NCBI RefSeq assembly: GCF_000143415.4
Contig: NW_003314269.1
Location: 148,401-212,400 of the forward strand
Length of the DNA: 64,000 nt
From: Selaginella moellendorffii
Taxonomy: Eukaryota > Plantae > Lycopodiophyta
Reading direction: 5' to 3'
The notes below the pieces were generated by a model. That model had not been told where the DNA came from. It did no database searches and saw nothing but the letters and a program-made list of their open reading frames with translations. Positions 1 through 64,000 of this stretch are shown here, piece by piece (within the stretch, counting starts at the first letter, position 1; the number at the start of each line of letters is the position of its first letter). The translations under genes and the position numbers were made by a program.

Positions 1-1596
1 CCTCTGCTTCTATGTTGTTCAGTCTATATGCACACACAAAAGTTTATCATGGAAAACTTTGGAGCAAAGAAAAGAATTGAACTACTTGCAAAAGATAATA
101 ATTGCTCGTGATGGCTGTGAGATGATGTTAACATAGAGATGGAGATCCTTCTTGCCTTGCTCCATTTTTACTTGTGATCCTTTTTTCTAACTCTCGCCTA
201 TAAGAACTACTCTCTTTGGTGAGGCCGCTGTCCCTGGGCATAGGTGGCAACGACACAAGAAAGATAAACACAATCGATAAGAAACAACTGTTTCTTAGGG
301 TGGAGCATATCTCCAACTTTATGCTTAGATTCTATTTTGCTTCAAACATTAATTCCTATCACCCTATATTTAAAAGATGCTTGAATATTCTAGGATATTT
401 AATGGTTGTGATTCATTTAGATTAATCTGTATTATAACTTATAAATATATTTATAATTTATAAGCTTTCCTAAAAACTTCTTAATTATTGTACCATCTTA
501 TGGATGGTATGCAATAAGATTAATCTTGTATTTATAAATTATAAACATGTTTATATTTATAAAATTTGGCCTCACAATTATGCACATTTTAGGCTTAAGA
601 TGAATTCTATAATTGATGCTCTAACACTCTAGTACTAAGAGTAAAGTTAGACCATAAACATTTACAATATAATTATTATAAATTTAAAAAGATGCATACA
701 TGGTTATATAGAAAATTCATTGTAGAGTATAATAAGGTCACTAGTCAATGCAAGTTTGAAACTCTCACCAAATCATTCTAATATATGACCATTATGGCCA
801 CAAATATGTGATGAATACTGATTTGGCTTCATATTGACTTCTCTTCTACTTGAATCACATATTGATCAATTAAATTAATAAATAATATAAACATGAATAA
901 CACTAATATTAATCACACTAAGTGATGCTATGTATAAGTTTTATAAAATTTAGATATTCAGTTACAAAAGCGGTAAACTTAGAAAATGGCTTAGCTTATT
1001 TTAGTATATTTTGTTTCAGCCTTAGTTTCTGTACACATAAATCAAGAATGTTCAGATATATTTTTGACACACTACATTCATAAATGTGATTGTCATTACA
1101 CACTGTTTAGAGGAAAGTGTTGATAGTGTATTGAGAGGATCTTCCACACATGCTATTGTGGATTCACATTTGGCTTCAGCAAGTGACTATTGTGGTTGTG
1201 AATCACATGCTAAGACAACCAAGAGGAGATGTTATTTGAAAAATAACAAAAGGAATTTTGTTATTTTATGTTGCATTTATATGTCCTCTCTAGCTGTGAA
1301 TAACAATTTTAAATTTTAGAATAACTTTTTTAATAAAGCCACACATATGGTAGAACAGAGTGGCTAACATATGTTAAGATCCACACATGCTAGCAAGTTC
1401 TTAATGCAAATACCAAACTAACTAGCAGACTCTCCTTATAAGTGATGTAGCTTCAACATTTCATCTAGCATATCAACTCTATTAGAGTATCTCATAAAAT
1501 CTTGATAAAAACCATTAAACATAAGTTGAATAATGGTTGTTAACAGTATTGTAAGATTCACAAACCAAAATGTTGCAACACTTTATAAATATGGGG

Positions 1597-1601
<5 letters not shown>

Positions 1602-1653
<52 letters not shown>

Positions 1654-1664
1654 GGGGGGGGGGG
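1602..1664. repeat. (AG)n microsatellite followed by a 14-nt G run
   Basis: Directly visible: AG repeat 1602-1649, G run 1651-1664. Confidence 0.95.
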
Positions 1665-1700
1665 AAGATCTTACACATAAATGTTAAAGAGATATTAGAT

Positions 1701-2001
1701 TGTAAGTAACCCAATATAGAGGGAAAAAGCTAAAAAATGAGAGTGCATATTTTTTTTCTAACCAGTTAAGGTTTTGAGGTATTTTGAGTTAAGTATCCTT
1801 GAGTTTGAATAGTATTAAAATAAATGACCTCTTGTCGGATTATAACCAATAAAAGAGAATGGTTTGATATAAAGAAAAAGGGCATATAAACAAGAATACA
1901 CCCACTTTTTCAATCGGTTTTAGTATTCTTAGGTTTGAGTAGTATTAAGTTTGAGTCTTAGGTTTAGTAACTTTTAAGAAAATTCAAATTCAAAGTTTAC
2001 A
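1701..2001 (+). mobile_element. Two decayed, tandem Cassandra-type LTR fragments
   Basis: Starts TGTAAG and ends TTTACA. Aligns by eye to the reverse complement of the LTRs at 19775-19968/20630-20823 (e.g. gttaagtatccttgagtttgaatagtatt vs gttaagcgtccttgggtttgaatagtact). Confidence 0.75.
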
Positions 2002-4838
2002 TGGAGAAGGGTGTTATTCCATTGTCTTAAATTCCAAGGGTTTATGAATCTTATTGTGACAAAGCTTAATAAAAGTATTCAATTTTACATTAATTATTGT
2101 TCATTAAATGATATATGTATCCCCAATATACCCTCTTCTTCATACTGTTAATCTTTTGGATTGTTTTGGGAAAAGCCATTAGTTCATCAAATAAAATTTG
2201 GTACTAGTAAATATTAAGAGTTGAGGAGGATGTTTCTCAGACTACTTTTTGTACACCATTTGATTTATATGAGTTTTTGGTGATGCTATTCGATTTAAAC
2301 AATACTTTAGCAACTTTTCAATGGATGATTGATGAGGTTTTTTTTTATATGCTAGAGGCAATTGTTGACTTTATTGATAATAACTTGATCCATTTAGAAG
2401 GGACATAGAAGAAGCATATCCATGTTAGATTGGCTATGGGAAACTAATTTAAAACTAAAGTATGTGTTTGGGAAATAATTTATCTTAGGTACCACATTTC
2501 TTGTGAGGGTTTACAAATTTATTTTGACAAATTTATGGCTGTTTTGAAGTTTGAAGTGTATGAATTATGTGTAGTACTTCTTTGGTAAGATGTAATATTT
2601 TAGTTATTTTATTGATCATCTTTCTAATTGTACTATATCATTGTAAGTGTTGTTGAAGTTATCAATATCATCTTTCATCTAACTTTAGTACTACAAGTGG
2701 GCATCTAAAAATTTTAAAGAAGTGTTGACGACTCTTTGTTAGCTTTTGAATTTGGACTTCTTAAAAGGTCATCCAATTTAATATAAGAATTTTAAAAAAG
2801 TGTTGACAAATTTTTGTAAACTTCTAAATTTGGACTTTCTAAGAGGTCATTCAACCTAGTATTATTCAAATATAATCTCAAATATCCCAAGACCTTTAAT
2901 CAATTGGAAAAAAGAGTACACTCTTTTTCATGGGCTCTTTCCCTTTATATTTGAATTTTTATGTATTGTCTTTCATGGTTGTTTACATTCTTTTTAATTA
3001 CACTTGATCTTTTATTTTGCGTTCAATATTGGTTTTGGAAGTGTGTTAATGAAAGAAAGCATGAGTGCACATAGTTAACATCATCCTATTATCTAACTAG
3101 CAAAGGTGAATTACTTCACAAAAAAGGAGTGTCTTGCAATAATTTAGAGTCTTAATAAGCTTAATGTATATTTGGATGGTTCTTAGACATTGTTGGAGGG
3201 TGATGATATTATAGTCATTTTATTATTAAAGCAAAAGAACCTAGTTAGATGTATTGCTCAGTGGGTTATAAAGCTTAAGATATATGATTTTGAGGTTGCT
3301 CATGTTCCTTGCGAGCCTATTATTATAACATTAAGAGATTTTTTAGATAAGGATTTTATGTTGTTAAGAGTTGTTGTGTTTGATATTTAGTGTCCAAAAA
3401 GTGTAAAACTAGATTTACCTAAGATTCATAAGGCTTAAAAAGTTGAGTCATAAACTCAAAGGCTTCATGATGAGTTTGAAAATTTTTCATCACTTACTAA
3501 TAATTTTTTATTTCAACATTTACATTCTCAATATTGCCTTAAGGATAATATTCTTTACTTTATAAGATTGATTTTGATAACCATTTACAGTTGGTGATGT
3601 TTTTTATCTTTATTTCACGCTTTCTTTATACTTATCATGACTTCTATTCTAAATGGGATATCATTGTATGAATGAGAAGTTGTATAGATATTTTTATTAA
3701 CAATATATACAATGTGATATTATTTGATATATGCATTGATGCTAAGTTCTTAATACTCCTTTTTGTGCTATAGAATGGTGGAGTCAATTATAATTTTCCA
3801 TTTTGTTTAAGTTAGTAGTATTTGATTTGATTGGGCCTCTTTTATGGTTGATTGTCAATAATGAGTTTATCATTATTGCTTCTGACTATTTAACTCATTA
3901 TATAGAAGTTAATACTCTTATTAGTATATTTATGACTATTGTTAAATATTTCCTCCTTAATTGAGTGGTGTTCTAGCATAGTGGAATTTCTCAAATAATG
4001 GTTATATATTTATAGTTTAGGTATTTCATGTTTTGATATCTTTATTGGGGATACACCACATTTTAATGAGTGTTTATCATCCATAGACAAATGGATTAGG
4101 ATGGTTATTTATTATTTCTCTAGTATATGGATGTTATGAGGATGTAGAGTTCCATAGATGCTTCACCATATAACCTCTTATATACTCATGATTTTATATT
4201 TCCAATGGAGTTAAATTTACCTTTATGATTGCTATGAGTTACCAATGAGATCAATATTTGACACATAATCTTCCACTAGTTTAAATGAAATTTTCTTAAC
4301 ACTTAGGCTATGTACAAGTGGAATAACAATGGCACTATAACTTTTACCATTGTTCATTTATAGAATGCAAAGTGAATAATTTAATGTTGGGTTTGTTTTT
4401 CCAATCTTATAGTGTGTGGTTTGTATAAAAGGCTCCTTGTCCAATAGAAGGGATTGTATCAAGTGTTGTAACAAATTGGATTACAAGTTTATAAGATTTA
4501 GTATATGAAGAAATCACTCTAAAGACATAATATTCAACAAACTAATTCTTAAGAAATTAAGCATATTAGCAGTTGAAGTGTTTCGTACAAATGGATTATA
4601 AATAATTTACACTATTTACAAATCTATTAGTGCCTCCTTCTGATATCAATAAGAGAGCATAACTTCCTTTTTTTATCCTTTGGAGAAGAGATGTTAAATA
4701 TATAGTTATGATACTGTATATTATTATTAACATAATGAGATTTTGATAGTTATTGAATTGATTTCAATTAGAATTACTTCCTCTTATATATCATTTAAGT
4801 TTTTGAATATATATATATTTGTATCTCATATACTCACA
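2002..4838 (+). mobile_element. Highly degenerate Ty3/Gypsy remnant (RT-RNaseH-integrase-3' LTR), same family as the 4840-21225 element
   Basis: Collinear with 17340-21225 (e.g. 2250 tacaccatttgatttatatgagttttt vs 17607 tacaccatttggtttgtatgagttctt). The decayed 3' LTR at ~4692-4838 ends CTCACA like the 5' LTR of the young copy. Confidence 0.85.
2815..2987 (-). mobile_element. Decayed Cassandra solo LTR inside the old Gypsy pol (partial duplicate at ~2737-2790)
   Basis: tgtaaacttctaaatttggactttctaagaggtca...ggttgtttaca is collinear with the LTR at 19775-19968. Confidence 0.8.
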
Positions 4839-4839
4839 G

Positions 4840-5013
4840 TGTGAGGGCCAAGTGTATGGCTATGATGCCATATACTAATATTAGCATAGTGGGATTTTGG
4901 TAGCTGTCGGATTGGTTTCAATCTGGACCACTTGTTTCTATATATAAAGTAGGGTTTTTGGGAATTGATATGCACATTTTCTATATTCCCTTTCCATATT
5001 CCATGCACTCACA
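4840..5013 (+). repeat. 5' LTR of Gypsy element
   Basis: Direct repeat of 21069-21225. Confidence 0.9.
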
Positions 5014-7833
5014 TTGGTGGAGAAGAGGGACACCTTTGATTGTCCCTGAAGATTGTTTGGATTTGGAATTTTAGTTTAGATCTAGCTTTTGCATTGTCTA
5101 GATCTAACTTTTTCCATTTCCTTTCTTTTGTTCTTTCCCTTTAGGATTTTGGTTTATCTCTAGCTTTTTGCATTGTCTAGATCTCCATTTTCTTCTAGCT
5201 TTTGCCATTCCTCTTCTTTCACTTTTTCCTTTTCGTTCATCTTCATGGGAGATTAGCAATCTCCTCCTTTGATTCTGGAGCAGCAGTTGGTATAATTGCT
5301 TGACGCTATGCGTTTGAAATTGAACAATCAAACTCAATTGATGGCGACATTTATGGCATGTGGTACAACTCCTCCTATTCTTGGTGCCAATCCTTGCGTT
5401 CGGCTGGAGTTTTTTCGAGGGAATCTTGGGGATGATATGTACCATTGGTTCAATCACTTCACGGTGATTGCCACATATCATTCTTGGGATGATGCTCAAA
5501 GTTTGTGTGAGTTTCCCATGTATCTCTAAGGGACGGCGTTGCAATGGTACAATGGTTTGAGCATAGCCACTCGTGGGGATTAGAGTGTTCTCCTGGACAT
5601 CTTCAAATGCGCATTCGGACATGCTAATGATTGATGATGCCTTCCAACAATTACATTGTCTTCGCCAAGGGCTATCTGAGTCAGTGATGGAATTTGGTGT
5701 TCGTTTTTGACAAGCGGGGTAGCTTAGTGAAGTGTTCAAGAGCCGGCTCTAGTTCCTTCGGGAGGTCGACTGGCCGATGCTCCCAGTCCAAGTGTGGGTG
5801 GCACTACCTACTTGGATACCTGGTGTGGCTCAACGGAACCTCGCTCTAAGCCCATGGCTAGAGCACCCAAAGGCAGAAGGCGTGGAGAGTACCCACGAGG
5901 CCCGCGTAGGGCCACGGTGTTCCAAAAAGTTGCCCCAAAGTCCCAGACTGTGGAAAGGAAGAGCAACAGCCCTCTAGTGTGGTGACAAGGGATACAGCCA
6001 CATAGTAAGGAAGTCTTAGAGGACAGTTGGACTTAGTGGTCAGGCCTGTGGGCCTTGATCCAGTGGCAGTGTTGGTGAACACGGCCATGGACAGAAAGGG
6101 ACTTGGTGGGGACCAGAAAGGAGATATTGGGGAAGGCTATTTCCCATGTTTGCGGGCATCCTAAGGATGCTTAGGAGTGGATATGGGATGACCACTCATG
6201 GACGGATAGCCCAGTCTTGGAGAGACGGGATTGCAATGTAGGTGGTGTTGGACCACTGATGTGACCAAGGTGATTAGGCATGGCCTAGCGTAACGGGCTG
6301 GTATGTTGGTGGTGCCTTGGGGTGTATGTGGAGCACTTGGACCAAGTGCAAAAGTTGAGTGGCGTGGATGCCATTCGTGGGGTTAGCAAGCCCCAAGTTC
6401 TGAATGGGACTTATGGAGGTTGTGAATGAGACTCCTCCAAGTGGTCGAAGGTGCGGTTAAGTGACTAAAGTAGAATGGAAAAATTAGTCGCTTACATTAA
6501 CGATGTTCTTCACTTGGCACAACGTTATAAGACATCGCCTCTTCCACTTCTCGTTGCCCATCCTTTCGCTCCTCTTCCTGTAGGCGATGGTCCTATTCCA
6601 ATGGAGGTTGATGCTGCTGCTGCTTGAGTCCAAGGACAAGGGTGAGGATGTGGTCGTGGCCATGACGTTTGCTGTTGGGCATGTGATGAAGTTGGGCACA
6701 CTTATCAGCATTGTTGGCGTTTTTCGGATTAGCGACCTCCATTTCCTGGGTGGAGACCTTGGCGTCATTAACTTCCTATTGGTGCTACTGTAGTGGAAGG
6801 TCTAGAAACTATGATGCATATGGGAAACGAGGAGTCACGCGAGTAACAGAGGGACCTTGTGCGAATAAGTTAGTGACCCCTCCATCTTTCTTTTGGGAGT
6901 ATCATGAAGGGGTTCACTTGGCACCGGTTCATCCAGTGTTTACTTTCCAAGCTCATTTTTATAACAAGAGGTCTTCTATTATTTTCTCAGTGTTGGTTGA
7001 TACATATTTGAGTTTATCTTCTATTGCTCGACCTATTGCCATACGTTGCCATTTACATTTGCATTGTGCGGTGGAACTAGTTTTCATTCTTTATGGCAAC
7101 AGCTATACATATGCATGTGCACGGGATGAGGCAGACTTAGTTGTGCATGTGGGTAGTCTCGACCTTGAGTTGCAATCCTTGCGGGTGGTGCCGAGTCAAG
7201 TTTTTGACCTCATCCTTGGTATGGATTGGTTGCAATGCAATCATGCCAAGTGTGACTTTGAGGCTTCTCCCCCTTATCTCATACTTCTTTATATTTCATC
7301 CATTCCTTTTACTTTTGTACTTCTTTGTCCCTTTAAGCTCTATTTTGTTAAAGTGGGAATTGTCATTATCCCACTTGTAAAATAAGGTTTCCAATCCTTT
7401 ATATAGTATATAAATATAACAAAATTCAACTGCATTGAGGCACATGCCATTTTATTTTAAACAAGGAAATGTCTACTCAATCACTTCTCCTCCCCCTGCC
7501 ACTGCTTCACCTCTCTCTTCTCCTTGTCATCGTCGTCCAATTTCTTTCCATCCTTTTAATATTGGCTCAGTTGCTCCGAGTCTAGGTGGAGCCCAAGTCC
7601 CCATTCAATCTTTACTTTCCCCTTATTAATAAAACAACTTCGTAGACTTCCAATAACATGCTGTAACACGCTGTAACACTTCTAGTATAATGCAAATCCT
7701 CTCAAAGAATTGTCTTTTAATATTAATACAATGGCATGGAACCCCATGCCATAATAAGTTACATTTTTACATGGACATAATAAGTTACATGGACAATGTT
7801 AGAAATGGTAAAAGGTTAGGAATGGATGTACTA

Positions 7834-10800
7834 TTATTTACCTGATGGTTTGTCTTGTATGACCTTCCTCCGCTGCTCTTTGGCCACCTCAGGCTGGCCA
7901 TCGTCGTCATCATCGTCGTCGTCGTTATTGTGATCGTCACCATTGTGAGGACCATCCAAGTCCTCTTCGTCCTCCTCTTCTTCGTCCTCCTCTTCTTTGT
8001 CCTCCTCTTCATCCTTCTGCTCTTCCTGCTCATTATCTTTCTCTGGCTCCTCATCCCCCTCTTGCATTTCTTCCATAGGCTGCTCAGGCTGGATGGCTTG
8101 TTCTTCCAGGACCATCTTGGGAAAATCATCTGGCCGAGTCTCCATCTCAAAATACAAGACATCCATAGCCTGTTTTAGTGCGTGACCTAGGACCGTATCC
8201 TCACCCGATTGTCTTAACATGGTTTCTGCACGTTCTTGCACCCTTCGAAGACGATGAGATGAGAAAAACGTGGCCCTGACTTGAAAAGAATCCCTCATCC
8301 ATTGTACCTCTCCATTGAGATTGGGGAAGGGGAGTCCGCCATAGGAATCTGAGTCAGGAGGTGGTGACTGGCTGCTTTCACTCAGCCCTTGATGTGCAAT
8401 GAATGGCATGAGCACACACGCCATAACCGCGAGGCATTACCTATCATCTTTTCGTTGCCCTTCTTCCTTTTCGAATCAAACGCCTCTGATCCCGACGATT
8501 GTCCAACGTGCTTTCGCTTTTTATGACCACTGTCAATTTGAGCTTGATCTGCAAGAAATGGCATGAGGACCCACGCAATAACCATGACGCTTTACTTCCC
8601 GTCCTTGGAGGCTCTGTCGTGCCTTCCGCATCCTCAGGTGCCTGCTCCTCAATTCCCTTTCGCTTTCGTTTCTTATGCACCCGTTCTACAGAAATAGCAT
8701 GAGGACATACGCGATAAGCACACAAATGCTTTTACCCTTCCTCCTCTGCCCTGGTCGGTTGTCCATCTCTTTGTCTACAGCGTCTGAAAGCTGTTTTGCA
8801 GGTAGCCTAATTCGAAGTTCACGACATCTCCTTGGCACTTGAACTGTATATTATTGCATCAACACATGCAACATCCCATAATATTTTTAAGTTACCTTTC
8901 ATAAAGTTTTCCATTGGTTCAACTCGTTCCCCTGAAATACAAACTTAGATAAGTGCATGGGGCCATATGTCATGATCGTACCTATTTCGGAACTCTCCTT
9001 ATCACTCTCCGAAGCCTCCCCCTCCTCCACTGGAGGCACGTTGTTCCGTTCGATTTCCTCGACGCGATCTGCAAGAACATTAGTTAATTGCGTGGGGCCA
9101 CATGCCATCAAACCTTCAGGTTCTTGTCATGAGGTCTGCGCTGCTTGCCCTAGTCTCTTTGGAATTTGAGCTGCAAGAAGCAATGGCATAAGAATTCACG
9201 TATAACAAAAATGATTGGTACCTCTCGTCTGTTGTACTTGGCTGGTGCTTGCCTGTTTTGCCTTTGAAGAAGTGTCTCCTGCAAGGAATGGCATGAGACC
9301 ACACGCCATTGCAAATATAATTTGTACCTCCTTTTTTCCTATTGCTTGTCTGTTTGTCCTTCTTCGACGTGCCACTAGTGCGCTTTTCAGTCCTCGTGTC
9401 TGAATATTCACAACGATCTATAATCAAAATGGCGTGAGGCCTCACGTGACCTTACCTTGTGCAGGTTGTGAGCTCGGCCCAACATGGGTATCTTCAACAG
9501 TAGCTGTTAACGCCGTTTCAGTATCTGGGGGTGGCCACGCTCCTGCATACAGAGCTTGTGAGATAACATTTAAACTTAAAGTGCGTACTCACCAGGTTCG
9601 CAGAGAAGATACTGTTTTTCTTTGGCAACTGTAATTATATGTTCCATTGAAGTCACCTCTTCAATGGAGTTTGTCACCGCAACACACGGGACACCCTTGA
9701 GTAGTGCGGCTCGAAAGAATAGTCCGCCGCAGTTGTACTCGACAACGCATTTGCCCTTGGAGTCGGAAGCAGGTGACCCACCTGCTATTGCGTTGAAGAC
9801 TCAGCTGAGCATTTCCCATGCTGCACCTGGAGCTTTCTCTGGATTCGAAAGCTCCATAGCCGTCTTCAGTTCCTCAGGCACGGGTAAATTGACCTCCCTC
9901 AGATCAATTCGATCGGCCTTGTCGAACGAAGCTGGGAAGTCATTCCAGTCCCACTCTGCTGCAGGACCAATAACAAGGGCGAGTGTGAAGATGTGGACAT
10001 TCGTCAGTATCTTCTTTTTAGCCATTATCCCATGGATCTCCCGCATCTCCTTGCCTTTCAACCGAGCCTTCACCTCGTTCAAGGCCTTTCAGAAGTTGTG
10101 ATAGGATTCGGAGTCGTAGATCATATAGTGGACTGAAGATTCCACCTCCGCAAGTCCCACCATTAAGTCAATGATGGAGCTGACTTCGTCTGCATAAGTG
10201 ATCTCCTCGTTTGTGAAATCCATCACACAAAAGATGTTCTTGACCTGCTCATCTCTGCGGGAAACGATGCTCCTCCACCTTTGATCCTCATCCGAATTCA
10301 CGTATACCCGGTAAGGTTCTCGATAGGCCTCTACTGCGGGGTCGAGCTGTTTCTGAAGCCGGCGGTCGACATCCCTCTTAATGAAATTTGGATACTGATC
10401 CAACTTCTTAGCTTTACTTTTCGTGGCATCCCGCAGCAGATCGATGAACTTGGGGGCCCCCTTCACGTACTCGTCGATGTCTTCATTTGACAACTCCAAC
10501 TCTTCCATCATCTCTTGCATGGTGTCGATGCTCACCCTCTCCACGGCCATTTGCTCGAAGATCCAATCCTTCAATAGCGCACGAGCTCTCAGAGTCGTGC
10601 ACAAGTCCTCGTATGTCACAATATGGCCGGGAGTCATTTTGGTCTTGTTGAAGACTACCTCACCACGTAGAAGAGCATTAGCCACTGTCAGAAGGTCGTC
10701 GTCGTCTAGAAACCGCGAGAAACGCAAGGCGTTGAGCTTCAAATCATTGGGCTTCCGGCCGTCCTCCACACCCATTGAGTTTAGCAACTCCCCGTCATGG

Positions 10801-12410
10801 TACCTCCTCAGCACATCTACCCATTTGTCAAAAACAACTTTTGTCGCGAGTAGAATGTTATGGATGCTGAGTGTGTCATTGACCCCCAGTGTTTTCGAGA
10901 GAAGACTCGAGAATTCCTGCAATGGAAATGGCGTGAGGCCACATGTTATGCCACATGCAACGAGGCTTACCTGCCAAGCGCTAGTTGCTAGTGCACGTCC
11001 TTGTCCTGGTTTTTGTGGCTTCTTCAGTTGAACCCAGAGCTTCCATGTTTGTGCCAATATCTCGTGCAGACCCGATTTGTAGCACGTTTCTTGCTTGACA
11101 TTCTGCGCATGGGAGATGTATATGATAGATTGGAGGGGCGAGTTGCCTTTTATCAGGCAGACAACTCTTGTCTTGAAGACTTTCTTCACCTCCTCGCCCA
11201 CCATAATATCCACAACTATCTCTTGCATCGCCAAGCTAGAATGCTGCCCGGAGACGGCATAGAACCAGATGTTCTGATCGTCCAACACCTTCCTATTGAT
11301 CAAGTCTGGAAACCTCGTCTCGCCCTTCATTGTTCGGTAGTAGGGGATCACGTCTGCGATGTCGGGTGTTACTAGACTTGCCAGCATCTTCTGCTTCAGT
11401 TTCTCCACCCACTCATCAGATACTAGCCTGTGGTTGTATTTGCTTTGGATGTCGATGTGGCTCACGTCGATTGTATATACTTTGTTGGAATAGTAACAAG
11501 TACTATTATCTGCGACGATTTTTGCTGCCTCTTCTTGCTCTTTCTGCTCTTTGCGGCTCTTCTTTTTGGTGGGTGTAGTGTTCGAACCCGAGGCAATGGC
11601 ATCACCGAGTAGCTTCTTTTTTGGAGCAGGAGAGTCGGACGTCGGCTTGAGCTTGACCACCCTTTTCTGCTTCGGGGTAGTTTCCAGATCGACCCCCTTC
11701 CCCTTCGCTTCGCGAACTGGAGTCACTCTCAACGGCTCAATGTTGGAATATAGTTTTTGAACATCGCCGTAGGTGAGGTCCGTGGATTCCATGTGATCTT
11801 CATAGACCCGCAGCGTCTTTGAAATTGTGGGCCTCCTGGACAACCTCTCCCTAGCTCCCTCTAGGAATTCCTTATAGCCGCTGCCCCCTCCGGGAAGCCG
11901 CTAGGATGTGCAAGGTGGATCTTGAAGGCGGACGCTGTCTCTACCACAAGTGCCAGTCCATATTCTTGCATGGAACTGCATGGAGTGTCTGTCACTTGGA
12001 TGAGGATCCCCATGCATTCTTTTCTCCCACCATCTGTGTTGTACAGCCTCAGATCCTCGCCTTCCATCCCAAAAGTCCAACTGGTGAGCTCCTCCCCCTT
12101 CTCTGCATCCACATTGACAGTGGCTGGAAGAAGAACGCAATTCCTCGCCTGTTCAGAAATGCACAACAATTAGAGCTGACAGATGAAAAGCTAGCAGCTG
12201 GAAATAACGTGAGGCCACACGCCATTCACCACTGCATCAGATGTCTTGAGGCTGCATCCTAAGATGGCGTGAGGCTACACGCCATCTGTAACCGGACTGC
12301 ACTCGAGAGCCCAATCGGTGCATGCCAATGTTGCTACTGAATGGCATGTGGCCTCATGCCATTTTCTACTTGGCCTAAAAGACTTACCATTTGAAGCTGA
12401 ATGGAGGCAT
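7834..12410 (-). pseudogene. Transposon cargo gene, multi-exon: ParB/DGQHR-like domain + degenerate N4/N6-MTase-like domain + Lys-rich mini-exons + acidic tail
   Basis: ORF 10089-11843 continues in frame through two TGA codons (10089-91 and 9801-03, probably CGA>TGA) to ~9590. There is a frameshift near 11850. About 10 GT-AG introns of 45-56 nt lie between 8400 and 9600, plus one at 10917-10970. Start codon position is uncertain. Confidence 0.7.
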
Positions 12411-13051
12411 GACAATCGAGGCCGGACTCGCTGGCGAATGTGCACTGTGTGTGCAGCGGATCGTAGCAGCAAGGCTACTCTGCCACTTACAGCTGGAGAG
12501 TGGCGCTGAAATCTCCCAGAACGCCAAGTGGGCTGCGTGTGGGTGGCGGAGTGGGCGGCGGAGTTGGCGGAAAAGTTACAAACTGGGTGTGTCTTGAAGT
12601 GGACGCCGATGCACACGAGCGCGATGCGAGCGCGAGTGTGATGCAAGCGCGAGTGGACGCCGATGCACACGAGAAACCTATAGAGAAGGTAGATGAGCGC
12701 GAATGTGAGCGTGATCGCGACTGGGAGCGCGATGGGAGCGCGAGTATGAAGCAAAATGCAAAACCTAACCTCACACGCGCGAAATGTCACGACGGTTGGT
12801 AATCCCGCAACGTCATCATTCCTCGGACTTGGGCGCCACCATTAATTTCTGGATCGCCGCGCGCATGTATGCATGTGAAATCCAAAAGAAATCCGCAACG
12901 TCATCATTCCTCGGACTGCATGCACGCGAAATCCAAAAGAAAGATCATGATTGGGATATCATTTAATACCCTCGCTATATTTATACCATGCATGATTGGA
13001 TATTCCAAATCATCTTGTATTTCCAAAAATGCCAGATGTTCAGCTAAATAA

Positions 13052-14983
13052 AGAATGGTATACAATGTCTTTCTTGATGACCCTGCAAAGAAGCATCTCG
13101 ATCGGACACCACATGAGACCACACGAGCCTTACAATGTTTCAGGGGCATTTGCTATAGATCCGACCGTTATTTTGCTCCAAGATTCTACAGTTTGGTGTG
13201 CATTGACCTTTCCATCGACACTGCAAAGGGACATCACAATCAGATGCGGGATCACAAGAAACTAACTTCACTAACTCTGGTTTCACCAAGATCTACGTAA
13301 GGAGTTATGAAATGAAAGGACCCTCTCTATTGAAATGTGTTTATGGTCCTAGGGGCATTGTGACATATGAAAGGATTTTGCATCAAGTTCTGTATTTGCA
13401 TGTTTATCAAGTTACTGAATTGCTAAACCCTAAACCCTCCCTAAATATGTGGCAAATGCTGTGTGAAGAAAGATGCCCTTTTTGGGCAAATGCTGTAAGA
13501 GGTAGATGCCGAGCAGTTACACGGGGAATAATCTTGGCGCGGATCGCTGACATAGCATGGCAAAGTTCGAATCACTGACATGGCACAGCTGGATCGAGGC
13601 AAGGACATGATGTGACAAAGTTCAACGTCCGACAGCAAAGTCTAGAAGCTACTCAGTTTGAAATTTGTCAGAGGAATTATAAGATCTGGTTTGTCAGAGG
13701 ATTTGATGTGACGTTCAAGCGTGTGGGCTCATGCAATTTTGATCCCAAAAAATGCACCAAAAAATGCTCGGCGTCATCTGGCGTTATCTCTTAAATGGCG
13801 TGGGGCCACATGCCATTTTAAGGGGCACATAGGAGTATATTCCTAGAATATTCTAACACGCGCGAGATTTTTTTGAGTTTTCTGGAGATCCAACCGTTAG
13901 ATCGCAACTAGATTTTACAGAATGGTATACAATGTCTTTCTTGATGACTCTGCAAAGAAGCATCTCGATCGGACACCACATGAGACCACACGAGCCTTAC
14001 AATATTTCAGGGGCATTTGCCATAGATCCGACCGTTATTTTGCTCCAAGATTTTATAGTTTGGTGTGCATTGACCTTTCCATCAACACTACAAAGGGACA
14101 TCACAATCAGATGCGGGATCACAAGAAACTAACTTCACTAACTCTGGTTTCACCAAGATCTACGTAAGGAGTTATGAAATGAAAGAACCCTCTCTATTAA
14201 AATGTGTTTATGGTCCTAGGGGCATTGTGACATATCAAAGGATTTTGCATCAAGTTCTGTATTTGCATGTTTATCAAGCTATTGAATTGCTAAACCCTAA
14301 ACCCTAAACATGTGGCAAATGCTGCGTGAAGAAAGATGCCCTTTCTGGGCAAATGCTGTAAGAGGCAGATGCCGAGCAGATGTATCTCAGGCTAGCGAAG
14401 GGGAAAAACGAAAGCTAGCTATAAACATGACGGGATGCAAATAGATTACTAGGCTGGTCCTGCGAAAATCAGAAACCATAATTGAAAACATTGAAAATGC
14501 AAAAAGAAAGGTTTATAATATTTTTGAATTTTAAGCAACCAAAGGAATGTAAGTAGGGCATGTGTTTGTAAGTTTAAAAATGCCTCAACCACTTAAATTC
14601 CCAAGTAAATAAAGTTGTTTCTATTTTTGGTACAGGTAAACTTTATAGCGTGTGGGCTCATGCAATTTTGAACCCAAAAATGCACCAAAAAATGCTCAAC
14701 TAGCATTATTCTTTGAATGGCGTGTGGCCTTATATTGCCATAAATGGACGTACACACACAACATAATTATTCCTTTACACGGCGAATAATCTTGGCGCGG
14801 ATCGCTGACATGGCATGGCAAAGTTCGAATCACTAATATGGCACAGCTGGATCGAGGCAAGGACATGATGTGACAAAGTTCAACGTCCGACAGCAAAGTC
14901 TAGAAGCTACTCAGTTTGAAATTTGTCAGAGGAATCATAAGATCTAGTTTGTCAGAGGATTTGATGTGACGTTCAAGCGTGTG
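13052..14983 (+). repeat. Internal segmental duplications within the DNA transposon
   Basis: 13052-13516 matches 13919-14379; 13517-13723 matches 14775-14983; 13716-13800 resembles 14645-14720. This explains the duplicated short ORFs in the ORF track. Confidence 0.92.
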
Positions 14984-15493
14984 TTATTTTTGAATTCTCG
15001 AACTCATTCCTAGGTCTATCATTTTTGTGCGCCGTGTTCTTGGTTCCGCTGAGCGCAGTGAGTGCTGCTTGTGTAAGCGGCGTTGTGAGATGTGGTTTAT
15101 GCGTCTACGAGCGGTTGCGGCATTGCGAGCGCCATTGCGAGCGGCAGTTTATGCGAGTGGCAGTTTGTGCGAGCGGCGCTACGAGCAGTTGTGGTGGTGC
15201 GAGCGGCGCTACGGTACCACTAATGGTATGAGGGCTCATGCCATCTTAGGGCTTGCAAGTTCATCACTAGCATATTGCCAATAGTTTCTTTACCTGCCTG
15301 TAGCTGTGTGTTTATCAAGATGGCATGAGGCCTCATGCCAATTTTGTGAATGCGAAATTTCACGTGGGTGTCAATAGCATGTTTGAATAATGGCATGTGG
15401 CCTCATGCTATTGAGGTTGTTTAGTATGTTATGAATTAGGCCATTCTCTAATCATTTTTTGTATGGTCTTAACTTCTTTTCTGCACTTTCAGA

Positions 15494-16710
15494 ATGGCCT
15501 CCACAAGTGCGACGCATGTTCCCTCCGTGGATCTTAAGAACCGTGCTACATGGATTCAGGCAAAGGTGTTTCTAAACAACCTCGAGGGGGAGGTGGTAGC
15601 TGAGGGCTTAGCCACAGTTGTCAATCCAAGAGATGTGGTTGCTAATCAAGAATTGGGCTGGGATGATATTGGAGTTGCGATTTTAGAAGTTGTTGACACA
15701 GAAGAAAACAGTCTGACTATTGGAAGCATTGTGCGGTGGAAATTGAGGCACTTAGTGTTTGAGAATGTGAAGGATTCACAATCAAACACCACTACAACTG
15801 ATGACAGAACATCTCTTCATGGGAAAAGAAAGTACACCTTCCTAAAGCGCAGCCAAAGGGATTTGAGCAACAAACCGAAAAGGCAGAAAATGGCGATGGA
15901 GGTTCGAATGGTCTCGACAGTTGCTTGTTGCAAGAGGAGGTGCTGTCAACATGCTGATTGGGATGCTATTGAAGAGGAGAGAGCAAGATACAAGACATTG
16001 TCCTGGAAGGCAGCTCGCAATTTTGTGTATGAGGCATTACGGTCATCTGTTGATGCTTCAGAACATCAGGTGGGGGGCATGGTCTTCCAGAGGGGTTTGG
16101 TTTGCATGAAGGCATGGAGAATCATTTATGGAGTCCCTCAAACCACATTCTACAGAATCAAAACTGAGTTCGAAGAACAAAGGGTTCAACAGGCAGTCCA
16201 TAGGAACGACGGTACTCACAAAACCAGAGGTCATGTTGTATATGGAGAGGCAATCTTCAAGAGGTTTGTCGAGACATGTAGCGAGCAGCAACCACATAAA
16301 ACCCGCCTCTTGGAAGATGGAACTCGAGACACCCAACGAGTTCTCCCTTCCATGTATACCAAGGGGGCCATATTGGAAGATGTGAATCGGGAATTCCAGA
16401 GTAATGGCACAGGAAGTTGAGCCAATCTAGATTTAGTAGATTGTGGAGCAACAGGTTCAGGGATGTGAGTATAGGAAAGTACTCCAGCTTTTCAAAGTGT
16501 GACGAGTGCACTGCTATCAAAATGGCTTTGTCGAAGAATTCTTGCATCGCTCAAGAGCGAGAGACGTTGGTTAGAAGGTGGCTCGACCACAACATCGAGC
16601 AGAGAAGCTGCAGGACTACATATTATCATAACAAGTTCTCTCCATGGAGAGACCTGACTCTTACCTCTGCATCATCCACGACAAAATGGACTAGAAAAAG
16701 ACGTGCATTG
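15494..16710 (+). pseudogene. Truncated Sola2-like transposase with an N-terminal Tnp1/En-Spm-like domain
   Basis: Motifs CCKRRCC, VCMKAWRIIYGV, H.N.GTHK, LPSMYTK, then (frameshift) FSRLWSNRFRDVSIGKYSSFSKCDEC..H..Q..CR..YY, then (frameshift) YLCIIHDKMD*KKT, which resembles the Sola2 DGMDQxK first catalytic Asp motif. Coding similarity stops at ~16710. Confidence 0.7.
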
Positions 16711-19700
16711 AATAATATCTAAATGTTCTCACCATTAAGTTATATGTCTGGCTAATAGGAATGATGTTCATCTTGGAAAGCTCACCACACGCTCAATGAA
16801 CAAACAAATAGTGTGTGCGCGCATGCCATCGCTCTTCTTTAGCTTCAGATTCGGCTTGTTCACCTTGACAATGAGATTTATTATACAACCAGATGGACTC
16901 AGTCTGGACACAAAGTCACCGCGCTAGTCACCATGCCCCAGATATGTCTAGCCCCTGGACATAAAACATATAATTTCACGTCATTTTCAAATACTTGAAA
17001 ATTTGTACCTAGTCCCATTTTACTGAATAAATCCCACTTTAACGAAATAGAGCTTTTTTACTTTTACCTCTGCTTCCATTACTTTTGTCCCCCCACTATT
17101 TCCTCCTATATTTCCATCTTATTTTGCTCTTCCCTTTTTTGATCCCTTTGACAATTTTTGTGTTGCAGTGGTTGACTGGCTCATGAAAGAGTATTCTGAT
17201 CTCTTTGACTTTGACCTATTGTCTGGGGCCAAGATTACCACAAGTCATCCGATTCCAACTAGGGATGCTTGTCCAATCAAGGTTCTTGTTCATCGTCGAT
17301 CACCCAAAGAGATCAATATTTTATGTGTAAATGTCAAGGAGATGTTGGAGAAAGGTGTTATTCAAAAGTCGCAGAGTCTTTGGCCATGTGAACCTCATCT
17401 TGTGATGAAGCTTGATGGGAATATTCGTTTCTGCATCGACTATCATCCATTAAATGAAGTGATGATCCCGGATGTATACCCTCTTCCTCACACTGCTGAT
17501 CTTTTGGATCGTCAGAGGTGAAATCGTTAGTTCACCAAACTAAATCTTGCTTCTGGGTACTGGCAAGTACTGATGGCCAAAGAAGATATTCTTAAGACTG
17601 CTTTTCATACACCATTTGGTTTGTATGAGTTCTTGGTGATGCTGTTTAGTTTAAACAATGCTCCAGCAACTTTCTAATGAATGATGGATGGGGTTCTTTG
17701 CAATATATCGAAGATGACTATTGTTTGTGATATTTGTGATGTTTGTAATGTGTTGGATCGGCTACAAAATGTTGGTTTAAAGCTGAAGTGGTCAAAGTGC
17801 ATGTTTGGGTCCAAAGACTCAACTTATCTTGGGTATTGTATTTTTTGTGAGGGTTTGCAAATTGATCCTGACAAACTTGTGGCTATTCTAAAGTTCCCTA
17901 CTTTGAAGTGTGTGAATGATGTGCAACACTTCTTGGGCAAGGTGTAGTATCTCGGTTGTTTTGTGGATCATCTTTTTTATCGCACTGTATCATTGCGAGC
18001 GTTACTGAAGTCATTAACGTCATCTTTCATCTGGTCTCTGGATTGTGAGCTGGCATTCGTGGATCTCAAAGAGCTATTGATGACTCCTCCAGTTTTGGTA
18101 TATCCTAACTACACTCGACTTTTTATTTTGTGCGTGGATGCTTCTGACATTGGTCTTGGAGGAGTGTTGATGCAAGAAAGCTTGAGTGTGCTTAGTCAGC
18201 ATCATCCTATTGTGTATATAAGCCGTACATTATAACCAGCGGAGATGAACTACTCCATGATAGAGAACGAGTGTTTAGCAGTAGTTGAGAAACTTCATGA
18301 GAAACTTCATGCATATTTACATGGTTCTTGAACGTTACTTGAAGGTGACCATGCTACCATTACTTCATTATTGAAGTGGAAGAACCTAGTTGGTCGTACT
18401 GCTCGGTGGGCTTTGAAGTTTTAGATATATGATTTTGATGTTGTTCATCACTTAGGGAGTTCTATGGCTGATGTTGATGCCTTTTCTCGAGCTCCTCTTT
18501 CTTCTCCACTCTCTTCTCATGTTTCTGGCGAGCCTGTTGTTTTAGCATCTGTGGATTTTCTAGACGAGGATTCTATGTTGTCGACAGTTGCTATACTTGA
18601 TATTCAGTGTCCACAAGGCGCAAAGCAAGATCTACCTTCTCTTGATGGGGTTCGCGAGGCTCAAAAGCTTGAGCCGTGTATTCAAAGGCTTCGAGGGGGG
18701 TTTGAGAATCCTAGATCACTTGCTGATGACTTGCCTTTTCAGCATTTACATTCTCAATATTGCCTTGAAGATGGCCTTCTTTATTTTGTGGAGATGGATC
18801 CTGATGATCATTTATGGCTGGTGGTGCCTTCTGTCTTTATTCCATGGTTTCTCCATGCCTACTATGATTCTCCTGTTCTAGGTGGGCACATGGGACATTG
18901 TCGTGTAACTGAGAAGCTGCGCAAGTCTTTCTATTGGCTGGAGATGCGACATGATGTTATCTGGTATGTCCATAGCTGCGTTTGGTGCCAAGTTCATAAT
19001 ACTCCCCCTCGTGCCGCGGAAGGACGGTTTGGAGTCAATTGCATCCCATCTGTTTGAGTTAGTGGCGTTTGATCTTATGGGACCTTTTCCACGGTCGACT
19101 GTTGGCAATGAGTATGTTATTATTGCTTCTGACTACTTGACTCGTTGGGTGGAAGTTGGTGCTCTTACTAGTGCCTTTGCAACTGTTGTTGGATACTTCC
19201 TCTTCAATTAAGTGGTGTTTCAGCATTCTTGTCTAGTGTGGATTCTTTCGGATAATGGTCTCGCATTTATGGCTGAGGCATTTCATGTTTTGACATCTCA
19301 CTTAGGGATACGCCACACTTTCATGAGTGCTTATCATCCACAATCAGATGGTCTAGTGGAATGGCTCGTTTGGACATTTAAAGGGATGATTGCGAAGTAT
19401 GTGAGCTTTCAGCATTCGGATTGGGATGGTTATTTGCCATCTTTTTGGTATGCATATATCACAAGGGTGCAGAGTTCTGTTGGTGCTTCACCATATAAAC
19501 TCCTATATGGTCAACCAACGGAGCTAGGTTTACCTTCGCAATTGCTACAAGCTGCTAATGATAAGTTGTGGGATCAGTATTTGATGAGCATTCTTCCACT
19601 TGTCTGAGTAAAGTCTGCTGAACACTTAAGCCGTGTACAAGTGGGACAACAATAGTGCTACAACTCCCATCATCGTCCACCTGCGAAATACAAAGTGGAT

Positions 19701-19774
19701 GATTTAGTGTTAATCCATTTTCCCCATCTTACAGTACGTGATTTATCTAAGGGGCTTCTTGTGTAGTAGAAAGG

Positions 19775-20823
19775 TGTAAACTCCTGAGTTTGGACTTCCT
19801 GGGAGGTCACCCAGCTCAGTATTATTCAAACCCAAGGACGCTTAACCCCAAATATCCCAAGACCCTTAACCGATTGAAAAAAGGGGTGCACTCTTGTTCA
19901 TGGGCCCTTTCCCTCTATATTTGAACCCTATAGATCGTCTCTCAAGTCGTTTTCTTTGGTTTCTTACAATCCACCACACTTCCCTGCAAGTTCATGCCCT
20001 CGTGAACGGAAGTTGAGAGCTGCAGCTCTCCCGAGAGCCCCGCTCTCTTGACACCCTACCCCTCGGGCTCTCAAGTTGTTCTCTTTGGTTTCTTACAATC
20101 CACCACGCTTCCCTACAAGTTCATGCCCTCGTGAACAGAAGTTGAGAGCTGCAGCTCTCCCGAGAGCCCCGCTCTCTTGACACCCTACCCCTCGGGCTCT
20201 CAAGTTGTTCTCTTTGGTTTCTTACAATCCACCACGCTTCCCTACAAGTTCATGCCCTCGTGAACAGAAGCTGAGAGCTGCAGCTCTCCCGAGAGCCCCG
20301 CTCTCTTGACACCCTACCCCGAGAGCCCCGCTCTCTTGACACCCTACCCCTCGGGTCGAGCCCAGCGGAAGCAAACTAGACCAGCCAGATGTCAATCAAC
20401 ATGTGGTGTGATTCCCTTAGCCAACCAATAGAGTCGGACCTGAGACCGCTTTGATACCAAATGTAACCTCCTGAGTTTGGACTTCCCAAGAGGTCACTTA
20501 GCCCAGTACCAACAGAGTCGGACTTGAGACCGCTTTGATACCAAATGTAACCTCCTGAGTTTGGACTTCCCAAGAGGTCACTTAGCCCAGTACCAACAGA
20601 GTCGGACCTGAGACCTCTCTGATACTAAATGTGAGCTCCTGAGTTTGGACTTCCCGGGAGGTCACCCAGCCTAGTACTATTCAAACCCAAGGACGCTTAA
20701 CCCCAAATATCCCAAGACCCTTAACCGATTGGAAAAGGGGGTGCACTCTTGTTCATGGGCCCTTTCCCTCTATATTTGAACTCTATGGATCGTCTCTCAA
20801 ATCGTTCTCTTTGGTTGCTTACA
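19775..20823 (-). mobile_element. Cassandra-type TRIM with 5S rRNA-like LTRs
   Basis: 194-bp LTRs at 19775-19968 and 20630-20823 (TG..CA), perfect 5-bp TSD AAAGG (19770-74 / 20824-28), minus-strand PBS TGGTATCA(A/G)AG (tRNA-iMet) and PPT GGGAAGTGTGGTGGAT, non-coding interior. LTRs contain GTTAAGCGTCCTTGGG..TAGTACTAGGCTGGGTGACCTCCCGGGAAGTCC (5S A-box to C-box) at 20647-20701, with a variant at 19792-19846. Confidence 0.93.
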
Positions 20824-21068
20824 AAAGGACCGTATCAGGTGTTGCAGCAAGTTGGACCACAAGTTTATGAGGTTCGGCATGACGTCCAGCAGGCCGATCC
20901 TCTAGAGATTGTGTATGTGTAGCAATGGAAACGCTTTATACAAAGGGATCAGGAGCAGTCAATACCACTTATAGATCCACTGATACCTCCTCCTGACGTT
21001 CCTCTAGATCCCGGCCCATTTACAAGAGAACCTTGATGGTTTTTCATTATTCCGAGAGGAGGGGATGA

Positions 21069-21225
21069 TGTCAGGGCCAAGTGTATGGCTATGATGCTGT
21101 ATACTAATATTAGTATTAGCTATCAGATTGATTTCAATTTGGACCACTTGCTCCTATATATAAATTAGGGTTTTTGGGCTAATTGATATGCACATTTTCT
21201 GTATTCCCTTTCCATATTCCATGCA
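21069..21225 (+). repeat. 3' LTR of Gypsy element (lacks the final CTCACA of the 5' LTR)
   Basis: Matches 4840-5007 and is preceded by the PPT. Confidence 0.9.
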
Positions 21226-21372
21226 ATATAATTATTTAAAATAAAAATCTCAAACATAGAGAAAACAATAATTACCTTCAAATTAATATTAAATCTAAAC
21301 TAAAAAGAATATAAAAAAATAGAAGTTTATTTCACTCTAAAAAGAGGCAGAATAGACTAACCAAAGAATATT

Positions 21373-21781
21373 CTATTTCTTGAGCAAGAGTGGCCCAACA
21401 TTGTCACCAGTGGCTTTGTTGTGCTTCATGTGAGACCCATCACACAGAGGAAATGTTCCAGATCTCCAACACCTGTTGGAAGTAAAAGCCATTCCAGTTA
21501 GATGTAGTCCCAATACAATCTCTAGATGGAAACTAAGAAGTGAAAAGCGTTACTCACCTGCAATATGCTGTCACCGGCTTGGAGATCTCTCCCACCACCA
21601 CTGTGTCGACCACTTTCTCCACGTCTTTTCGGATAGAGGGATTGAGCACCACCGATGATGCTTCTCCCTCCTGGACCTGAGCACGCACTCTCACGCTCCT
21701 CGACGATGCAAGAGGAGTTCTCACTGCTGCTGGTACCACTGCTAGCTGAAATCCGGTACCGAGAATGCCACCCCCCACCAT
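21373..21781 (-). CDS. NEET: CDGSH iron-sulfur (NEET) protein, plastid-type transit peptide, 2 exons
   Basis: Spliced AYCR|[32 protein letters not shown]. Confidence 0.93.
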
Positions 21782-21958
21782 TGTTGTTGTTGGAACCTGG
21801 AAGCCACACGCCCGGCACACGAGAAATATCCTCAGTCTAGTGGCTCTGGTCGAAAACACGTGGCGAGTCGATGGCCGTCCGTGACGAAAGAATACTGCTG
21901 TCGTGTAGCTATCTATAGCGTCGAAAATGTACGTCGATCGATGAATGAACGTGTTTCT

Positions 21959-23768
21959 CTAGAGTGACTGCTGCCTGGGAATGAGCTCCAAACCGGCTTC
22001 GAGGTCCTCGAGAGTGATGGACACGAGCTCGTCCGAATCGCAGCAGTCCAGGTCTAGTCTGTAGTCGAGGTGGTCTTTGGCGTTGGCGAGCAGCGGCCAG
22101 ACGAGGCCACCATTCATCTCGCTGCGCTGCTTCTCTGTTGTCTTGCGGTCCAGGAGCTCCGCAATGGCTCCTGCCGTGCATCCCGGTTCGAGCTTGAGGC
22201 CGAAGGTTGGCGAGTCTTCGTGTTGCTCTTTGAGCTTGAGGTGGATCATCTCTGCCAGCTCCTCTGTGCTGAAGTCGGGGAAGTGGAAGAACCTGGTCAC
22301 CCTCCGGCAGAAGCCTTCGTTGCTTGCGATGACCCGCTTCATGGGCTCTGCGTAGCCAGCAAAGATCACCACTACCTTGCCACTGTCCATGACTGACATG
22401 ATCTCCTCCAGCGCCTCAACTCCGTAGTCCTTGTCATCTGCTTTCTGCGCTGGTATCAGTCTGTAGGCCTCGTCCACGAAGAGAATGCCTCCTTCAGCTT
22501 CTCTGATCTGAACAAGGAAAAAGAGAGACAGAAACATTAGAAGGCGTTCTACGTAGAGATAGATGCTTACTCTTTTCCTTGTTTTTGGGCCCGTGTGACC
22601 GACGAACTCGCCAACCAGATCAGTTCGCTGGACCTCAACAACTTTATCGCATTCCAAGACGCCAACCATGTGTAAGAGTTTGGCTAGCAAACGCGCAATC
22701 ATGGTTTTCCCTGTTCACGACGGTCAGAACTTCTGATGAGCATAGAACTCTACAAAAAAAAGCATGGCTGCATACCTGTACCGGGATTGCCAAGGAATGC
22801 CATGTGAGGCAGCTTTCTTTTGGGAACGTTCAAGCCAAGGCTTCGTCGTTTCTCGTCCAGGAGCATTCCTTTAGCCCACTTGCGAAGCTGGAGCTTGAGG
22901 TCGTCTAGACCGACAATTTTCTCAAGTTCTTTCTCCAGCTCCAGCATCTTCAGCTTTGAGCCCGACAACGCTTTTTTCGCTTTCTGCCTCCTCTGCAGAT
23001 CGAGCTGGCGCTCCAGCATTTCCTGCAGCTTCTCGTTTCCCGAGCTCTTCGGAAGGTGGCTTAGCGGAGTGAGCTTCTCCTGTTCACAACTTGAGTACGA
23101 TCAGGGAAAGAAAAAGAACAAATTGCATACGTTGTCCTCCAGAGATACGTCAGCGTTGTGCTCCAGGAGCACCTCGACTGCTTTACAGTCTTGCGCTCTC
23201 ACGGAAGACCAGACAGCCAAGTGCAAAGGCGTCATTCCATTCTGAAAAAAAAAAGCATTGAGTCTACGTAAACATTGGAGGAGGCATAGAAACTTACCAG
23301 AGCCTTGGCTTCTTTGCGCGCGTTGTGCTTCAAGAGTACTTTCAAAGCGCCGGTAGAGCCATTCTTCGCTGCTAGATGCAGCGCAGTCTCTCCATACTGC
23401 GAGAGAGCGACTAAAAACTGAAGTAGACAAATGACAGTAAAGCATACGTACCATGTTCGTAGCCTCGAGATCGGCTCTCTCCGGTCCATTCCATTCGAGC
23501 AAGAACCTCACGGCATCATCCTGGTTGCTGGCAGCTGCCATTTGCAAAGGGGTCTGGGACATCTGCCGTAGAAGAGAAGATTTCAGACAATCCATTGCTA
23601 GAGCCGAGAAAGAGGGAAATCACTCGAGGAACTCACCACAGGGTTTCGCGAGTTGATCAATGACGGATTTTGGTGAAGCAATACGCGCAATCCATCGATA
23701 TCGCCCGACTGCGCCAGAGAATGGCAAGTCACCGGCCTGGCCGAGCGGATCTGCTGCCGCGGATGCAT
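21959..23768 (-). CDS. Ankyrin-repeat + CbbX/CfxQ-like AAA+ ATPase
   Basis: Ankyrin motifs (TPLQMAA, ETALHLAA, MTPLHLAV), Walker A HMAFLGNPGTG|KT, Walker B GGILFVDEAY. Confidence 0.92.
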
Positions 23769-24053
23769 ATTTCAGAGCCGCTGCCGCCGAGCGATCGATT
23801 TGGAGAAGAATCGATCGAAACGAGGAACTAAAGGATCCTAGAATGTAGCTCCTCCGGATCGTCGAGGCGCGCAACGCGCGAAACCCTGGCCCGCGCTCTC
23901 CCCTTCACAGCTGCCCTAGCGTGTGGCGCCTCCACCACCATGGCCTCGAGCTGGCAGTGACCCATATGGCCCAATAGAGGTACGACACGAACTACCAAAT
24001 GGCACGAAATTGTGCGCCACTTGTACGGCTTTATCGAGCTAGGTTGTTTTGAA

Positions 24054-26349
24054 ATGTGGCGGCGAGTAGGAGCGAGGTACCTAATGCGCCATCGCGACGA
24101 GGGCAAAATCGTGAGTTTTCTTTGATTTTCCATTCCTGCAAGCTCAGATCCACGGGATTCTCTCAGCCAGAAGGTATTATGAAGCAATCGATCCCTCGGG
24201 CCGAGAATCCAAGCGCCTCCAAGAATGTGTCGCTGATCGAAGACACCGAGCTGTCGAAGAGGTAGGTTTTCCTTTTGTAACGACAATCTCTTATAGCTAA
24301 AACCATTGTTTTGATCGGAGAATCCTCAAGCGCGTGCAAAAGCTTATGCACGATGCGATCCATTTGCAAAATCCCGACATGCCGGATAAGAACCTCGTCC
24401 AGCTCCGAGAGGTAGTACGCTGTACTTGTGATTGATCTGGGTCTAAGTTTGCCAGCACTCAGCATTTCTAGGAGTATGAACGCTTGGATTGGGATAATCG
24501 GCAAAGGGCCCTCAAGATACTCTCCACGGAATTCGGAGTTGACAAGAAACGAGTGAAGGATCTCATCCAGCATTATCTTAGCTTGCACGATGGTACGAAA
24601 GGCTAGTTTTGGTGTCGTTTGAGTAATGTTCTCCTCTATCTTTCAGATGAGAAAAGCAAAGCTGGTGACGGAGAAAATCCTCTCGAAGCAGCCCAGTTTC
24701 GAACACAGCGGGATCTGAGAGCTTCCTTGATGCCACTATCGGTGAGATTGTTTGAGCAGATGAATGGCCAAGCCGGTGGCTTGAAGTTTTTGGTGGACCT
24801 ACGTGCTGATCTGCTTTCTGCTCTACGGTATCTTTTGTTTTCTCACTTGGCCACTTGAACCAGTGGTGTTTGCAGTGATGACAACCTTCCAGCGCTGAGA
24901 GCTCTCGATCTCGAGTTGCGAGCGCTATTTTCAACGTGGTTAAGTCCTGCGTGTCTGGAACTTCACCAGGTTACTTGGAATGACGCAGCTTCATTGCTTG
25001 AAAAGATTGTCCGATATGAGGTAGTTTTCTGGTGGTTGAGAAGACATTGATTGTCGAGTCTTGTTTTTATGCAGGCTGTGCATCCTATCAGTAATTTGTA
25101 CGATCTTAAGCGACGATTAGGCATTGGTCGTCGGTGTTTTGGTTATTTCCATCCTGCTATGCCAGGTAAATGTCTATACAGGGGAGCTAAGTAGTGCAAC
25201 TTGTTTTTCTTAGGGGAACCGCTTGTGTTCATAGAAGTCGCCCTCACGGACACCATTAGTAATTCCATTCAGGTATGGTTTTGTTGTCTTGCTTTTTGCG
25301 GAAGCTTATAACGTTTCTTCATGTTCTGAAAGGGAGTATTGTTTGACAAGCCACCTATTTCCGAAGAAGATGCGACACATGCGATCTTTTATGCTATTTC
25401 CTCGACTCAGGTTCTACATTTTTTGCTCTGTGTATAGTTTCCTTTTGCTTATAAATAATGCTAAATACACAGGCAGGCTTGTCAGGTATAGATTTGGGAA
25501 ACTTCCTTATCAAACGGGTGCTCCGCTTACTGCAGCAAGATATGCCTCAAATTAAGGTATATAGTAAACCCTGTATGCTATTGTGCTCACAACTTTTGTT
25601 TCAGACTTTCTCAACTTTAAGCCCAATACCGTTCTTTCTGAAATGGCTGCTTCCTAAACTCGCGTCGTTCTGTTTCGAAGGAAATGAGCAGAGGGCCTTC
25701 AAAGAGAAGTTGCTTTTGGCTCACGAAGAAAAAGCTTTGAAAGACGCCTGCGGGTAACATAAGTTCAAAGGTGTTTTTTACTGTAATAGCAATTACAACA
25801 GTCCTGACAGAGACGATGATACGAGCGGCGAGTCAATAATGTATAGAATTTTGGGAGCATCGGATCCTCAGTGGGGCGAGTCCGAACAACTATCAGCAGT
25901 TCTTAAGGTGCCTCTCATGAGATTATGTGCAAGGTATGAGACTAGTTTTTCCTGATGGTTTTGACCAACTCCTTTGGGCAGATATCTTCTACTTGAAAAG
26001 AAACGTGGAAAGGCATTGGATCCGGTAGCAAACTTCCATCTACGCAATGGGGCTGTAAGTGAAGTCCACGGTTTTTCATTCTGAAGCTTCGCGTGAATTC
26101 TACAGAGTATGGAACGTTTGAACTGGATGGGCAATAAATCCAAGAAAGGGCTCAAAGAGAGTGCAGGGATGATGGTTAACTATCTTTACAGGTGTGTAAC
26201 ATGAGCAAGCAAGTCAACACTTATTCTTGTTTCCTTCCAGGGTAGAAAGCATCGAAGAAAACAATCAAGCATACATTACCAGAGGTATCATTAGAGCGTC
26301 TCCAAAAGTGGAAGAGCTTGTAGCTGGAGGGCAGCAGTCTGCACTGTGA
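24054..26349 (+). CDS. MCD: Malonyl-CoA decarboxylase, multi-exon
   Basis: GGLKFLVDLRADLL, YEAVHPI, RRCFGYFHP, EPLVFIEVAL, GLSGIDLGNFLIKRV, TLSPIP, DPVANFHLRNGA, GMMVNYLY; ends ...QQSAL*. Confidence 0.92.
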
Positions 26350-26631
26350 GTGTGACATAGGCACAATTTCACAGTTAATTCTCTCAATGTCCGCTATGGC
26401 GTGGAATGTATGGAGTCTGAAGGATTTTTACATACAGGTCAAGAACAATGACTTTGCGGTTTTGACCGCAAGAACAAATCAAAGGAAACAATTTCCACGT
26501 GGATGTATATGTCGGCTACCCGTACTAGGTGAGGCCATTCGCCTTTGGCTGCTGGTGTAGCGATAAGAGTCTCCTTTAGCTGCAATGCGTCTGGTTTAAT
26601 AGGACTAGAAGTGCGTCCTCCCTAGATTGTA

Positions 26632-29600
26632 ATGGCGTCTTTGGCACTGACGGGTTCGATTTCTGCTAGTTATCTGCCGAGTAGCAAGGAGACCCTTTGC
26701 GGGGATCACTCTGAGTTTGCTTTCTCTGCAAAGACTTGGTCCAGATCTAATCGTCCTTCTCTGAGGCTAACGAGAGGGGTAGTGCCTGTCAAGAACACTC
26801 TGAAGAGTGCAGATGTTGCTGAGCAAGCTGTTGCAGACCGAGTCTCCCGCAGCAAGCCGGTGACTCTCAGAGCAATTGTTACCATCAAGAAGCGGCCTGG
26901 CAACAAAGTTACGGACATCTTTCGCAAGGGATTGGACTTCTTTGTCCAAGACCCCCTCGGCGAGGATATTGTTCTGCAGCTCGTTAGTACTGAAGTGGAT
27001 CCGAGTAAGTTTTTGACTTTTAGCTCAGGCTATAATGTAGTGCGGTTCTTGACAGGTAGCGGCCTTGGAAGAAGAAGCAAGAACACGACACTTCGGAAGG
27101 TTTCTACAGGAGAACACACGGTTGAATATGCCGGTGAATTCATAATTGAGGACCAGTTTGGGAAACCAGGGGCCATTCTCGTTGCAAACAGACATAAGGC
27201 AGAGTTTTTCCTCGAGACGATCTCTCTCCAGGGCCTGAAGACTGGATTGATTTCATTTTCATGCTACTCCTGGGTTCATTCTCAGGAAAACGAGGTGTCT
27301 CAACGAGTGTTCTTCTCCAACGAGGTACTGCCTGGAAATTACTTTTTCTAAAATGCTAATGCGGCTTTCGCGATAGGCTTATCTTCCTTCTTCTACTCCT
27401 CGGGGACTCAAAGATATTCGTGCCTCTGAACTCAAAACATTACAAGGAGATGGAACGGACATGCGTAAACCGTGGGAAAGGATCTACGACTACGACGTAT
27501 ATAACGACCTTGGAAATCCGGATAAAGATAAGAAGCTGGCTAGACCTGTTGCAGGTGGCGCGGTGCCATATCCAAGAAGATGCCGAACAGGTCGCCCTCC
27601 AACCAAGTCAGGTAATCCTTTCTCCAAGCTTCTAAGTTCGTCGACTAATCTTGTCGGGCACGTATCAGATCCTCGTGCAGAGTTCAGGCTAGCCGTGACA
27701 AGCAAGAATTATGTCCCTCGCGACGAGGACTTTGAGCAGGTGAAAACTGAAGCATTTTCTTCTGGACGTCTTAGAGCCATTGTTCACCGTCTCGTTCCGA
27801 CCATAATCACGCACTTCACTGCCACTCCAGATGAGTTTGACACCCTGACTGATATCGATCGCCTCTTTTACGAAGGCATTCGGCTTCAAACTGAACTGGC
27901 GGAAAATGATCGTACTTTCTGGGATATAGTCCCGGAGCAAATCAGGCAGCTCATCGATGCTGATAAAATTTCAAATGCTATCAAGTATCCGCTACCTCCT
28001 TTGCTCGCAAGTAAGTGGTTTTATTTTCGATTTTCTGAATGTATGCTAAGCCTGACCATGCAGAGGATAAATACGCTTGGACCCGTGACTCTGAGTTCGG
28101 CCGGCAAATGCTTGCTGGTTTGAATCCGCTAATGATTGAGCGGCTCAAGGTAGTCTCATTTGAAATACAAGGATATCCATCAGCACTGACGTTTGTGCAG
28201 GCCTTTCCTCCGACCAGTTCGATGGATACTGGGATCTGTGGAACGCTAGGATCAGCATTCGAAGCAGCAGAGCTCGAGAAGCACCTTGAAGGATTGACGG
28301 TGGAAGAGGTTTGGCACATAATATACACTAAGCCAAGGAGTGATGCATTCCACGTTTTACAGGCGATAAAAGCGGAGAAGCTGTTTATTATCGACTATCA
28401 CGACGTTTTCATGCCACTCATCAACAGAATCAACTCTTTGAAAGGACGGAAGAACTATGCAACACGCACAATTCTCTACTTGGATTCAGCCAACTTGCTA
28501 ATGCCGGTGGGAATTGAACTATGCCTGCCAGTCTCGAAAGACAAACCAAATGGTTCCAAGAGAGCGTTCTATCCAACCAAAGATGCGACTGGGTTTTGGA
28601 TCTGGCAGCTTTGCAAGACACACGTTCGATCCAATCACTCGGCATACCATCAAGTTGTATCTCACTGGTAAGTCAGAGTTCTCTTTATCTAGCAAAATCA
28701 CTTCATGTTCTTTCAGGCTCCAAACTCATGCATGCATCGAGCCTTACGTGATCGCGACGAATCGCCAGCTGAGCGCGATGCACCCCGTCGCCAAGCTCCT
28801 CGATCCACACCTGCGATACACAATGCAAATCAACGCCACGGCCCGGCAGACGCTCATCAGCGCCGGGGGCGTGATCGAACAGTGCTTCACGCCAGGACAA
28901 TTCATCCTCGAGCTGAGCTCCGCCGGCTACGAACAGTGGCGATTCGACAAGCAAGGCCTCCCAGCCGACCTTCTACAGAGGCAAGTTTCGCGTTAAACTC
29001 CCCCCTTAAGTTCTTTCCTTTCTAGTTCTAGAGTTCTAAAGTTTTTTTTCTGTCTTCCAAAGTTTGTCTAGAGATTTATTTCGTTCTTCCAGAGTTCTAA
29101 AACTTTTACTTGTGATTTTGTCCAGAGGCATGGCTGTCGAAGATAAAAACTCTCCAGATGGATTGAGGCTCGTCCTAGAAGACTACCCATACGCCGCCGA
29201 CGGGCTCCTCGTATGGTCGGCTCTCAAGTCCTGGGTGACGAGCTACTTATCCGTCTACTATGACTCCCCGGACTCCATCACCAGCGACACGGAGCTCCAG
29301 GCATGGTGGAACGAGATCAAAACCAAAGGCCACCCCGACAAGGCCGAAGGCTGGCCGAGCCTCAACAACAAGCAGGACCTCGTCGAGATTCTCACGTCGA
29401 TAATGTGGGTGGCGTCCGGGCACCACGCTGCCGTCAACTTTGGCCAGTTCCTCTACTCGGGCTACGTCCTCAATCTCCCCAGCCTGACCAGGAAGCTCAT
29501 ACCCGAGAAGGACGACCCCGAGTACAAGGAGCTCCTCCAAAACCCGCAAGGCTTCCTGCTCGCGACGCTCCCAAACCAGACCCAGGCCACCACGGTCATG

Positions 29601-29873
29601 GCGGTGCTGGAGCTCCTCTCCACGCACCACCCTGACGAGGAGTATCTCGGCCAGCGCGTCCAAAAGTACTGGACCGGCGACGAGAAGGTCCTCGAGGCGT
29701 CGAACGAGTTCGAGGAGAGGGTAGCCGAGGTCCAGGAGATCATCGAAAAGAGGAACAACGACCCCAAGCTGATGCACAGGCATGGAGCTGGAGTTCCAGC
29801 GTACGAGCTCCTGTTACCGACCTCTGGGCCCGGAATCACTGCTCGCGGGATTCCGAACAGCGTCTCTATCTAA
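26632..29873 (+). CDS. LOX: Lipoxygenase, plastidial 13-LOX type
   Basis: Transit peptide, PLAT domain, [30 protein letters not shown] and C-terminal IPNSVSI. IEQCF motif is typical of 13-LOX. Confidence 0.96.
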
Positions 29874-30027
29874 GCTCGTAAGCTATGGCTTTAGAAACTC
29901 TAGAGAACTTGTAAAAGTACCTGGTTTGCGTCAAATGTATAAAATGGTTTGATTGCGAATTTTTCTCTTTGGTATGGTACAGTCTCCCGAGCTTGAAGAC
30001 AATGAATGAAGAGAATTTTAGTTTTGC

Positions 30028-31853
30028 TTACATCCTGCGTAGGCCGAGACCAAGTTTTCGAACGGGTTCGCTAGTGGATAGGTCTTCTTCTTTAGATTGC
30101 AGCTAAACAGCGCCTGGCCCATCGACAGCACTAGAGGATTCACAGCTCGGAGGGGAATCTGGTAGCTCGCGGGGTAAAATTGGTCCTCCTCCTCCTGGAC
30201 AAAGAGATAGACGTCACTTATCTAGAAAGAAAACAATGGAAAAATACTACCACTTGATCAAGGTAAACCTCTTCTAACTGCGCTAGTTCTTCCAGCTCTA
30301 AGTCATTGAGGTCCTGGAAAGAACGAGACAAGTCAAGTGAGGAAATGTAGTAGGCAAGTACCTGTTTGCCTTTCATTTTCGCGATTTGACGCTTCACGGC
30401 TCGCGCAGATCCCAAACCTACGGCTCTCCTCTCTCTTGCGGTCCTGCGCCGGACATTCATGCAGACAGCACACTCACACGTTGATTTATGATTACTAGTC
30501 CTGTGCAAAGCGTGAATTACTGGTTCATCTCTAGTGAAAAGAAAGAGCAATTTACCCGGCAGCAGGTTTCTGTGGAATGTGTGCCGATGTTGTCTTAGCA
30601 ACAAAAATTTCGGATGGTTTTTCTGCCGCATTGTCCGCTGTAAATACGCATTGAGTTAGACGTTCCTACTATTTCGCAAATGTTTGCTTACCTGTCTTTG
30701 ACTTCTTTGGATCCCGAAGAACACCGTTGGCTGTCCAATACTTGCTGCATGCCTTCTGGACTTTCTTCATCAAGTCCAAGATAGGATCTCCTTTGTGGTT
30801 ATACTTTCGGCAGTTCGTCCAGATTTGTTGAATGTCTCGGTAAACATCCGACGCGTTTCTATACTTCTGACGTTTCTCTAGATTTTCGCATATGGTACCG
30901 AAGTCCATCGGGGTGTCAATTATGTCAAGGTAATCCTATAAAAAGAATTTGAAATAGTAACATCAAGATGAAAACGAGATGATAGTAAGCTTAACTTACC
31001 GGGACACCTTGGCCTACGGGGTCAACAGGTCTGTTAAAAGGATGTGCCGAGTCCATTTTCATGAGTTTCCTGATGATCTGCTAGCCAGCCTTGTTATGCA
31101 TCATGTCCCAAGAAAAGTAAATGAAGCACATACCTTTAGAGAAGTTTCTACCTCGTCGTCACGTAGCTCGCTTGGCGGAGATTGTGGAGTAGGAGTTGAG
31201 TCAATTGGAGGAGATTGTACCGGCGAACTCAAAGACGGCGTACTGCTGGGGGTCTTTACCACAGCTGCCTTTTGAGTCGGAGCCTGCGGAGGTTCTATCG
31301 CAGAACCTGCAGGCTTTCTCTTCGCATCCGAGAACGTAAGATGTACTTTCAGTGGCCTTTGGGGAATCTCCGGAGTTTTCTTCGGCTCGTCAACTTTTTT
31401 CTGCACGCTGCTTGCCTCCTTCTCCTTCGTGACTTCCTTGCTTTCTTTCTTCTCCACCTTCAACCTTCCGGGCTTAGCTTCCGCCTTTGCCTCGGCATTT
31501 TCTCGAACTTTAAAAGTCTTGATCCTGACTCGAGAGCTCTCACGCCTCTTCCCGACCTGTGAATCCGTATCCTTCCCACTCGTAGCATCGGCATGCTCGG
31601 CAGACTCCACTTTGGTGTCCTCTGTGCTCCCAGAAACCTCACTAGCTCCATCGTACCGTGACAGCGTCCTCAGCTTCACCACCCTACCTCCGCTCCGGGG
31701 AGCCCGCTTCCTCTTGTTCTCGCCGCTCACCACTGGCACCGATCTCTCCTCGTCGTCCTCTTCCACGTCGGTCTCATCGTTGGCCGCAGTCCGCCACGAT
31801 CCCTCCCGCTTCTTCTGCTGCTTGCCCCGGCTCCGCGTGCGCACGCTGTCCAT
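30028..31853 (-). CDS. Bromodomain-containing protein
   Basis: MKMDSAHPFNRPVDP..DYLDIIDTPMDFGTICENLE...IWTNCRKYN; the 3' end is approximate. Confidence 0.85.
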
Positions 31854-32534
31854 GAGAAAACGAAGACGAGCCTGCGCACCGCGAAATATCACGAATCAGG
31901 ATAGCTCCCGCGCCGGAAACGCTCGCGCCTGCAAAATCCAGCTCGCTGCAAGCAATGCCGCGATCCGATAGCGGCCGTCGGCGCCACAGCGCCATGGCCG
32001 CCCTCTAAAACCCTAGCTACGTAGCGCTGGCTCTCTCCCAGCCCTAGCGCTGGGGGAATTTAAATCATAAAAGGGGGGGTAGTGGCAACTCACCGATAGA
32101 TCGCCCAAGTTCGTTAGCGTGGGGCGTTCTGCTGGGTATCCGAAATTAGGGCCAAAAAAGAAGACGGCAAATTCCGAGACGGAATGTCCAGTAAACTCAA
32201 TCGACTCGAGTTCGACTCGCTTTAACTTTAAGCTTTTAACCGTACAAGAGAGCTGTACGTAAAGCAGATTCTTAACGACCGTACAAATAGCTGTACATAT
32301 AGCATAATCTTGACGACCGTACAAATATCGTATTCGTATTTCAAAAGGTTGGGATATTGATTTATGGTACAAGCACTTGGTCTTTGTCTTTGCTTTAGAT
32401 TGTTGGTAGCATAGCAAATCGTGATGGCGAGCTGTGGCCTTTGGCATTGTACTGGAGGGATTCCTGGGGTTTGTCCTTTGGCCTTTCAAGGCTGTAAAGC
32501 GAGAAACGAGGGAAAAAAGAATGGTGGAGAGCAT

Positions 32535-35096
32535 CTAGCTTGTGGCAGCGGGGGCACACTCCTTTAGAATGCTTTTGGAGGAATGCAGTCGCGTATACGA
32601 GGCCGCCAGTCGGGCCTGAAAGAAGCAAAACGACGAGGAGAAAAAAATAAGTATCAATGGTGAATCTGTTGCGTGCGAGAGAATAGTACCGATTGGAAAA
32701 GCACGAGCGTCCACCAGCAGCTGTTGAGTCCCAATCCAAGCTTGTGGAAGATCTGGTTTTTAAGTGGCCGCGAGATTGTGGGGCTTAGAAAATAGTACGG
32801 ATTGAAAGAGCATGCTTACCTTCATGAGCAGGCTTCCACAGACAAAGCAAGATGTCATGCTCAGGCCCAGGAATCCTAAATCTCGTCCGGCCTACATACA
32901 AGCCGACGCAATTCGTCAGTTACCAGGAACGTGGTAAACGAGCCAAGGTTTGTTTGTTTGACTATCTTACCAAAAGTGTCCCTTCCAGCGACAGTGCAGG
33001 TGGTGTTAAAACAATGCTCCAGAAAAATGGGAACGCTACCGAATGCATCTGCGAACAGACGAGACAGGGTGGTGTCAGCACGGACACGTGATCAACGCTG
33101 CATTGTGTCATCTCAACCTGTGCTACGATTGCTGAATCGTTCGTAAAAAGCTGCGGCACAAGAAAAGGAACCGCGACGCCAATGCTCGCTAAAGAGAATC
33201 CTAAAATCGCACCCGTATAGAGAAGTGTTTTGAGCAACGTTCGTGCCTGTAAAAAGATGATCGAGCCAGGTTTACTTTTATCGTTTTGCTTGGCTCACCT
33301 GCTCGAAGTTGCGGGTTTTTCCGCTAATAAGCTCTGGCATAAAGGACTGAGCTGTTTGGGCCAAAGGCTCTCCACATACTGAAAACAATGTGAAGATCCC
33401 AATCATCACCTGGCAAATCAAGACATTTTTAAGTTAAAGAACTGGTTTTTACTGTTGAACCTGATGGGCTCCTAAAGTGAGTGGCCCAAGCGAAGTCGCG
33501 AAATATGTAATTGTTGTGTAAAAACATATCTGTAAACAAGATAAATTGAGCTTCCAAGGATAGAAGACGATATACGATGATGTACCTTTGACAACATGGT
33601 CATAAGAACTGGTGCAGCTATTTCGATCATCTGCAGGATGTCTTTGAAGCTGGGTACAACGATCGCCAGAGGATTGTATCCTTTCGCTTTTAAAGAAGTT
33701 AACATCAAAATTCCCGCAACATACTGCATGCTTGAAGCTTGAGTTAACGATCAAGTAGACTCATATTCATACCTGTGATAGTGCCGTTGCCCAGGCAGCA
33801 CCAGCAATTCCATATCCTAGAAATGTACAAAGTAGAATATCTCCAAAAGCATTTACAAGACTCGCGACGAGCAAAACTTTCAAGGGACTCCATGAATCCT
33901 GCATTCCCAAGCTGTGGTATAAAAGAAAGTGAGATAACAGTAACAGCATACAAAGGAAGCCAAAAGACAGACCTTGCACTTTGAGCAACCATGGTGACAA
34001 GAACCGCTGGCCATGCCCACGCTCTAATCTGAAATTGTCCCAAAGAGACATATATCAAAACCACTACACCACGAAAAACTTAAATTTATTCAGCTTACAT
34101 TCACGTACGTTGCCGCGGCTGGGACGATCCCAGAGTTTTTGGCTCCAACAAAAGCTAAAAGGAAAAAAATCTTGAATCAATCACAGCCAATACATTGCCA
34201 GACCTCACCTTGGAGCATGGAACTAGAAGAGAATCTAATAGCCGCGAGCATAGCCATGCCACAGCCGAAAGCTACAAACAAGAGCCTAGCCAAATGGTTT
34301 GCTGCTTCTTTCTCGTCCTACACGAAATTCCAAACCACAGATCAGAACGCGTAGTAACACCAATCGCTCTTACCTTGTTTGCAAGCGAGGTTGCAATCAA
34401 GTTGGATGTAGCAACGGACAAGAACATGAAAACATACGAGAGTCCATCGCACATCACAGTTCCAGGTCCTGGAAGGAAGTAAACCACAAAGAAACTTTAG
34501 TTCTAGAGGAATCCAAAATCAATCTTCTTACCAAGGGCGGCCAATTGCAAAGAGCTAGTGGTTCCCACAACACTCGTATCGATGAGACTCATAATCGGTC
34601 CGGACAACCAGATGCCGAGAGCCGGGCCGGCGAAAGCGAATATCTGACGTACTTGCTCAAACATGTTGGGCTCCTCGCTAATGCTAACATCCGCCGCATC
34701 GCCATCGACCAGAATCTCCTTTCCTTCCACTTCTTCAACAATGGTGGCTGCCAGTGACGTCTTGCTGATGTCGACATTGGTGAGCACTATCTCTTTTGGC
34801 GCCTCAAGCACGCCCTCTCCAGAGACGTAGAACTTCACGGCTTCTTTCGGCGTCCAGGGCACGGATTGCTGCTCGCGGTCCGCCGGGGGCGCCTCTGGCT
34901 GCTCGACGGTGCAATGCCGGACGATTCTCGAGCAGAGATGGCGCTGGAGAGGAGAAAGAACTCGCTGTTGCTGCTGCGACTGGCGGAGCTTGGCAAGATC
35001 GAAGCCGCATTGCACGCCGGACGAGTGGCGCCGCGAGCGATTCACGCAGACTGGGAATCTTTGCAAATGGATCGCCCCTGAGACAGCACAATCCAT
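32535..35096 (-). CDS. MATE transporter, EDS5/DTX46-47-like, plastid-type N-terminus
   Basis: [68 protein letters not shown]|AGRDL. Confidence 0.9.
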
Positions 35097-35671
35097 GGAA
35101 CTCGGATTGCCCTGCCGCAAAGAACCTACAACTCGATCGATCGAGCAGAGAACCTACGAAATATCGATCGCTCGATAGAGATTTCCCTCGCAGCGCCTCG
35201 AGCTTCCAGCGCCTAGTGGCGGCTCGGCCTCGTCGAGCGCCCCTTCTCGCACGAGATTCTCGAGAGTGAAACAAAGAAGAAAAAGAATGTGGGTCATGGA
35301 ATTTGATCTGACCATAGACCTAGATATTTATACTACTAAGTGGGCGGCCCATGGGCCCGTTACGCTAGGGTTCTTTCGCTGAGGGGATGAGCCGCTGAGC
35401 CGCTAGCCGCCAGATCACAGTAAGTCTCGTTGTTTCTGTGATCATTGTGGTTACAGTGAGGAATTTGATCTTAAACTCTTCCCCTTCTTGGATTGCTTGG
35501 AAATTTCTTGGATCTGGATTGGAGCTCCTCGCATATCCAGGGATTCTTCCCTGTCTTGATCACGTTTCTTGGCCTGGATGCGCTTTCACTGTCGACATTT
35601 CGATCTCATGGTCTCGGATTTCCTGGATTCCAGGGGCATCGTCTCGGATTTCTTGGTCGCCCGACGCTGCG

Positions 35672-37054
35672 ATGGAAGATCAGAGGTACCGCAAGCAAGT
35701 CGCCATGTCCCTCATCATGGGAGCGCTCATCTACTGCCGCAACGCGAGCAAGCGGCGATTCGACCGGCGCAAGTCGGCGATCGTGAGCATCGTGTCGGAG
35801 ATCCAGCAGGGGATCCTCGACGGCGCGCCGGCCAAATCCACCTGGGTGAGAGACATGCTCATGCACCACACCGACACCTGGGACACGACGATCTTCCCGC
35901 AGTACGACGATGGCCAGTTCTGGAAGGATTTCCGCTGCACCAAGGCGACCTTCGAGTGGCTGTGCTTCACGATCTTCCAGCCGTGTGGATTCGAGGGGAA
36001 TAGAACAGGTCCCAACTGGCGCGTCATCTCCCTCCGCCGCCGCGTCGCGATGCTCCTCTGGCGATTGCTCCACGGCGGCCGCGAGCACGCCATCGCCAAG
36101 ATCTTCTTCTGCGACCAGTCCACCGTGAACAAGATCGTCCACAAGGGGCTGGGGATCATCGCCAAGCACTGGACCGACGCTTACATCGGGTGGCCAACCG
36201 GGGACCGAGCTAGGGACATTGCCGCAAAGTTTGAGCTCGAGACTGGCTTCCCCAGCGTGATCGGAGCGGTGGATGGAAGCCACATTCCCATCACCACCCC
36301 GAGCATCGATCGCTCGAATTACTACAACGACAAGTCCTTCCACTCGATGATCCTCATGGGTGCAGTCGACCAAGACGGGTTTTTTCTCGAGATCGACGCT
36401 GGGCTTTGCGGGAGCTTGCACGATTCGCAAGCTCTGGCCAGCTCCAGGATCGCGAGGAGAGCCGGCGAGGGGCTCATCGACCAGCAGGGGTACCACCTGG
36501 TCGGGGACTCGGCTTTCAATCCTCCAAGGCCGTGGTTGATGTGTCCATACCGGGGTGGTGGCCAGCTTACGCCCCAGCAGGAGTCTTTCAACCAGGCGCT
36601 CGCCTCTGCGAGAGCTTCCATCGAGCGGGCCTTCTGCCAACTTAAGTCTAGGTTCCGGGTGCTGCTCAAGAAGATGGAGGGCGACTTGGACACCACCGTC
36701 CAGATGATCGGGGTGTGCTGCACGCTCCACAACATGCTGCTCTCGCAGAACGAGAGCGCCGACCCGGCCTGGATTGAAGAGTCCCGCCAAGCTCTCGAGT
36801 CGACCCGAGGTGTTTCTTCGTCCGGGAGAGAGCCCACGCTGGAGCAAGCCGCGGCGGAGGTGATGATCGCCACGGCGGGTCTGCAAGAGCTGGAGTCAGC
36901 CACCGCGACGTCCGATGCCGCGCGTCTGGCGAGAGTCATGGAGCCGCTGCCACTCCCGGCAGGATTCAACCACACCGCGGACATGCAGCGAGCTCGCGAG
37001 ATCCGCGACGGCCTCGCCGAGATGTTATACTCCAGGAAGCGGCAAAAGACTTGA
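35672..37054 (+). CDS. PIF/Harbinger transposase-type nuclease (HARBI1/ALP1-like), intronless
   Basis: GAVDGSHIPI, GSLHDS, LVGDSAF, WLMCPY, FNQALASARASIERAFCQLKSRF; DDE residues intact. Confidence 0.93.
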   Translation: MEDQRYRKQVAMSLIMGALIYCRNASKRRFDRRKSAIVSIVSEIQQGILDGAPAKSTWVRDMLMHHTDTWDTTIFPQYDDGQFWKDFRCTKATFEWLCFTIFQPCGFEGNRTGPNWRVISLRRRVAMLLWRLLHGGREHAIAKIFFCDQSTVNKIVHKGLGIIAKHWTDAYIGWPTGDRARDIAAKFELETGFPSVIGAVDGSHIPITTPSIDRSNYYNDKSFHSMILMGAVDQDGFFLEIDAGLCGSLHDSQALASSRIARRAGEGLIDQQGYHLVGDSAFNPPRPWLMCPYRGGGQLTPQQESFNQALASARASIERAFCQLKSRFRVLLKKMEGDLDTTVQMIGVCCTLHNMLLSQNESADPAWIEESRQALESTRGVSSSGREPTLEQAAAEVMIATAGLQELESATATSDAARLARVMEPLPLPAGFNHTADMQRAREIRDGLAEMLYSRKRQKT

Positions 37055-37083
37055 TTGAGGTTGGGGGAGAAGAGTTTACTCTG

Positions 37084-38520
37084 TTATACAACGCCTTCGG
37101 GTTCTTGGCCTGGGATCACGGTCATGGCTTGGCCGCTACTGCCGTGGATCTCCGGCCTGAGCTTCTCCAGCTCCTTGAGGATGAACTTGCGAGGCCCGAC
37201 CGGGATCTTCATCTCCATTAGATCATCCTTGTCGAGCAGCAGCAAGTTGGTCCAGTCTACGTGCGACGCCGCGAAGTAGCTCGCGTACTGGTCCTTGCCG
37301 ATGCTCTTGAGCCAGCTGAACACCTGGTTGTCGATCTCAAACTCGGTCGGCTGCGCGCTCGCCTCCGCCAGCAACACGTTCGTGAGGTTGACGACGGCGT
37401 CCAGCACCTCCTTGAATCCCTGTGCCGAGGCGGTGTCATCGAAAGTCCCAATCTTCTCCACCACCTTGTCGACGATGGAGTCTACGAGCAGCTGGTTGTT
37501 TGCGGACTTCTTCATCCTCTTCCCGGCGACTTCACGAGCAGCGGCCTCGTCGCCCAGGCATCCCCTCGCGCCACCGACGCCGCTCTGGAAGCGCGACCGC
37601 AGCGCCGCCTTGGGCCGCAAGTTGAGCCGGCTGTGGATCTCCTGGAGCGTCTCGTCCGAGAAGACCAGCTGCTCCGGGTGCTCGAGCTCCTTGTTCTCGG
37701 CCAGTCCGGCCTGTGAGAGCAGCAGCTTGAGCTCCTTTTGGTACCGACGCAGCTCGATGTCCCACTTGTCCCGGTAGCTCTCCCACTGCCTCCTGGGATG
37801 CCCGCGCTCGCCCATCTTGTCGCCGATGCTCGTCCACAGCTCCAGATGCGTTGACATTGTCTCAAACTTGGCCTGTAACTCCGTCCGGAACCTCACCAGG
37901 TCCTTGACTTCCTCGATCCCGTAGCGCTTGTTCTTGGCGGTGTTCTCGTCCCCGGCCGACTTTCCTTTGGGATCCTTGCTCTTGGTCGAGTCGGCGGCGC
38001 TCTTCTTCTCGGAGCTCTTTCGCTTCCTCCTGTGCTTCGTCCCCTCGTCTGCCTCCTGCGTCGGGGTGTCTCCGTCCGAGAAGGACGATCCATCGCTCTG
38101 GGAGTCGGAGCGGAGAGCTGACGAGGGTGGCGATGCCCGAGGTGGCGAAGTGTTGATGGCCGGAGGTGGTGTAGCGGAGGGTGGCACTGGTCCCGGTCCC
38201 GGTTGCATTGCAGCGCCTGGGAATGCATAGCCAGCTCTTGGGAATCCGCCAAAGTCGCCGCCAGGAAAGTTGGAGTCGCCGCCGCCGCCGCCGCCACCTC
38301 TCATGTGTGACGGCCATGAATGCGACCAGTCGTAAGCGTTGTATGGAGCTGGAGCGCCGTAGAAAGTATCCGGGCGTGGATGAGCCCAGCGGGGCCAAGT
38401 TGGAACGTCCGAGCCATTGTAAGGAGGGGTCGTGTTGTTGTTGTTGGTGGTGGCGGCGGCGGCTACTCCTTCTACCACTGCTGCGCCATCGCGTTTTCTT
38501 TTTGATCTCTCTTTGGCCAT
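37084..38520 (-). CDS. Myb/SANT (trihelix)-like protein with C-terminal SAM domain, intronless
   Basis: RYGIEEVKDLVRFR...LWTSIGDKMGERGHPRRQWESYRDKWD (trihelix); VFSWLKSIGKDQYASYF...LLLLDKDDLMEMKIPVGPRKFILKEL (SAM). Confidence 0.85.
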   Translation of the reverse strand: MAKERSKRKRDGAAVVEGVAAAATTNNNNTTPPYNGSDVPTWPRWAHPRPDTFYGAPAPYNAYDWSHSWPSHMRGGGGGGGDSNFPGGDFGGFPRAGYAFPGAAMQPGPGPVPPSATPPPAINTSPPRASPPSSALRSDSQSDGSSFSDGDTPTQEADEGTKHRRKRKSSEKKSAADSTKSKDPKGKSAGDENTAKNKRYGIEEVKDLVRFRTELQAKFETMSTHLELWTSIGDKMGERGHPRRQWESYRDKWDIELRRYQKELKLLLSQAGLAENKELEHPEQLVFSDETLQEIHSRLNLRPKAALRSRFQSGVGGARGCLGDEAAAREVAGKRMKKSANNQLLVDSIVDKVVEKIGTFDDTASAQGFKEVLDAVVNLTNVLLAEASAQPTEFEIDNQVFSWLKSIGKDQYASYFAASHVDWTNLLLLDKDDLMEMKIPVGPRKFILKELEKLRPEIHGSSGQAMTVIPGQEPEGVV

Positions 38521-39202
38521 TGGAAAATAATTTAATCTGCGAAGAAAAACGATCAAGAAACTCCATCCACCAACAAAGAAAGTTCTATGACTGATTAAAG
38601 TCTTCTACAGAGGCAAGCACTCAAGCACACCAGAAATTTTGCCCGCGATCGACAAGAAGAAACCAGCTAACACGAAAATGTCCACAAACACGAAAATCTC
38701 CACAAACAAAAGGATTTCATCCAGACTCGAGCAATCCAGACAACACACGGGCGGAATTCCGGCAACCTAGGCGGGATCGATCGATCGTACCTGGAAATTC
38801 TTGCGCTCTCGATCCTCCGCCTAGATCCCTCGCGCTACCGCATTCTTGCAAGATCCTGCCATGAGAGGGAACAAGGGAGAAATCCTCCGCTAGAGGCCGG
38901 AATGCACACTCCCTCCATCGCTCCCTCCACAAATCTAAAAAATGCGAGGGAATAAAAGGAAAAACAAGGGATTTACAAGGAAGCGATGTCATACCATAGT
39001 AGGTCTAGAGAGCCTTCGTCCGACACGGCGCTCGCAGATCATGGAAGGAACCCATGTCATAACCCTAGTCCGGCCGCGCTCGATGCCCCCGTGGCGGCCA
39101 CGTCAGACCCCCTGCCGCGGTTCGATTCCCCTCCCCACCATTTTCTATAAAATTCACTGTTTAGATAAGAGTTCTCCAAAATAGCAACGAATGGATCTAC
39201 TT

Positions 39203-40976
39203 CTAACCATAAATGGAGCTCGTGAGGTCGATCATGTCGTAGAGATAGACGTTATCTGCCGTGGTGACCGCGAGGTAAGATCCAGACTCGGAGATGGCGA
39301 CCGAGTAAACAGCTGCAAAAAAGAAGAACAAAGTTTTCTTAATCCCTCATTGAAGAGAATTCGTTTTCGTTCTCACCTTTCTCCAGTCCGGAGACTCCCG
39401 CGAGTGCCTGGCAAAGGAATCGGCCGTGATGAGCTTAAAGTTCGCGAAAGAAGAACTCGAGGCTATAGTACCTGGCCACCGTCTTTGTGGAAAACGCAAG
39501 CACCGTTTGGTTTGCTCCCTCCAGCAACAATGTATTTGTGAGAGAGGCCCTTCCCGTACTGAGCAGTGTAGACTTGGCTCGGCTGGAGATGGAAACTTTT
39601 GAGCTCAGTTGCACAAAACCGAATTTTTACTTTGGTACCTCGTTGCTCATCCACTCCAGTGTTCTTATCAGGTCACCAGTTCCAAAGTCCCATTCCTGTG
39701 AAGGAGAAAAGATTCCCTCGTCCAAAAACACAAGCGTGCCAAAGTAACGGACCTGTAATTGTTTGGTGGATCGCCAAGAGCCGGTTAGGATCTTGTTGTT
39801 ATCAGACACGTCAAGAGCTTCCCCGCACAGCTTTGGTCCAAAGATGCTCCTCACCGATCTACCACAGCGCAAATCCCAGATCTAGGTGGCACCAAGAAAA
39901 CCTCAGTAAGATTGAATGACGCGTGAAGTAGTGAAGCAAGAACCTGGACAGTGTTGTCCCAGCCTCCGCTCAAAATGATGTGAGAATCGACGGGATGCCA
40001 ACGAACAGCGAAAACACGGTTGGAGTGGCCCACAACTTTGATCCCATCGCTGTGCGACGACCCTGAATGCTTGATTGAGCGAGGGGCAAGATCAAAGCTC
40101 AGAGCTGCTTAGCGTACCCATCACTTAACGTATGCACGATTTTCCTGGTGGCTTCGTCGTAGACTCGGACCTGTAATGCTAGATACAAGACAGAAGTTTG
40201 ACAAGAAATGCTTCGTGAATTCACTGACTTCACCTGAAAATCGCTACCACCCGTCGCGAACTTCTCTCCGGTCGGCTGGAAATCCACCGCGTTGATGTGA
40301 TTGTTAGCCTCTTTGGTGGTGCCGAGGTGCTTTCCGGATGTTGCATGCCAGTGGTGAATAAGACCACCAACGTCTGCAACAAGGAAGTGCTAAAGATTAT
40401 ATCCAGCACTCACTCACCGAGAGACGATCAAAACGCTTACCACAAGATACGAGAACGTTCCTGCTGGTAAAGCAGCTCGAGGGCGGCCGGAAGGACATTG
40501 TCGTGCAGGCGAACTTTTGTGTGGCTTTTCGATCCAAAACATAAGCCAGGCCTCCATCAGAGACTCTATAGATCTGGCAGCAGATCAAAAGAATGGCTTT
40601 AGCTCGGAAACTCCAGATGCAGTAGTACCTCAATTCTTCCTGTATCGTTCCCAGCTGCTAACCAGTTGCTATCGTAGGAAAACCCACAGCACATTGCCTC
40701 CTTGCCTTTCCTGGCCAAACAAACAAAAAACGAGCAAGTGAGAAAGAAAAAGAAAAAAAAAATGAAGAACGACCGAACGAAGTGCTTACATTTGGATTTG
40801 GACAATGGGCCGTGGCGCCCCATCATCCTGAGTCTCGCCATCGTGTTCCATCGCTGGAAACTCTTTGGTACTCCAACTGGGCGTGTATCCGCTGGGATCA
40901 AGAATTTGCCGCGCCCAACTTCGTCAGCCCTAAACCTAACGGTCACCCGTTGAGCGCTGTCATTTGTCCCAGTCAT
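39203..40976 (-). CDS. WD40-repeat protein, multi-exon
   Basis: GHSNRVFAVRWHP..ILSGGWDNTVQ|IW, FATGGSDFQ|VRVYD, ILTGSWRSTKQLQ|EWD; start uncertain. Confidence 0.85.
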
Positions 40977-41095
40977 GTGAAGTAGTAACCGTTTTTCCTG
41001 ACCCCTTCAGGCGAACCCCTTCCCAGTGAGGAAGATCTCCACTCCCTAGCGCTGCCTGGCCCTCGAATCGATCCACCGGAGGTTTTGCGCCCGCC

Positions 41096-42170
41096 ATGGC
41101 CAAGGGGAAGAAGAAAGATCACCTTCACGATGACAAATGCGCGCACAGCTTGCACGAGGGCCACTGCGAGTGGGACAAGGAGTTCCATGAGATGAAGCAC
41201 TCGGAGATGAAAGAGGCCGAGAGAAGGCATCAAGAGTACCTGGAAAATCATCCCCGTGAGTGCCGATGTCGATTCTCGCTCGCTGTTCGTTTCCTTTTTG
41301 CTTTTCCCGACTTGTTGGAGAGTTTCGACGTTTCCTGGCTTTTGATCTGATTATCCTCGTCCTCGATGACGCAGCTCAAGTGCCCAAGCGAGAGAGTGTT
41401 TCTCGCCCCCACGACGACGGCCCAAAGAAGAACAAGTACGAAGGCCGGACTGGAACACTTGTCCAGCTTATTCGCATGCCTGGATCCGGAGATTTGTATG
41501 CTGTATAACAACATCCAGTGACTTTGAGAGATCTAGATGAAAGGATAAAATGGAAAACACTCACCTGCGATTTGGTTCGCAGATCCCGCACAAGACTATC
41601 AAGACTGGCTACAAGGCTCCGAACTCCTACGCGTTTCATCCCGTCTTCCAGGATGAAACGTGAGGTCTCAGCTTCGATCGCTCATACCTGTTTAAACGAT
41701 ATGTAAAACTCTGCAGGACAAACTCTTTCTTCCAAGGACAAATACAAAAGATCGGCGAAGCAAGTGACTTATCCTGCAAGAAGTTAATGCCATATTACCC
41801 GAATGCTCCCAGAAACCGAAAGCCTGAGGTGATGCGAAGCCATGTCGGCGTCCAAAACATGGACTGCCGGAACGCGAGCTACTTGGCTAACTGGTAAGCT
41901 TAGAGTTTGTGCCTGGAAGAAACAAATTAGTTCACTGGAATTCTACTCAAACAGCCTGTGTGACGGGAATCCCAAGCATATGAAGACTCCCAAGACCACA
42001 AACCAGCTCTACATGAACTACAAATGCGAGATTGTAGGAATGGGAAACAGGCGAATTGCCGCAGGTACGTACTTGGAGATAAAAGTTCGCGAGGAACTTA
42101 TTTACCGTGAATTGCTTTGTCCAGAGAGAACTCGGCGTATGCACCGCATGCAAGTCGAGGGATGATGATC
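41096..42170 (+). CDS. Uncharacterised multi-exon protein with His/Lys/Glu-rich N-terminus
   Basis: ATG in coding-like context followed by several plausible GT-AG introns. I could not resolve the full exon chain or the stop codon. Confidence 0.45.
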
Positions 42171-42237
42171 TACACCCTGCTGGAATTATTCGTTTCTCTG
42201 CGCTTAATCTTATTCGAGTCTTTGCCATCGCGCGAAG

Positions 42238-42960
42238 CTATTTGTCGTCTGTCTGCTTGTTCTTGATGGCGCGGTATCCACCAGCCATGTTGTAAACATT
42301 CGTGAATCCCTGTGAAAAAATTTAAAAGCAAATGTAGAGTTTCCAGAACTTTAGATCGAGTCTTACTGCGGCAAGAAGATCGACAGCAGCCAAAACGGAT
42401 CGAGTTCCAGTTCCACATCCCTGAATTTGGGTAAACAATGAGAGGGAGAAAATAAAAAACCGATGGCAGATAGTCATACCACTATGATTCCTTCTTCTTT
42501 GTCGAAGTTAGAAAGAACCTCTTGCTCGAAGTTAGTGTTCTTGACTTTGTCTGGGAAGAGCAAGAAAACAAATCTCTCGAAAGAAGTTTCCAAAAGGAGC
42601 TAGCTACTTACCAGAGCCTGGGATATAGTAAGGAACATTACGCGAGCCAGCGACATTCCCAGTTGCGAAGACCTCGGGAGCTCTAAGATCAAGAATCGCG
42701 CTGTGGATCACTCGAGAAGCCGAAAATCTCCGAGATCGAGCTTACCGGACATCCAGATATCGATGCGATCCGGACTGGAGCATCCCTCGAGCAGCATCGA
42801 CCTCCACATTCTTGAGCGAGACATCCCGCGGCCCCTGATCACTCATCGCGATCGCGATCCTAAATTTCGGTGTCCATCGGAGATTTCCTGAGAGAATGCG
42901 CGCTCTTGGACGAGGCGCCGCTACAAAGGACGCAAGGGCCAATGGCGCGCAAAGCTCCAT
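42238..42960 (-). CDS. Single-domain rhodanese/sulfurtransferase (STR15/16-like)
   Basis: HRYLDVR|APEVFATG, active-site loop GCGTGTRS, GFTNVYNMAGGY. Confidence 0.9.
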
Positions 42961-43005
42961 TAAAACGTCAACGCCGACGGACAGAATATTCTCCGGGATC
43001 TAGGT

Positions 43006-43033
43006 CTAGGGTTTGAGCCGCCGGGTAGGGTTT
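43006..43033. promoter_or_regulatory. Two telo-boxes (TAGGGTTT) upstream of RPL28
   Basis: Motif seen twice within 60 bp of the ATG; telo-boxes are typical of plant r-protein promoters. Confidence 0.55.
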
Positions 43034-43064
43034 TTGCGCTTGGCGGATCGATCGATCGAGCGCG

Positions 43065-43969
43065 ATGGCGTCTCCCGACTTGATCTGGCTGCTCGTCAAG
43101 AACAGCAACAAGTTCTTGGTGAAGCGGAATGGCAACAGCAGCGCCTCGGTGCAATTCAGCAGCGAGCCCAACAATCTCTACAATCTCAACACCTACAAGT
43201 ACTCAGGTGAGAAAGATCGTCTCCAGCTCTTTTAGAAATCCCGATGAATGCCGCGAATCGTCTGTTGCTGGATTGATCGCATTCTCTCTTTTCAGGCTTG
43301 GCTAACAAGAAGACCGTCGCTGTGGCCCCGGCTGGAGAGAAAATGGACATCGTTCTCACCACCACCAAGAAGAAGAAGAGCAACAAGCCCGCATCCTACT
43401 TGAACCGCTCGCTGCTCAAGTCCAACTTCAAGAACAAGGCCAAAGTCATCATCAACCAGGTAACCTCGAAATCCATTTCTTCTTGCCTTGATCTCTGGCT
43501 TTTGGATCGTGAATGCTTTGCTTCGTGTTTTGGATCTCTGTGAATGCTTGCTAGTTTGCTTAGTTGAATGCTTGCTATTTTGCTTCGTGTTTTGGATATC
43601 TGTGAATACTTGTTTTCTTATTGCCTTACCTCTGGCTTTAGAGAAGCTCTGTGCTCTCGAGCCTTGTCAACAAGGCAGAAAGTCAAGCCGGGTGATCATA
43701 ACGTGGAGGGCACTTCGATTTTGATCAGGTGTTCTCTAAAACTTTCCTCCCTACAAAACTTCTGCATCGTTGCTTGTCTTTTGCTCGCGAGTGATTGAAC
43801 TGTTCCTCGGTGATCTTTCGTGTTCTATTTTGTCATTTTTTTTCTCTTTTTCTTCCAGGTGGGAGACAATGGCTACAGGCCCGATCTGAAAAGAGCTGCG
43901 CTCGCGAGGCTGACCTCTGTCCACAAGAGCTTGTGCCGTGCGGAGAAGAAGAAAAAGCCAGCTGCTTAA
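43065..43969 (+). CDS. RPL28: 60S ribosomal protein L28 (eL28), 3 exons
   Basis: MASPDLIWLLVKNSNKFLVK..FSSEPNNLYNLNTYKYSG|LANKKTV...YRPDLKRAALARL. Confidence 0.96.
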
Positions 43970-44332
43970 ACCTCGAAAGTTTCTCGAGAAAACTAGAAGA
44001 TCCTCTTTTTGTATTGGCATATTCTAAGTATCGGCGTCGGTATATCCAGTGGCTCTTAAGTAAGCTGGGTTGGGTAGGCCTAATCCCGGGTTTAGGCTTT
44101 GCTCCATCCATCCATGCTTTTCTTTTGCTTCCGTGGAGAGATGCCCGGGAGCTGTCGGTGAATGTGGTGTGCTTGTATCGCAAATCTCCGTCCAGCCCCG
44201 AGATCGCGCGCGCTGCTCGCGGCATCGATGCGAGAATCTCGCGGCGCGCAGGAAATCCAAGCCATAGGGTAAACCAAGGGGCTTGCATTCCCCGATCTGG
44301 AGCGCCTCCCGGGACCTCGGCTCCAAGGGGCG

Positions 44333-45977
44333 ATGGGCGCTCGCGGCGTGGATTTCAAGTGGTAAGTGCTGCTTACTCTTTCTCGCGCATTCGCTCACCG
44401 CAGAGAGAACTATTTCTCGCAGGTTCGATGGATTTTTCTTGTCAATGCTCGCCACCAGCGTGTATCCTTATCGGCTTTTAGCTCGACTTTGTGTTTTCCT
44501 CTTCTCTTGTGGATGGATTCCTTGACAGTAGATGATTGATCTCCACAGGATCGTAGTGTCTATCAACTGGGATAGATATCACGCGTGCATGTATCCTCTT
44601 CACATCTGGATCGTGGTAAGCTTTGCAAGATTAGCTAGCGAGCTTGTAGCTTTTCCTCATAGATCTTGTTTCCTTTTTCTCGTTCTAGGTGGACTATGCT
44701 ACTGTTTTTGTGTTCCGGATTCTCATGTTTGTGGACAACGGCATAGCGTCAAAGATGGGCCCGTAAGTGCTTTCACTGTGGAACACCGAATCTTTTTTTT
44801 ATCTTTCTGATAGGCTTTGTGTGTGTGTGTGTGTGTGCGCAGTGATGCAAGCCCCCAGCAGCGGCTGTTGCTCTTCCAGGCTAGAGTTTTGGTGTTGTCC
44901 TGCCTTGCGTTTTTCATGTATCCGTTTCTCTGGGCGTGGACTGTCATCGGGAGCTTGTGGTTTACAAATGCAAGGCAATGCGTAAGTGTTTGGCATTGCT
45001 GTTTCATATGTTTCGAGTTGAAGAACACCTCTTTCTTGTTTGTTTTAGCTTCCAGAAGAAGGGCAGAAATGGGGATTCCTTATCTGGTTACTTTTCAGCT
45101 ATTGCGGCTTGATTTCAATCGCATGCATGTCCGCCAGCAAGGTAAACTACTAGTTTGCTTTCTGATTCAAAGAGTGCAAGTAACTCTTTATTTCCTTCAG
45201 TGGTTGATGCGACGACAGTCTCATTTGCAACTTGTTCCTCAAGGATCTGCCATCTCGGAATTGGAGGTACTTCGCATTCTTTCTCTGTTCGTCTTTTACG
45301 TTTGTTGGACATGCAGGTGCTGGCGGAGCTGATCAGGGTTCCAGATTGGACTCTACGTTCGTCCATTCCCGTGCAAGAGCAGCGAACTGCTCATGACACC
45401 ATTGCCTTTCCCGGTCTAACGCTCACTCCCGCGCAGGTGAGTTTTCTTATTCACTGGAATGCCTTTCGGTGTTAATCTCGTGCTGTAGAGAGAAGCAGTG
45501 GAGAGCTTGATCCAGCAGCTCCCAAAGTTCCAGCTCAAGCGTGTCCCTACCGAGTGCTCGTCGTGTTCCATATGCTTAGAGGACTTCACTGTTGGAACTG
45601 AGGTACTTCGACTTTTGTCGTTACTCCTTTTGCGAATAAGCTTCATCCAGGTGCGAGGACTTCCTTGCGCGCACAACTTTCATGTGGATTGCATCGATGA
45701 GTGGCTACGCCTCAACGTAAAATGCCCGCAGTGCCGGTGCTCGGTTTTCCCAGAGGCTGATCTTATGGTGGTTCTCAACCAGCAAGCCGAGCAAGAAGTT
45801 CGCCGTGTCATGGTCAGGCTTCACGACATGTTGAGCACCGCTCCTCCCGGTGCCAGTGACGACCCGGCTCAAAGCCAAAGCAGCGGAGACTCTCAAGGCT
45901 CTTCTCTTCAAGGGAGAAGCCATAGCTCGGAGCTCACTATCGTGGTAGACAGGCCGGTAAATCCTCCAAGAGGTTAG
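44333..45977 (+). CDS. SIS3: RING-H2 E3 ubiquitin ligase, SIS3-like
   Basis: MGARGVDFKW|FDGFFLSMLATSV...YPLHIWIV|VDY; RING C..CSICLEDF..GLPCAHNFHVDCIDEWLRLNVKCPQCR. Confidence 0.88.
44818..44837. repeat. (GT)n microsatellite in SIS3-like intron
   Basis: Directly visible. Confidence 0.9.
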
Positions 45978-46119
45978 CAGCTCCATTTTCTTCTAGTAGA
46001 GCAGCGAGATAATCTATAAGTTTTTGGAAGATGCAGCAAGAACAAAACTTGGGCTTCGCATCTCAGGTATAAGAAGTAATGTACAGAGTTTCATTAAAAA
46101 TATGTTTTTGGAAACATGC

Positions 46120-48140
46120 CTACGAACTAGAGGTTTTGAAGTCCTTTGTATTGTCAGCGTTTGTTTCTTTTTTGACGCTGTGCTTCCCGTGAGCGATTTC
46201 TTGGAGGATTTCTAGAGTTGTCCTGTAAGTCTGTTGGATTGGGATTGTCACTCGAAAGATAGACAAACGTAAGAATTTACTCACCCAGTCGAGGTGCTGG
46301 ACTGTGATTCCAGCAGCGGTTTTGTTATTATACATGCCACCGAGCAACTGTGAAATAGAGATGGATAGAAGATCAGAGAGAAATGCATTGGAAACACTAA
46401 ATACCTTTGTCACAGTCTCGAGAAACATTCCAGGCCGGACGGGAAGCACCATCTTCATTTTCTTCACTTTAACGTTTTTCTGGAGTCTCACGCGTTTCGA
46501 AAAGCGATGAAAGAAAGAGCACCAAAAGTTCTACCTCATCGCCTTCTTGTGACTCCTCCATTTCAACGTCCGCGCCTTCGTCCCTCCCCCGCATTACATT
46601 CTCGAGCTTCTCGCGTAGAAGAGGCCCTGGTCTTACTGCGACCAACTTCGAGATGAAGTTTACCTGGGACCATGAACGTTTCTTAGGAAAGGAAAACGAA
46701 AGTAATCCACTACCTCGGGTGCGGGCAAGCTTTTAAGTCCCGGCTTGTTTCGCTCGTCGAGAATACCTCCGCCGAGCATATCGTGTGCTTCTTCTCTGAT
46801 GAGAATGAGCTTTGCCAGTAGCTTTCGGTCATTCACTTTCGGTTTCTCCTCCATGTCCTGTAGAAGAAAGAGATCACGTTTAGCTCCAAAGGTGAAAGAC
46901 AAAGGCTGGGTGAGAGAGACACGTTGATGAGGTCGTTGGCTTGATTGGCAATGTGGAGAAGATTTCCTTCAGGGATGGTCACCGTGCCTCCACCGGAAGC
47001 AGAGTGAATGCCTCCACCGCCAGCAGCAGAACGTAAGATTTGACGTCGATGCTCTTTGTCGGGAGTGTGGCTAAGCATGCTCACGATTTGTAGCTGAAAA
47101 CCCAACTTAGAGTCGGAGCTAAAAAGAAGATCTGATAGCGTACCACCGGCGATGCCTTTTCTGTGAGTTGAGCCAACGTCGTCTCTTTGATGACATCCAA
47201 AAGCTGTTTTTTCTGGAAGAAGAAAAGCATATAGTCAGCATCAATCGTCACAAAACATAAAACTTCGGCTTTTCGATGGAGCACGACAAGGTGATGTCAA
47301 TCAGTCAGTCAGTCTCAATCAATCGATCAATCACCTGATGAAAACTGCAAAGGAGGAAGAGAAGCTTAACGCAGCAACCTTGTCATCTTTGTCTTTGCTG
47401 GCTTGAGCGATCATCAAGTCCAACGCCATCATGAAGCTGCCATCGAGATGCTCCAGTCTTTGGCCGATGCACGCCAGTGCTGCCATCTGAATGGCCGTGT
47501 CCTCGGATTCTTTGTCCAGGCTAGTAACATCGTCCAACTGGAAAGAACAAACTTGAAAAAATCAAAAGAAAACAATGGCAAAACTTGTACCACTTCTATC
47601 ATGGACTCCAAAATGCTTACGACTTCTTCCCCTCCGTGAAGCAAAGCTTGGTACGATTTGTAGTCCCAAGGCTGATTCTCATTGTAGCTGGGATCCCACT
47701 CTCCAAGCAAATCATCAGCGACATCGTCCTGAGCAGCAGCCGACGTCGATACTGAATTTCGCAAAACTCTACGAATTAAGAAACCTCATCAGATCAACAA
47801 AAGCTATACCTGTGAAAAACTTGTTACTACATTCTCACTTACCGACTATCAGATGCCTTGGAAAAACTAACAACAGGCCTGTAAAAGAAACTTAGAAGTA
47901 TACTTCTCAAGAGTTACCTCCTCTGTAAGAGCTTAGAAAAATCAAAACTAGTCCTGCAAACGAAAGGAACAAATTAGGACTTCAAAAAACCAAGAAAGAA
48001 TGTAGAAGAAACCTGAAGAAGGAGAGAAATCAATCAATAGGAAGAAGCAAGCCTACACAAATATCGAAGAGAAATCTAAAACACGAAAGAGCTCAAAGCT
48101 CAAAGAAAAAATCTGAAAGAGAGAATGCGGGTAAGCTCAT
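46120..48140 (-). CDS. PRDA1: PEP-related development arrested 1-like plastid protein
   Basis: GGEEVVSILESMI, FMMALDLMI, DRKLLAKLILIREEAHDMLGGGILDERN, LPVRPGMFLETVTK, GITVQHLDW; 5' end uncertain. Confidence 0.85.
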
Positions 48141-48313
48141 AAATCTATCAAGCTAGAAATCAAGGACGATGTAGTGAGCAAGAAGATAGAATTAGAGTCA
48201 TACCTTGGAGGAGGAAGACGCTGGATAGAGTGTATTGGAAGCGCAAGGTCCATCTAGGACGAAGCAAAGCCCTAGCAAAACCCAGTGGTGCCCTATTTAG
48301 CCCTATTTCAAAG

Positions 48314-51122
48314 ATGGCGCCACCGGGAGCGCCTTCCTCCTCGCCCTCCTCCTCCTCCTCCTCTTCCTCCTCCGCCTCCACTGCCACTGCTGGATCGGGA
48401 TCGGGTTCGGCGACGGCGCCTACGCAATCGCGCATCCTCAAGTTCGTGCCGTGGCAGAGCTCCGTCACGGCTGATTTCTGGCATGGTCTTGCGAATCTCA
48501 AGCTCGATGTTCTTCGTCTCGACCGGCGGCCGCTCCAGATCCAAGGTAATCCCCGTAATATCTAGGAATTTCTGTGTGCTGAAGCTGCGGCAATGTAGGA
48601 TTCTTCGCTCCGTGTAGCCATCCCAGGATTTCTAAGCCATTGCAGCTGACCTACGAGTCGCTGTCGCTGGAGCTCGGCACGGAGAGTCCTGCGAGCGATC
48701 GAAATCGATGCCCTGCGCCAGGAACACTATACAATACCAATACGAGTGATGAGTTCAATTCCATAGACAGGGATGCTTTGATGAACGAGGAGACTGCAAA
48801 GGTATTTTTCTTTGATTGCTTGCTAAGCTCTCACTAAATTTTCTTCTTTGCTTAAAGGTGTGGGACGATATCTGCTCGGGTCGGGCAGAGGAAGACTCCA
48901 ACCTTCTAAATCGGTTCTTCGTCATCTGCTATGCCGATTTGAAGGAATGGCGATTCAAGTATTGGTTTTCTTTCCCGGCATTACAGTTTACTCAAGCTGT
49001 GAAGCACACCATGTTCCAGCCGGCCTCGGATTATTTTACTGCTGAAGAGGTAACTTGTTTTTCATGTCTTTGCTGTTCCTGTACTAATGTGGTCAGTTTG
49101 CACAGTCCTTGCGAGTTGTTTCGGCTTGTACGGCCTGGAGAACGTCTCCATTGACAACATGTAAGCTTCTGGGATTGTTTTGGTTTTCTGAAAAGAAAAA
49201 TTGTACAACAGGTCTCTCGTTTTTTCTCCTGCACCTTTCATGTGATGGTGTCACGGTTAGGCCTTTGAGTGACTGGGAAAAATGCCAAGGAAGTGGAAAG
49301 GTATTGTTTTGCTTTCTAGTTTTTTATGAGCGTGCTCCTTTTCTCAGACGTGGAGGTTTTCAGATTCTACTGGGCTTTTATGATCCTTCACATTTGCCAA
49401 CGAATCCCGGATGGCCTGTCAGGAATTTGCTTGTTCTAGCCGCTGTCCGGTGGGGCTTAAAGAATGTGGATATCTTGTGTTGGCGTGAGCTACAAGGACG
49501 AACTGACTTAAGACATTGTTTTGTCACGTCAGCTACCTTTGAAGAATTCGGTGGTATGTTTTTTTCTTGCTTTCCTAGACAAGGTAAGCTACTAACTAGA
49601 GTCCTTCCAGAAAATACGAACGCCGTGCCTAAAGCAGCTGGATGGGAACCTTCTGCGCGATCAGTTGATCTTTCTTCCTTAATGAATCCTGATATGTACG
49701 TACTATTTTACCATGGCTTTCTTTAGATTTGTAATTTACAGGCTCGCGAAGTCAGCGGCTGACTTGAATCTTAAGCTTATGAAATGGCGCAGTCTTCCGT
49801 CCTTAAATCTCTTGCTACTGTCCAAGACGAAATGTTTGCTTCTTGGTGCTGGTACACTTGGGTGTGAAGTTGCTTTGAGGCTTCTGGTAAGTCTCCTCTG
49901 TAATTCATCGTACGCCTTCAGTAACTCTTATGTCACCAGGCTTGGGGTATTCGCGACATAACTTTTGTAGACTATGGCAAAGTTGGATACTCGAATCCAT
50001 TGCGGCAACCTTTATACCAGATCAAAGATTGTGGCCGTTCAAAAGTTGAAGCTGCTCAAGAAGCTCTAAAGACAAAATGTGTCGATGTGGTACTGCAATA
50101 TCTGTGTTGTTTACTTGGTGTAAATCTTTTGATCCTTTTGCTTTTGCAGAGGGCGCAAGGGCATCAAATATCAATACCAATGGCTGGACATAGCGTGAGC
50201 GGGAATCAGGTTGAAGAAACCTTTGATAACTTCACTAAGCTGCAAACCTTGATAGAGGAACATGACGTTATTTTCCTTTTAACCGATACAAGGGAAAGTC
50301 GCTGGCTTCCAACTATTTTGTGTGCAGCGGCTGAGCAATCTAAGGTATCTTTGTTTACCTCATTCTCGATTATGATTCTAACCGCCACCATGGCAGATAG
50401 TTATAAATGCTGCACTTGGCTTCGACTCCTTCGTCGTCATGCGGCATGGAGAAGGACCTTTCAATTCCACGCAAGACGGGCGACTTGGATGCTATTTCTG
50501 CACTGATGTCGTAGCACCTACTGATGTAAGTTTGTGCTATTTTGTCTCTGCCTTTGATTCCTTGGTTTCTTGTAGTCGACTGTCAACCGAACGCTCGATC
50601 AGCAATGCACAGTGAGTCGTCCTGCGCTAGCTCCTATTGCCGGTGCGCTAGCTGTAGAGATGGCGGTGGTTGTAATGCACCATCCACTTGGGTGAGCTGT
50701 TTTCAGCATTGTATTTAATTGCTGACTCTACTATACCACAGGCCAGCTGCTCCCGCTGATCAAGCGGTTTCTGTGACGACGAGCATCGACCAGCCCATGG
50801 GAATACTGCCCCACCAGATTAGAGGCTTTCTCGCACACTACGCACAACTCGTCGTTTCCGGGATCGCTTTCGATGGCTGCACTGCTTGCTCGCCAAAGGT
50901 AGCACCACCGTTTCTCTTTTTCTCTTTCTCTGACACCATGGTATTTAGATCGTCTCGGAGTTCAAAGCAAGAGGCTTCGCTTTTATCCTAGAGGCCTTGA
51001 ATTCCCCAAACTATCTGGAGGATGTTGCTGGCCTGACTGACCTTTTGCACGCAACGAACTCAATGTCCCTGGATTGGGACGGTGAGGGGGACTCGGATTT
51101 AGGTGTCCCTGACATGGCCTAG
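48314..51122 (+). CDS. ATG7: Autophagy E1-like enzyme
   Basis: [77 protein letters not shown]. Confidence 0.96.
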
Positions 51123-51445
51123 CGCACGTTTCTTTTGCCAAAGTGGCTTTATACAAGGTAAAAAGCTGGTAGTTGTGCGCACCGGTGCCTAGAAGATATT
51201 TTTTTTCCCACTTTTACAACCTCGTGTTTATCCTGACAAGCGAGATCGTCTAGAGGTATTTCGTTCCTTTCAATACATTTTTTATACGTCTCTTTCGTAC
51301 AAGATTCGTCTGCAGTGCGCCGACTGCGTGTCCGGTAGCCCATTCCTATCTGATTTCCGAGCTAAGCAACGATTTCTATTTCAACTGAACTGTTCATTTT
51401 TTGGACCTCAGAGAGGAGCCCGCTTCACCGGCAGAATCTTCCGAG

Positions 51446-52135
51446 CTAGAACTTTTCAATGGTGGTAATGGCCGAGGTTCTCATGTACGGCATAAGGCAG
51501 CTGCGGATGTTGGTCATGTTTCCTCCTATTAGAGGCTCCAGCGGCAGCTTCTCGCAAGTGCACACTTCGATCATGAAGCCATCCGGGTCGTGAAAGAATA
51601 TCTGCTCCACTTCGATGCCAGCTTCCTCGACGACTCTTCTCACAAATGCGGATCCGGCTTCTACCAGTTTCTTCTCCACCAGATCGATATCCTCGCACTG
51701 CGAGAGCAGGAATTTTCGTTTTTATCGCACAAACTCAAAACTTCTTTTTGCGGCTCTCACCTGGAAGGAGATGTGATCAGCTCGGGTGTTGATCTGGTCC
51801 GACTTGTTGGTGGTGTAAGTGATGCCGGGCTCTCTCTGCAGAAGATGAATTCCGATGCCGTAATTATACAGCCTTGAGTCGAAGCCGAAGATCAAAGAGG
51901 AAACAGCAAAAGACAAAAAAAACAAAGCGGTGAGCACCATATTTCCAATTCTATTCTCTGCTCTTTCTGCTCACCATGCTCCTTCGAAATTCAATGCTCC
52001 AGGGCGCTTGACGGGGATGAAGCCCAGCACGTTGACATAGAAATCCATCGACTCCTGGACATTGCTGCAGTTTCGAGATATGTGATTCAGCGACGCGAGC
52101 GGCAGCGGAGTCGACTGCCACTTTTTGTAAGCCAT
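51446..52135 (-). CDS. VOC / glyoxalase I-like family protein, 3 exons
   Basis: LASLNHISRNC..SMDFY..VLGF..VKRP..F.GAW|LYNYGIGIHLLQ, DHISFQ|C, QIFFHDPDGFMIEVCTCE. Confidence 0.92.
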
Positions 52136-52179
52136 TTGCTTCGTTACAATTTGCCTTCTCTCTTGTAGTGCGATATGCT

Positions 52180-52182
<3 letters not shown>

Positions 52183-52217
<35 letters not shown>
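52183..52217. repeat. (CT)n microsatellite in the 5' region of the VOC gene
   Basis: Directly visible. Confidence 0.9.
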
Positions 52218-52221
<4 letters not shown>

Positions 52222-53270
52222 CTAGAAGCGACACGAACGAGCGCAAAACCAACAAAGAAGGCAGAAACGTAGCGTAACGAACGGGAAGAGCGTGAGAACG
52301 AGAACTAGAGCTTCGTGCTATGTGTGGGATAAGCCGTGGGGGACTCTGCCGCTTAAGAAGGCTGCTGCCACGCAGCAGTGACGCGTCGCCAGGTCACTGG
52401 GCACATGGTCTGACATGGCAATGCTCGACGCGCCACGTACCGACGGATGGCATCTCCAAAAGTGACGAGGTCTGGACAGATTCGGTCTCGCACTAAGCGC
52501 TAATTTGTTGGGTTGTTTTCTCTATAGGCGTGTGCTCAGCTGGTGGTGGATGGAGAAGCCACTGAAAAAAAAAACTATCCACTCTCGAAACTACAAATTT
52601 TTGCTTTGTGTCATTCAGTGTATGATCAATAAGAGGTATGTGATTCTATGAAATCTCTCACAGGAAAAAGAAACGTTATTATTGTCTTGCAGAAAACTAG
52701 GCCAGTGCATCGAAGTCGAGTTACAAGCAACTTGCCTGTGAAATCATTTTCCTTGACTAAAGATACAAACAACGAATCGGGGATGGATTATAATAATTTA
52801 CGAGGTTCATGCATCTAAGGCCACTGCTCACATTGCGTTGGAGCTTATACCAAAGACAGGAGTCTTTGGATCAAACAGCGTGGCAGCTTTTGGTCTTGGC
52901 TCGGTCCGGGACTACAACAAGACAAAAGGCCACGAGTTTCACGGGCTAAGGAGAACAATGCCACTGGCTTGGTTTTGAGAATTTCTCCTGCCACGGCAGA
53001 TAGGAGAATGAAAAGCTGTGCCAACACTAAATACGAGGGTAAAGGGAATTTCACTACGCTACGCTACTCAAATTCCGCGTGCTTGGAGTGATGACTCTGG
53101 TGATTGTAACGTTTGAAGAAAACTTTGGCAATACCGGCGAGATAGCTTAGAATTGTATGGTAGCGTTTGCTTGTGTCCTAAAGCTTGATTTTAAGTGTTT
53201 TGCAAATCTGAACTAGACATAGATAGTCATTTATTTTTAAATTAAAACTATTCACTCAATGCATATCTTA

Positions 53271-54179
53271 TTAACTATTATCACATAGTGCATGATTTGA
53301 AGTGCCAGATTGCCACCAAACATCATTTGGAAACTTCATTCTATAAGCTACAAAATTACAATCATCCTGCAAGGTATAAAATGTAAAAGTAACACAACTT
53401 GGTTGATTTATACAATAAATATTGTTAGCCCATATAACATTATTTGAATATGAATATATTACAAAGTTACCATCGTTTTGAAGTTTAGCATAACAATTCA
53501 CAATATTTTTAACCATTGGAGTTTCCCATATCTTATTCCTTTTAGAGTAAATAACTAAATTACATCTAGATTCTAGTATTAATATATGTTTTGAATTTGG
53601 AGATACTAAAAAATTTCCTCTATATAGAAATTGACTTCTTAAATCTCCACTTTCAAGAGTAGTTTGAGAAATATCACAATCATATAGTGATTTTGTTTTA
53701 AAATTATATAATAAAATTGGGGGTCTTGATGGACCTAATGCCATAGCATAATGTATTTGATAGTTTCTTGAAGTTATTTTTGCTGAGTTTGCACCTTTAA
53801 GAATCAAATGGCCTTGATTATCTGTAATTAATGAATTGAATGACATTCTTAAACTTCTTCCAATCATAACTTTAGTATAAGTGGTTTTTCCTATTTTACA
53901 AATATTATTACGCTTTGATTTTTCAAATCTTTTAATTCTAACACAAACAATTCCTCTAGAAGTTTCAACTCTACATACATCTTCATATGTTATTGGATAA
54001 AATTCATCAAGATCAATATTTCTTACAAGTGTATAAAAGCCATTAATTACAGTATTAACATCTTGCTCATTTAAGAAATATTCTTCTTCAGTACTTCCCC
54101 ATTCATATTTAATTGAGTAAATATGTACTAAATATGAATAACTTAGAATTAAAACAGTTACAGTTTTAATTTTAAACAT
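53271..54179 (-). CDS. Secreted protein with C-terminal bulb-type (GNA) mannose-binding lectin domain; intronless, very AT-rich
   Basis: 302-aa open ORF with hydrophobic N-terminus; QNDGNFVIY and QDDCNFVAY match the QxDxNxVxY mannose-site consensus. Confidence 0.8.
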   Translation of the reverse strand: MFKIKTVTVLILSYSYLVHIYSIKYEWGSTEEEYFLNEQDVNTVINGFYTLVRNIDLDEFYPITYEDVCRVETSRGIVCVRIKRFEKSKRNNICKIGKTTYTKVMIGRSLRMSFNSLITDNQGHLILKGANSAKITSRNYQIHYAMALGPSRPPILLYNFKTKSLYDCDISQTTLESGDLRSQFLYRGNFLVSPNSKHILILESRCNLVIYSKRNKIWETPMVKNIVNCYAKLQNDGNFVIYSYSNNVIWANNIYCINQPSCVTFTFYTLQDDCNFVAYRMKFPNDVWWQSGTSNHALCDNS

Positions 54180-56525
54180 TTTATTTAAATTTTTCTGAAA
54201 TAATTAAAACTAAAGTTCTTATATAAAGAAAAATATAGTTAATATCGTCCTATCGTATATATCTGTAAAGAAAAAACTTTTATTATTTTTAGCTTCTGGT
54301 AGTGCTTTTAGCTTTAGGTTGTGTAATTTTTGTTTTGTTTGAAGCTCATTTATAACATAATTAAAGAATTGGTAATATGAATGGGTTGGAATTATATTAT
54401 CCATTAAACTACAACATTAAATATTTTTTTATTTCATAATTTAATTTTGTATAAATTCTTAAATATATACAGTCCAATCTTTGTTTTAATTTATTTAATA
54501 GATAATTTAGTGACTTCAAATCGAATGACACATGTTCTTGAAATGGTAGCTTGGGCAATCTTTAATAAATATTGGAACAACCTAAGGTATTAAAGGTGTA
54601 CTTAGAGGACAAGTCAGCATTCTCATATGGCAGAAAGATAATAAATACTAGAATAATAATCAAAATAAAACTTAACTATGCTCAAGATTTTTCATATGTC
54701 CATAATACTACTTCTAGGTAAAGTTAATTAAGAAAACTGACACTGGCAAAAACGAGGCAATACAAATATTGATCATTAAAAGGTCATGAGGGCCCTTGAT
54801 AATCATCTTCTTCCTTTTTCTCCTTCTTTTTCTCCTCTCTCTAATTCTATTATAGGTTGTAATGACCTAGAATGTCATGATTATTGTAAACAGTGATAAT
54901 ATGGGGAGATCAAGAAAATGACATCATCAAAGGGATTTATATAAATAAAGGATTTTGGCAACAATGTAGTGAAAGGTAATTCAATAAAGCTCATTATCAG
55001 GCCCTTATGAACAATAAGTATTAGTTAGTTTTTATCTTCATCAATTTCTTTTTTGTTTAAGTGATTACAAAGAAGTTCAGGTCTAGACCAGTTCACTTGT
55101 TGTTGGTGTCATTTTAACTGAATTCCTAGGTGGTGTCATTGACATGTTGTGGCTTTTTTAGTCTAATTTCATCATATAGAAAGTTTAATACTCTAGTGCC
55201 ATCAAACTTGACTTATTACCTAATACCTATCTGTGGGTGATAAACTGTGCTGAATTTCAACTTGGTGCGATACTGTTCCAGAAGAGTTTTCCAAAACCTA
55301 CTAGTGAAGATGAATGCTGTCGCCATACTCTTTGCTGAGCTTTTCAAACAGTGTTGGGGTTACTTATTTGGCATTATTTTGTTAGAGGTTATATCTTGGA
55401 TGAAAAATACTTATTTGTTTGCTGATTAGTTTTTATCCTGTTATCTAGTGGAAATGTTAAAAATATTCTTATAGTATTATTGTTTTCTGGTTGAGATTAT
55501 CTTTTTGGTTTGCTTAAGTGGGTGGTAGTGGATATACCTAGAATATTTTTGGATATTGTAGAATATTCTATCAGCTAATTGTTGTTATTCATTTGGATTA
55601 ATCATGTATTTATAATTTATAAACTTTCCTAAACACTTCCTAGTATATTCTAGTTTATTCTACCATCTAACTTTTAATATTCAATAAGATTATTGTTGTG
55701 TTTATAAATTATCAACATATTTATAATATAATTTTTTATTAATTAAATTAATAAATAGGAATAACACTAATACTAAGCAAACCAAACATTGCTACATGCA
55801 ATGCATAGCAAATGTTTTTAGCATAGTGTTGATAATTAAACCATTCATGCTCCATAAGCATCAACATAATTTATGATGTTGGGTGTGTTAAGAGTTATTC
55901 AATGTTCTTTTGCTATGAGTTCTGTTTTCCTTTTTGTGTTGGTTGAATTTGTCTTTAATTTCTTAGGCCATATGTTATTGTCTTCATTTATGTCTTTATT
56001 CTCTATAGTAATAAACATACAAGTATACATATGTGTTCTTAGAATGGGATAAGGCTAGCATGAGGAACCAATCTATCTTTTAAAGATGTAAAAACACTTC
56101 AAAATTTAGACAACTCAATTAACTTTGTTAGAAATATATATCACAATATATAAAATTGTTTACAATCCACTTATGCCCAACTAAGAAACATGAGAGTCTA
56201 TTTACATGAATGCAATGTTCCTCCCCCTCTTTAGTCCCTTAATCTTACTCATTTTTTCAGAGGTGGTCCACCCTACTACAAATGGCCTCTAAGCATGGAG
56301 AAACACACAAATCTAAAAGAACAAGAACACTTATATTACCTAATTTTACTTCTTACAAGCTTGCTAAGATTTAGAATGGCAATCCACGATAGTGTTGGCA
56401 TGTTTGATAAATAGACTAACTTCCCACGTAGCTGGGCATGACAAGCAAATAAGGACATGTTTAAGATTCAGCATTATTCAACTAATTGCCAGGATCAACT
56501 TAACAGAAGCATCTTAAACTTACTA

Positions 56526-57074
56526 TCAGAACTGGACAGACAGAAGAAACGTTCGGATTCTTTGCAAAAGCTCTGCCTTGACATCATCTGGAACCAAAGC
56601 TGAAACAAAAACGGAGAGTATGATTTACAAAACCAAAGAACTCGGACGTGTTACCTCGTCCTTTAGGAGTGATAGCCCGGACAAGCTCGTCAATTGTTAC
56701 GTTTGATCTTCCTCTCTTCCGAGTGAATGCTCTGTAAGAGGGAAAGAGAATGGACAAGAGGAAAAGGGACTGGGAAATCTACCGGCACTGTGCTTTTAAT
56801 TCGTCTTTCCATCCACACTCGATCAATCTCTCTCGCAAAAGATCCTTGAGCTTCTCCTTTTCCCCGCTCTCGACGAGCTACTTTCGCTGTTCTTATTAAA
56901 AGAGAAAAGGAGGACAATTCCTTCTACCTTAAGATTGATCGCTTCCTGCAGCGACGGCTCGTCGCGCTTGTGCAGATCTTCGCCGGGACGATGGAGCGAA
57001 GCTCTCCTGCATTCCAATTCCATGCCATTACAGGATCAATCCCACAAAACAGAGCAAACAAACGCGCCATACAT
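56526..57074 (-). CDS. ENY2: Transcription and mRNA export factor ENY2/SUS1
   Basis: Spliced: ...LQEAINLK|[32 protein letters not shown]|[25 protein letters not shown]|[19 protein letters not shown]. Confidence 0.92.
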
Positions 57075-57308
57075 TTTTGCCCACAAACCCTATTTTACTT
57101 TAAAAAGAGGGCTGCAAAAGCCCTAAAATCTCGTGATGCGTCCAAGAAAAATGTGCGATTTGATCAAGGAGAAAATGGATGCCATGTGAAGATAGGTTTT
57201 AGATGAGATTACAAAATATATGTATCCAAAATCATTTGAGAAAAAAATATTGCTGGCAAATTTTAGTGTGATTAGTCAAACTATATTTTACTCCTGGGCT
57301 AGCCCTAA

Positions 57309-58067
<759 letters not shown>

Positions 58068-58295
58068 CTAACTACTAGCTACCAGGTCTGGATGGATAGT
58101 TAGGTGGTAGTCAGTTAAGCTCGCTACGTGGTCAGTCGCGAGTGGTTGCAGGGCCTTGGTTAGGCTAAGAGTGTCATACGGTTAGGAAGAGTGACAGTTC
58201 TAGGCAGTCGGCAACTAGAAAGATAGCGAGAGAGTTACACAGTGAAGTTCCAGGGAAAGCAGCGAAGAAGTTTGTAAAGCTCGAGAGCTCGATCA

Positions 58296-59130
58296 ATGAG
58301 CATGGCCGAGGAGGGCAGTGCGAGCAAGTATGTGCGGCTTCAAGGATTCCATGGCAAGTACTTGTGGGCCGAGGACGACTTTGTGACGGTCTCTCAAGAC
58401 AGAGATGGGACGAGTACGATGGCTTCGCTGTGGAGAGTCGAGCAAGTCGGGCACAGCCAGCGCCTGAGGCTCAAGAGCTGCTACGATTGCTACCTCACTG
58501 CGTCGGACATTCCTTGCCTGGGGGGAGCTACAGGGAAGAAAGTGCTGCAAACGAGGCCGTCGAAGCTGGACTGCGCGGTCGAGTGGGAGCTTGTCGTGGT
58601 GGACGAGATTACTGTGAAGCTGAGAGTGGAGCACAGTGGAAACTTTCTTCAGGCCAACAGCTGCTTGCCGCCGTGGAGGAGCTCTGTGACACACGATTGC
58701 TTCTGTCCGGAGTGGAGCTTGTGGAAAGTCGAGGTTGTGGACTCGCCTCCATCGAAACTCCAGGTAGAGAAAAACTCTTCTCGCTTTGATCCTTGCTCTT
58801 GGACAGGTTTCTTCGCTGCCGAAAATGCCGCCGCTCTACGACGGACGCATCGTCTTCTACATGGTGGCCGAGGCGGAGTCGGAGGTGAGCGACGCGTCGC
58901 ACTGGCACTACGTGTTCTTCCGGGGCCGGAGCCCGGACAAGCTCGCAAAGAAGCTCCGCAAGGAGATCGACGTGGTGGACGACAAGAGCTTCGCGGTTTG
59001 TATCCGGCACCCGGCCAACAGTAGCAAGCTCTATCCGCTCCACTTGGAACTGCCTCCAGGTACCTCTCCCATTTATCTCGTTGTTCTCAAGTCGTCATCT
59101 TCGTCCTCGAGATCTCTAAGGTCCGGTTAA
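58296..59130 (+). CDS. DUF569 (actin cross-linking-like) protein, 2 exons
   Basis: VRLQGFHGKYLWAEDD..VSQDRDG, LRLKSCY..YLTAS, FLQANSCLPPWRSSVTHD, KLYPLHLELPP. Confidence 0.85.
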
Positions 59131-59632
59131 TCCTTTCCGAGTATTTATAGCGGAGGGTTTTCTTTGTCTCTTCAAGGAAAGAAGTTCTTGCAAAGTGATG
59201 GGCTGGTTCATGGATCTTCTCGTTTGTGTGGCCGTGGCGTGCGTTTGCGCTTGCTGTGCCAAGGGGTGGAGCAAAGAACACCATCACGGTGATCATCACC
59301 ATCACAGTGACCACCACCACCACCACCACTGAGGAGAAAAAGGACGAAGACGATCTTAATAATGTTTAATTATGACTAGTTAATGTCATTAGCATCGATC
59401 CAGGGATTAGCACGGATACCGTCGATCCTCATCCACGGCCCCCTGTGCTTATAAATTCCTCTTGCCCTTATTTTCCAGAAGCTTGTGCCCTAATCCTCCG
59501 CGACGACGAGGAGGGCGAGAGAGCGCCTCTATCGAAGGCGCGCGGCGTGAGATCTCTCCCTGATTCTCGAGGTGAGCCAGCCGCTAGCAGCAACGCTACC
59601 AGCGCCAGCGCCAGGCGCGCGCGCGAGCGAGG

Positions 59633-61006
59633 ATGCAGAAGACGGTGTGCCCGGATTGCCGGCGCGAGGTGGACATCGTCGTGGATCATGCCGCGGGGGA
59701 TACGGTGTGCATGGAGTGCGGCCTGGTGCTAGAGGCGCATTTCATCGACGAGAGCTCCGAGTGGCGGACCTTTTCGGACGATTCCGGCTCCAATGACCCC
59801 GTTCGTGTCGGTGGCCCTTCGAATCCCCTTCTCACGGATGGGGGCCTTTCTACCACCATCTCCAGGGGGAATGGTTCGCAGGGCGACTATGCCGCCCTCG
59901 GCAAGTGGCAAAACCATGGAACCAACCCCGACCGGGCGCTCCTCCTCGCTTTCAAGACGATAGGCACCATGGCTGATCGGTAAAACTTGCTTTTTTAGCT
60001 CGGACAATCTCTTGACTGGAAGTTTTGTGTTTTGTTTTGCAGCTTGGGATTGGTATCCACAATTAAGGTGTGATTTTGTTTGAGATCTTTTGCGTTTGCC
60101 TGCCTGTTTGAGAAAGTACCCGAGTCGTGTTGTTGTTGTGTTGCTGCGAGTTTTTTGGTCTTTGTCCTAGTCTTTGGAGACTAGCCGTTTCTTTCCGGGC
60201 TCACGCACAGAACGTCCTTGTTATGAAGGATCGTGCTGATGAGATTTACAAAAAAGTGGAGGATATGAAATCCATAAGGGGACGGAGTCAGGATGCTATC
60301 TTGGCTGCTTGCTTATACATTGCTTGTAGACAAGAGGATAAACCGCGAACGTTCAAAGGTATGGTGTGCTCTTTTTTTCCTCTTGTTCTTTGCCATTGAC
60401 GGGGCTTTTGTTTCCGCAGAAATTCACTCTGTTGCCAATGGTGCCACGAAAAAGGAGATTGGACGGGCCACAAATTTTATTGTCAAGCGTCTGGAGGAAG
60501 AGATGGGAAAATCGATGTCCATGGGTTCCATTCACGCTGGCGACTTTTTGGTAAGCATCAAAAGCTCGTTATGCTGACGATGGACGTTTACACTCCTTGT
60601 TGCAGAGGCGTTTTTGCTCGCACTTGGGAATGACCAACCAAGCCGTGCGAGCAGCAACCGATACAGTGAAGAAGGTGGAGGAGCTCGACATAAGGTAGAT
60701 GGCATTTTGGATCAAGTTTTGGATTCAGTCATTCTTGCAGGAAGAGTCCGATTTCGATCGCTGCCGCTGCGATTTACATGATATCTCAGGTATCGGAGGA
60801 CAAGAAGCCTCTAAAAGGTAACGTTTCTCGCTTTGTCTTGGTGGTCGTCACATTGCTTCTTTCCGACTACAGAGATATCGCGAGTGGCTGGCGTGGCCGA
60901 GGCTACGATCAAGAATTCCTTCAACTATTTGCGGCCCCATGCCACACGCCTGGTGCCCGATTGGTACTGCAAGCCGGAAGATGTCAAGCGCTTCCTCGCA
61001 CAGTGA
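59633..61006 (+). CDS. TFIIB: General transcription factor IIB
   Basis: [73 protein letters not shown]. Confidence 0.96.
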
Positions 61007-61424
61007 CGAGCACAGACAAGAGCCTGCACGACACTCTTCCTCCAAACGAGCAAAGGCTGCTGCTGTGAGAATAAACCGATTGTTCTCGGGTTGGAAAAGG
61101 AAGACCTTTGCGTGCTGCCAAACTATTACATTCTCAGTTCACCGCCAACTATCTATGTATGAATGGATTGAGTCTTTAAAGAGCAATACAGCTTTGACTA
61201 TTTTGTTCTAGGCTTTATAGTCAGCGTAGTGAGACTATGTTGACTTTTTGAAAAGAGTAGTACCAACGCTGACTTGATCTTCCGACTTTGTAGTCAACAA
61301 CGTTGACTTTATTTTGAGAAGAGATAGTTGACTTATCTTATTTTGAGAACATTAGTCAATGGGATGGTCAACAGGGTAGAACAAAAAATGGGGGAAGAGA
61401 AGATCCACTTTGATACACTCCTAC

Positions 61425-62822
61425 TTAGTAGCCGCGTTGCTGCTGGTACTCCCTCCGCTTGTTTGGATCCCTTAACACCTCGTACGCCTCGGTGATCCTC
61501 ACAAAGTTGGCCTTGGCTTTAGCCTTGTTCCCGGGATCCTGGTGCCTGTCGGGGTGGTGCTTGAGCGCCAGCGCCCGGAACGCCGCCTTGATCTCGCTCT
61601 CGGACGCGCCGGGCTGGAGACCCAGCCTCGCGTAGTAGCCCTTTGGATCCGGATTGCTGCCGCCACCACCATAGCCAGAAGAAGGCTCCTCCTGCCTCTG
61701 GCGAGAGTAATCCGATCGCCGGTATCTAGTCTGCTCTTCGTAAAACCTGCGCTGCCTCGCCTCCTCCCGCCTTGTCTGCTGCTTCCGCGCGAGCTCCTCC
61801 CACATCTCGTAAGCGTTCACGTACTCCTGGCCCCAGTCCCTCCAGACGTGCTGCGCGCTCTCTCTTACTCGCCACCACTCTCGAAACCGGAGCACCAGAA
61901 CCGGGAAGAGCAACGCCACGGTACTGGCGATGGTCGCCGCCACCACGCACGCTCCCAGCGGCACGGAGCCGGACATGTGGTACGCCATCGCCGCGCAGGC
62001 CATGCCGCCACCGATTGCCGCCAGCGGTGCGTGGTAGAGCCTCTGGCCACCGACAGCGGAGCTTCTCGCGCCGTGGACGAACGTCCGCACCATCTCGGTG
62101 AAGTAGGAGCTCTCGAAGATGTAGACGGGTACGTAGATGGGTGCCACCAGCACGCTGTCCATCAGGAAGTCGAGGTTGATCCCTCTCGCGTCCCAAGACC
62201 CCGGGAAGATCCTGAGCAGGAAGTCGCGAGCGTTGGCCTGAGCTTGACGGTACACAGCCGTCTTGGCCAAGTCCAGAGCTGCCTGTGCGTTCATCCGGAA
62301 CTCCTCCAGTCCTCTCACTCCGTCTGGACCCTCCACCATCTCGGGAGTCAGCCTGGTTGCACCGCTGAAACAGCCGACGCATCTCAGCCCGTTGACATAG
62401 GCCCTGCGGTACTCGTAGGAAGCGTATATCTGCATGTCGAGGTCCTCGTTGGGATCATGCCTGCGTTCCCAGGAGGGTCTCTCATTCTTCGAGAAGTAGA
62501 CGAGCTGCCACGATGTGTAAGTCTCCATCCTCTTCGTGGCGAAGTTGTACCTGTGCTTGAGGTAGCCGATTTGAGCGCTGTCGATGGCCACCTTGGCCAC
62601 GGAGCACACTGCCCAGAATGGTAGAAACCTCTCCTTGACGCTCGGGGACAGCGACGGGACGTAGGAGATGACGGAGCTGTGGTAGGCGTCGTAGTCTGAC
62701 CTTGCATCTTCTCGGGAGCGAGTGAAGGGCACGGCACGGAGATGCTCCACCGACGGGCCAGCGCTGGAAGAGATCGATCGCCGGAGCTTCTTGCCTGCGC
62801 AAACCGCCCTAATCAGAAACAT
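61425..62822 (-). CDS. Membrane protein with C-terminal J-domain (DnaJ), intronless
   Basis: DPKGYYARLGL..ASESEIKAAFRALALKHHPD..F..ITEAYEVLRDP at the C-terminus; two hydrophobic segments upstream. Confidence 0.88.
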   Translation of the reverse strand: MFLIRAVCAGKKLRRSISSSAGPSVEHLRAVPFTRSREDARSDYDAYHSSVISYVPSLSPSVKERFLPFWAVCSVAKVAIDSAQIGYLKHRYNFATKRMETYTSWQLVYFSKNERPSWERRHDPNEDLDMQIYASYEYRRAYVNGLRCVGCFSGATRLTPEMVEGPDGVRGLEEFRMNAQAALDLAKTAVYRQAQANARDFLLRIFPGSWDARGINLDFLMDSVLVAPIYVPVYIFESSYFTEMVRTFVHGARSSAVGGQRLYHAPLAAIGGGMACAAMAYHMSGSVPLGACVVAATIASTVALLFPVLVLRFREWWRVRESAQHVWRDWGQEYVNAYEMWEELARKQQTRREEARQRRFYEEQTRYRRSDYSRQRQEEPSSGYGGGGSNPDPKGYYARLGLQPGASESEIKAAFRALALKHHPDRHQDPGNKAKAKANFVRITEAYEVLRDPNKRREYQQQRGY

Positions 62823-62858
62823 TCCTTTGAGCGAAAGTTTTTTTTTCTTACCCGGCTC

Positions 62859-64000
62859 TCACTCGACTTTGGGTCTTTTAATTTTCAGCTTGAAACCACC
62901 TTCTCCAGGCCTCTGAAGAAAGAAAACCATGAGAAGATCACAAGCAAAGCTTCGATCATACCTTGGTAGCAGTAACTTGTGGTTGTGGTGGTGGTGTACT
63001 CGTTGCTGATGAAGCTTGCACCGGCGGAGCTGACATGTTTGCGTCGCTTATTTCCTGCTTCACTTTGAGGAGAATGCTGGGTTGGCGAACGGCGGTCTCG
63101 CTTTCGTTTACTTGGCTGGCAGGAACAACCGCAACGTCAGAGCCGGGCGATTGATTCTCGTTCTTAGGCTGCTGCTCTGTTCCCTCGCGCTTGTGCCTGT
63201 CCTTGTCCTTCTTGTGTTTCTTATCCTTGTGCTTCTTTTCTTTCTTCTCCTTTCGATCTTTCTTGTCCTTCTTCTCTTTCTTCTCCTTCTTCTTCTCCTT
63301 CTTGTCTTTCCTGTCCTTGTCTTTCTTCTCCTTCCTCTCCTCCTTTTGAGAAGCCTCAGCTACTTGTTCGTCTACAGCTTCGTTTCTCGCAACTGGTGCT
63401 TCCGGAACAGGATTTACGTCGATGACTTCGATGAGATCCTTGAACTGCGAGCTGCCAAGACTGTCGTCAATGTCCATCTTCTCTGGACCGACAAGCACCG
63501 AAGCTTCGGCCGCCTGGCTGCTCGAGCTCGAAGGCTTCGCTGCCTGCGGTTGATCTATCGTACTTGACTTGGCGCTCTTCACACTTTCAGGAGCAGTAGT
63601 CGGAGAAGGCAATTTGAGTAGAGCGTCCGCATTTTGGAAGGTACTGGATTTTAGCCGCAAAGTCAATTTTCCAGCTTTCTGTTGTTCTGGTTCCTTCTTC
63701 GCGGCCTGGATCACACGCACCTTAAGCTTTGAAACATCAACATCATCTTTCTTTCCCGTGGGTGATAATAATACGGGTCCTTTTGGTGGGAGCCTACTCA
63801 CTCGTAGCAACGTTGCAGGCCTGCAATAGACGTCAGCAGTGTAGCACAATTCAACGGGTGAGAAATGCTTACTTTCCCGCGAGAACTTGCAAGATAGAGA
63901 AAATATAATGCCTCAACTTGTGATTCACGGCACATTGTTCACTTTCAAAAAACTCCAGGAGCGACGAGACAGTCGAAGAATCCACAGACGACGTTGACGC
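62859..64000 (-). CDS. TAF2: TFIID subunit 2, 3' end (gene continues beyond the window)
   Basis: NHKLRHYIFSILQVLAGK/RPATLL resembles the plant TAF2 C-terminal region; it is followed by the Lys/His-rich tail typical of TAF2. Confidence 0.7.

What the first reader, a model, noticed from the sequence alone, without database searches (positions are those of the whole stretch)
7335..17055. Candidate new system: Sola2-like transposon carrying a ParB-like/MTase-like gene and its own array of palindromic sites
Seen in sequence: one TIR-bounded unit holds a transposase (+), a divergent multi-exon cargo gene (-) with ParB-like and MTase-like segments, and >20 copies of one 22-bp palindrome confined to the element. 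Established: bacterial ParB proteins load at short dispersed palindromes (parS), ParB-N/N4-N6-MTase fusions occur in phages, and plant VANDAL elements encode VANC proteins that bind motifs accumulated in their own non-coding DNA to counter silencing. Inference: this may be a self-recognition module (protein plus cognate sites) for anti-silencing, transpososome assembly or inheritance of the element. This copy is decayed (stops, frameshifts, truncated transposase).
Basis: partly seen in the sequence, partly recalled or inferred. Interest (0 to 1): 0.92.

Follow-up and report, generated by a model that had tools for sequence, protein, structure and literature searches.

The report
Dead transposon with palindrome-bearing introns
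A decayed 9.7-kb DNA transposon in the clubmoss Selaginella carries about 21 copies of one 24-bp palindrome, found only in its non-coding parts and in nearly every intron of a large unknown accessory gene; this looks like a transposon that marks itself with binding sites for its own protein, an idea already proposed for algal and Arabidopsis transposons.

Summary
A 9,721-bp unit with 27-bp terminal inverted repeats interrupts a Ty3/gypsy pol gene. It holds 21 copies of a 24-bp palindrome; the other 54 kb of the window hold none.

New here: the minus-strand cargo gene has 12 exons and 11 GT-AG mini-introns of 38-54 nt. Spliced, it gives a 1,156-codon frame broken by three TGA stops. Ten of the 11 introns carry one palindrome copy and the exons carry none. 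The remaining copies lie in the 5' leaders, the divergent intergenic region and both subterminal regions. The spacer asymmetry of the palindrome flips with the direction of transcription.

The ParB-like and MTase-like labels rest on motif patterns only. No profile, PDB or fold search supports them, and the catalytic DPPY motif is absent. The Sola2 label could not be tested. The plus-strand ORF has no homologue and is truncated.

The cargo family is almost absent from databases: 8 weak hits among 1.8 billion proteins. One distant homologue has a different palindrome in the intron at the same position.

The idea is not new. ParB-type accessory genes with inverted-repeat arrays are described in algal Sola1 and Plavaka elements, and VANC binding motifs lie in VANDAL introns. 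Verdict: a new variant of a known kind, with the mechanism inferred only.

The parts
7335..7361 (.). Left terminal inverted repeat
   Evidence: 27 nt, 93% complementary to 17029-17055 (I3); sequence read.
17029..17055 (.). Right terminal inverted repeat
   Evidence: I3.
7331..7334 (.). Possible target-site duplication, left copy (CTTT). The right copy is 17056-17059 (TTTT).
   Evidence: Read. Only 3 of 4 bases match, so the length and identity of the duplication are unresolved.
7834..11843 (-). Accessory ('cargo') gene, 12 exons: 11843-10971, 10916-9593, 9542-9456, 9417-9328, 9278-9222, 9170-9114, 9068-8982, 8931-8896, 8843-8736, 8685-8596, 8548-8441, 8387-7834.
   Evidence: Removing 11 GT-AG segments gives 3,471 nt in one frame: 1,156 codons, 3 internal TGA stops and a terminal TAA. 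The unspliced frames of the 3' part hold 20-40 stops, and shuffles of the spliced part give about 31.
11864..12169 (-). Probable upstream coding exon (N-terminal region of the cargo protein), in a different frame from the main exon
   Evidence: 102-aa ORF. Weak local resemblance to the N-terminal part of homologue P0007 (E 0.018); hhalign does not support it. The link to the main exon needs a frameshift.
10977..11510 (-). Region with a ParB/Srx-like sequence pattern, including the motif SGQHS (DGQHT in P0007, SGQHS in P0003)
   Evidence: Alignment A3. The only database echoes are sub-threshold and concern P0007 alone: Pfam DUF6551 at E 0.13 and PHROG 1033 'ParB-like partition protein' at E 0.19, both on the DGQH stretch. 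The AF2 model has mean pLDDT 38.
9593..10300 (-). C-terminal region with a methyltransferase-like pattern in beta-class order: 'VMDFTN' where DPPY would lie, and 'VVEYNCGG' where motif I would lie
   Evidence: and alignment A2. The Selaginella paralogue P0002 shares the motif-I-like stretch (tblastn E 1e-4). No Pfam or NCBIfam hit even at E up to 10.
10917..10970 (-). Intron 1 (54 nt) with palindrome copy 10927-10950; its position is shared with distant homologues
   Evidence: GTAAGC...TTGCAG. P0003 and P0007 both end 'WKV*', which is read-through of the donor at this point, and L003 shows a 103-nt intron there.
9543..9592 (-). Intron 2 (50 nt), the only one without a recognisable palindrome
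9418..9455 (-). Intron 3 (38 nt) with palindrome 9428-9451
9279..9327 (-). Intron 4 (49 nt) with palindrome 9287-9310
9171..9221 (-). Intron 5 (51 nt) with a degenerate palindrome at 9182-9205
   Evidence: The copy scores below the weight-matrix threshold.
9069..9113 (-). Intron 6 (45 nt) with palindrome 9086-9109
8932..8981 (-). Intron 7 (50 nt) with palindrome 8951-8974
8844..8895 (-). Intron 8 (52 nt) with a degenerate palindrome (GTTGCATGTGTTGATGCAAT)
8686..8735 (-). Intron 9 (50 nt) with palindrome 8693-8716
8549..8595 (-). Intron 10 (47 nt) with palindrome 8557-8580
8388..8440 (-). Intron 11 (53 nt) with palindrome 8402-8425
12203..12363 (.). Cluster of three palindromes (12203, 12263, 12340) just upstream of the first recognisable cargo exon
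   Evidence: The spacer orientation switches between 12263 and 12340.
13715..14739 (.). Intergenic palindromes (13715, 13794, 14644, 14716) inside an internal segmental duplication
   Evidence: The duplicated blocks are 13049-13348 / 13916-14215 and 13517-13725 / 14775-14983, each 97% identical (D2, D3).
15222..15412 (.). Cluster of three palindromes (15222, 15319, 15389), ending 82 nt upstream of the ATG at 15494
7428..7753 (.). Left subterminal palindromes (7428 degenerate; 7730)
16807..16830 (.). Right subterminal palindrome (degenerate)
   Evidence: 19.5 bits.
15494..16722 (+). Remnant of the second gene (presumed transposase): a 308-aa ORF at 15494-16420, a frame-shifted 101-aa ORF at 16417-16722, then 'DSYLCIIHDKMD' in a third frame (within 16632-16691). 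The rest is deleted.
   Evidence: No Pfam hit, no PDB hit and no homologue. Calling it a transposase is inference from its position and Cys-rich pattern.
6711..7334 (+). Left flank: Ty3/gypsy pol, protease part
   Evidence: RVP_2, E 4.9e-4.
17963..19057 (+). Right flank: the same retroelement pol, RNase H and integrase parts
   Evidence: RT_RNaseH_2 at E 1.6e-16 and Integrase_H2C2 at E 7.6e-13.

Best explanation
Shown:
- The feature is a dead, internally deleted copy of a two-gene cut-and-paste DNA transposon (9,721 bp, 27-bp TIRs). It is inserted in a Ty3/gypsy pol gene of Selaginella moellendorffii.
- One gene is a 12-exon accessory gene for a protein of about 1,156 aa. Its parts, in order, are a Lys-rich linker, a domain with a ParB/Srx-like motif pattern, a helical domain, a degenerate methyltransferase-like region, and a long basic then acidic tail.
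- About 21 copies of a 24-bp inverted repeat (half-site AATGGCGTG, 6-nt spacer) occupy only non-coding sequence. They lie in 10 of the gene's 11 mini-introns, in the leaders upstream of both genes, in the divergent intergenic region, and once near each end.

Inferred:
- The palindromes are cis-acting sites for a dimeric DNA-binding protein encoded by the element, most likely the accessory protein.
- A high density of sites lets that protein coat or mark its own element. The purpose would be to control its transcription or counter host silencing, as VANC proteins do on VANDAL21.
- Because the sites must not disrupt coding sequence, they were packed into every intron. Tandem duplication of short exon-intron modules in the disordered tail may have added more.
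- The first spacer base avoids A on the transcribed sense strand. This removes a GTGAGG splice-donor mimic, which would explain why the orientation of the motif follows the direction of transcription.
- After silencing, CpG decay degraded the sites (CG to TG or CA in the half-sites).
- All three premature stops are TGA. That is compatible with such decay, but I did not test it.
For: - Sites are confined to the element: 21 of 21 matrix hits are inside it, and shuffles give 0.06. There are none in 48 kb of other Selaginella DNA. There are only 3 single hits among 241 million metagenome records.
- Sites are excluded from 3.5 kb of exons but present in 10 of 11 introns.
- Clusters of three sites lie just upstream of each gene.
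- Only one degenerate copy lies within about 250 bp of each end, unlike transposase-binding subterminal repeats.
- Intron 1 is at an old, conserved position. So at least that palindrome entered an existing intron rather than creating it.
- A distant homologue locus (L001) carries a different perfect palindrome in the intron at the same position, and a related half-motif in its upstream leader.
- The spacer asymmetry flips at about 12300 with the direction of transcription. Fisher exact p is about 0.0014, by my arithmetic.
- CpG observed/expected is 0.73 and TG+CA 1.24 in the element, against 0.86 and 1.05 in the rest of the window.
- Precedents: VANC21 motifs lie in the VANC21 and VANB21 introns and upstream of VANA21 (PMC5735166). 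Plavaka PAG3 (ParB-like) lies beside inverted-repeat arrays (bioRxiv 10.1101/2025.02.11.637652). A ParB-MTase accessory gene sits opposite the transposase in Sola1-1_Ec32 (PMC12477816).
Against: - No binding data exist.
- No search identifies the accessory protein as DNA-binding. ParB-likeness rests on a motif in which the usual Arg is Ser or Thr, plus two sub-threshold hits.
- Only this one dead copy could be examined, so co-occurrence of protein, sites and second gene across a family is untested.
- The second homologue locus with an intron (L003) shows no palindrome.
- The Selaginella paralogue P0002 has no palindromes around it.
- The L001 palindrome lies 10 nt from a contig end and could be connected with assembly breakage.
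Confidence: 0.45

Rival explanations
1. The palindromes are binding sites for the transposase, not the accessory protein. They serve transposition (transpososome assembly, end recognition or end pairing) or autoregulation of the transposase promoter.
For: Three copies end 82 nt upstream of the ATG of the plus-strand ORF, and one copy lies near each end. That ORF has Cys-rich and helix-turn-helix-like stretches. Many DNA transposons carry multiple internal transposase-binding repeats; this is my background knowledge of En/Spm, Ac and P elements.
Against: Most copies are deep inside the element and inside the other gene's introns. The TIRs share no sequence with the palindrome. The two subterminal copies are among the most degenerate (16-19 bits).
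Confidence: 0.2
2. The palindromes act at the RNA level. As hairpins in the mini-introns and leaders they would control splicing of the element's own transcripts, or they would feed or attract small RNAs. A 24-nt self-complementary RNA matches the length of plant heterochromatic siRNAs.
For: Ten of 11 introns carry one copy at their centre. The 3' arm holds CTCAY, a branch-point-like sequence, 10-25 nt from the acceptor. The orientation of the spacer follows transcription.
Against: Among mismatched stem positions in the sense orientation, G:U (12) is no commoner than A/C (10), so nothing suggests that RNA pairing is preserved. At least 9 copies lie in the 3.3-kb intergenic region or near the ends, where no intron can be shown. 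The commonest form has a T-T mismatch next to the loop, which does not favour a hairpin.
Confidence: 0.12
3. The palindrome is a tiny selfish insertion (a micro-MITE or introner-like unit, or a product of hairpin-prone repair). It spread inside this element and was tolerated only where it could be spliced out or was non-coding. It has no function for the element.
For: The copies have unrelated flanks. Each intron holds exactly one copy, which fills half the intron.
Against: The splice sites are not part of the repeated unit: the donor-to-palindrome distance varies from 4 to 24 nt, with unrelated sequence. No duplicated target is visible. No copy occurs in the other 54 kb of the window or in 48 kb of other Selaginella DNA. 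Intron 1 predates the palindrome.
Confidence: 0.1

Closest known systems
VANDAL21 / VANC21 anti-silencing system of Arabidopsis (PMC5735166, PMC10398659)
   Same: A DNA transposon encodes an accessory protein. A short motif is highly enriched in the element's own non-coding DNA, rare elsewhere, and located in the introns of the accessory genes and upstream of the transposase gene. In VANDAL the exon-intron structure of the accessory gene is shaped by repeat formation.
   Different: VANDAL is a Mutator-type element. The VANC motif is a 9-nt non-palindromic sequence arrayed in tandem in one orientation. Here the site is a 24-bp inverted repeat, dispersed one per intron. No sequence relation to VANC was detected or tested. 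Binding and demethylation are shown for VANC and not here.
ParB-like plus DNA-methyltransferase accessory gene of the brown-alga transposon Sola1-1_Ec32 (PMC12477816)
   Same: A large DNA transposon has an accessory gene on the strand opposite the transposase. The protein is of similar size (1,104 aa against about 1,156). It was proposed to bind and epigenetically modify its own element.
   Different: In Ectocarpus the ParB and methyltransferase domains are recognisable; here no profile detects either, and the catalytic motif IV is absent. A full HMMER search of 1.8 billion proteins returned 8 weak hits; none of the 7 checked has a ParB or methyltransferase Pfam domain. Superfamily Sola1 against unassigned here. 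No site array is reported for the Ectocarpus element.
Plavaka accessory gene PAG3 of red algae (bioRxiv 10.1101/2025.02.11.637652; Curr Biol 2025)
   Same: An accessory protein with an N-terminal ParB-like domain, with arrays of inverted repeats in the same transposon. The authors suggested it binds its own element.
   Different: PAG3 carries a 2OG-oxygenase domain. Its repeats are tandem arrays adjacent to the gene, not one copy per intron. The transposon superfamily is different (Plavaka/CACTA-like).
Bacterial ParB-parS and DndB/DGQHR-type ParB-fold proteins
   Same: A palindromic site of 16-24 bp read by a dimer. The motif (S/D)GQH(S/T) resembles DGQHR, preceded by a pattern like 'I.V..I ... 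R ... P..ADV.P' (alignment A3).
   Different: No significant sequence or structure match. The motif Arg is replaced. No CTP-binding motif (GERRxR) was seen. The setting is eukaryotic, nuclear and intron-containing.
Sola2 transposons (Bao et al. 2009; PMC3627910)
   Same: TIR-bounded, possibly with a 4-bp T-rich target duplication. Sola2 elements are known to carry unrelated passenger genes such as Fanzor.
   Different: The transposase relation could not be shown. The catalytic domain is deleted here. The termini differ from the Dictyostelium Sola2 ends listed in PMC3627910 Additional file 11.

Membership tests
Sola2 superfamily of DNA transposons | Transposase homologous to the Sola2 DDD transposases | not testable with these tools
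   No Pfam model exists for Sola catalytic domains (PMC5751038). The ORF 15494-16722 has no hit in Pfam, PDB or the protein collection. Nearly all of the catalytic region is deleted.
Sola2 superfamily of DNA transposons | 4-bp AT-rich target-site duplication | tested here: inconclusive
   The flanks are CTTT and TTTT, matching at 3 of 4 bases. No second copy of the host retroelement was available to recover the empty site.
ParB/Srx-fold N-terminal domain (ParBc, DndB/DGQHR, DUF262 and relatives) | Significant match to a family profile or a solved structure | tested here: not met
   No hit at E up to 0.1 in Pfam, NCBIfam, PADLOC or PHROGs for the window domain or for P0003. P0007 alone gives DUF6551 at E 0.13 and PHROG 1033 'ParB-like' at E 0.19. 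A profile search against PDB gave nothing relevant.
ParB/Srx-fold N-terminal domain (ParBc, DndB/DGQHR, DUF262 and relatives) | DGxHR-type motif after a beta-strand, with an upstream conserved Arg and Pro | tested here: inconclusive
   The pattern is present and conserved in three homologues (A3), but the motif Arg is Ser or Thr.
ParB/Srx-fold N-terminal domain (ParBc, DndB/DGQHR, DUF262 and relatives) | ParB/Srx three-dimensional fold | tested here: inconclusive
   The AF2 models of this region have block pLDDT mostly below 50 in the full-length model and mean pLDDT 38 in the domain model. Foldseek on the full model gave no hit with E below 0.1.
Beta-class N6/N4 DNA methyltransferase (Pfam N6_N4_Mtase) | Catalytic motif IV (D/S)PP(Y/F/W) | tested here: not met
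   The corresponding position reads DFTN in the window, DATT in P0006 and DSAN in P0001 (alignment A2).
Beta-class N6/N4 DNA methyltransferase (Pfam N6_N4_Mtase) | Profile match, and motif I FxGxG near the C-terminus | tested here: not met
   No Pfam or NCBIfam hit at E up to 10 for the window pieces, P0002 or P0006. Only a motif-I-like 'VEYNCGG' / 'VEYGCGG' is shared with P0002.
Algal transposon accessory proteins of ParB type (Sola1-1_Ec32 gene; Plavaka PAG3) | Accessory gene inside a large DNA transposon, divergent from the transposase, with inverted-repeat sites in the same element | tested here: met
   The sites are dispersed here rather than in tandem.
Algal transposon accessory proteins of ParB type (Sola1-1_Ec32 gene; Plavaka PAG3) | Sequence homology to those proteins | tested here: inconclusive
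   A full HMMER search of 1.84 billion representatives gave 8 weak hits (best E 8e-7). None of the 7 scanned against Pfam has a ParB or methyltransferase domain. The algal proteins themselves were not available for a direct comparison.
VANC-type sequence-specific anti-silencing (VANDAL) | Motif accumulated in the element's non-coding DNA, including accessory-gene introns and the region upstream of the transposase, and rare elsewhere | tested here: met
   compared with PMC5735166.
VANC-type sequence-specific anti-silencing (VANDAL) | Protein binds the motif and causes loss of DNA methylation | not testable with these tools
   This needs an intact protein, EMSA or ChIP, and methylome data.
Introner / MITE-derived introns | A repeated unit that includes the splice sites or has its own TIRs plus target duplication, and is spread through many host genes | tested here: not met
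   The donor and acceptor lie at variable distances in unrelated sequence. No copy was found outside the element in 54 kb plus 48 kb. The genome-wide test was not possible.

The most novel reading that the evidence does not exclude
A family of eukaryotic transposon accessory proteins, so far absent from domain databases, recognises palindromes that its elements plant in nearly every intron of the accessory gene itself and in both promoters. The result would be a self-marking (anti-silencing or self-regulating) module. Under this reading the palindrome sequence co-varies with the protein between lineages: a GC-rich 29-nt palindrome in the equivalent intron of a distant homologue, and the 24-nt one here. 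The module would date back to early vascular plants and beyond.
Probability: 0.3. Interest if true: 0.8.

Novelty: new variant of a known kind. Interest (0 to 1): 0.6.

Why it matters
Transposons that carry both a DNA-binding accessory protein and its cognate sites are the best candidates for sequence-specific escape from host silencing. Only VANC/VANDAL is proven. The algal ParB-type cases are recent proposals.

This element would extend the idea to a lycophyte and to a protein family that no profile recognises. It also shows an extreme layout, with one site in almost every mini-intron and an orientation that tracks transcription. That layout gives a clear, testable prediction about how coding and site density are reconciled.

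The protein-site pair, if it binds, could also serve as an orthogonal targeting tool. The value is limited by the copy being dead and by the lack of any intact relative found here.

Tried and rejected
Searches and tests that gave nothing:
- Word-indexed homology searches with the 584-aa ORF, with alignment A2 and with the plus-strand ORF: no hits.
- The full HMMER search gave only 8 weak hits. Two of them (P0004, P0005) are repetitive and were set aside.
- Pfam, NCBIfam, PADLOC and PHROGs at E up to 10 on domain pieces: nothing significant.
- PDB sequence and profile searches: nothing.
- AlphaFold2 of the 584-aa ORF (mean pLDDT 48.6; only the helical part, aa 320-500, is confident) and of the N-domain (mean pLDDT 38). 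Foldseek against PDB gave no hit below E 0.1. I did not search with the second model because it is too poor.
- The search for related loci with A2 failed for lack of conserved columns. With A3 in metagenomes, 494 pattern hits were found and none was confirmed.
- The palindrome in metagenomes gave 3 single hits, about the number expected by chance by my estimate.
- A domain shared between the N-termini of the two proteins: one BLASTP match ('LGWDDIGV' against 'LGWKDIGV', E 0.004), not supported by hhalign. Dropped.
- RNA-hairpin conservation test: no bias.
- Exact look-ups of the element's ORFs with 7 alternative starts: none in the collection.
- Walking along the scaffold to the other haplotype to recover an empty site: stopped. 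The genes at the locus edge are all multi-exon, and look-up needs exact products.
- Recovering the pre-insertion sequence from another copy of the host retroelement: no such copy was held.
- The Sola2 transposase alignment in the supplement of PMC3627910 is unreadable as stored. Bao et al. 2009 is not held.

Full report
**Host and setting**

The window ORF 61425-62822(-) is identical to a protein annotated on scaffold GL377573.1 of assembly GCA_000143415.2. From my knowledge of that accession, this is Selaginella moellendorffii. The neighbouring genes listed for that scaffold (DUF569, B_lectin, the TAF2-DnaJ gene) match the window's ORFs.

The element lies inside a Ty3/gypsy pol gene. A retroviral protease match is on the left flank. 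RNase H and integrase matches are on the right flank, on the same strand. The TIR-bounded unit is therefore a true insertion.

**Observation check**

The 27-nt terminal inverted repeats are at 7335-7361 and 17029-17055 and are 93% complementary. The unit is 9,721 bp long. The flanking tetranucleotides are CTTT and TTTT, so a 4-bp T-rich duplication is possible but not proven.

The palindrome family is real:
- The degenerate 22-mer gives 15 hits against 0.01 expected, all inside the element.
- A 24-nt weight matrix gives 21 hits, all between 7428 and 16830. There are none in the other 54 kb, and 0.06 in shuffles of the element.
- There are none in 48 kb of other Selaginella DNA.
- Only three single matches occur among 241 million metagenome records, roughly the number I estimate by chance for a 38-bit pattern.

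The motif is best written as two half-sites AATGGCRTG around a spacer NGGCCN. The R/Y positions are CG alternating with TG or CA, as expected from decay of methylated CpG. The element's CpG observed/expected is 0.73 with a TG+CA excess of 1.24, against 0.86 and 1.05 for the rest of the window.

**The cargo gene**

On the minus strand a single frame runs from about 12068 to about 9600 with two in-frame stops. The palindrome at 10927-10950 lies in a canonical 54-nt intron (GTAAGC...TTGCAG, 10970-10917). Removing it aligns the protein with its paralogue P0002.

Applying the same logic downstream gives 11 GT-AG mini-introns of 38-54 nt. Splicing them yields a 3,471-nt frame of 1,156 codons. Its only internal stops are three TGA codons, at 10089-91, 9801-03 and 9127-29. 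By contrast, the unspliced 3' part has 20-40 stops per frame, and shuffles of the spliced part average 31.

Shifting the introns by up to 30 nt while keeping their lengths often still gives few stops. What is firmly shown is therefore that about 50 nt must be removed at these places. The exact borders rest on the GT-AG consensus.

Ten of the 11 introns contain one palindrome copy: eight matrix hits and two degenerate copies. The 3.5 kb of exons contain none. A further ORF at 11864-12169 probably encodes the N-terminal region but is out of frame with the main exon. The true start of the gene was not resolved.

**What the cargo protein is**

There is no Pfam hit, no PDB hit and no word-indexed homologue. 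A full HMMER scan of 1.84 billion representatives gave eight weak hits, the best at E 8e-7.
- Six of these are credible and cover two parts of the protein. P0003 and P0007 cover the N-terminal half. P0001, P0002, P0006 and P0008 cover the helical middle and the C-terminal part (alignment A2).
- P0007 and P0006 are two halves of one gene, separated by a 103-nt intron at exactly the position of the window's intron 1. P0003 ends at the same point. The family is therefore eukaryotic, with an old shared intron.
- P0002 is a 5'-truncated paralogue among ordinary genes on another Selaginella scaffold. It has no palindromes or TIRs around it.

The N-domain shows a pattern reminiscent of ParB/Srx-fold proteins, with a conserved (S/D)GQH(S/T) motif (A3). 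The only database echoes are two sub-threshold hits on that motif in P0007: Pfam DUF6551 at E 0.13 and a PHROG annotated as ParB-like at E 0.19.

The C-terminal region has the order and spacing of a beta-class N6/N4 methyltransferase. However, DFTN, DATT or DSAN stand in place of DPPY, and there is only a partial motif I. No profile detects it.

Both AlphaFold models are of low confidence outside a helical domain, and the fold search was uninformative. The two labels remain leads, not findings. If the region is methyltransferase-derived, it has probably lost catalysis.

**The second gene**

The plus-strand ORF (15494-16420) starts directly after a 3' splice-site-like sequence. It is followed by a frame-shifted 101-aa ORF with a 'KCDEC' motif, then by 'DSYLCIIHDKMD' in a third frame. 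After that only about 350 bp remain before the TIR. It has no homologue or family hit.

Sola catalytic domains have no Pfam model (PMC5751038), so the lack of a hit neither supports nor refutes 'Sola2'. The termini do not resemble the Dictyostelium Sola2 ends.

**Distribution and polarity of the sites**

Besides the ten intronic copies:
- three lie at 12203-12363, just upstream of the first cargo exon;
- three lie at 15222-15412, ending 82 nt upstream of the ATG at 15494;
- four lie in an internally duplicated part of the 3.3-kb intergenic region;
- 7428 (degenerate) and 7730 lie in the left subterminal region, and 16807 (degenerate) near the right end.

The spacer is asymmetric. The first spacer base is T on the minus strand in 8 of the 10 copies between 8402 and 12286, and never T on the plus strand there. 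From 12340 rightwards it is T on the plus strand in 6 of 9 copies and on the minus strand in one. Fisher exact p is about 0.0014 by my arithmetic.

The effect is that the splice-donor-like GTGAGG is removed from the sense strand of each transcription unit. I take this as a splicing constraint laid over a DNA-level symmetric site. Descent from oriented progenitor copies is an alternative. There is no sign that RNA pairing is preserved: G:U 12 against A/C 10 in the sense strand.

**A hint of co-variation**

In L001, the locus of P0003, the intron at the conserved position carries a perfect 14+1+14-nt palindrome of quite different sequence (G7-TCGAGAC and its complement). The leader upstream of the gene carries a related half-motif. 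The contig ends 10 nt after the palindrome, so a link with assembly breakage at a repeat cannot be excluded. L003 shows no such palindrome.

**Interpretation**

The layout has four features: sites only in non-coding DNA, dense sites at both 5' regions, one site in almost every intron of the accessory gene, and few, degenerate sites at the ends. This fits cis-sites for an element-encoded dimeric DNA-binding protein that marks or regulates the element.

It is the layout described for VANC21 motifs in VANDAL21, which lie in the introns of VANC21 and VANB21 and upstream of VANA21, at high density and rarely elsewhere (PMC5735166). It is also close to what has been proposed for ParB-type accessory genes of algal Plavaka and Sola1 elements.

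Transposase binding, an RNA-level role and a selfish micro-insertion remain possible. The report sections weigh them.

**Novelty**

The concept has published precedents, so this is not a categorically new system. What is new:
- the host lineage (a lycophyte);
- a protein family unknown to domain databases;
- the one-palindrome-per-mini-intron architecture, with transcription-linked polarity.

Everything rests on one dead copy. The family-level test could not be run with the tools at hand.

Noticed in passing
window 10089-10091, 9801-9803, 9127-9129: All three premature stops in the spliced cargo frame are TGA. This is the codon produced from CGA by deamination of methylated CpG, or from TGG by G-to-A change. 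It fits decay after silencing.
   Followed up: partly
L001 1567-1595 and 1-40: The locus of the distant cargo homologue P0003 has a perfect 29-nt GC-rich palindrome in the intron at the conserved position. A related half-motif lies in the upstream leader. Both ends of the 1.6-kb contig fall at or next to these motifs.
   Followed up: partly
L003 1590-1700: P0007 and P0006, found as separate proteins, are two parts of one gene split by a 103-nt intron at the same position as intron 1 of the window's cargo gene.
   Followed up: yes
L002 10001-11425 (Selaginella scaffold GL377575.1): P0002 is an annotated 451-aa paralogue of the cargo protein. It lacks the N-terminal domain and sits among ordinary genes (ArfGap, VQ), without TIRs or palindromes. 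It may be a domesticated or fossil fragment.
   Followed up: partly
window 13049-14983: The intergenic region of the element contains a rearranged internal duplication: 13049-13348 / 13916-14215 and 13517-13725 / 14775-14983, each 97% identical, and 13439-13516 / 14302-14379 at 95%. The duplication also copied two of the palindromes.
   Followed up: no
window 8375-8451 and 8530-8606: Two neighbouring intron-plus-exon-edge modules of the cargo tail are 73% identical over 77 nt. This suggests that palindrome-bearing introns multiplied by local duplication of exon-intron modules.
   Followed up: no
window 15653-15922 versus P0007 aa 142-224: The N-terminal part of the plus-strand ORF shares 'LGW(D/K)DIGV' and neighbouring residues with the N-terminal region of a cargo homologue (BLASTP E 0.004). 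hhalign does not support a shared domain.
   Followed up: yes
window 35438-38556: A PIF/Harbinger-type transposase ORF (DDE_Tnp_4, E 9e-34) lies next to an oppositely oriented ORF with a SAM domain, in the GC-richest part of the window (GC 0.62).
   Followed up: no
window 26632-29873: A lipoxygenase gene (PLAT and Lipoxygenase domains) in several exons; an ordinary host gene.
   Followed up: no
window 1-4000 and 54001-56000: Strongly AT-rich stretches (GC 0.27-0.31). CpG observed/expected is 0.38 in the first 8 kb, probably old methylated repeats.
   Followed up: no

Follow-up and report, generated by a model that had tools for sequence, protein, structure and literature searches.

A 22-bp palindrome in the non-coding DNA of a two-gene transposon from Selaginella moellendorffii: putative sites for an element-encoded regulator

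The closest described parallel to the locus analysed here is the VANDAL/VANC anti-silencing system of Arabidopsis (PMC5735166; PMC10398659), in which a DNA transposon carries an accessory gene and a family-specific motif in its non-coding DNA. VANC21 binds its motif in the introns of VANDAL21 and in its non-coding DNA between genes and at the termini, and tandem repeats make VANC genes differ in exon-intron organisation (PMC5735166). TnpA and the AtMu1 transposase likewise act on clustered cognate motifs as sequence-specific activators (bioRxiv 10.64898/2026.08.24.746577).

Here we describe a 9.7-kb transposon of the spikemoss Selaginella moellendorffii, a lycophyte, whose layout recalls these systems. 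As in VANDAL/VANC, an accessory gene lies within a DNA transposon, a family-specific motif is confined to non-coding DNA (intergenic, terminal and intronic, the introns of the accessory gene included), and the exon-intron structure is variable and repeat-derived, with blocks gained or lost among copies. VANDALs are Mutator-like and VANC carries DUF1985/DUF287, whereas this lycophyte element has a DUF7869 transposase and an accessory protein of predicted function with no Pfam match; no Mutator-like, DUF1985 or DUF287 Pfam match was found in the parts scanned. In VANDAL/VANC, asymmetric 9-bp words follow one another in tandem, while our motif is a 22-bp palindrome, present once per ~50-nt intron between unrelated flanks. 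With Spm/CACTA TnpA and AtMu1 the element shares a two-gene layout and clustered motifs accompanying an element-encoded protein (binding is predicted here). The TnpA and AtMu1 motifs cluster at the termini, whereas no more than one or two of our 21 copies are close to an end and the majority are inside genes, and the element ends are not the CACTA of Spm.

The window, a 64,000-nt stretch of contig NW_003314269.1, contains one decayed and internally deleted copy of the element at 7336..17054 (no strand assigned), whose limits are marked by a pair of terminal inverted repeats (TIRs) as well as an empty-site joint. The 23-bp left TIR (7336..7358, plus strand) matches the right TIR (17032..17054, minus strand) at 22 of 23 positions. 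The flanks of this one decayed copy read TTTA on the left and TTTTTA on the right, and therefore a 4-bp target-site duplication is likely, though not clean as it stands. The empty-site joint 7331->17057 occurs in 4 contigs of dataset X1, and a high-depth contig of dataset X3 stops at 7335. The insertion lies in LTR-retrotransposon sequence, with an aspartyl-protease match directly to the left of the element. As many as 39,387 X1 contigs align to the stretch, indicating many copies; together with the TIRs, the empty site and a transposase-type open reading frame, this places the element among the TIR (cut-and-paste) DNA transposons. The short TIRs resemble by eye the TIR printed for Sola1 of the Sola superfamily (PMC3845634), and the probable 4-bp AT-rich duplication is a further likeness. 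Sola1 duplicates AWWT (PMC3845634), which the flanks of this one decayed copy do not read as they stand. The element also differs from Sola in having a second large gene.

The transposase gene (15494..16709, plus strand) is broken and internally deleted, and shares 85-96% identity with residues 84-487 of P0010. This protein matches PF25273 (DUF7869) at E 2.6e-41, and an Atlas lead (0.81) points to the same family. From the context of the element, we take DUF7869 proteins to be transposases, and the catalytic motifs of this element are presumably of Sola type. The acceptor immediately before the transposase ATG is present also in relatives L001 and L002.

The other gene occupies 7842..12390 on the minus strand, with its ATG at 12390, 12 predicted introns and at least ~1,250 codons, and probably runs on beyond the donor at 7841. 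A preliminary description of this DNA called it a cargo gene; as high-depth family contigs carry it and distant homologues exist, accessory gene is the better term. The reading frame of this copy is interrupted by three TGA stops and by a 1-nt frameshift near 11883; in most aligned sequencing depth, position 11883 has an additional base and 9129 falls in a sense codon. Excising 11 introns gives a single frame from 11879 to 7837 (~1,160 codons, with the 3 TGA stops), and retention of any one of nine of these introns brings stops or a frame shift, only the 54-nt and 45-nt introns being readable through. Two runs presumed to be RNA yielded 13 and 5 aligned contigs and no splice joint, which weighs neither way.

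The predicted first intron (12149..12387, minus strand, 239 nt) opens with GTAAGT directly after the ATG and closes with CAG to give an in-frame exon 2; it carries three palindromes (12204, 12264 and 12341; 28.5-34.9 bits). The 11 remaining introns are uniformly small (45-56 nt). All 11 have canonical ends once two boundaries given in the preliminary description are corrected (9543-9592 and 8394-8440). When intron positions were compared among homologues, the phase-0 intron at 10917..10970 (minus strand) proved to be old: P0004 and P0008 end at its junction, spliced P0014 joins likewise, and the homologues sharing the position are 25-29% identical. The ten introns downstream, at whose positions no homologue can be aligned, are all phase 1, and the nine internal exons are multiples of 3 (p~5e-5, equal phases assumed).

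In order to score these introns independently, we built a matrix solely from the 13 palindrome copies outside the 11 small introns and compared it with 500 dinucleotide shuffles. Eight of the 11 scored 17.7-30.6 bits, each at p=0.002. These are the old intron (palindrome 10928-10949, 29.1 bits) and seven phase-1 introns, all on the minus strand: 9400..9455 (palindrome 9429-9450 near the 5' end, 21.2 bits), 9279..9327 (9288-9309 near the 3' end, 30.4 bits), 9069..9113 (9087-9108 near the 5' end, 30.6 bits), 8932..8981 (8952-8973 near the 5' end, 18.1 bits), 8686..8735 (8694-8715, 17.7 bits), 8549..8595 (8558-8579, 25.3 bits) and 8394..8440 (8403-8424, 27.3 bits). The acceptor of the last, given as mutated in the preliminary description, is so in this copy only: CAC here, against CAG in 84.2/84.2 depth in X3 and 664,868/670,848 in X1. 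Among the other phase-1 introns of the minus strand, 9171..9221 retains an eroded copy with a single half-site (~9183-9204; 4.0 bits, p=0.014), 8844..8895 holds a possible remnant that is not above chance (-2.5 bits, p=0.12), and 9543..9592 has no significant copy (-9.2 bits, p=0.28). Hence the earlier claim of one copy in each of ten introns stands clearly for eight, weakly for 9171-9221, and without support for the "degenerate copy" of 8844-8895, whereas the intron given as ~9543-9591 does lack a significant copy and starts at 9592.

Of the 21 copies that the element holds in total, predicted introns of the accessory gene account for 11 (eight in small introns and three in the first). The 13 outside the small introns lie in the remaining non-coding DNA of the element. 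Two are found between the left TIR and the last exon of the accessory gene in this copy (7429-7450 and 7731-7752, spanning 7429..7752; 19.4 and 25.9 bits), and four in the spacer between the two divergent genes (13716, 13795, 14645 and 14717, within 13716..14738; 15.1-33.1 bits), a region that is partly duplicated (duplications D1 and D6). Three more (15223, 15320 and 15390, within 15223..15411; 30.5-33.3 bits) lie ahead of the acceptor preceding the transposase ATG, probably in a 5'-UTR intron, and one (16808..16829, 23.7 bits) lies 19 nt before an acceptor-like site past the transposase deletion; none of these was assigned a strand. The motif is therefore a property of the element's non-coding DNA overall, and its description as an intron feature of one gene, largely borne out for the introns, was too narrow.

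None of the 21 copies overlaps coding sequence, whereas 46% of possible start positions would place a copy wholly clear of it, bearing in mind that the copies are not independent. The weakest copy scores 15.1 bits and the best site in the 12 exon segments of the accessory gene only 7.7 bits, bearing out the reported absence from exons. Across the 54,258 window positions outside the element the best score was 10.3 bits, below every copy inside, and none of the intron-bearing host genes in the window carries the motif. Viral contigs gave 0 exact matches. Neither this transposon family nor its motif turned up in a literature search that did not extend to Repbase or to the majority of subscription journals, where the family may be catalogued.

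Measured among paralogous sites within one element copy, the motif copies are 74% alike and the flanking 20-nt bins 28-32%. That the rest of each intron is unconserved thus holds on average, the exception being introns 8549 and 8394, which are 73% alike over 77 nt (duplication D7). The symmetric positions of the arms show no covariation: positions 6/17 are Watson-Crick in 10/21 copies (~10.7 expected given the same counts) and positions 9/14 in 4/21 (~7 expected), an independence consistent with DNA recognition as two half-sites. At half-site position 7 all 42/42 have T, and positions 5-6 read CA in 23, CG in 16, TA in 2 and TG in 1. Because unselected CpG decay yields CA and TG about equally, this one-sided pattern suggests constraint on the half-site. 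Six introns have 8-12 nt between the end of the motif and their 3' end, with an invariant A 14-18 nt from the latter, and in three the motif sits at the 5' end instead. Upstream of its transposase, the distant relative L002 carries a 22-bp palindrome of another sequence (one duplicated event, p~0.013). No significant repeated 22-bp palindrome was found in L001 or L003, though both contain little non-coding DNA.

Copies of the element vary within this array. A frame-neutral block of 694 bp on the minus strand (8543..9236), with six introns and 399 exonic nt, is absent from most aligned depth: in X3 the joint 8542->9237 reaches depth 93, whereas depth through the block is 6.6. As this block holds four strong copies, the full array appears dispensable, at least for being multiplied. 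Breakpoints among those listed fall at motifs more often than expected (8/43 against 6%, p=0.004; 8/31 in non-coding DNA only, p=0.03), although repeat mis-alignment could contribute to both figures.

The accessory protein itself offers leads only. A full HMMER search returned eight homologues at E<=0.001; two of them, with RTX-type repeats (P0005) and low-complexity repeats (P0006), were set aside as spurious matches. Word-index searches gave no homologue, Pfam, PHROGs and NCBIfam no match, and tblastn against phages and plasmids nothing significant. A PDB sequence search found none for the N-terminal alignment and only unrelated matches for the C-terminal one, and viral contigs held no relative of the N-terminal domain. 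Fold predictions had pLDDT 33.5 (accessory protein) and 60.1; Foldseek gave no match at E<=0.001, and the best hits of a VIA fold search (Z 6.4) were generic alpha/beta domains. ParB/parS consists of a bacterial partition clamp and its palindromic site. Here, too, palindromic DNA sites are repeated, and at the places of the ParB-family motifs the accessory protein shows a conserved GQH motif with an arginine upstream. The best local matches fall on these ParB-type motifs, but at E 0.08-0.11 they are below shuffled maxima and not significant, no helix-turn-helix is established, and the model is of low confidence. Similarity to N6/N4 DNA methyltransferases (beta type) is likewise within shuffle range (hhalign E 0.06-0.41); an Atlas lead (0.84) connects homologue P0014 to methyltransferases, with PF01555 on 39% of that cluster. 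If the alignment is right, the catalytic DPPY-type motif is not intact, the aligned stretch retaining only the aspartate. It is rather unlikely that the element carries a partition pair of bacterial type, its accessory protein being a ParB-family clamp fused to a dead methyltransferase fold that loads at 22-bp parS-like palindromes in nearly every intron and spreads along the element, shielding it from silencing or pairing its ends. Were it so, tolerance of CA/CG, not TG, at positions 5-6 would make the site equally readable when methylated, and every exon-intron duplication in the gene would provide one additional loading site.

Based on this evidence, we propose, with a probability of about 0.55, that the palindromes serve as DNA sites for a dimeric regulator encoded by the element; old exon-intron duplication would have multiplied them and selection maintained them, comparable to VANDAL/VANC. 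A dimeric protein made by the element, likely the accessory protein and otherwise the transposase, would bind the palindrome as double-stranded DNA and so keep copies transcribed or mobile despite host silencing. The ten phase-1 introns and 3n exons likely derive from old exon-plus-intron duplications, each of which would add a site without breaking the frame; the flanks would then have drifted while selection retained the site. With its invariant A, the half-site may double as a branch site in six introns, and a 50-nt intron could in this way accommodate a site of 22 bp. Several points count against this proposal: two of 11 introns are without the motif, the block with four strong copies is missing from most aligned depth, Pfam, PHROGs and NCBIfam yield no DNA-binding domain in the accessory protein, recombination or conversion offers another way of keeping the sites alike, and L001 and L003 show no such repeat. 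Of the four readings offered by the preliminary description, that of putative binding sites kept where coding constraint does not reach agrees best with the data, and old exon-intron amplification, which probably explains the origin of the small introns, combines with it.

Amplification might instead have left a neutral residue, a chance palindrome-holding intron multiplied by exon-intron duplication and by recombination or conversion between palindromes, and now functionless. The uniform phase and 3n exons, the common flanks of introns 8549 and 8394, the variability of the region among copies and the breakpoints at motifs would all suit this. So would exon starts that are slightly alike (p=0.04), with a few exon peptides echoing one another, and the likeness of the copies could also be maintained through recombination or conversion from site to site. 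We nevertheless regard it as unlikely, given flanks at background, DNA-level similarity at p<0.05 in only 2/45 exon pairs, the one-sided CpG pattern, and copies in the old phase-0 intron, intron 1, spacer DNA and near the transposase; flanks so much less conserved than the motif speak against simple duplication alone. The motif could also operate at the RNA level, either by forming a hairpin or by signalling to the splicing machinery, and so set inclusion of the small frame-neutral exons. Some copies do fold at -10 to -14 kcal/mol, the branch-like half-site falls in six introns at the position expected from the branch-site consensus, and 3n exons permit skipping. Yet the arms do not covary, on the transcribed strand folding of the eight strong intronic copies yields no more than -0.2 to -10.5 kcal/mol, the 5' end is where three introns have the motif, five copies belong to spacer or subterminal DNA, some copies fall beyond likely transcripts, and Rfam gave 0 matches, making this quite unlikely.

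A host transcription or chromatin factor recruited by the element would account for placement and half-sites equally well, but is very unlikely in view of the lack of a match in 54 kb of flanking DNA, mostly host genes, and of L002, which appears to use another palindrome; 22 bp is also long for a plant transcription-factor site. Least probable by far are introner-like insertions of a small palindromic mobile element, a reading already largely refuted. Palindrome-bearing symmetric introns proliferate in fungi (PMC8469720), and the uniform intron length is in keeping with them. Introners and symmetric sister stwintrons are related spliceosomal introns, alike over their full length and scattered in unrelated genes (PMC8469720), whereas here only the motif is common and it is restricted to one element. 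Moreover, the palindrome is internal and in two different registers, the phase is single throughout, unexpected for random insertion, host genes in the window lack the motif, no listed DNA joint skips exactly one intron, and the 10917 position is old and shared.

Even as a neutral residue, the array would be a clear case of intron multiplication via symmetric exon duplication. With the site and two candidate proteins defined, our proposal is directly testable, and a site of 22 bp that does not occur in the 54 kb of flanks examined would, if the proposal is true, be a very specific handle for epigenome targeting. The sequence-specific self-activation systems we considered are all Mutator-like or CACTA and from flowering plants. 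If a protein of the element does target the motif, a third transposon lineage, this time in a lycophyte, would have evolved such a strategy on its own, using an unrelated protein and a long palindromic site, and the strategy would have shaped the exon-intron structure of the gene.

A scan of the window allowing up to 6 mismatches returned 22 matches to the 22-bp palindrome, 21 within the element and one poor match at 59711. All 21 copies avoid coding sequence, against an expected share of 46% of positions. Thirteen lie outside the 11 predicted introns examined here. Intron 1 of the accessory gene holds three of them, the region ahead of the transposase start another three and the spacer four; two are close to the element's left end and one is at 16808. 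The scoring matrix was built from these 13 to prevent circularity. With it, eight of the 11 introns score 17.7-30.6 bits (p=0.002 each), one scores 4.0 bits (p=0.014), and introns 8844 and 9543, named by their start coordinates, score at chance level; the maximum is 7.7 in 12 exon segments and 10.3 over 54,258 positions outside the element. The pattern is real and far beyond chance. The preliminary description of one palindrome per intron stands clearly for eight of the ten introns that it credits with a copy and weakly for a ninth, is unsupported for the tenth and does not cover the 13 copies elsewhere in the element. It was right that exons lack the motif and that the 9543 intron (corrected to 9543-9592) is free of it, while its degenerate copy in 8844-8895 was not recovered. 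Similarity among the eight strong intron copies is 74%, compared with 28-32% in the adjoining 20-nt bins, in keeping with the claim that the rest of each intron is unconserved, except that introns 8549 and 8394 have common flanks. A single 22-bp palindrome within the transposase coding sequence (16634-16655, 10/11 pairs) is unrelated to the motif and probably due to chance.

The transposase gene (15494-16709, plus strand) shares 85-96% identity with residues 84-487 of its homologue P0010, which carries DUF7869 (E 2.6e-41). Judging by genomic context and general background, this DUF7869 protein is probably the transposase; a literature search on DUF7869 gave no match. The accessory gene is on the minus strand, where its start codon lies at 12390 and a predicted intron of 239 nt comes next. 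Once boundaries were corrected for two introns (9543-9592 and 8394-8440), removing all 11 introns as first called gave a single frame from 11879 to 7837 with three TGA stops. Other copies have CAG at the 8394-8440 acceptor, where the window copy is broken, a sense codon at 9129, and at 11883 the base missing here; the variants listed do not take in the positions of the remaining two stops. A donor-like site at 7841 suggests additional exons beyond the gene end in the window copy.

The intron position at 10917-10970 is old, since some homologues (25-29% identity) end exactly at its donor, others begin just past its acceptor, and in an S. moellendorffii RefSeq protein the two residues on either side of the junction are adjacent. 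Each of the ten predicted introns downstream is in phase 1, and the nine exons that they enclose have lengths divisible by three (p about 5e-5 under equal phases, with splice sites that were chosen to keep frame).

The element is bounded by 23-bp TIRs (7336-7358 and 17032-17054, 22/23 identical), encloses the palindrome array within its 9.7 kb and is inserted in LTR-retrotransposon sequence. The family is young and abundant, as the empty-site joint of 7331 with 17057 occurs in four contigs of sequencing run X1, and 39,387 X1 contigs align to the window, mostly 95-100% alike. The window copy is decayed. Over 7300-17100 it differs from the X1 majority almost only by A>G (42 places) and T>C (39), a pattern of decay through C-to-T type substitution of either strand. 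Relative to high-depth contigs three parts are missing: about 0.9 kb near 7786 (7769-7786), the transposase start near 15504, and 0.9 kb or more past 16706. Within the spacer (13049-14983), one segment of 300 nt and one of 209 nt have recently been duplicated, with 97% identity.

The array is labile and some of it is dispensable, so a strict requirement for every site is less likely. Most aligned contig depth lacks 8543-9236 (joint depth 93 vs 6.6 in run X3, as read from the joint ends). That block contains six introns, four strong copies of the motif and 399 nt of exon, and its loss leaves the frame intact. Among the alignments displayed, where repeats invite misalignment, motifs coincide with 8 of 43 distinct breakpoints against an expected 6% (p=0.004; within non-coding DNA p=0.03).

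We favour, with a probability of roughly 0.55, the reading that the motifs are sites for an element-encoded DNA-binding protein. Such a protein would bind them on DNA, exon-intron duplication would have multiplied them, and selection would then have maintained them. That the copies are merely a neutral residue of duplication seems unlikely. The common flanks of introns 8549 and 8394 would fit it, as would the slight likeness of exon starts (p=0.04), but kinship among exons is otherwise no more than a trace (p<0.05 in 2 of 45 pairs). Half-site position 7 is T in 42/42, and positions 5-6 read CA 23, CG 16, TA 2 and TG 1, one-sided for CpG decay, which suggests constraint, although the copies are of common ancestry. 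Proteins can read TpG and methylated CpG alike. Binding by a host factor is less likely still, and about as improbable is an RNA role for the palindrome. In six introns the invariant A is 14-18 nt from the 3' end, a place where the consensus would allow a branch site. Against an RNA role, symmetric positions do not co-vary: positions 6/17 pair in 10 of 21 copies (about 10.7 expected) and 9/14 in 4 of 21 (about 7), expectations drawn from the same base counts. Folding energies of the intronic copies range from -0.2 to -10.5 kcal/mol, and an Rfam search gave no match. Introner-type insertion is very improbable, given unlike intron bodies and one motif-bearing intron that is old; the same two points count against symmetric stwintrons (PMC8469720).

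The accessory protein gave no family match in profile searches, and its predicted folds were uninformative. In its N-terminal domain a GQH motif is conserved among homologues, and by hhalign the domain falls on ParB-type motifs (E 0.08-0.11, below shuffled maxima). The C-terminal half falls on the two main beta-type N6/N4 methyltransferase motifs, in separate runs and within shuffle range; Atlas gave a 0.84 lead to that type for a homologue. Both labels are leads. ParB-type HTH domains fused to Dam occur in algae and chytrids (PMC4738411, accessible portion), and the accessible text of a Marchantia 4mC preprint and that of PMC10853773 do not mention elements of this type. Four annotated S. moellendorffii proteins on two other scaffolds (P0003, P0014, P0015, P0016), 23% identical to the C-terminal half, may represent a second family of this element or else have been domesticated.

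Three loci of distant relatives (L001-L003; transposases 32-34% identical) were compared for the stretches around the transposase, accessory gene not included. L002 carries a different 22-bp palindrome (10/11 pairs) twice in one 56-nt duplication (36-113; shuffle frequency 0.013), about 800 nt upstream of the 34% identical transposase and perhaps within that element; the palindrome search gave nothing significant in L001 and L003. A single 22-bp palindrome just upstream of the L001 transposase (53-74) has the outer five bases per arm of the window motif, and short repeated palindromes lie downstream (3619-3850), neither above chance as tested.

Elsewhere in the window, two intact genes converge in 35399-38604, one for an ALP1-like DDE nuclease of Harbinger type and the other for a protein with Myb/SANT-like and SAM domains; they form a Harbinger element or were domesticated together. 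Of four host proteins compared with a protein collection, three have identical entries there, and in two of the clusters concerned the named members come from Selaginella moellendorffii. An LTR-like region (19775-20824) has tandem units of 129 bp and of 84 bp, three of each; by eye, the 84-bp unit resembles an LTR end, with its primer-binding site, in triplicate. An AT-rich island (53000-56000, 26-30% GC) contains a 310-codon B-lectin ORF (E 2e-7) and repeats related to 467-555.

A literature search, with Repbase and most subscription journals outside its scope, found no description of this transposon family. By eye, its TIR resembles the Sola1 TIR printed in the accessible part of PMC3845634, which makes Sola1 a candidate superfamily, but the flanks show no clean AWWT duplication; PMC4455052, as far as accessible, lists Sola groups and no more. 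In the accessible parts of PMC5735166, the 9-bp motif bound by VANC21 lies in the introns of VANDAL21 and in its intergenic and terminal non-coding DNA, and there and in those of PMC10398659 tandem repetition builds up VANDAL motifs and the exon-intron layout varies between VANC genes; TnpA and the AtMu1 transposase act likewise at termini (bioRxiv 10.64898/2026.08.24.746577, accessible part). Although the element is not a member of these systems, differing in transposase, accessory protein and motif type, it likely resembles them in how it works.
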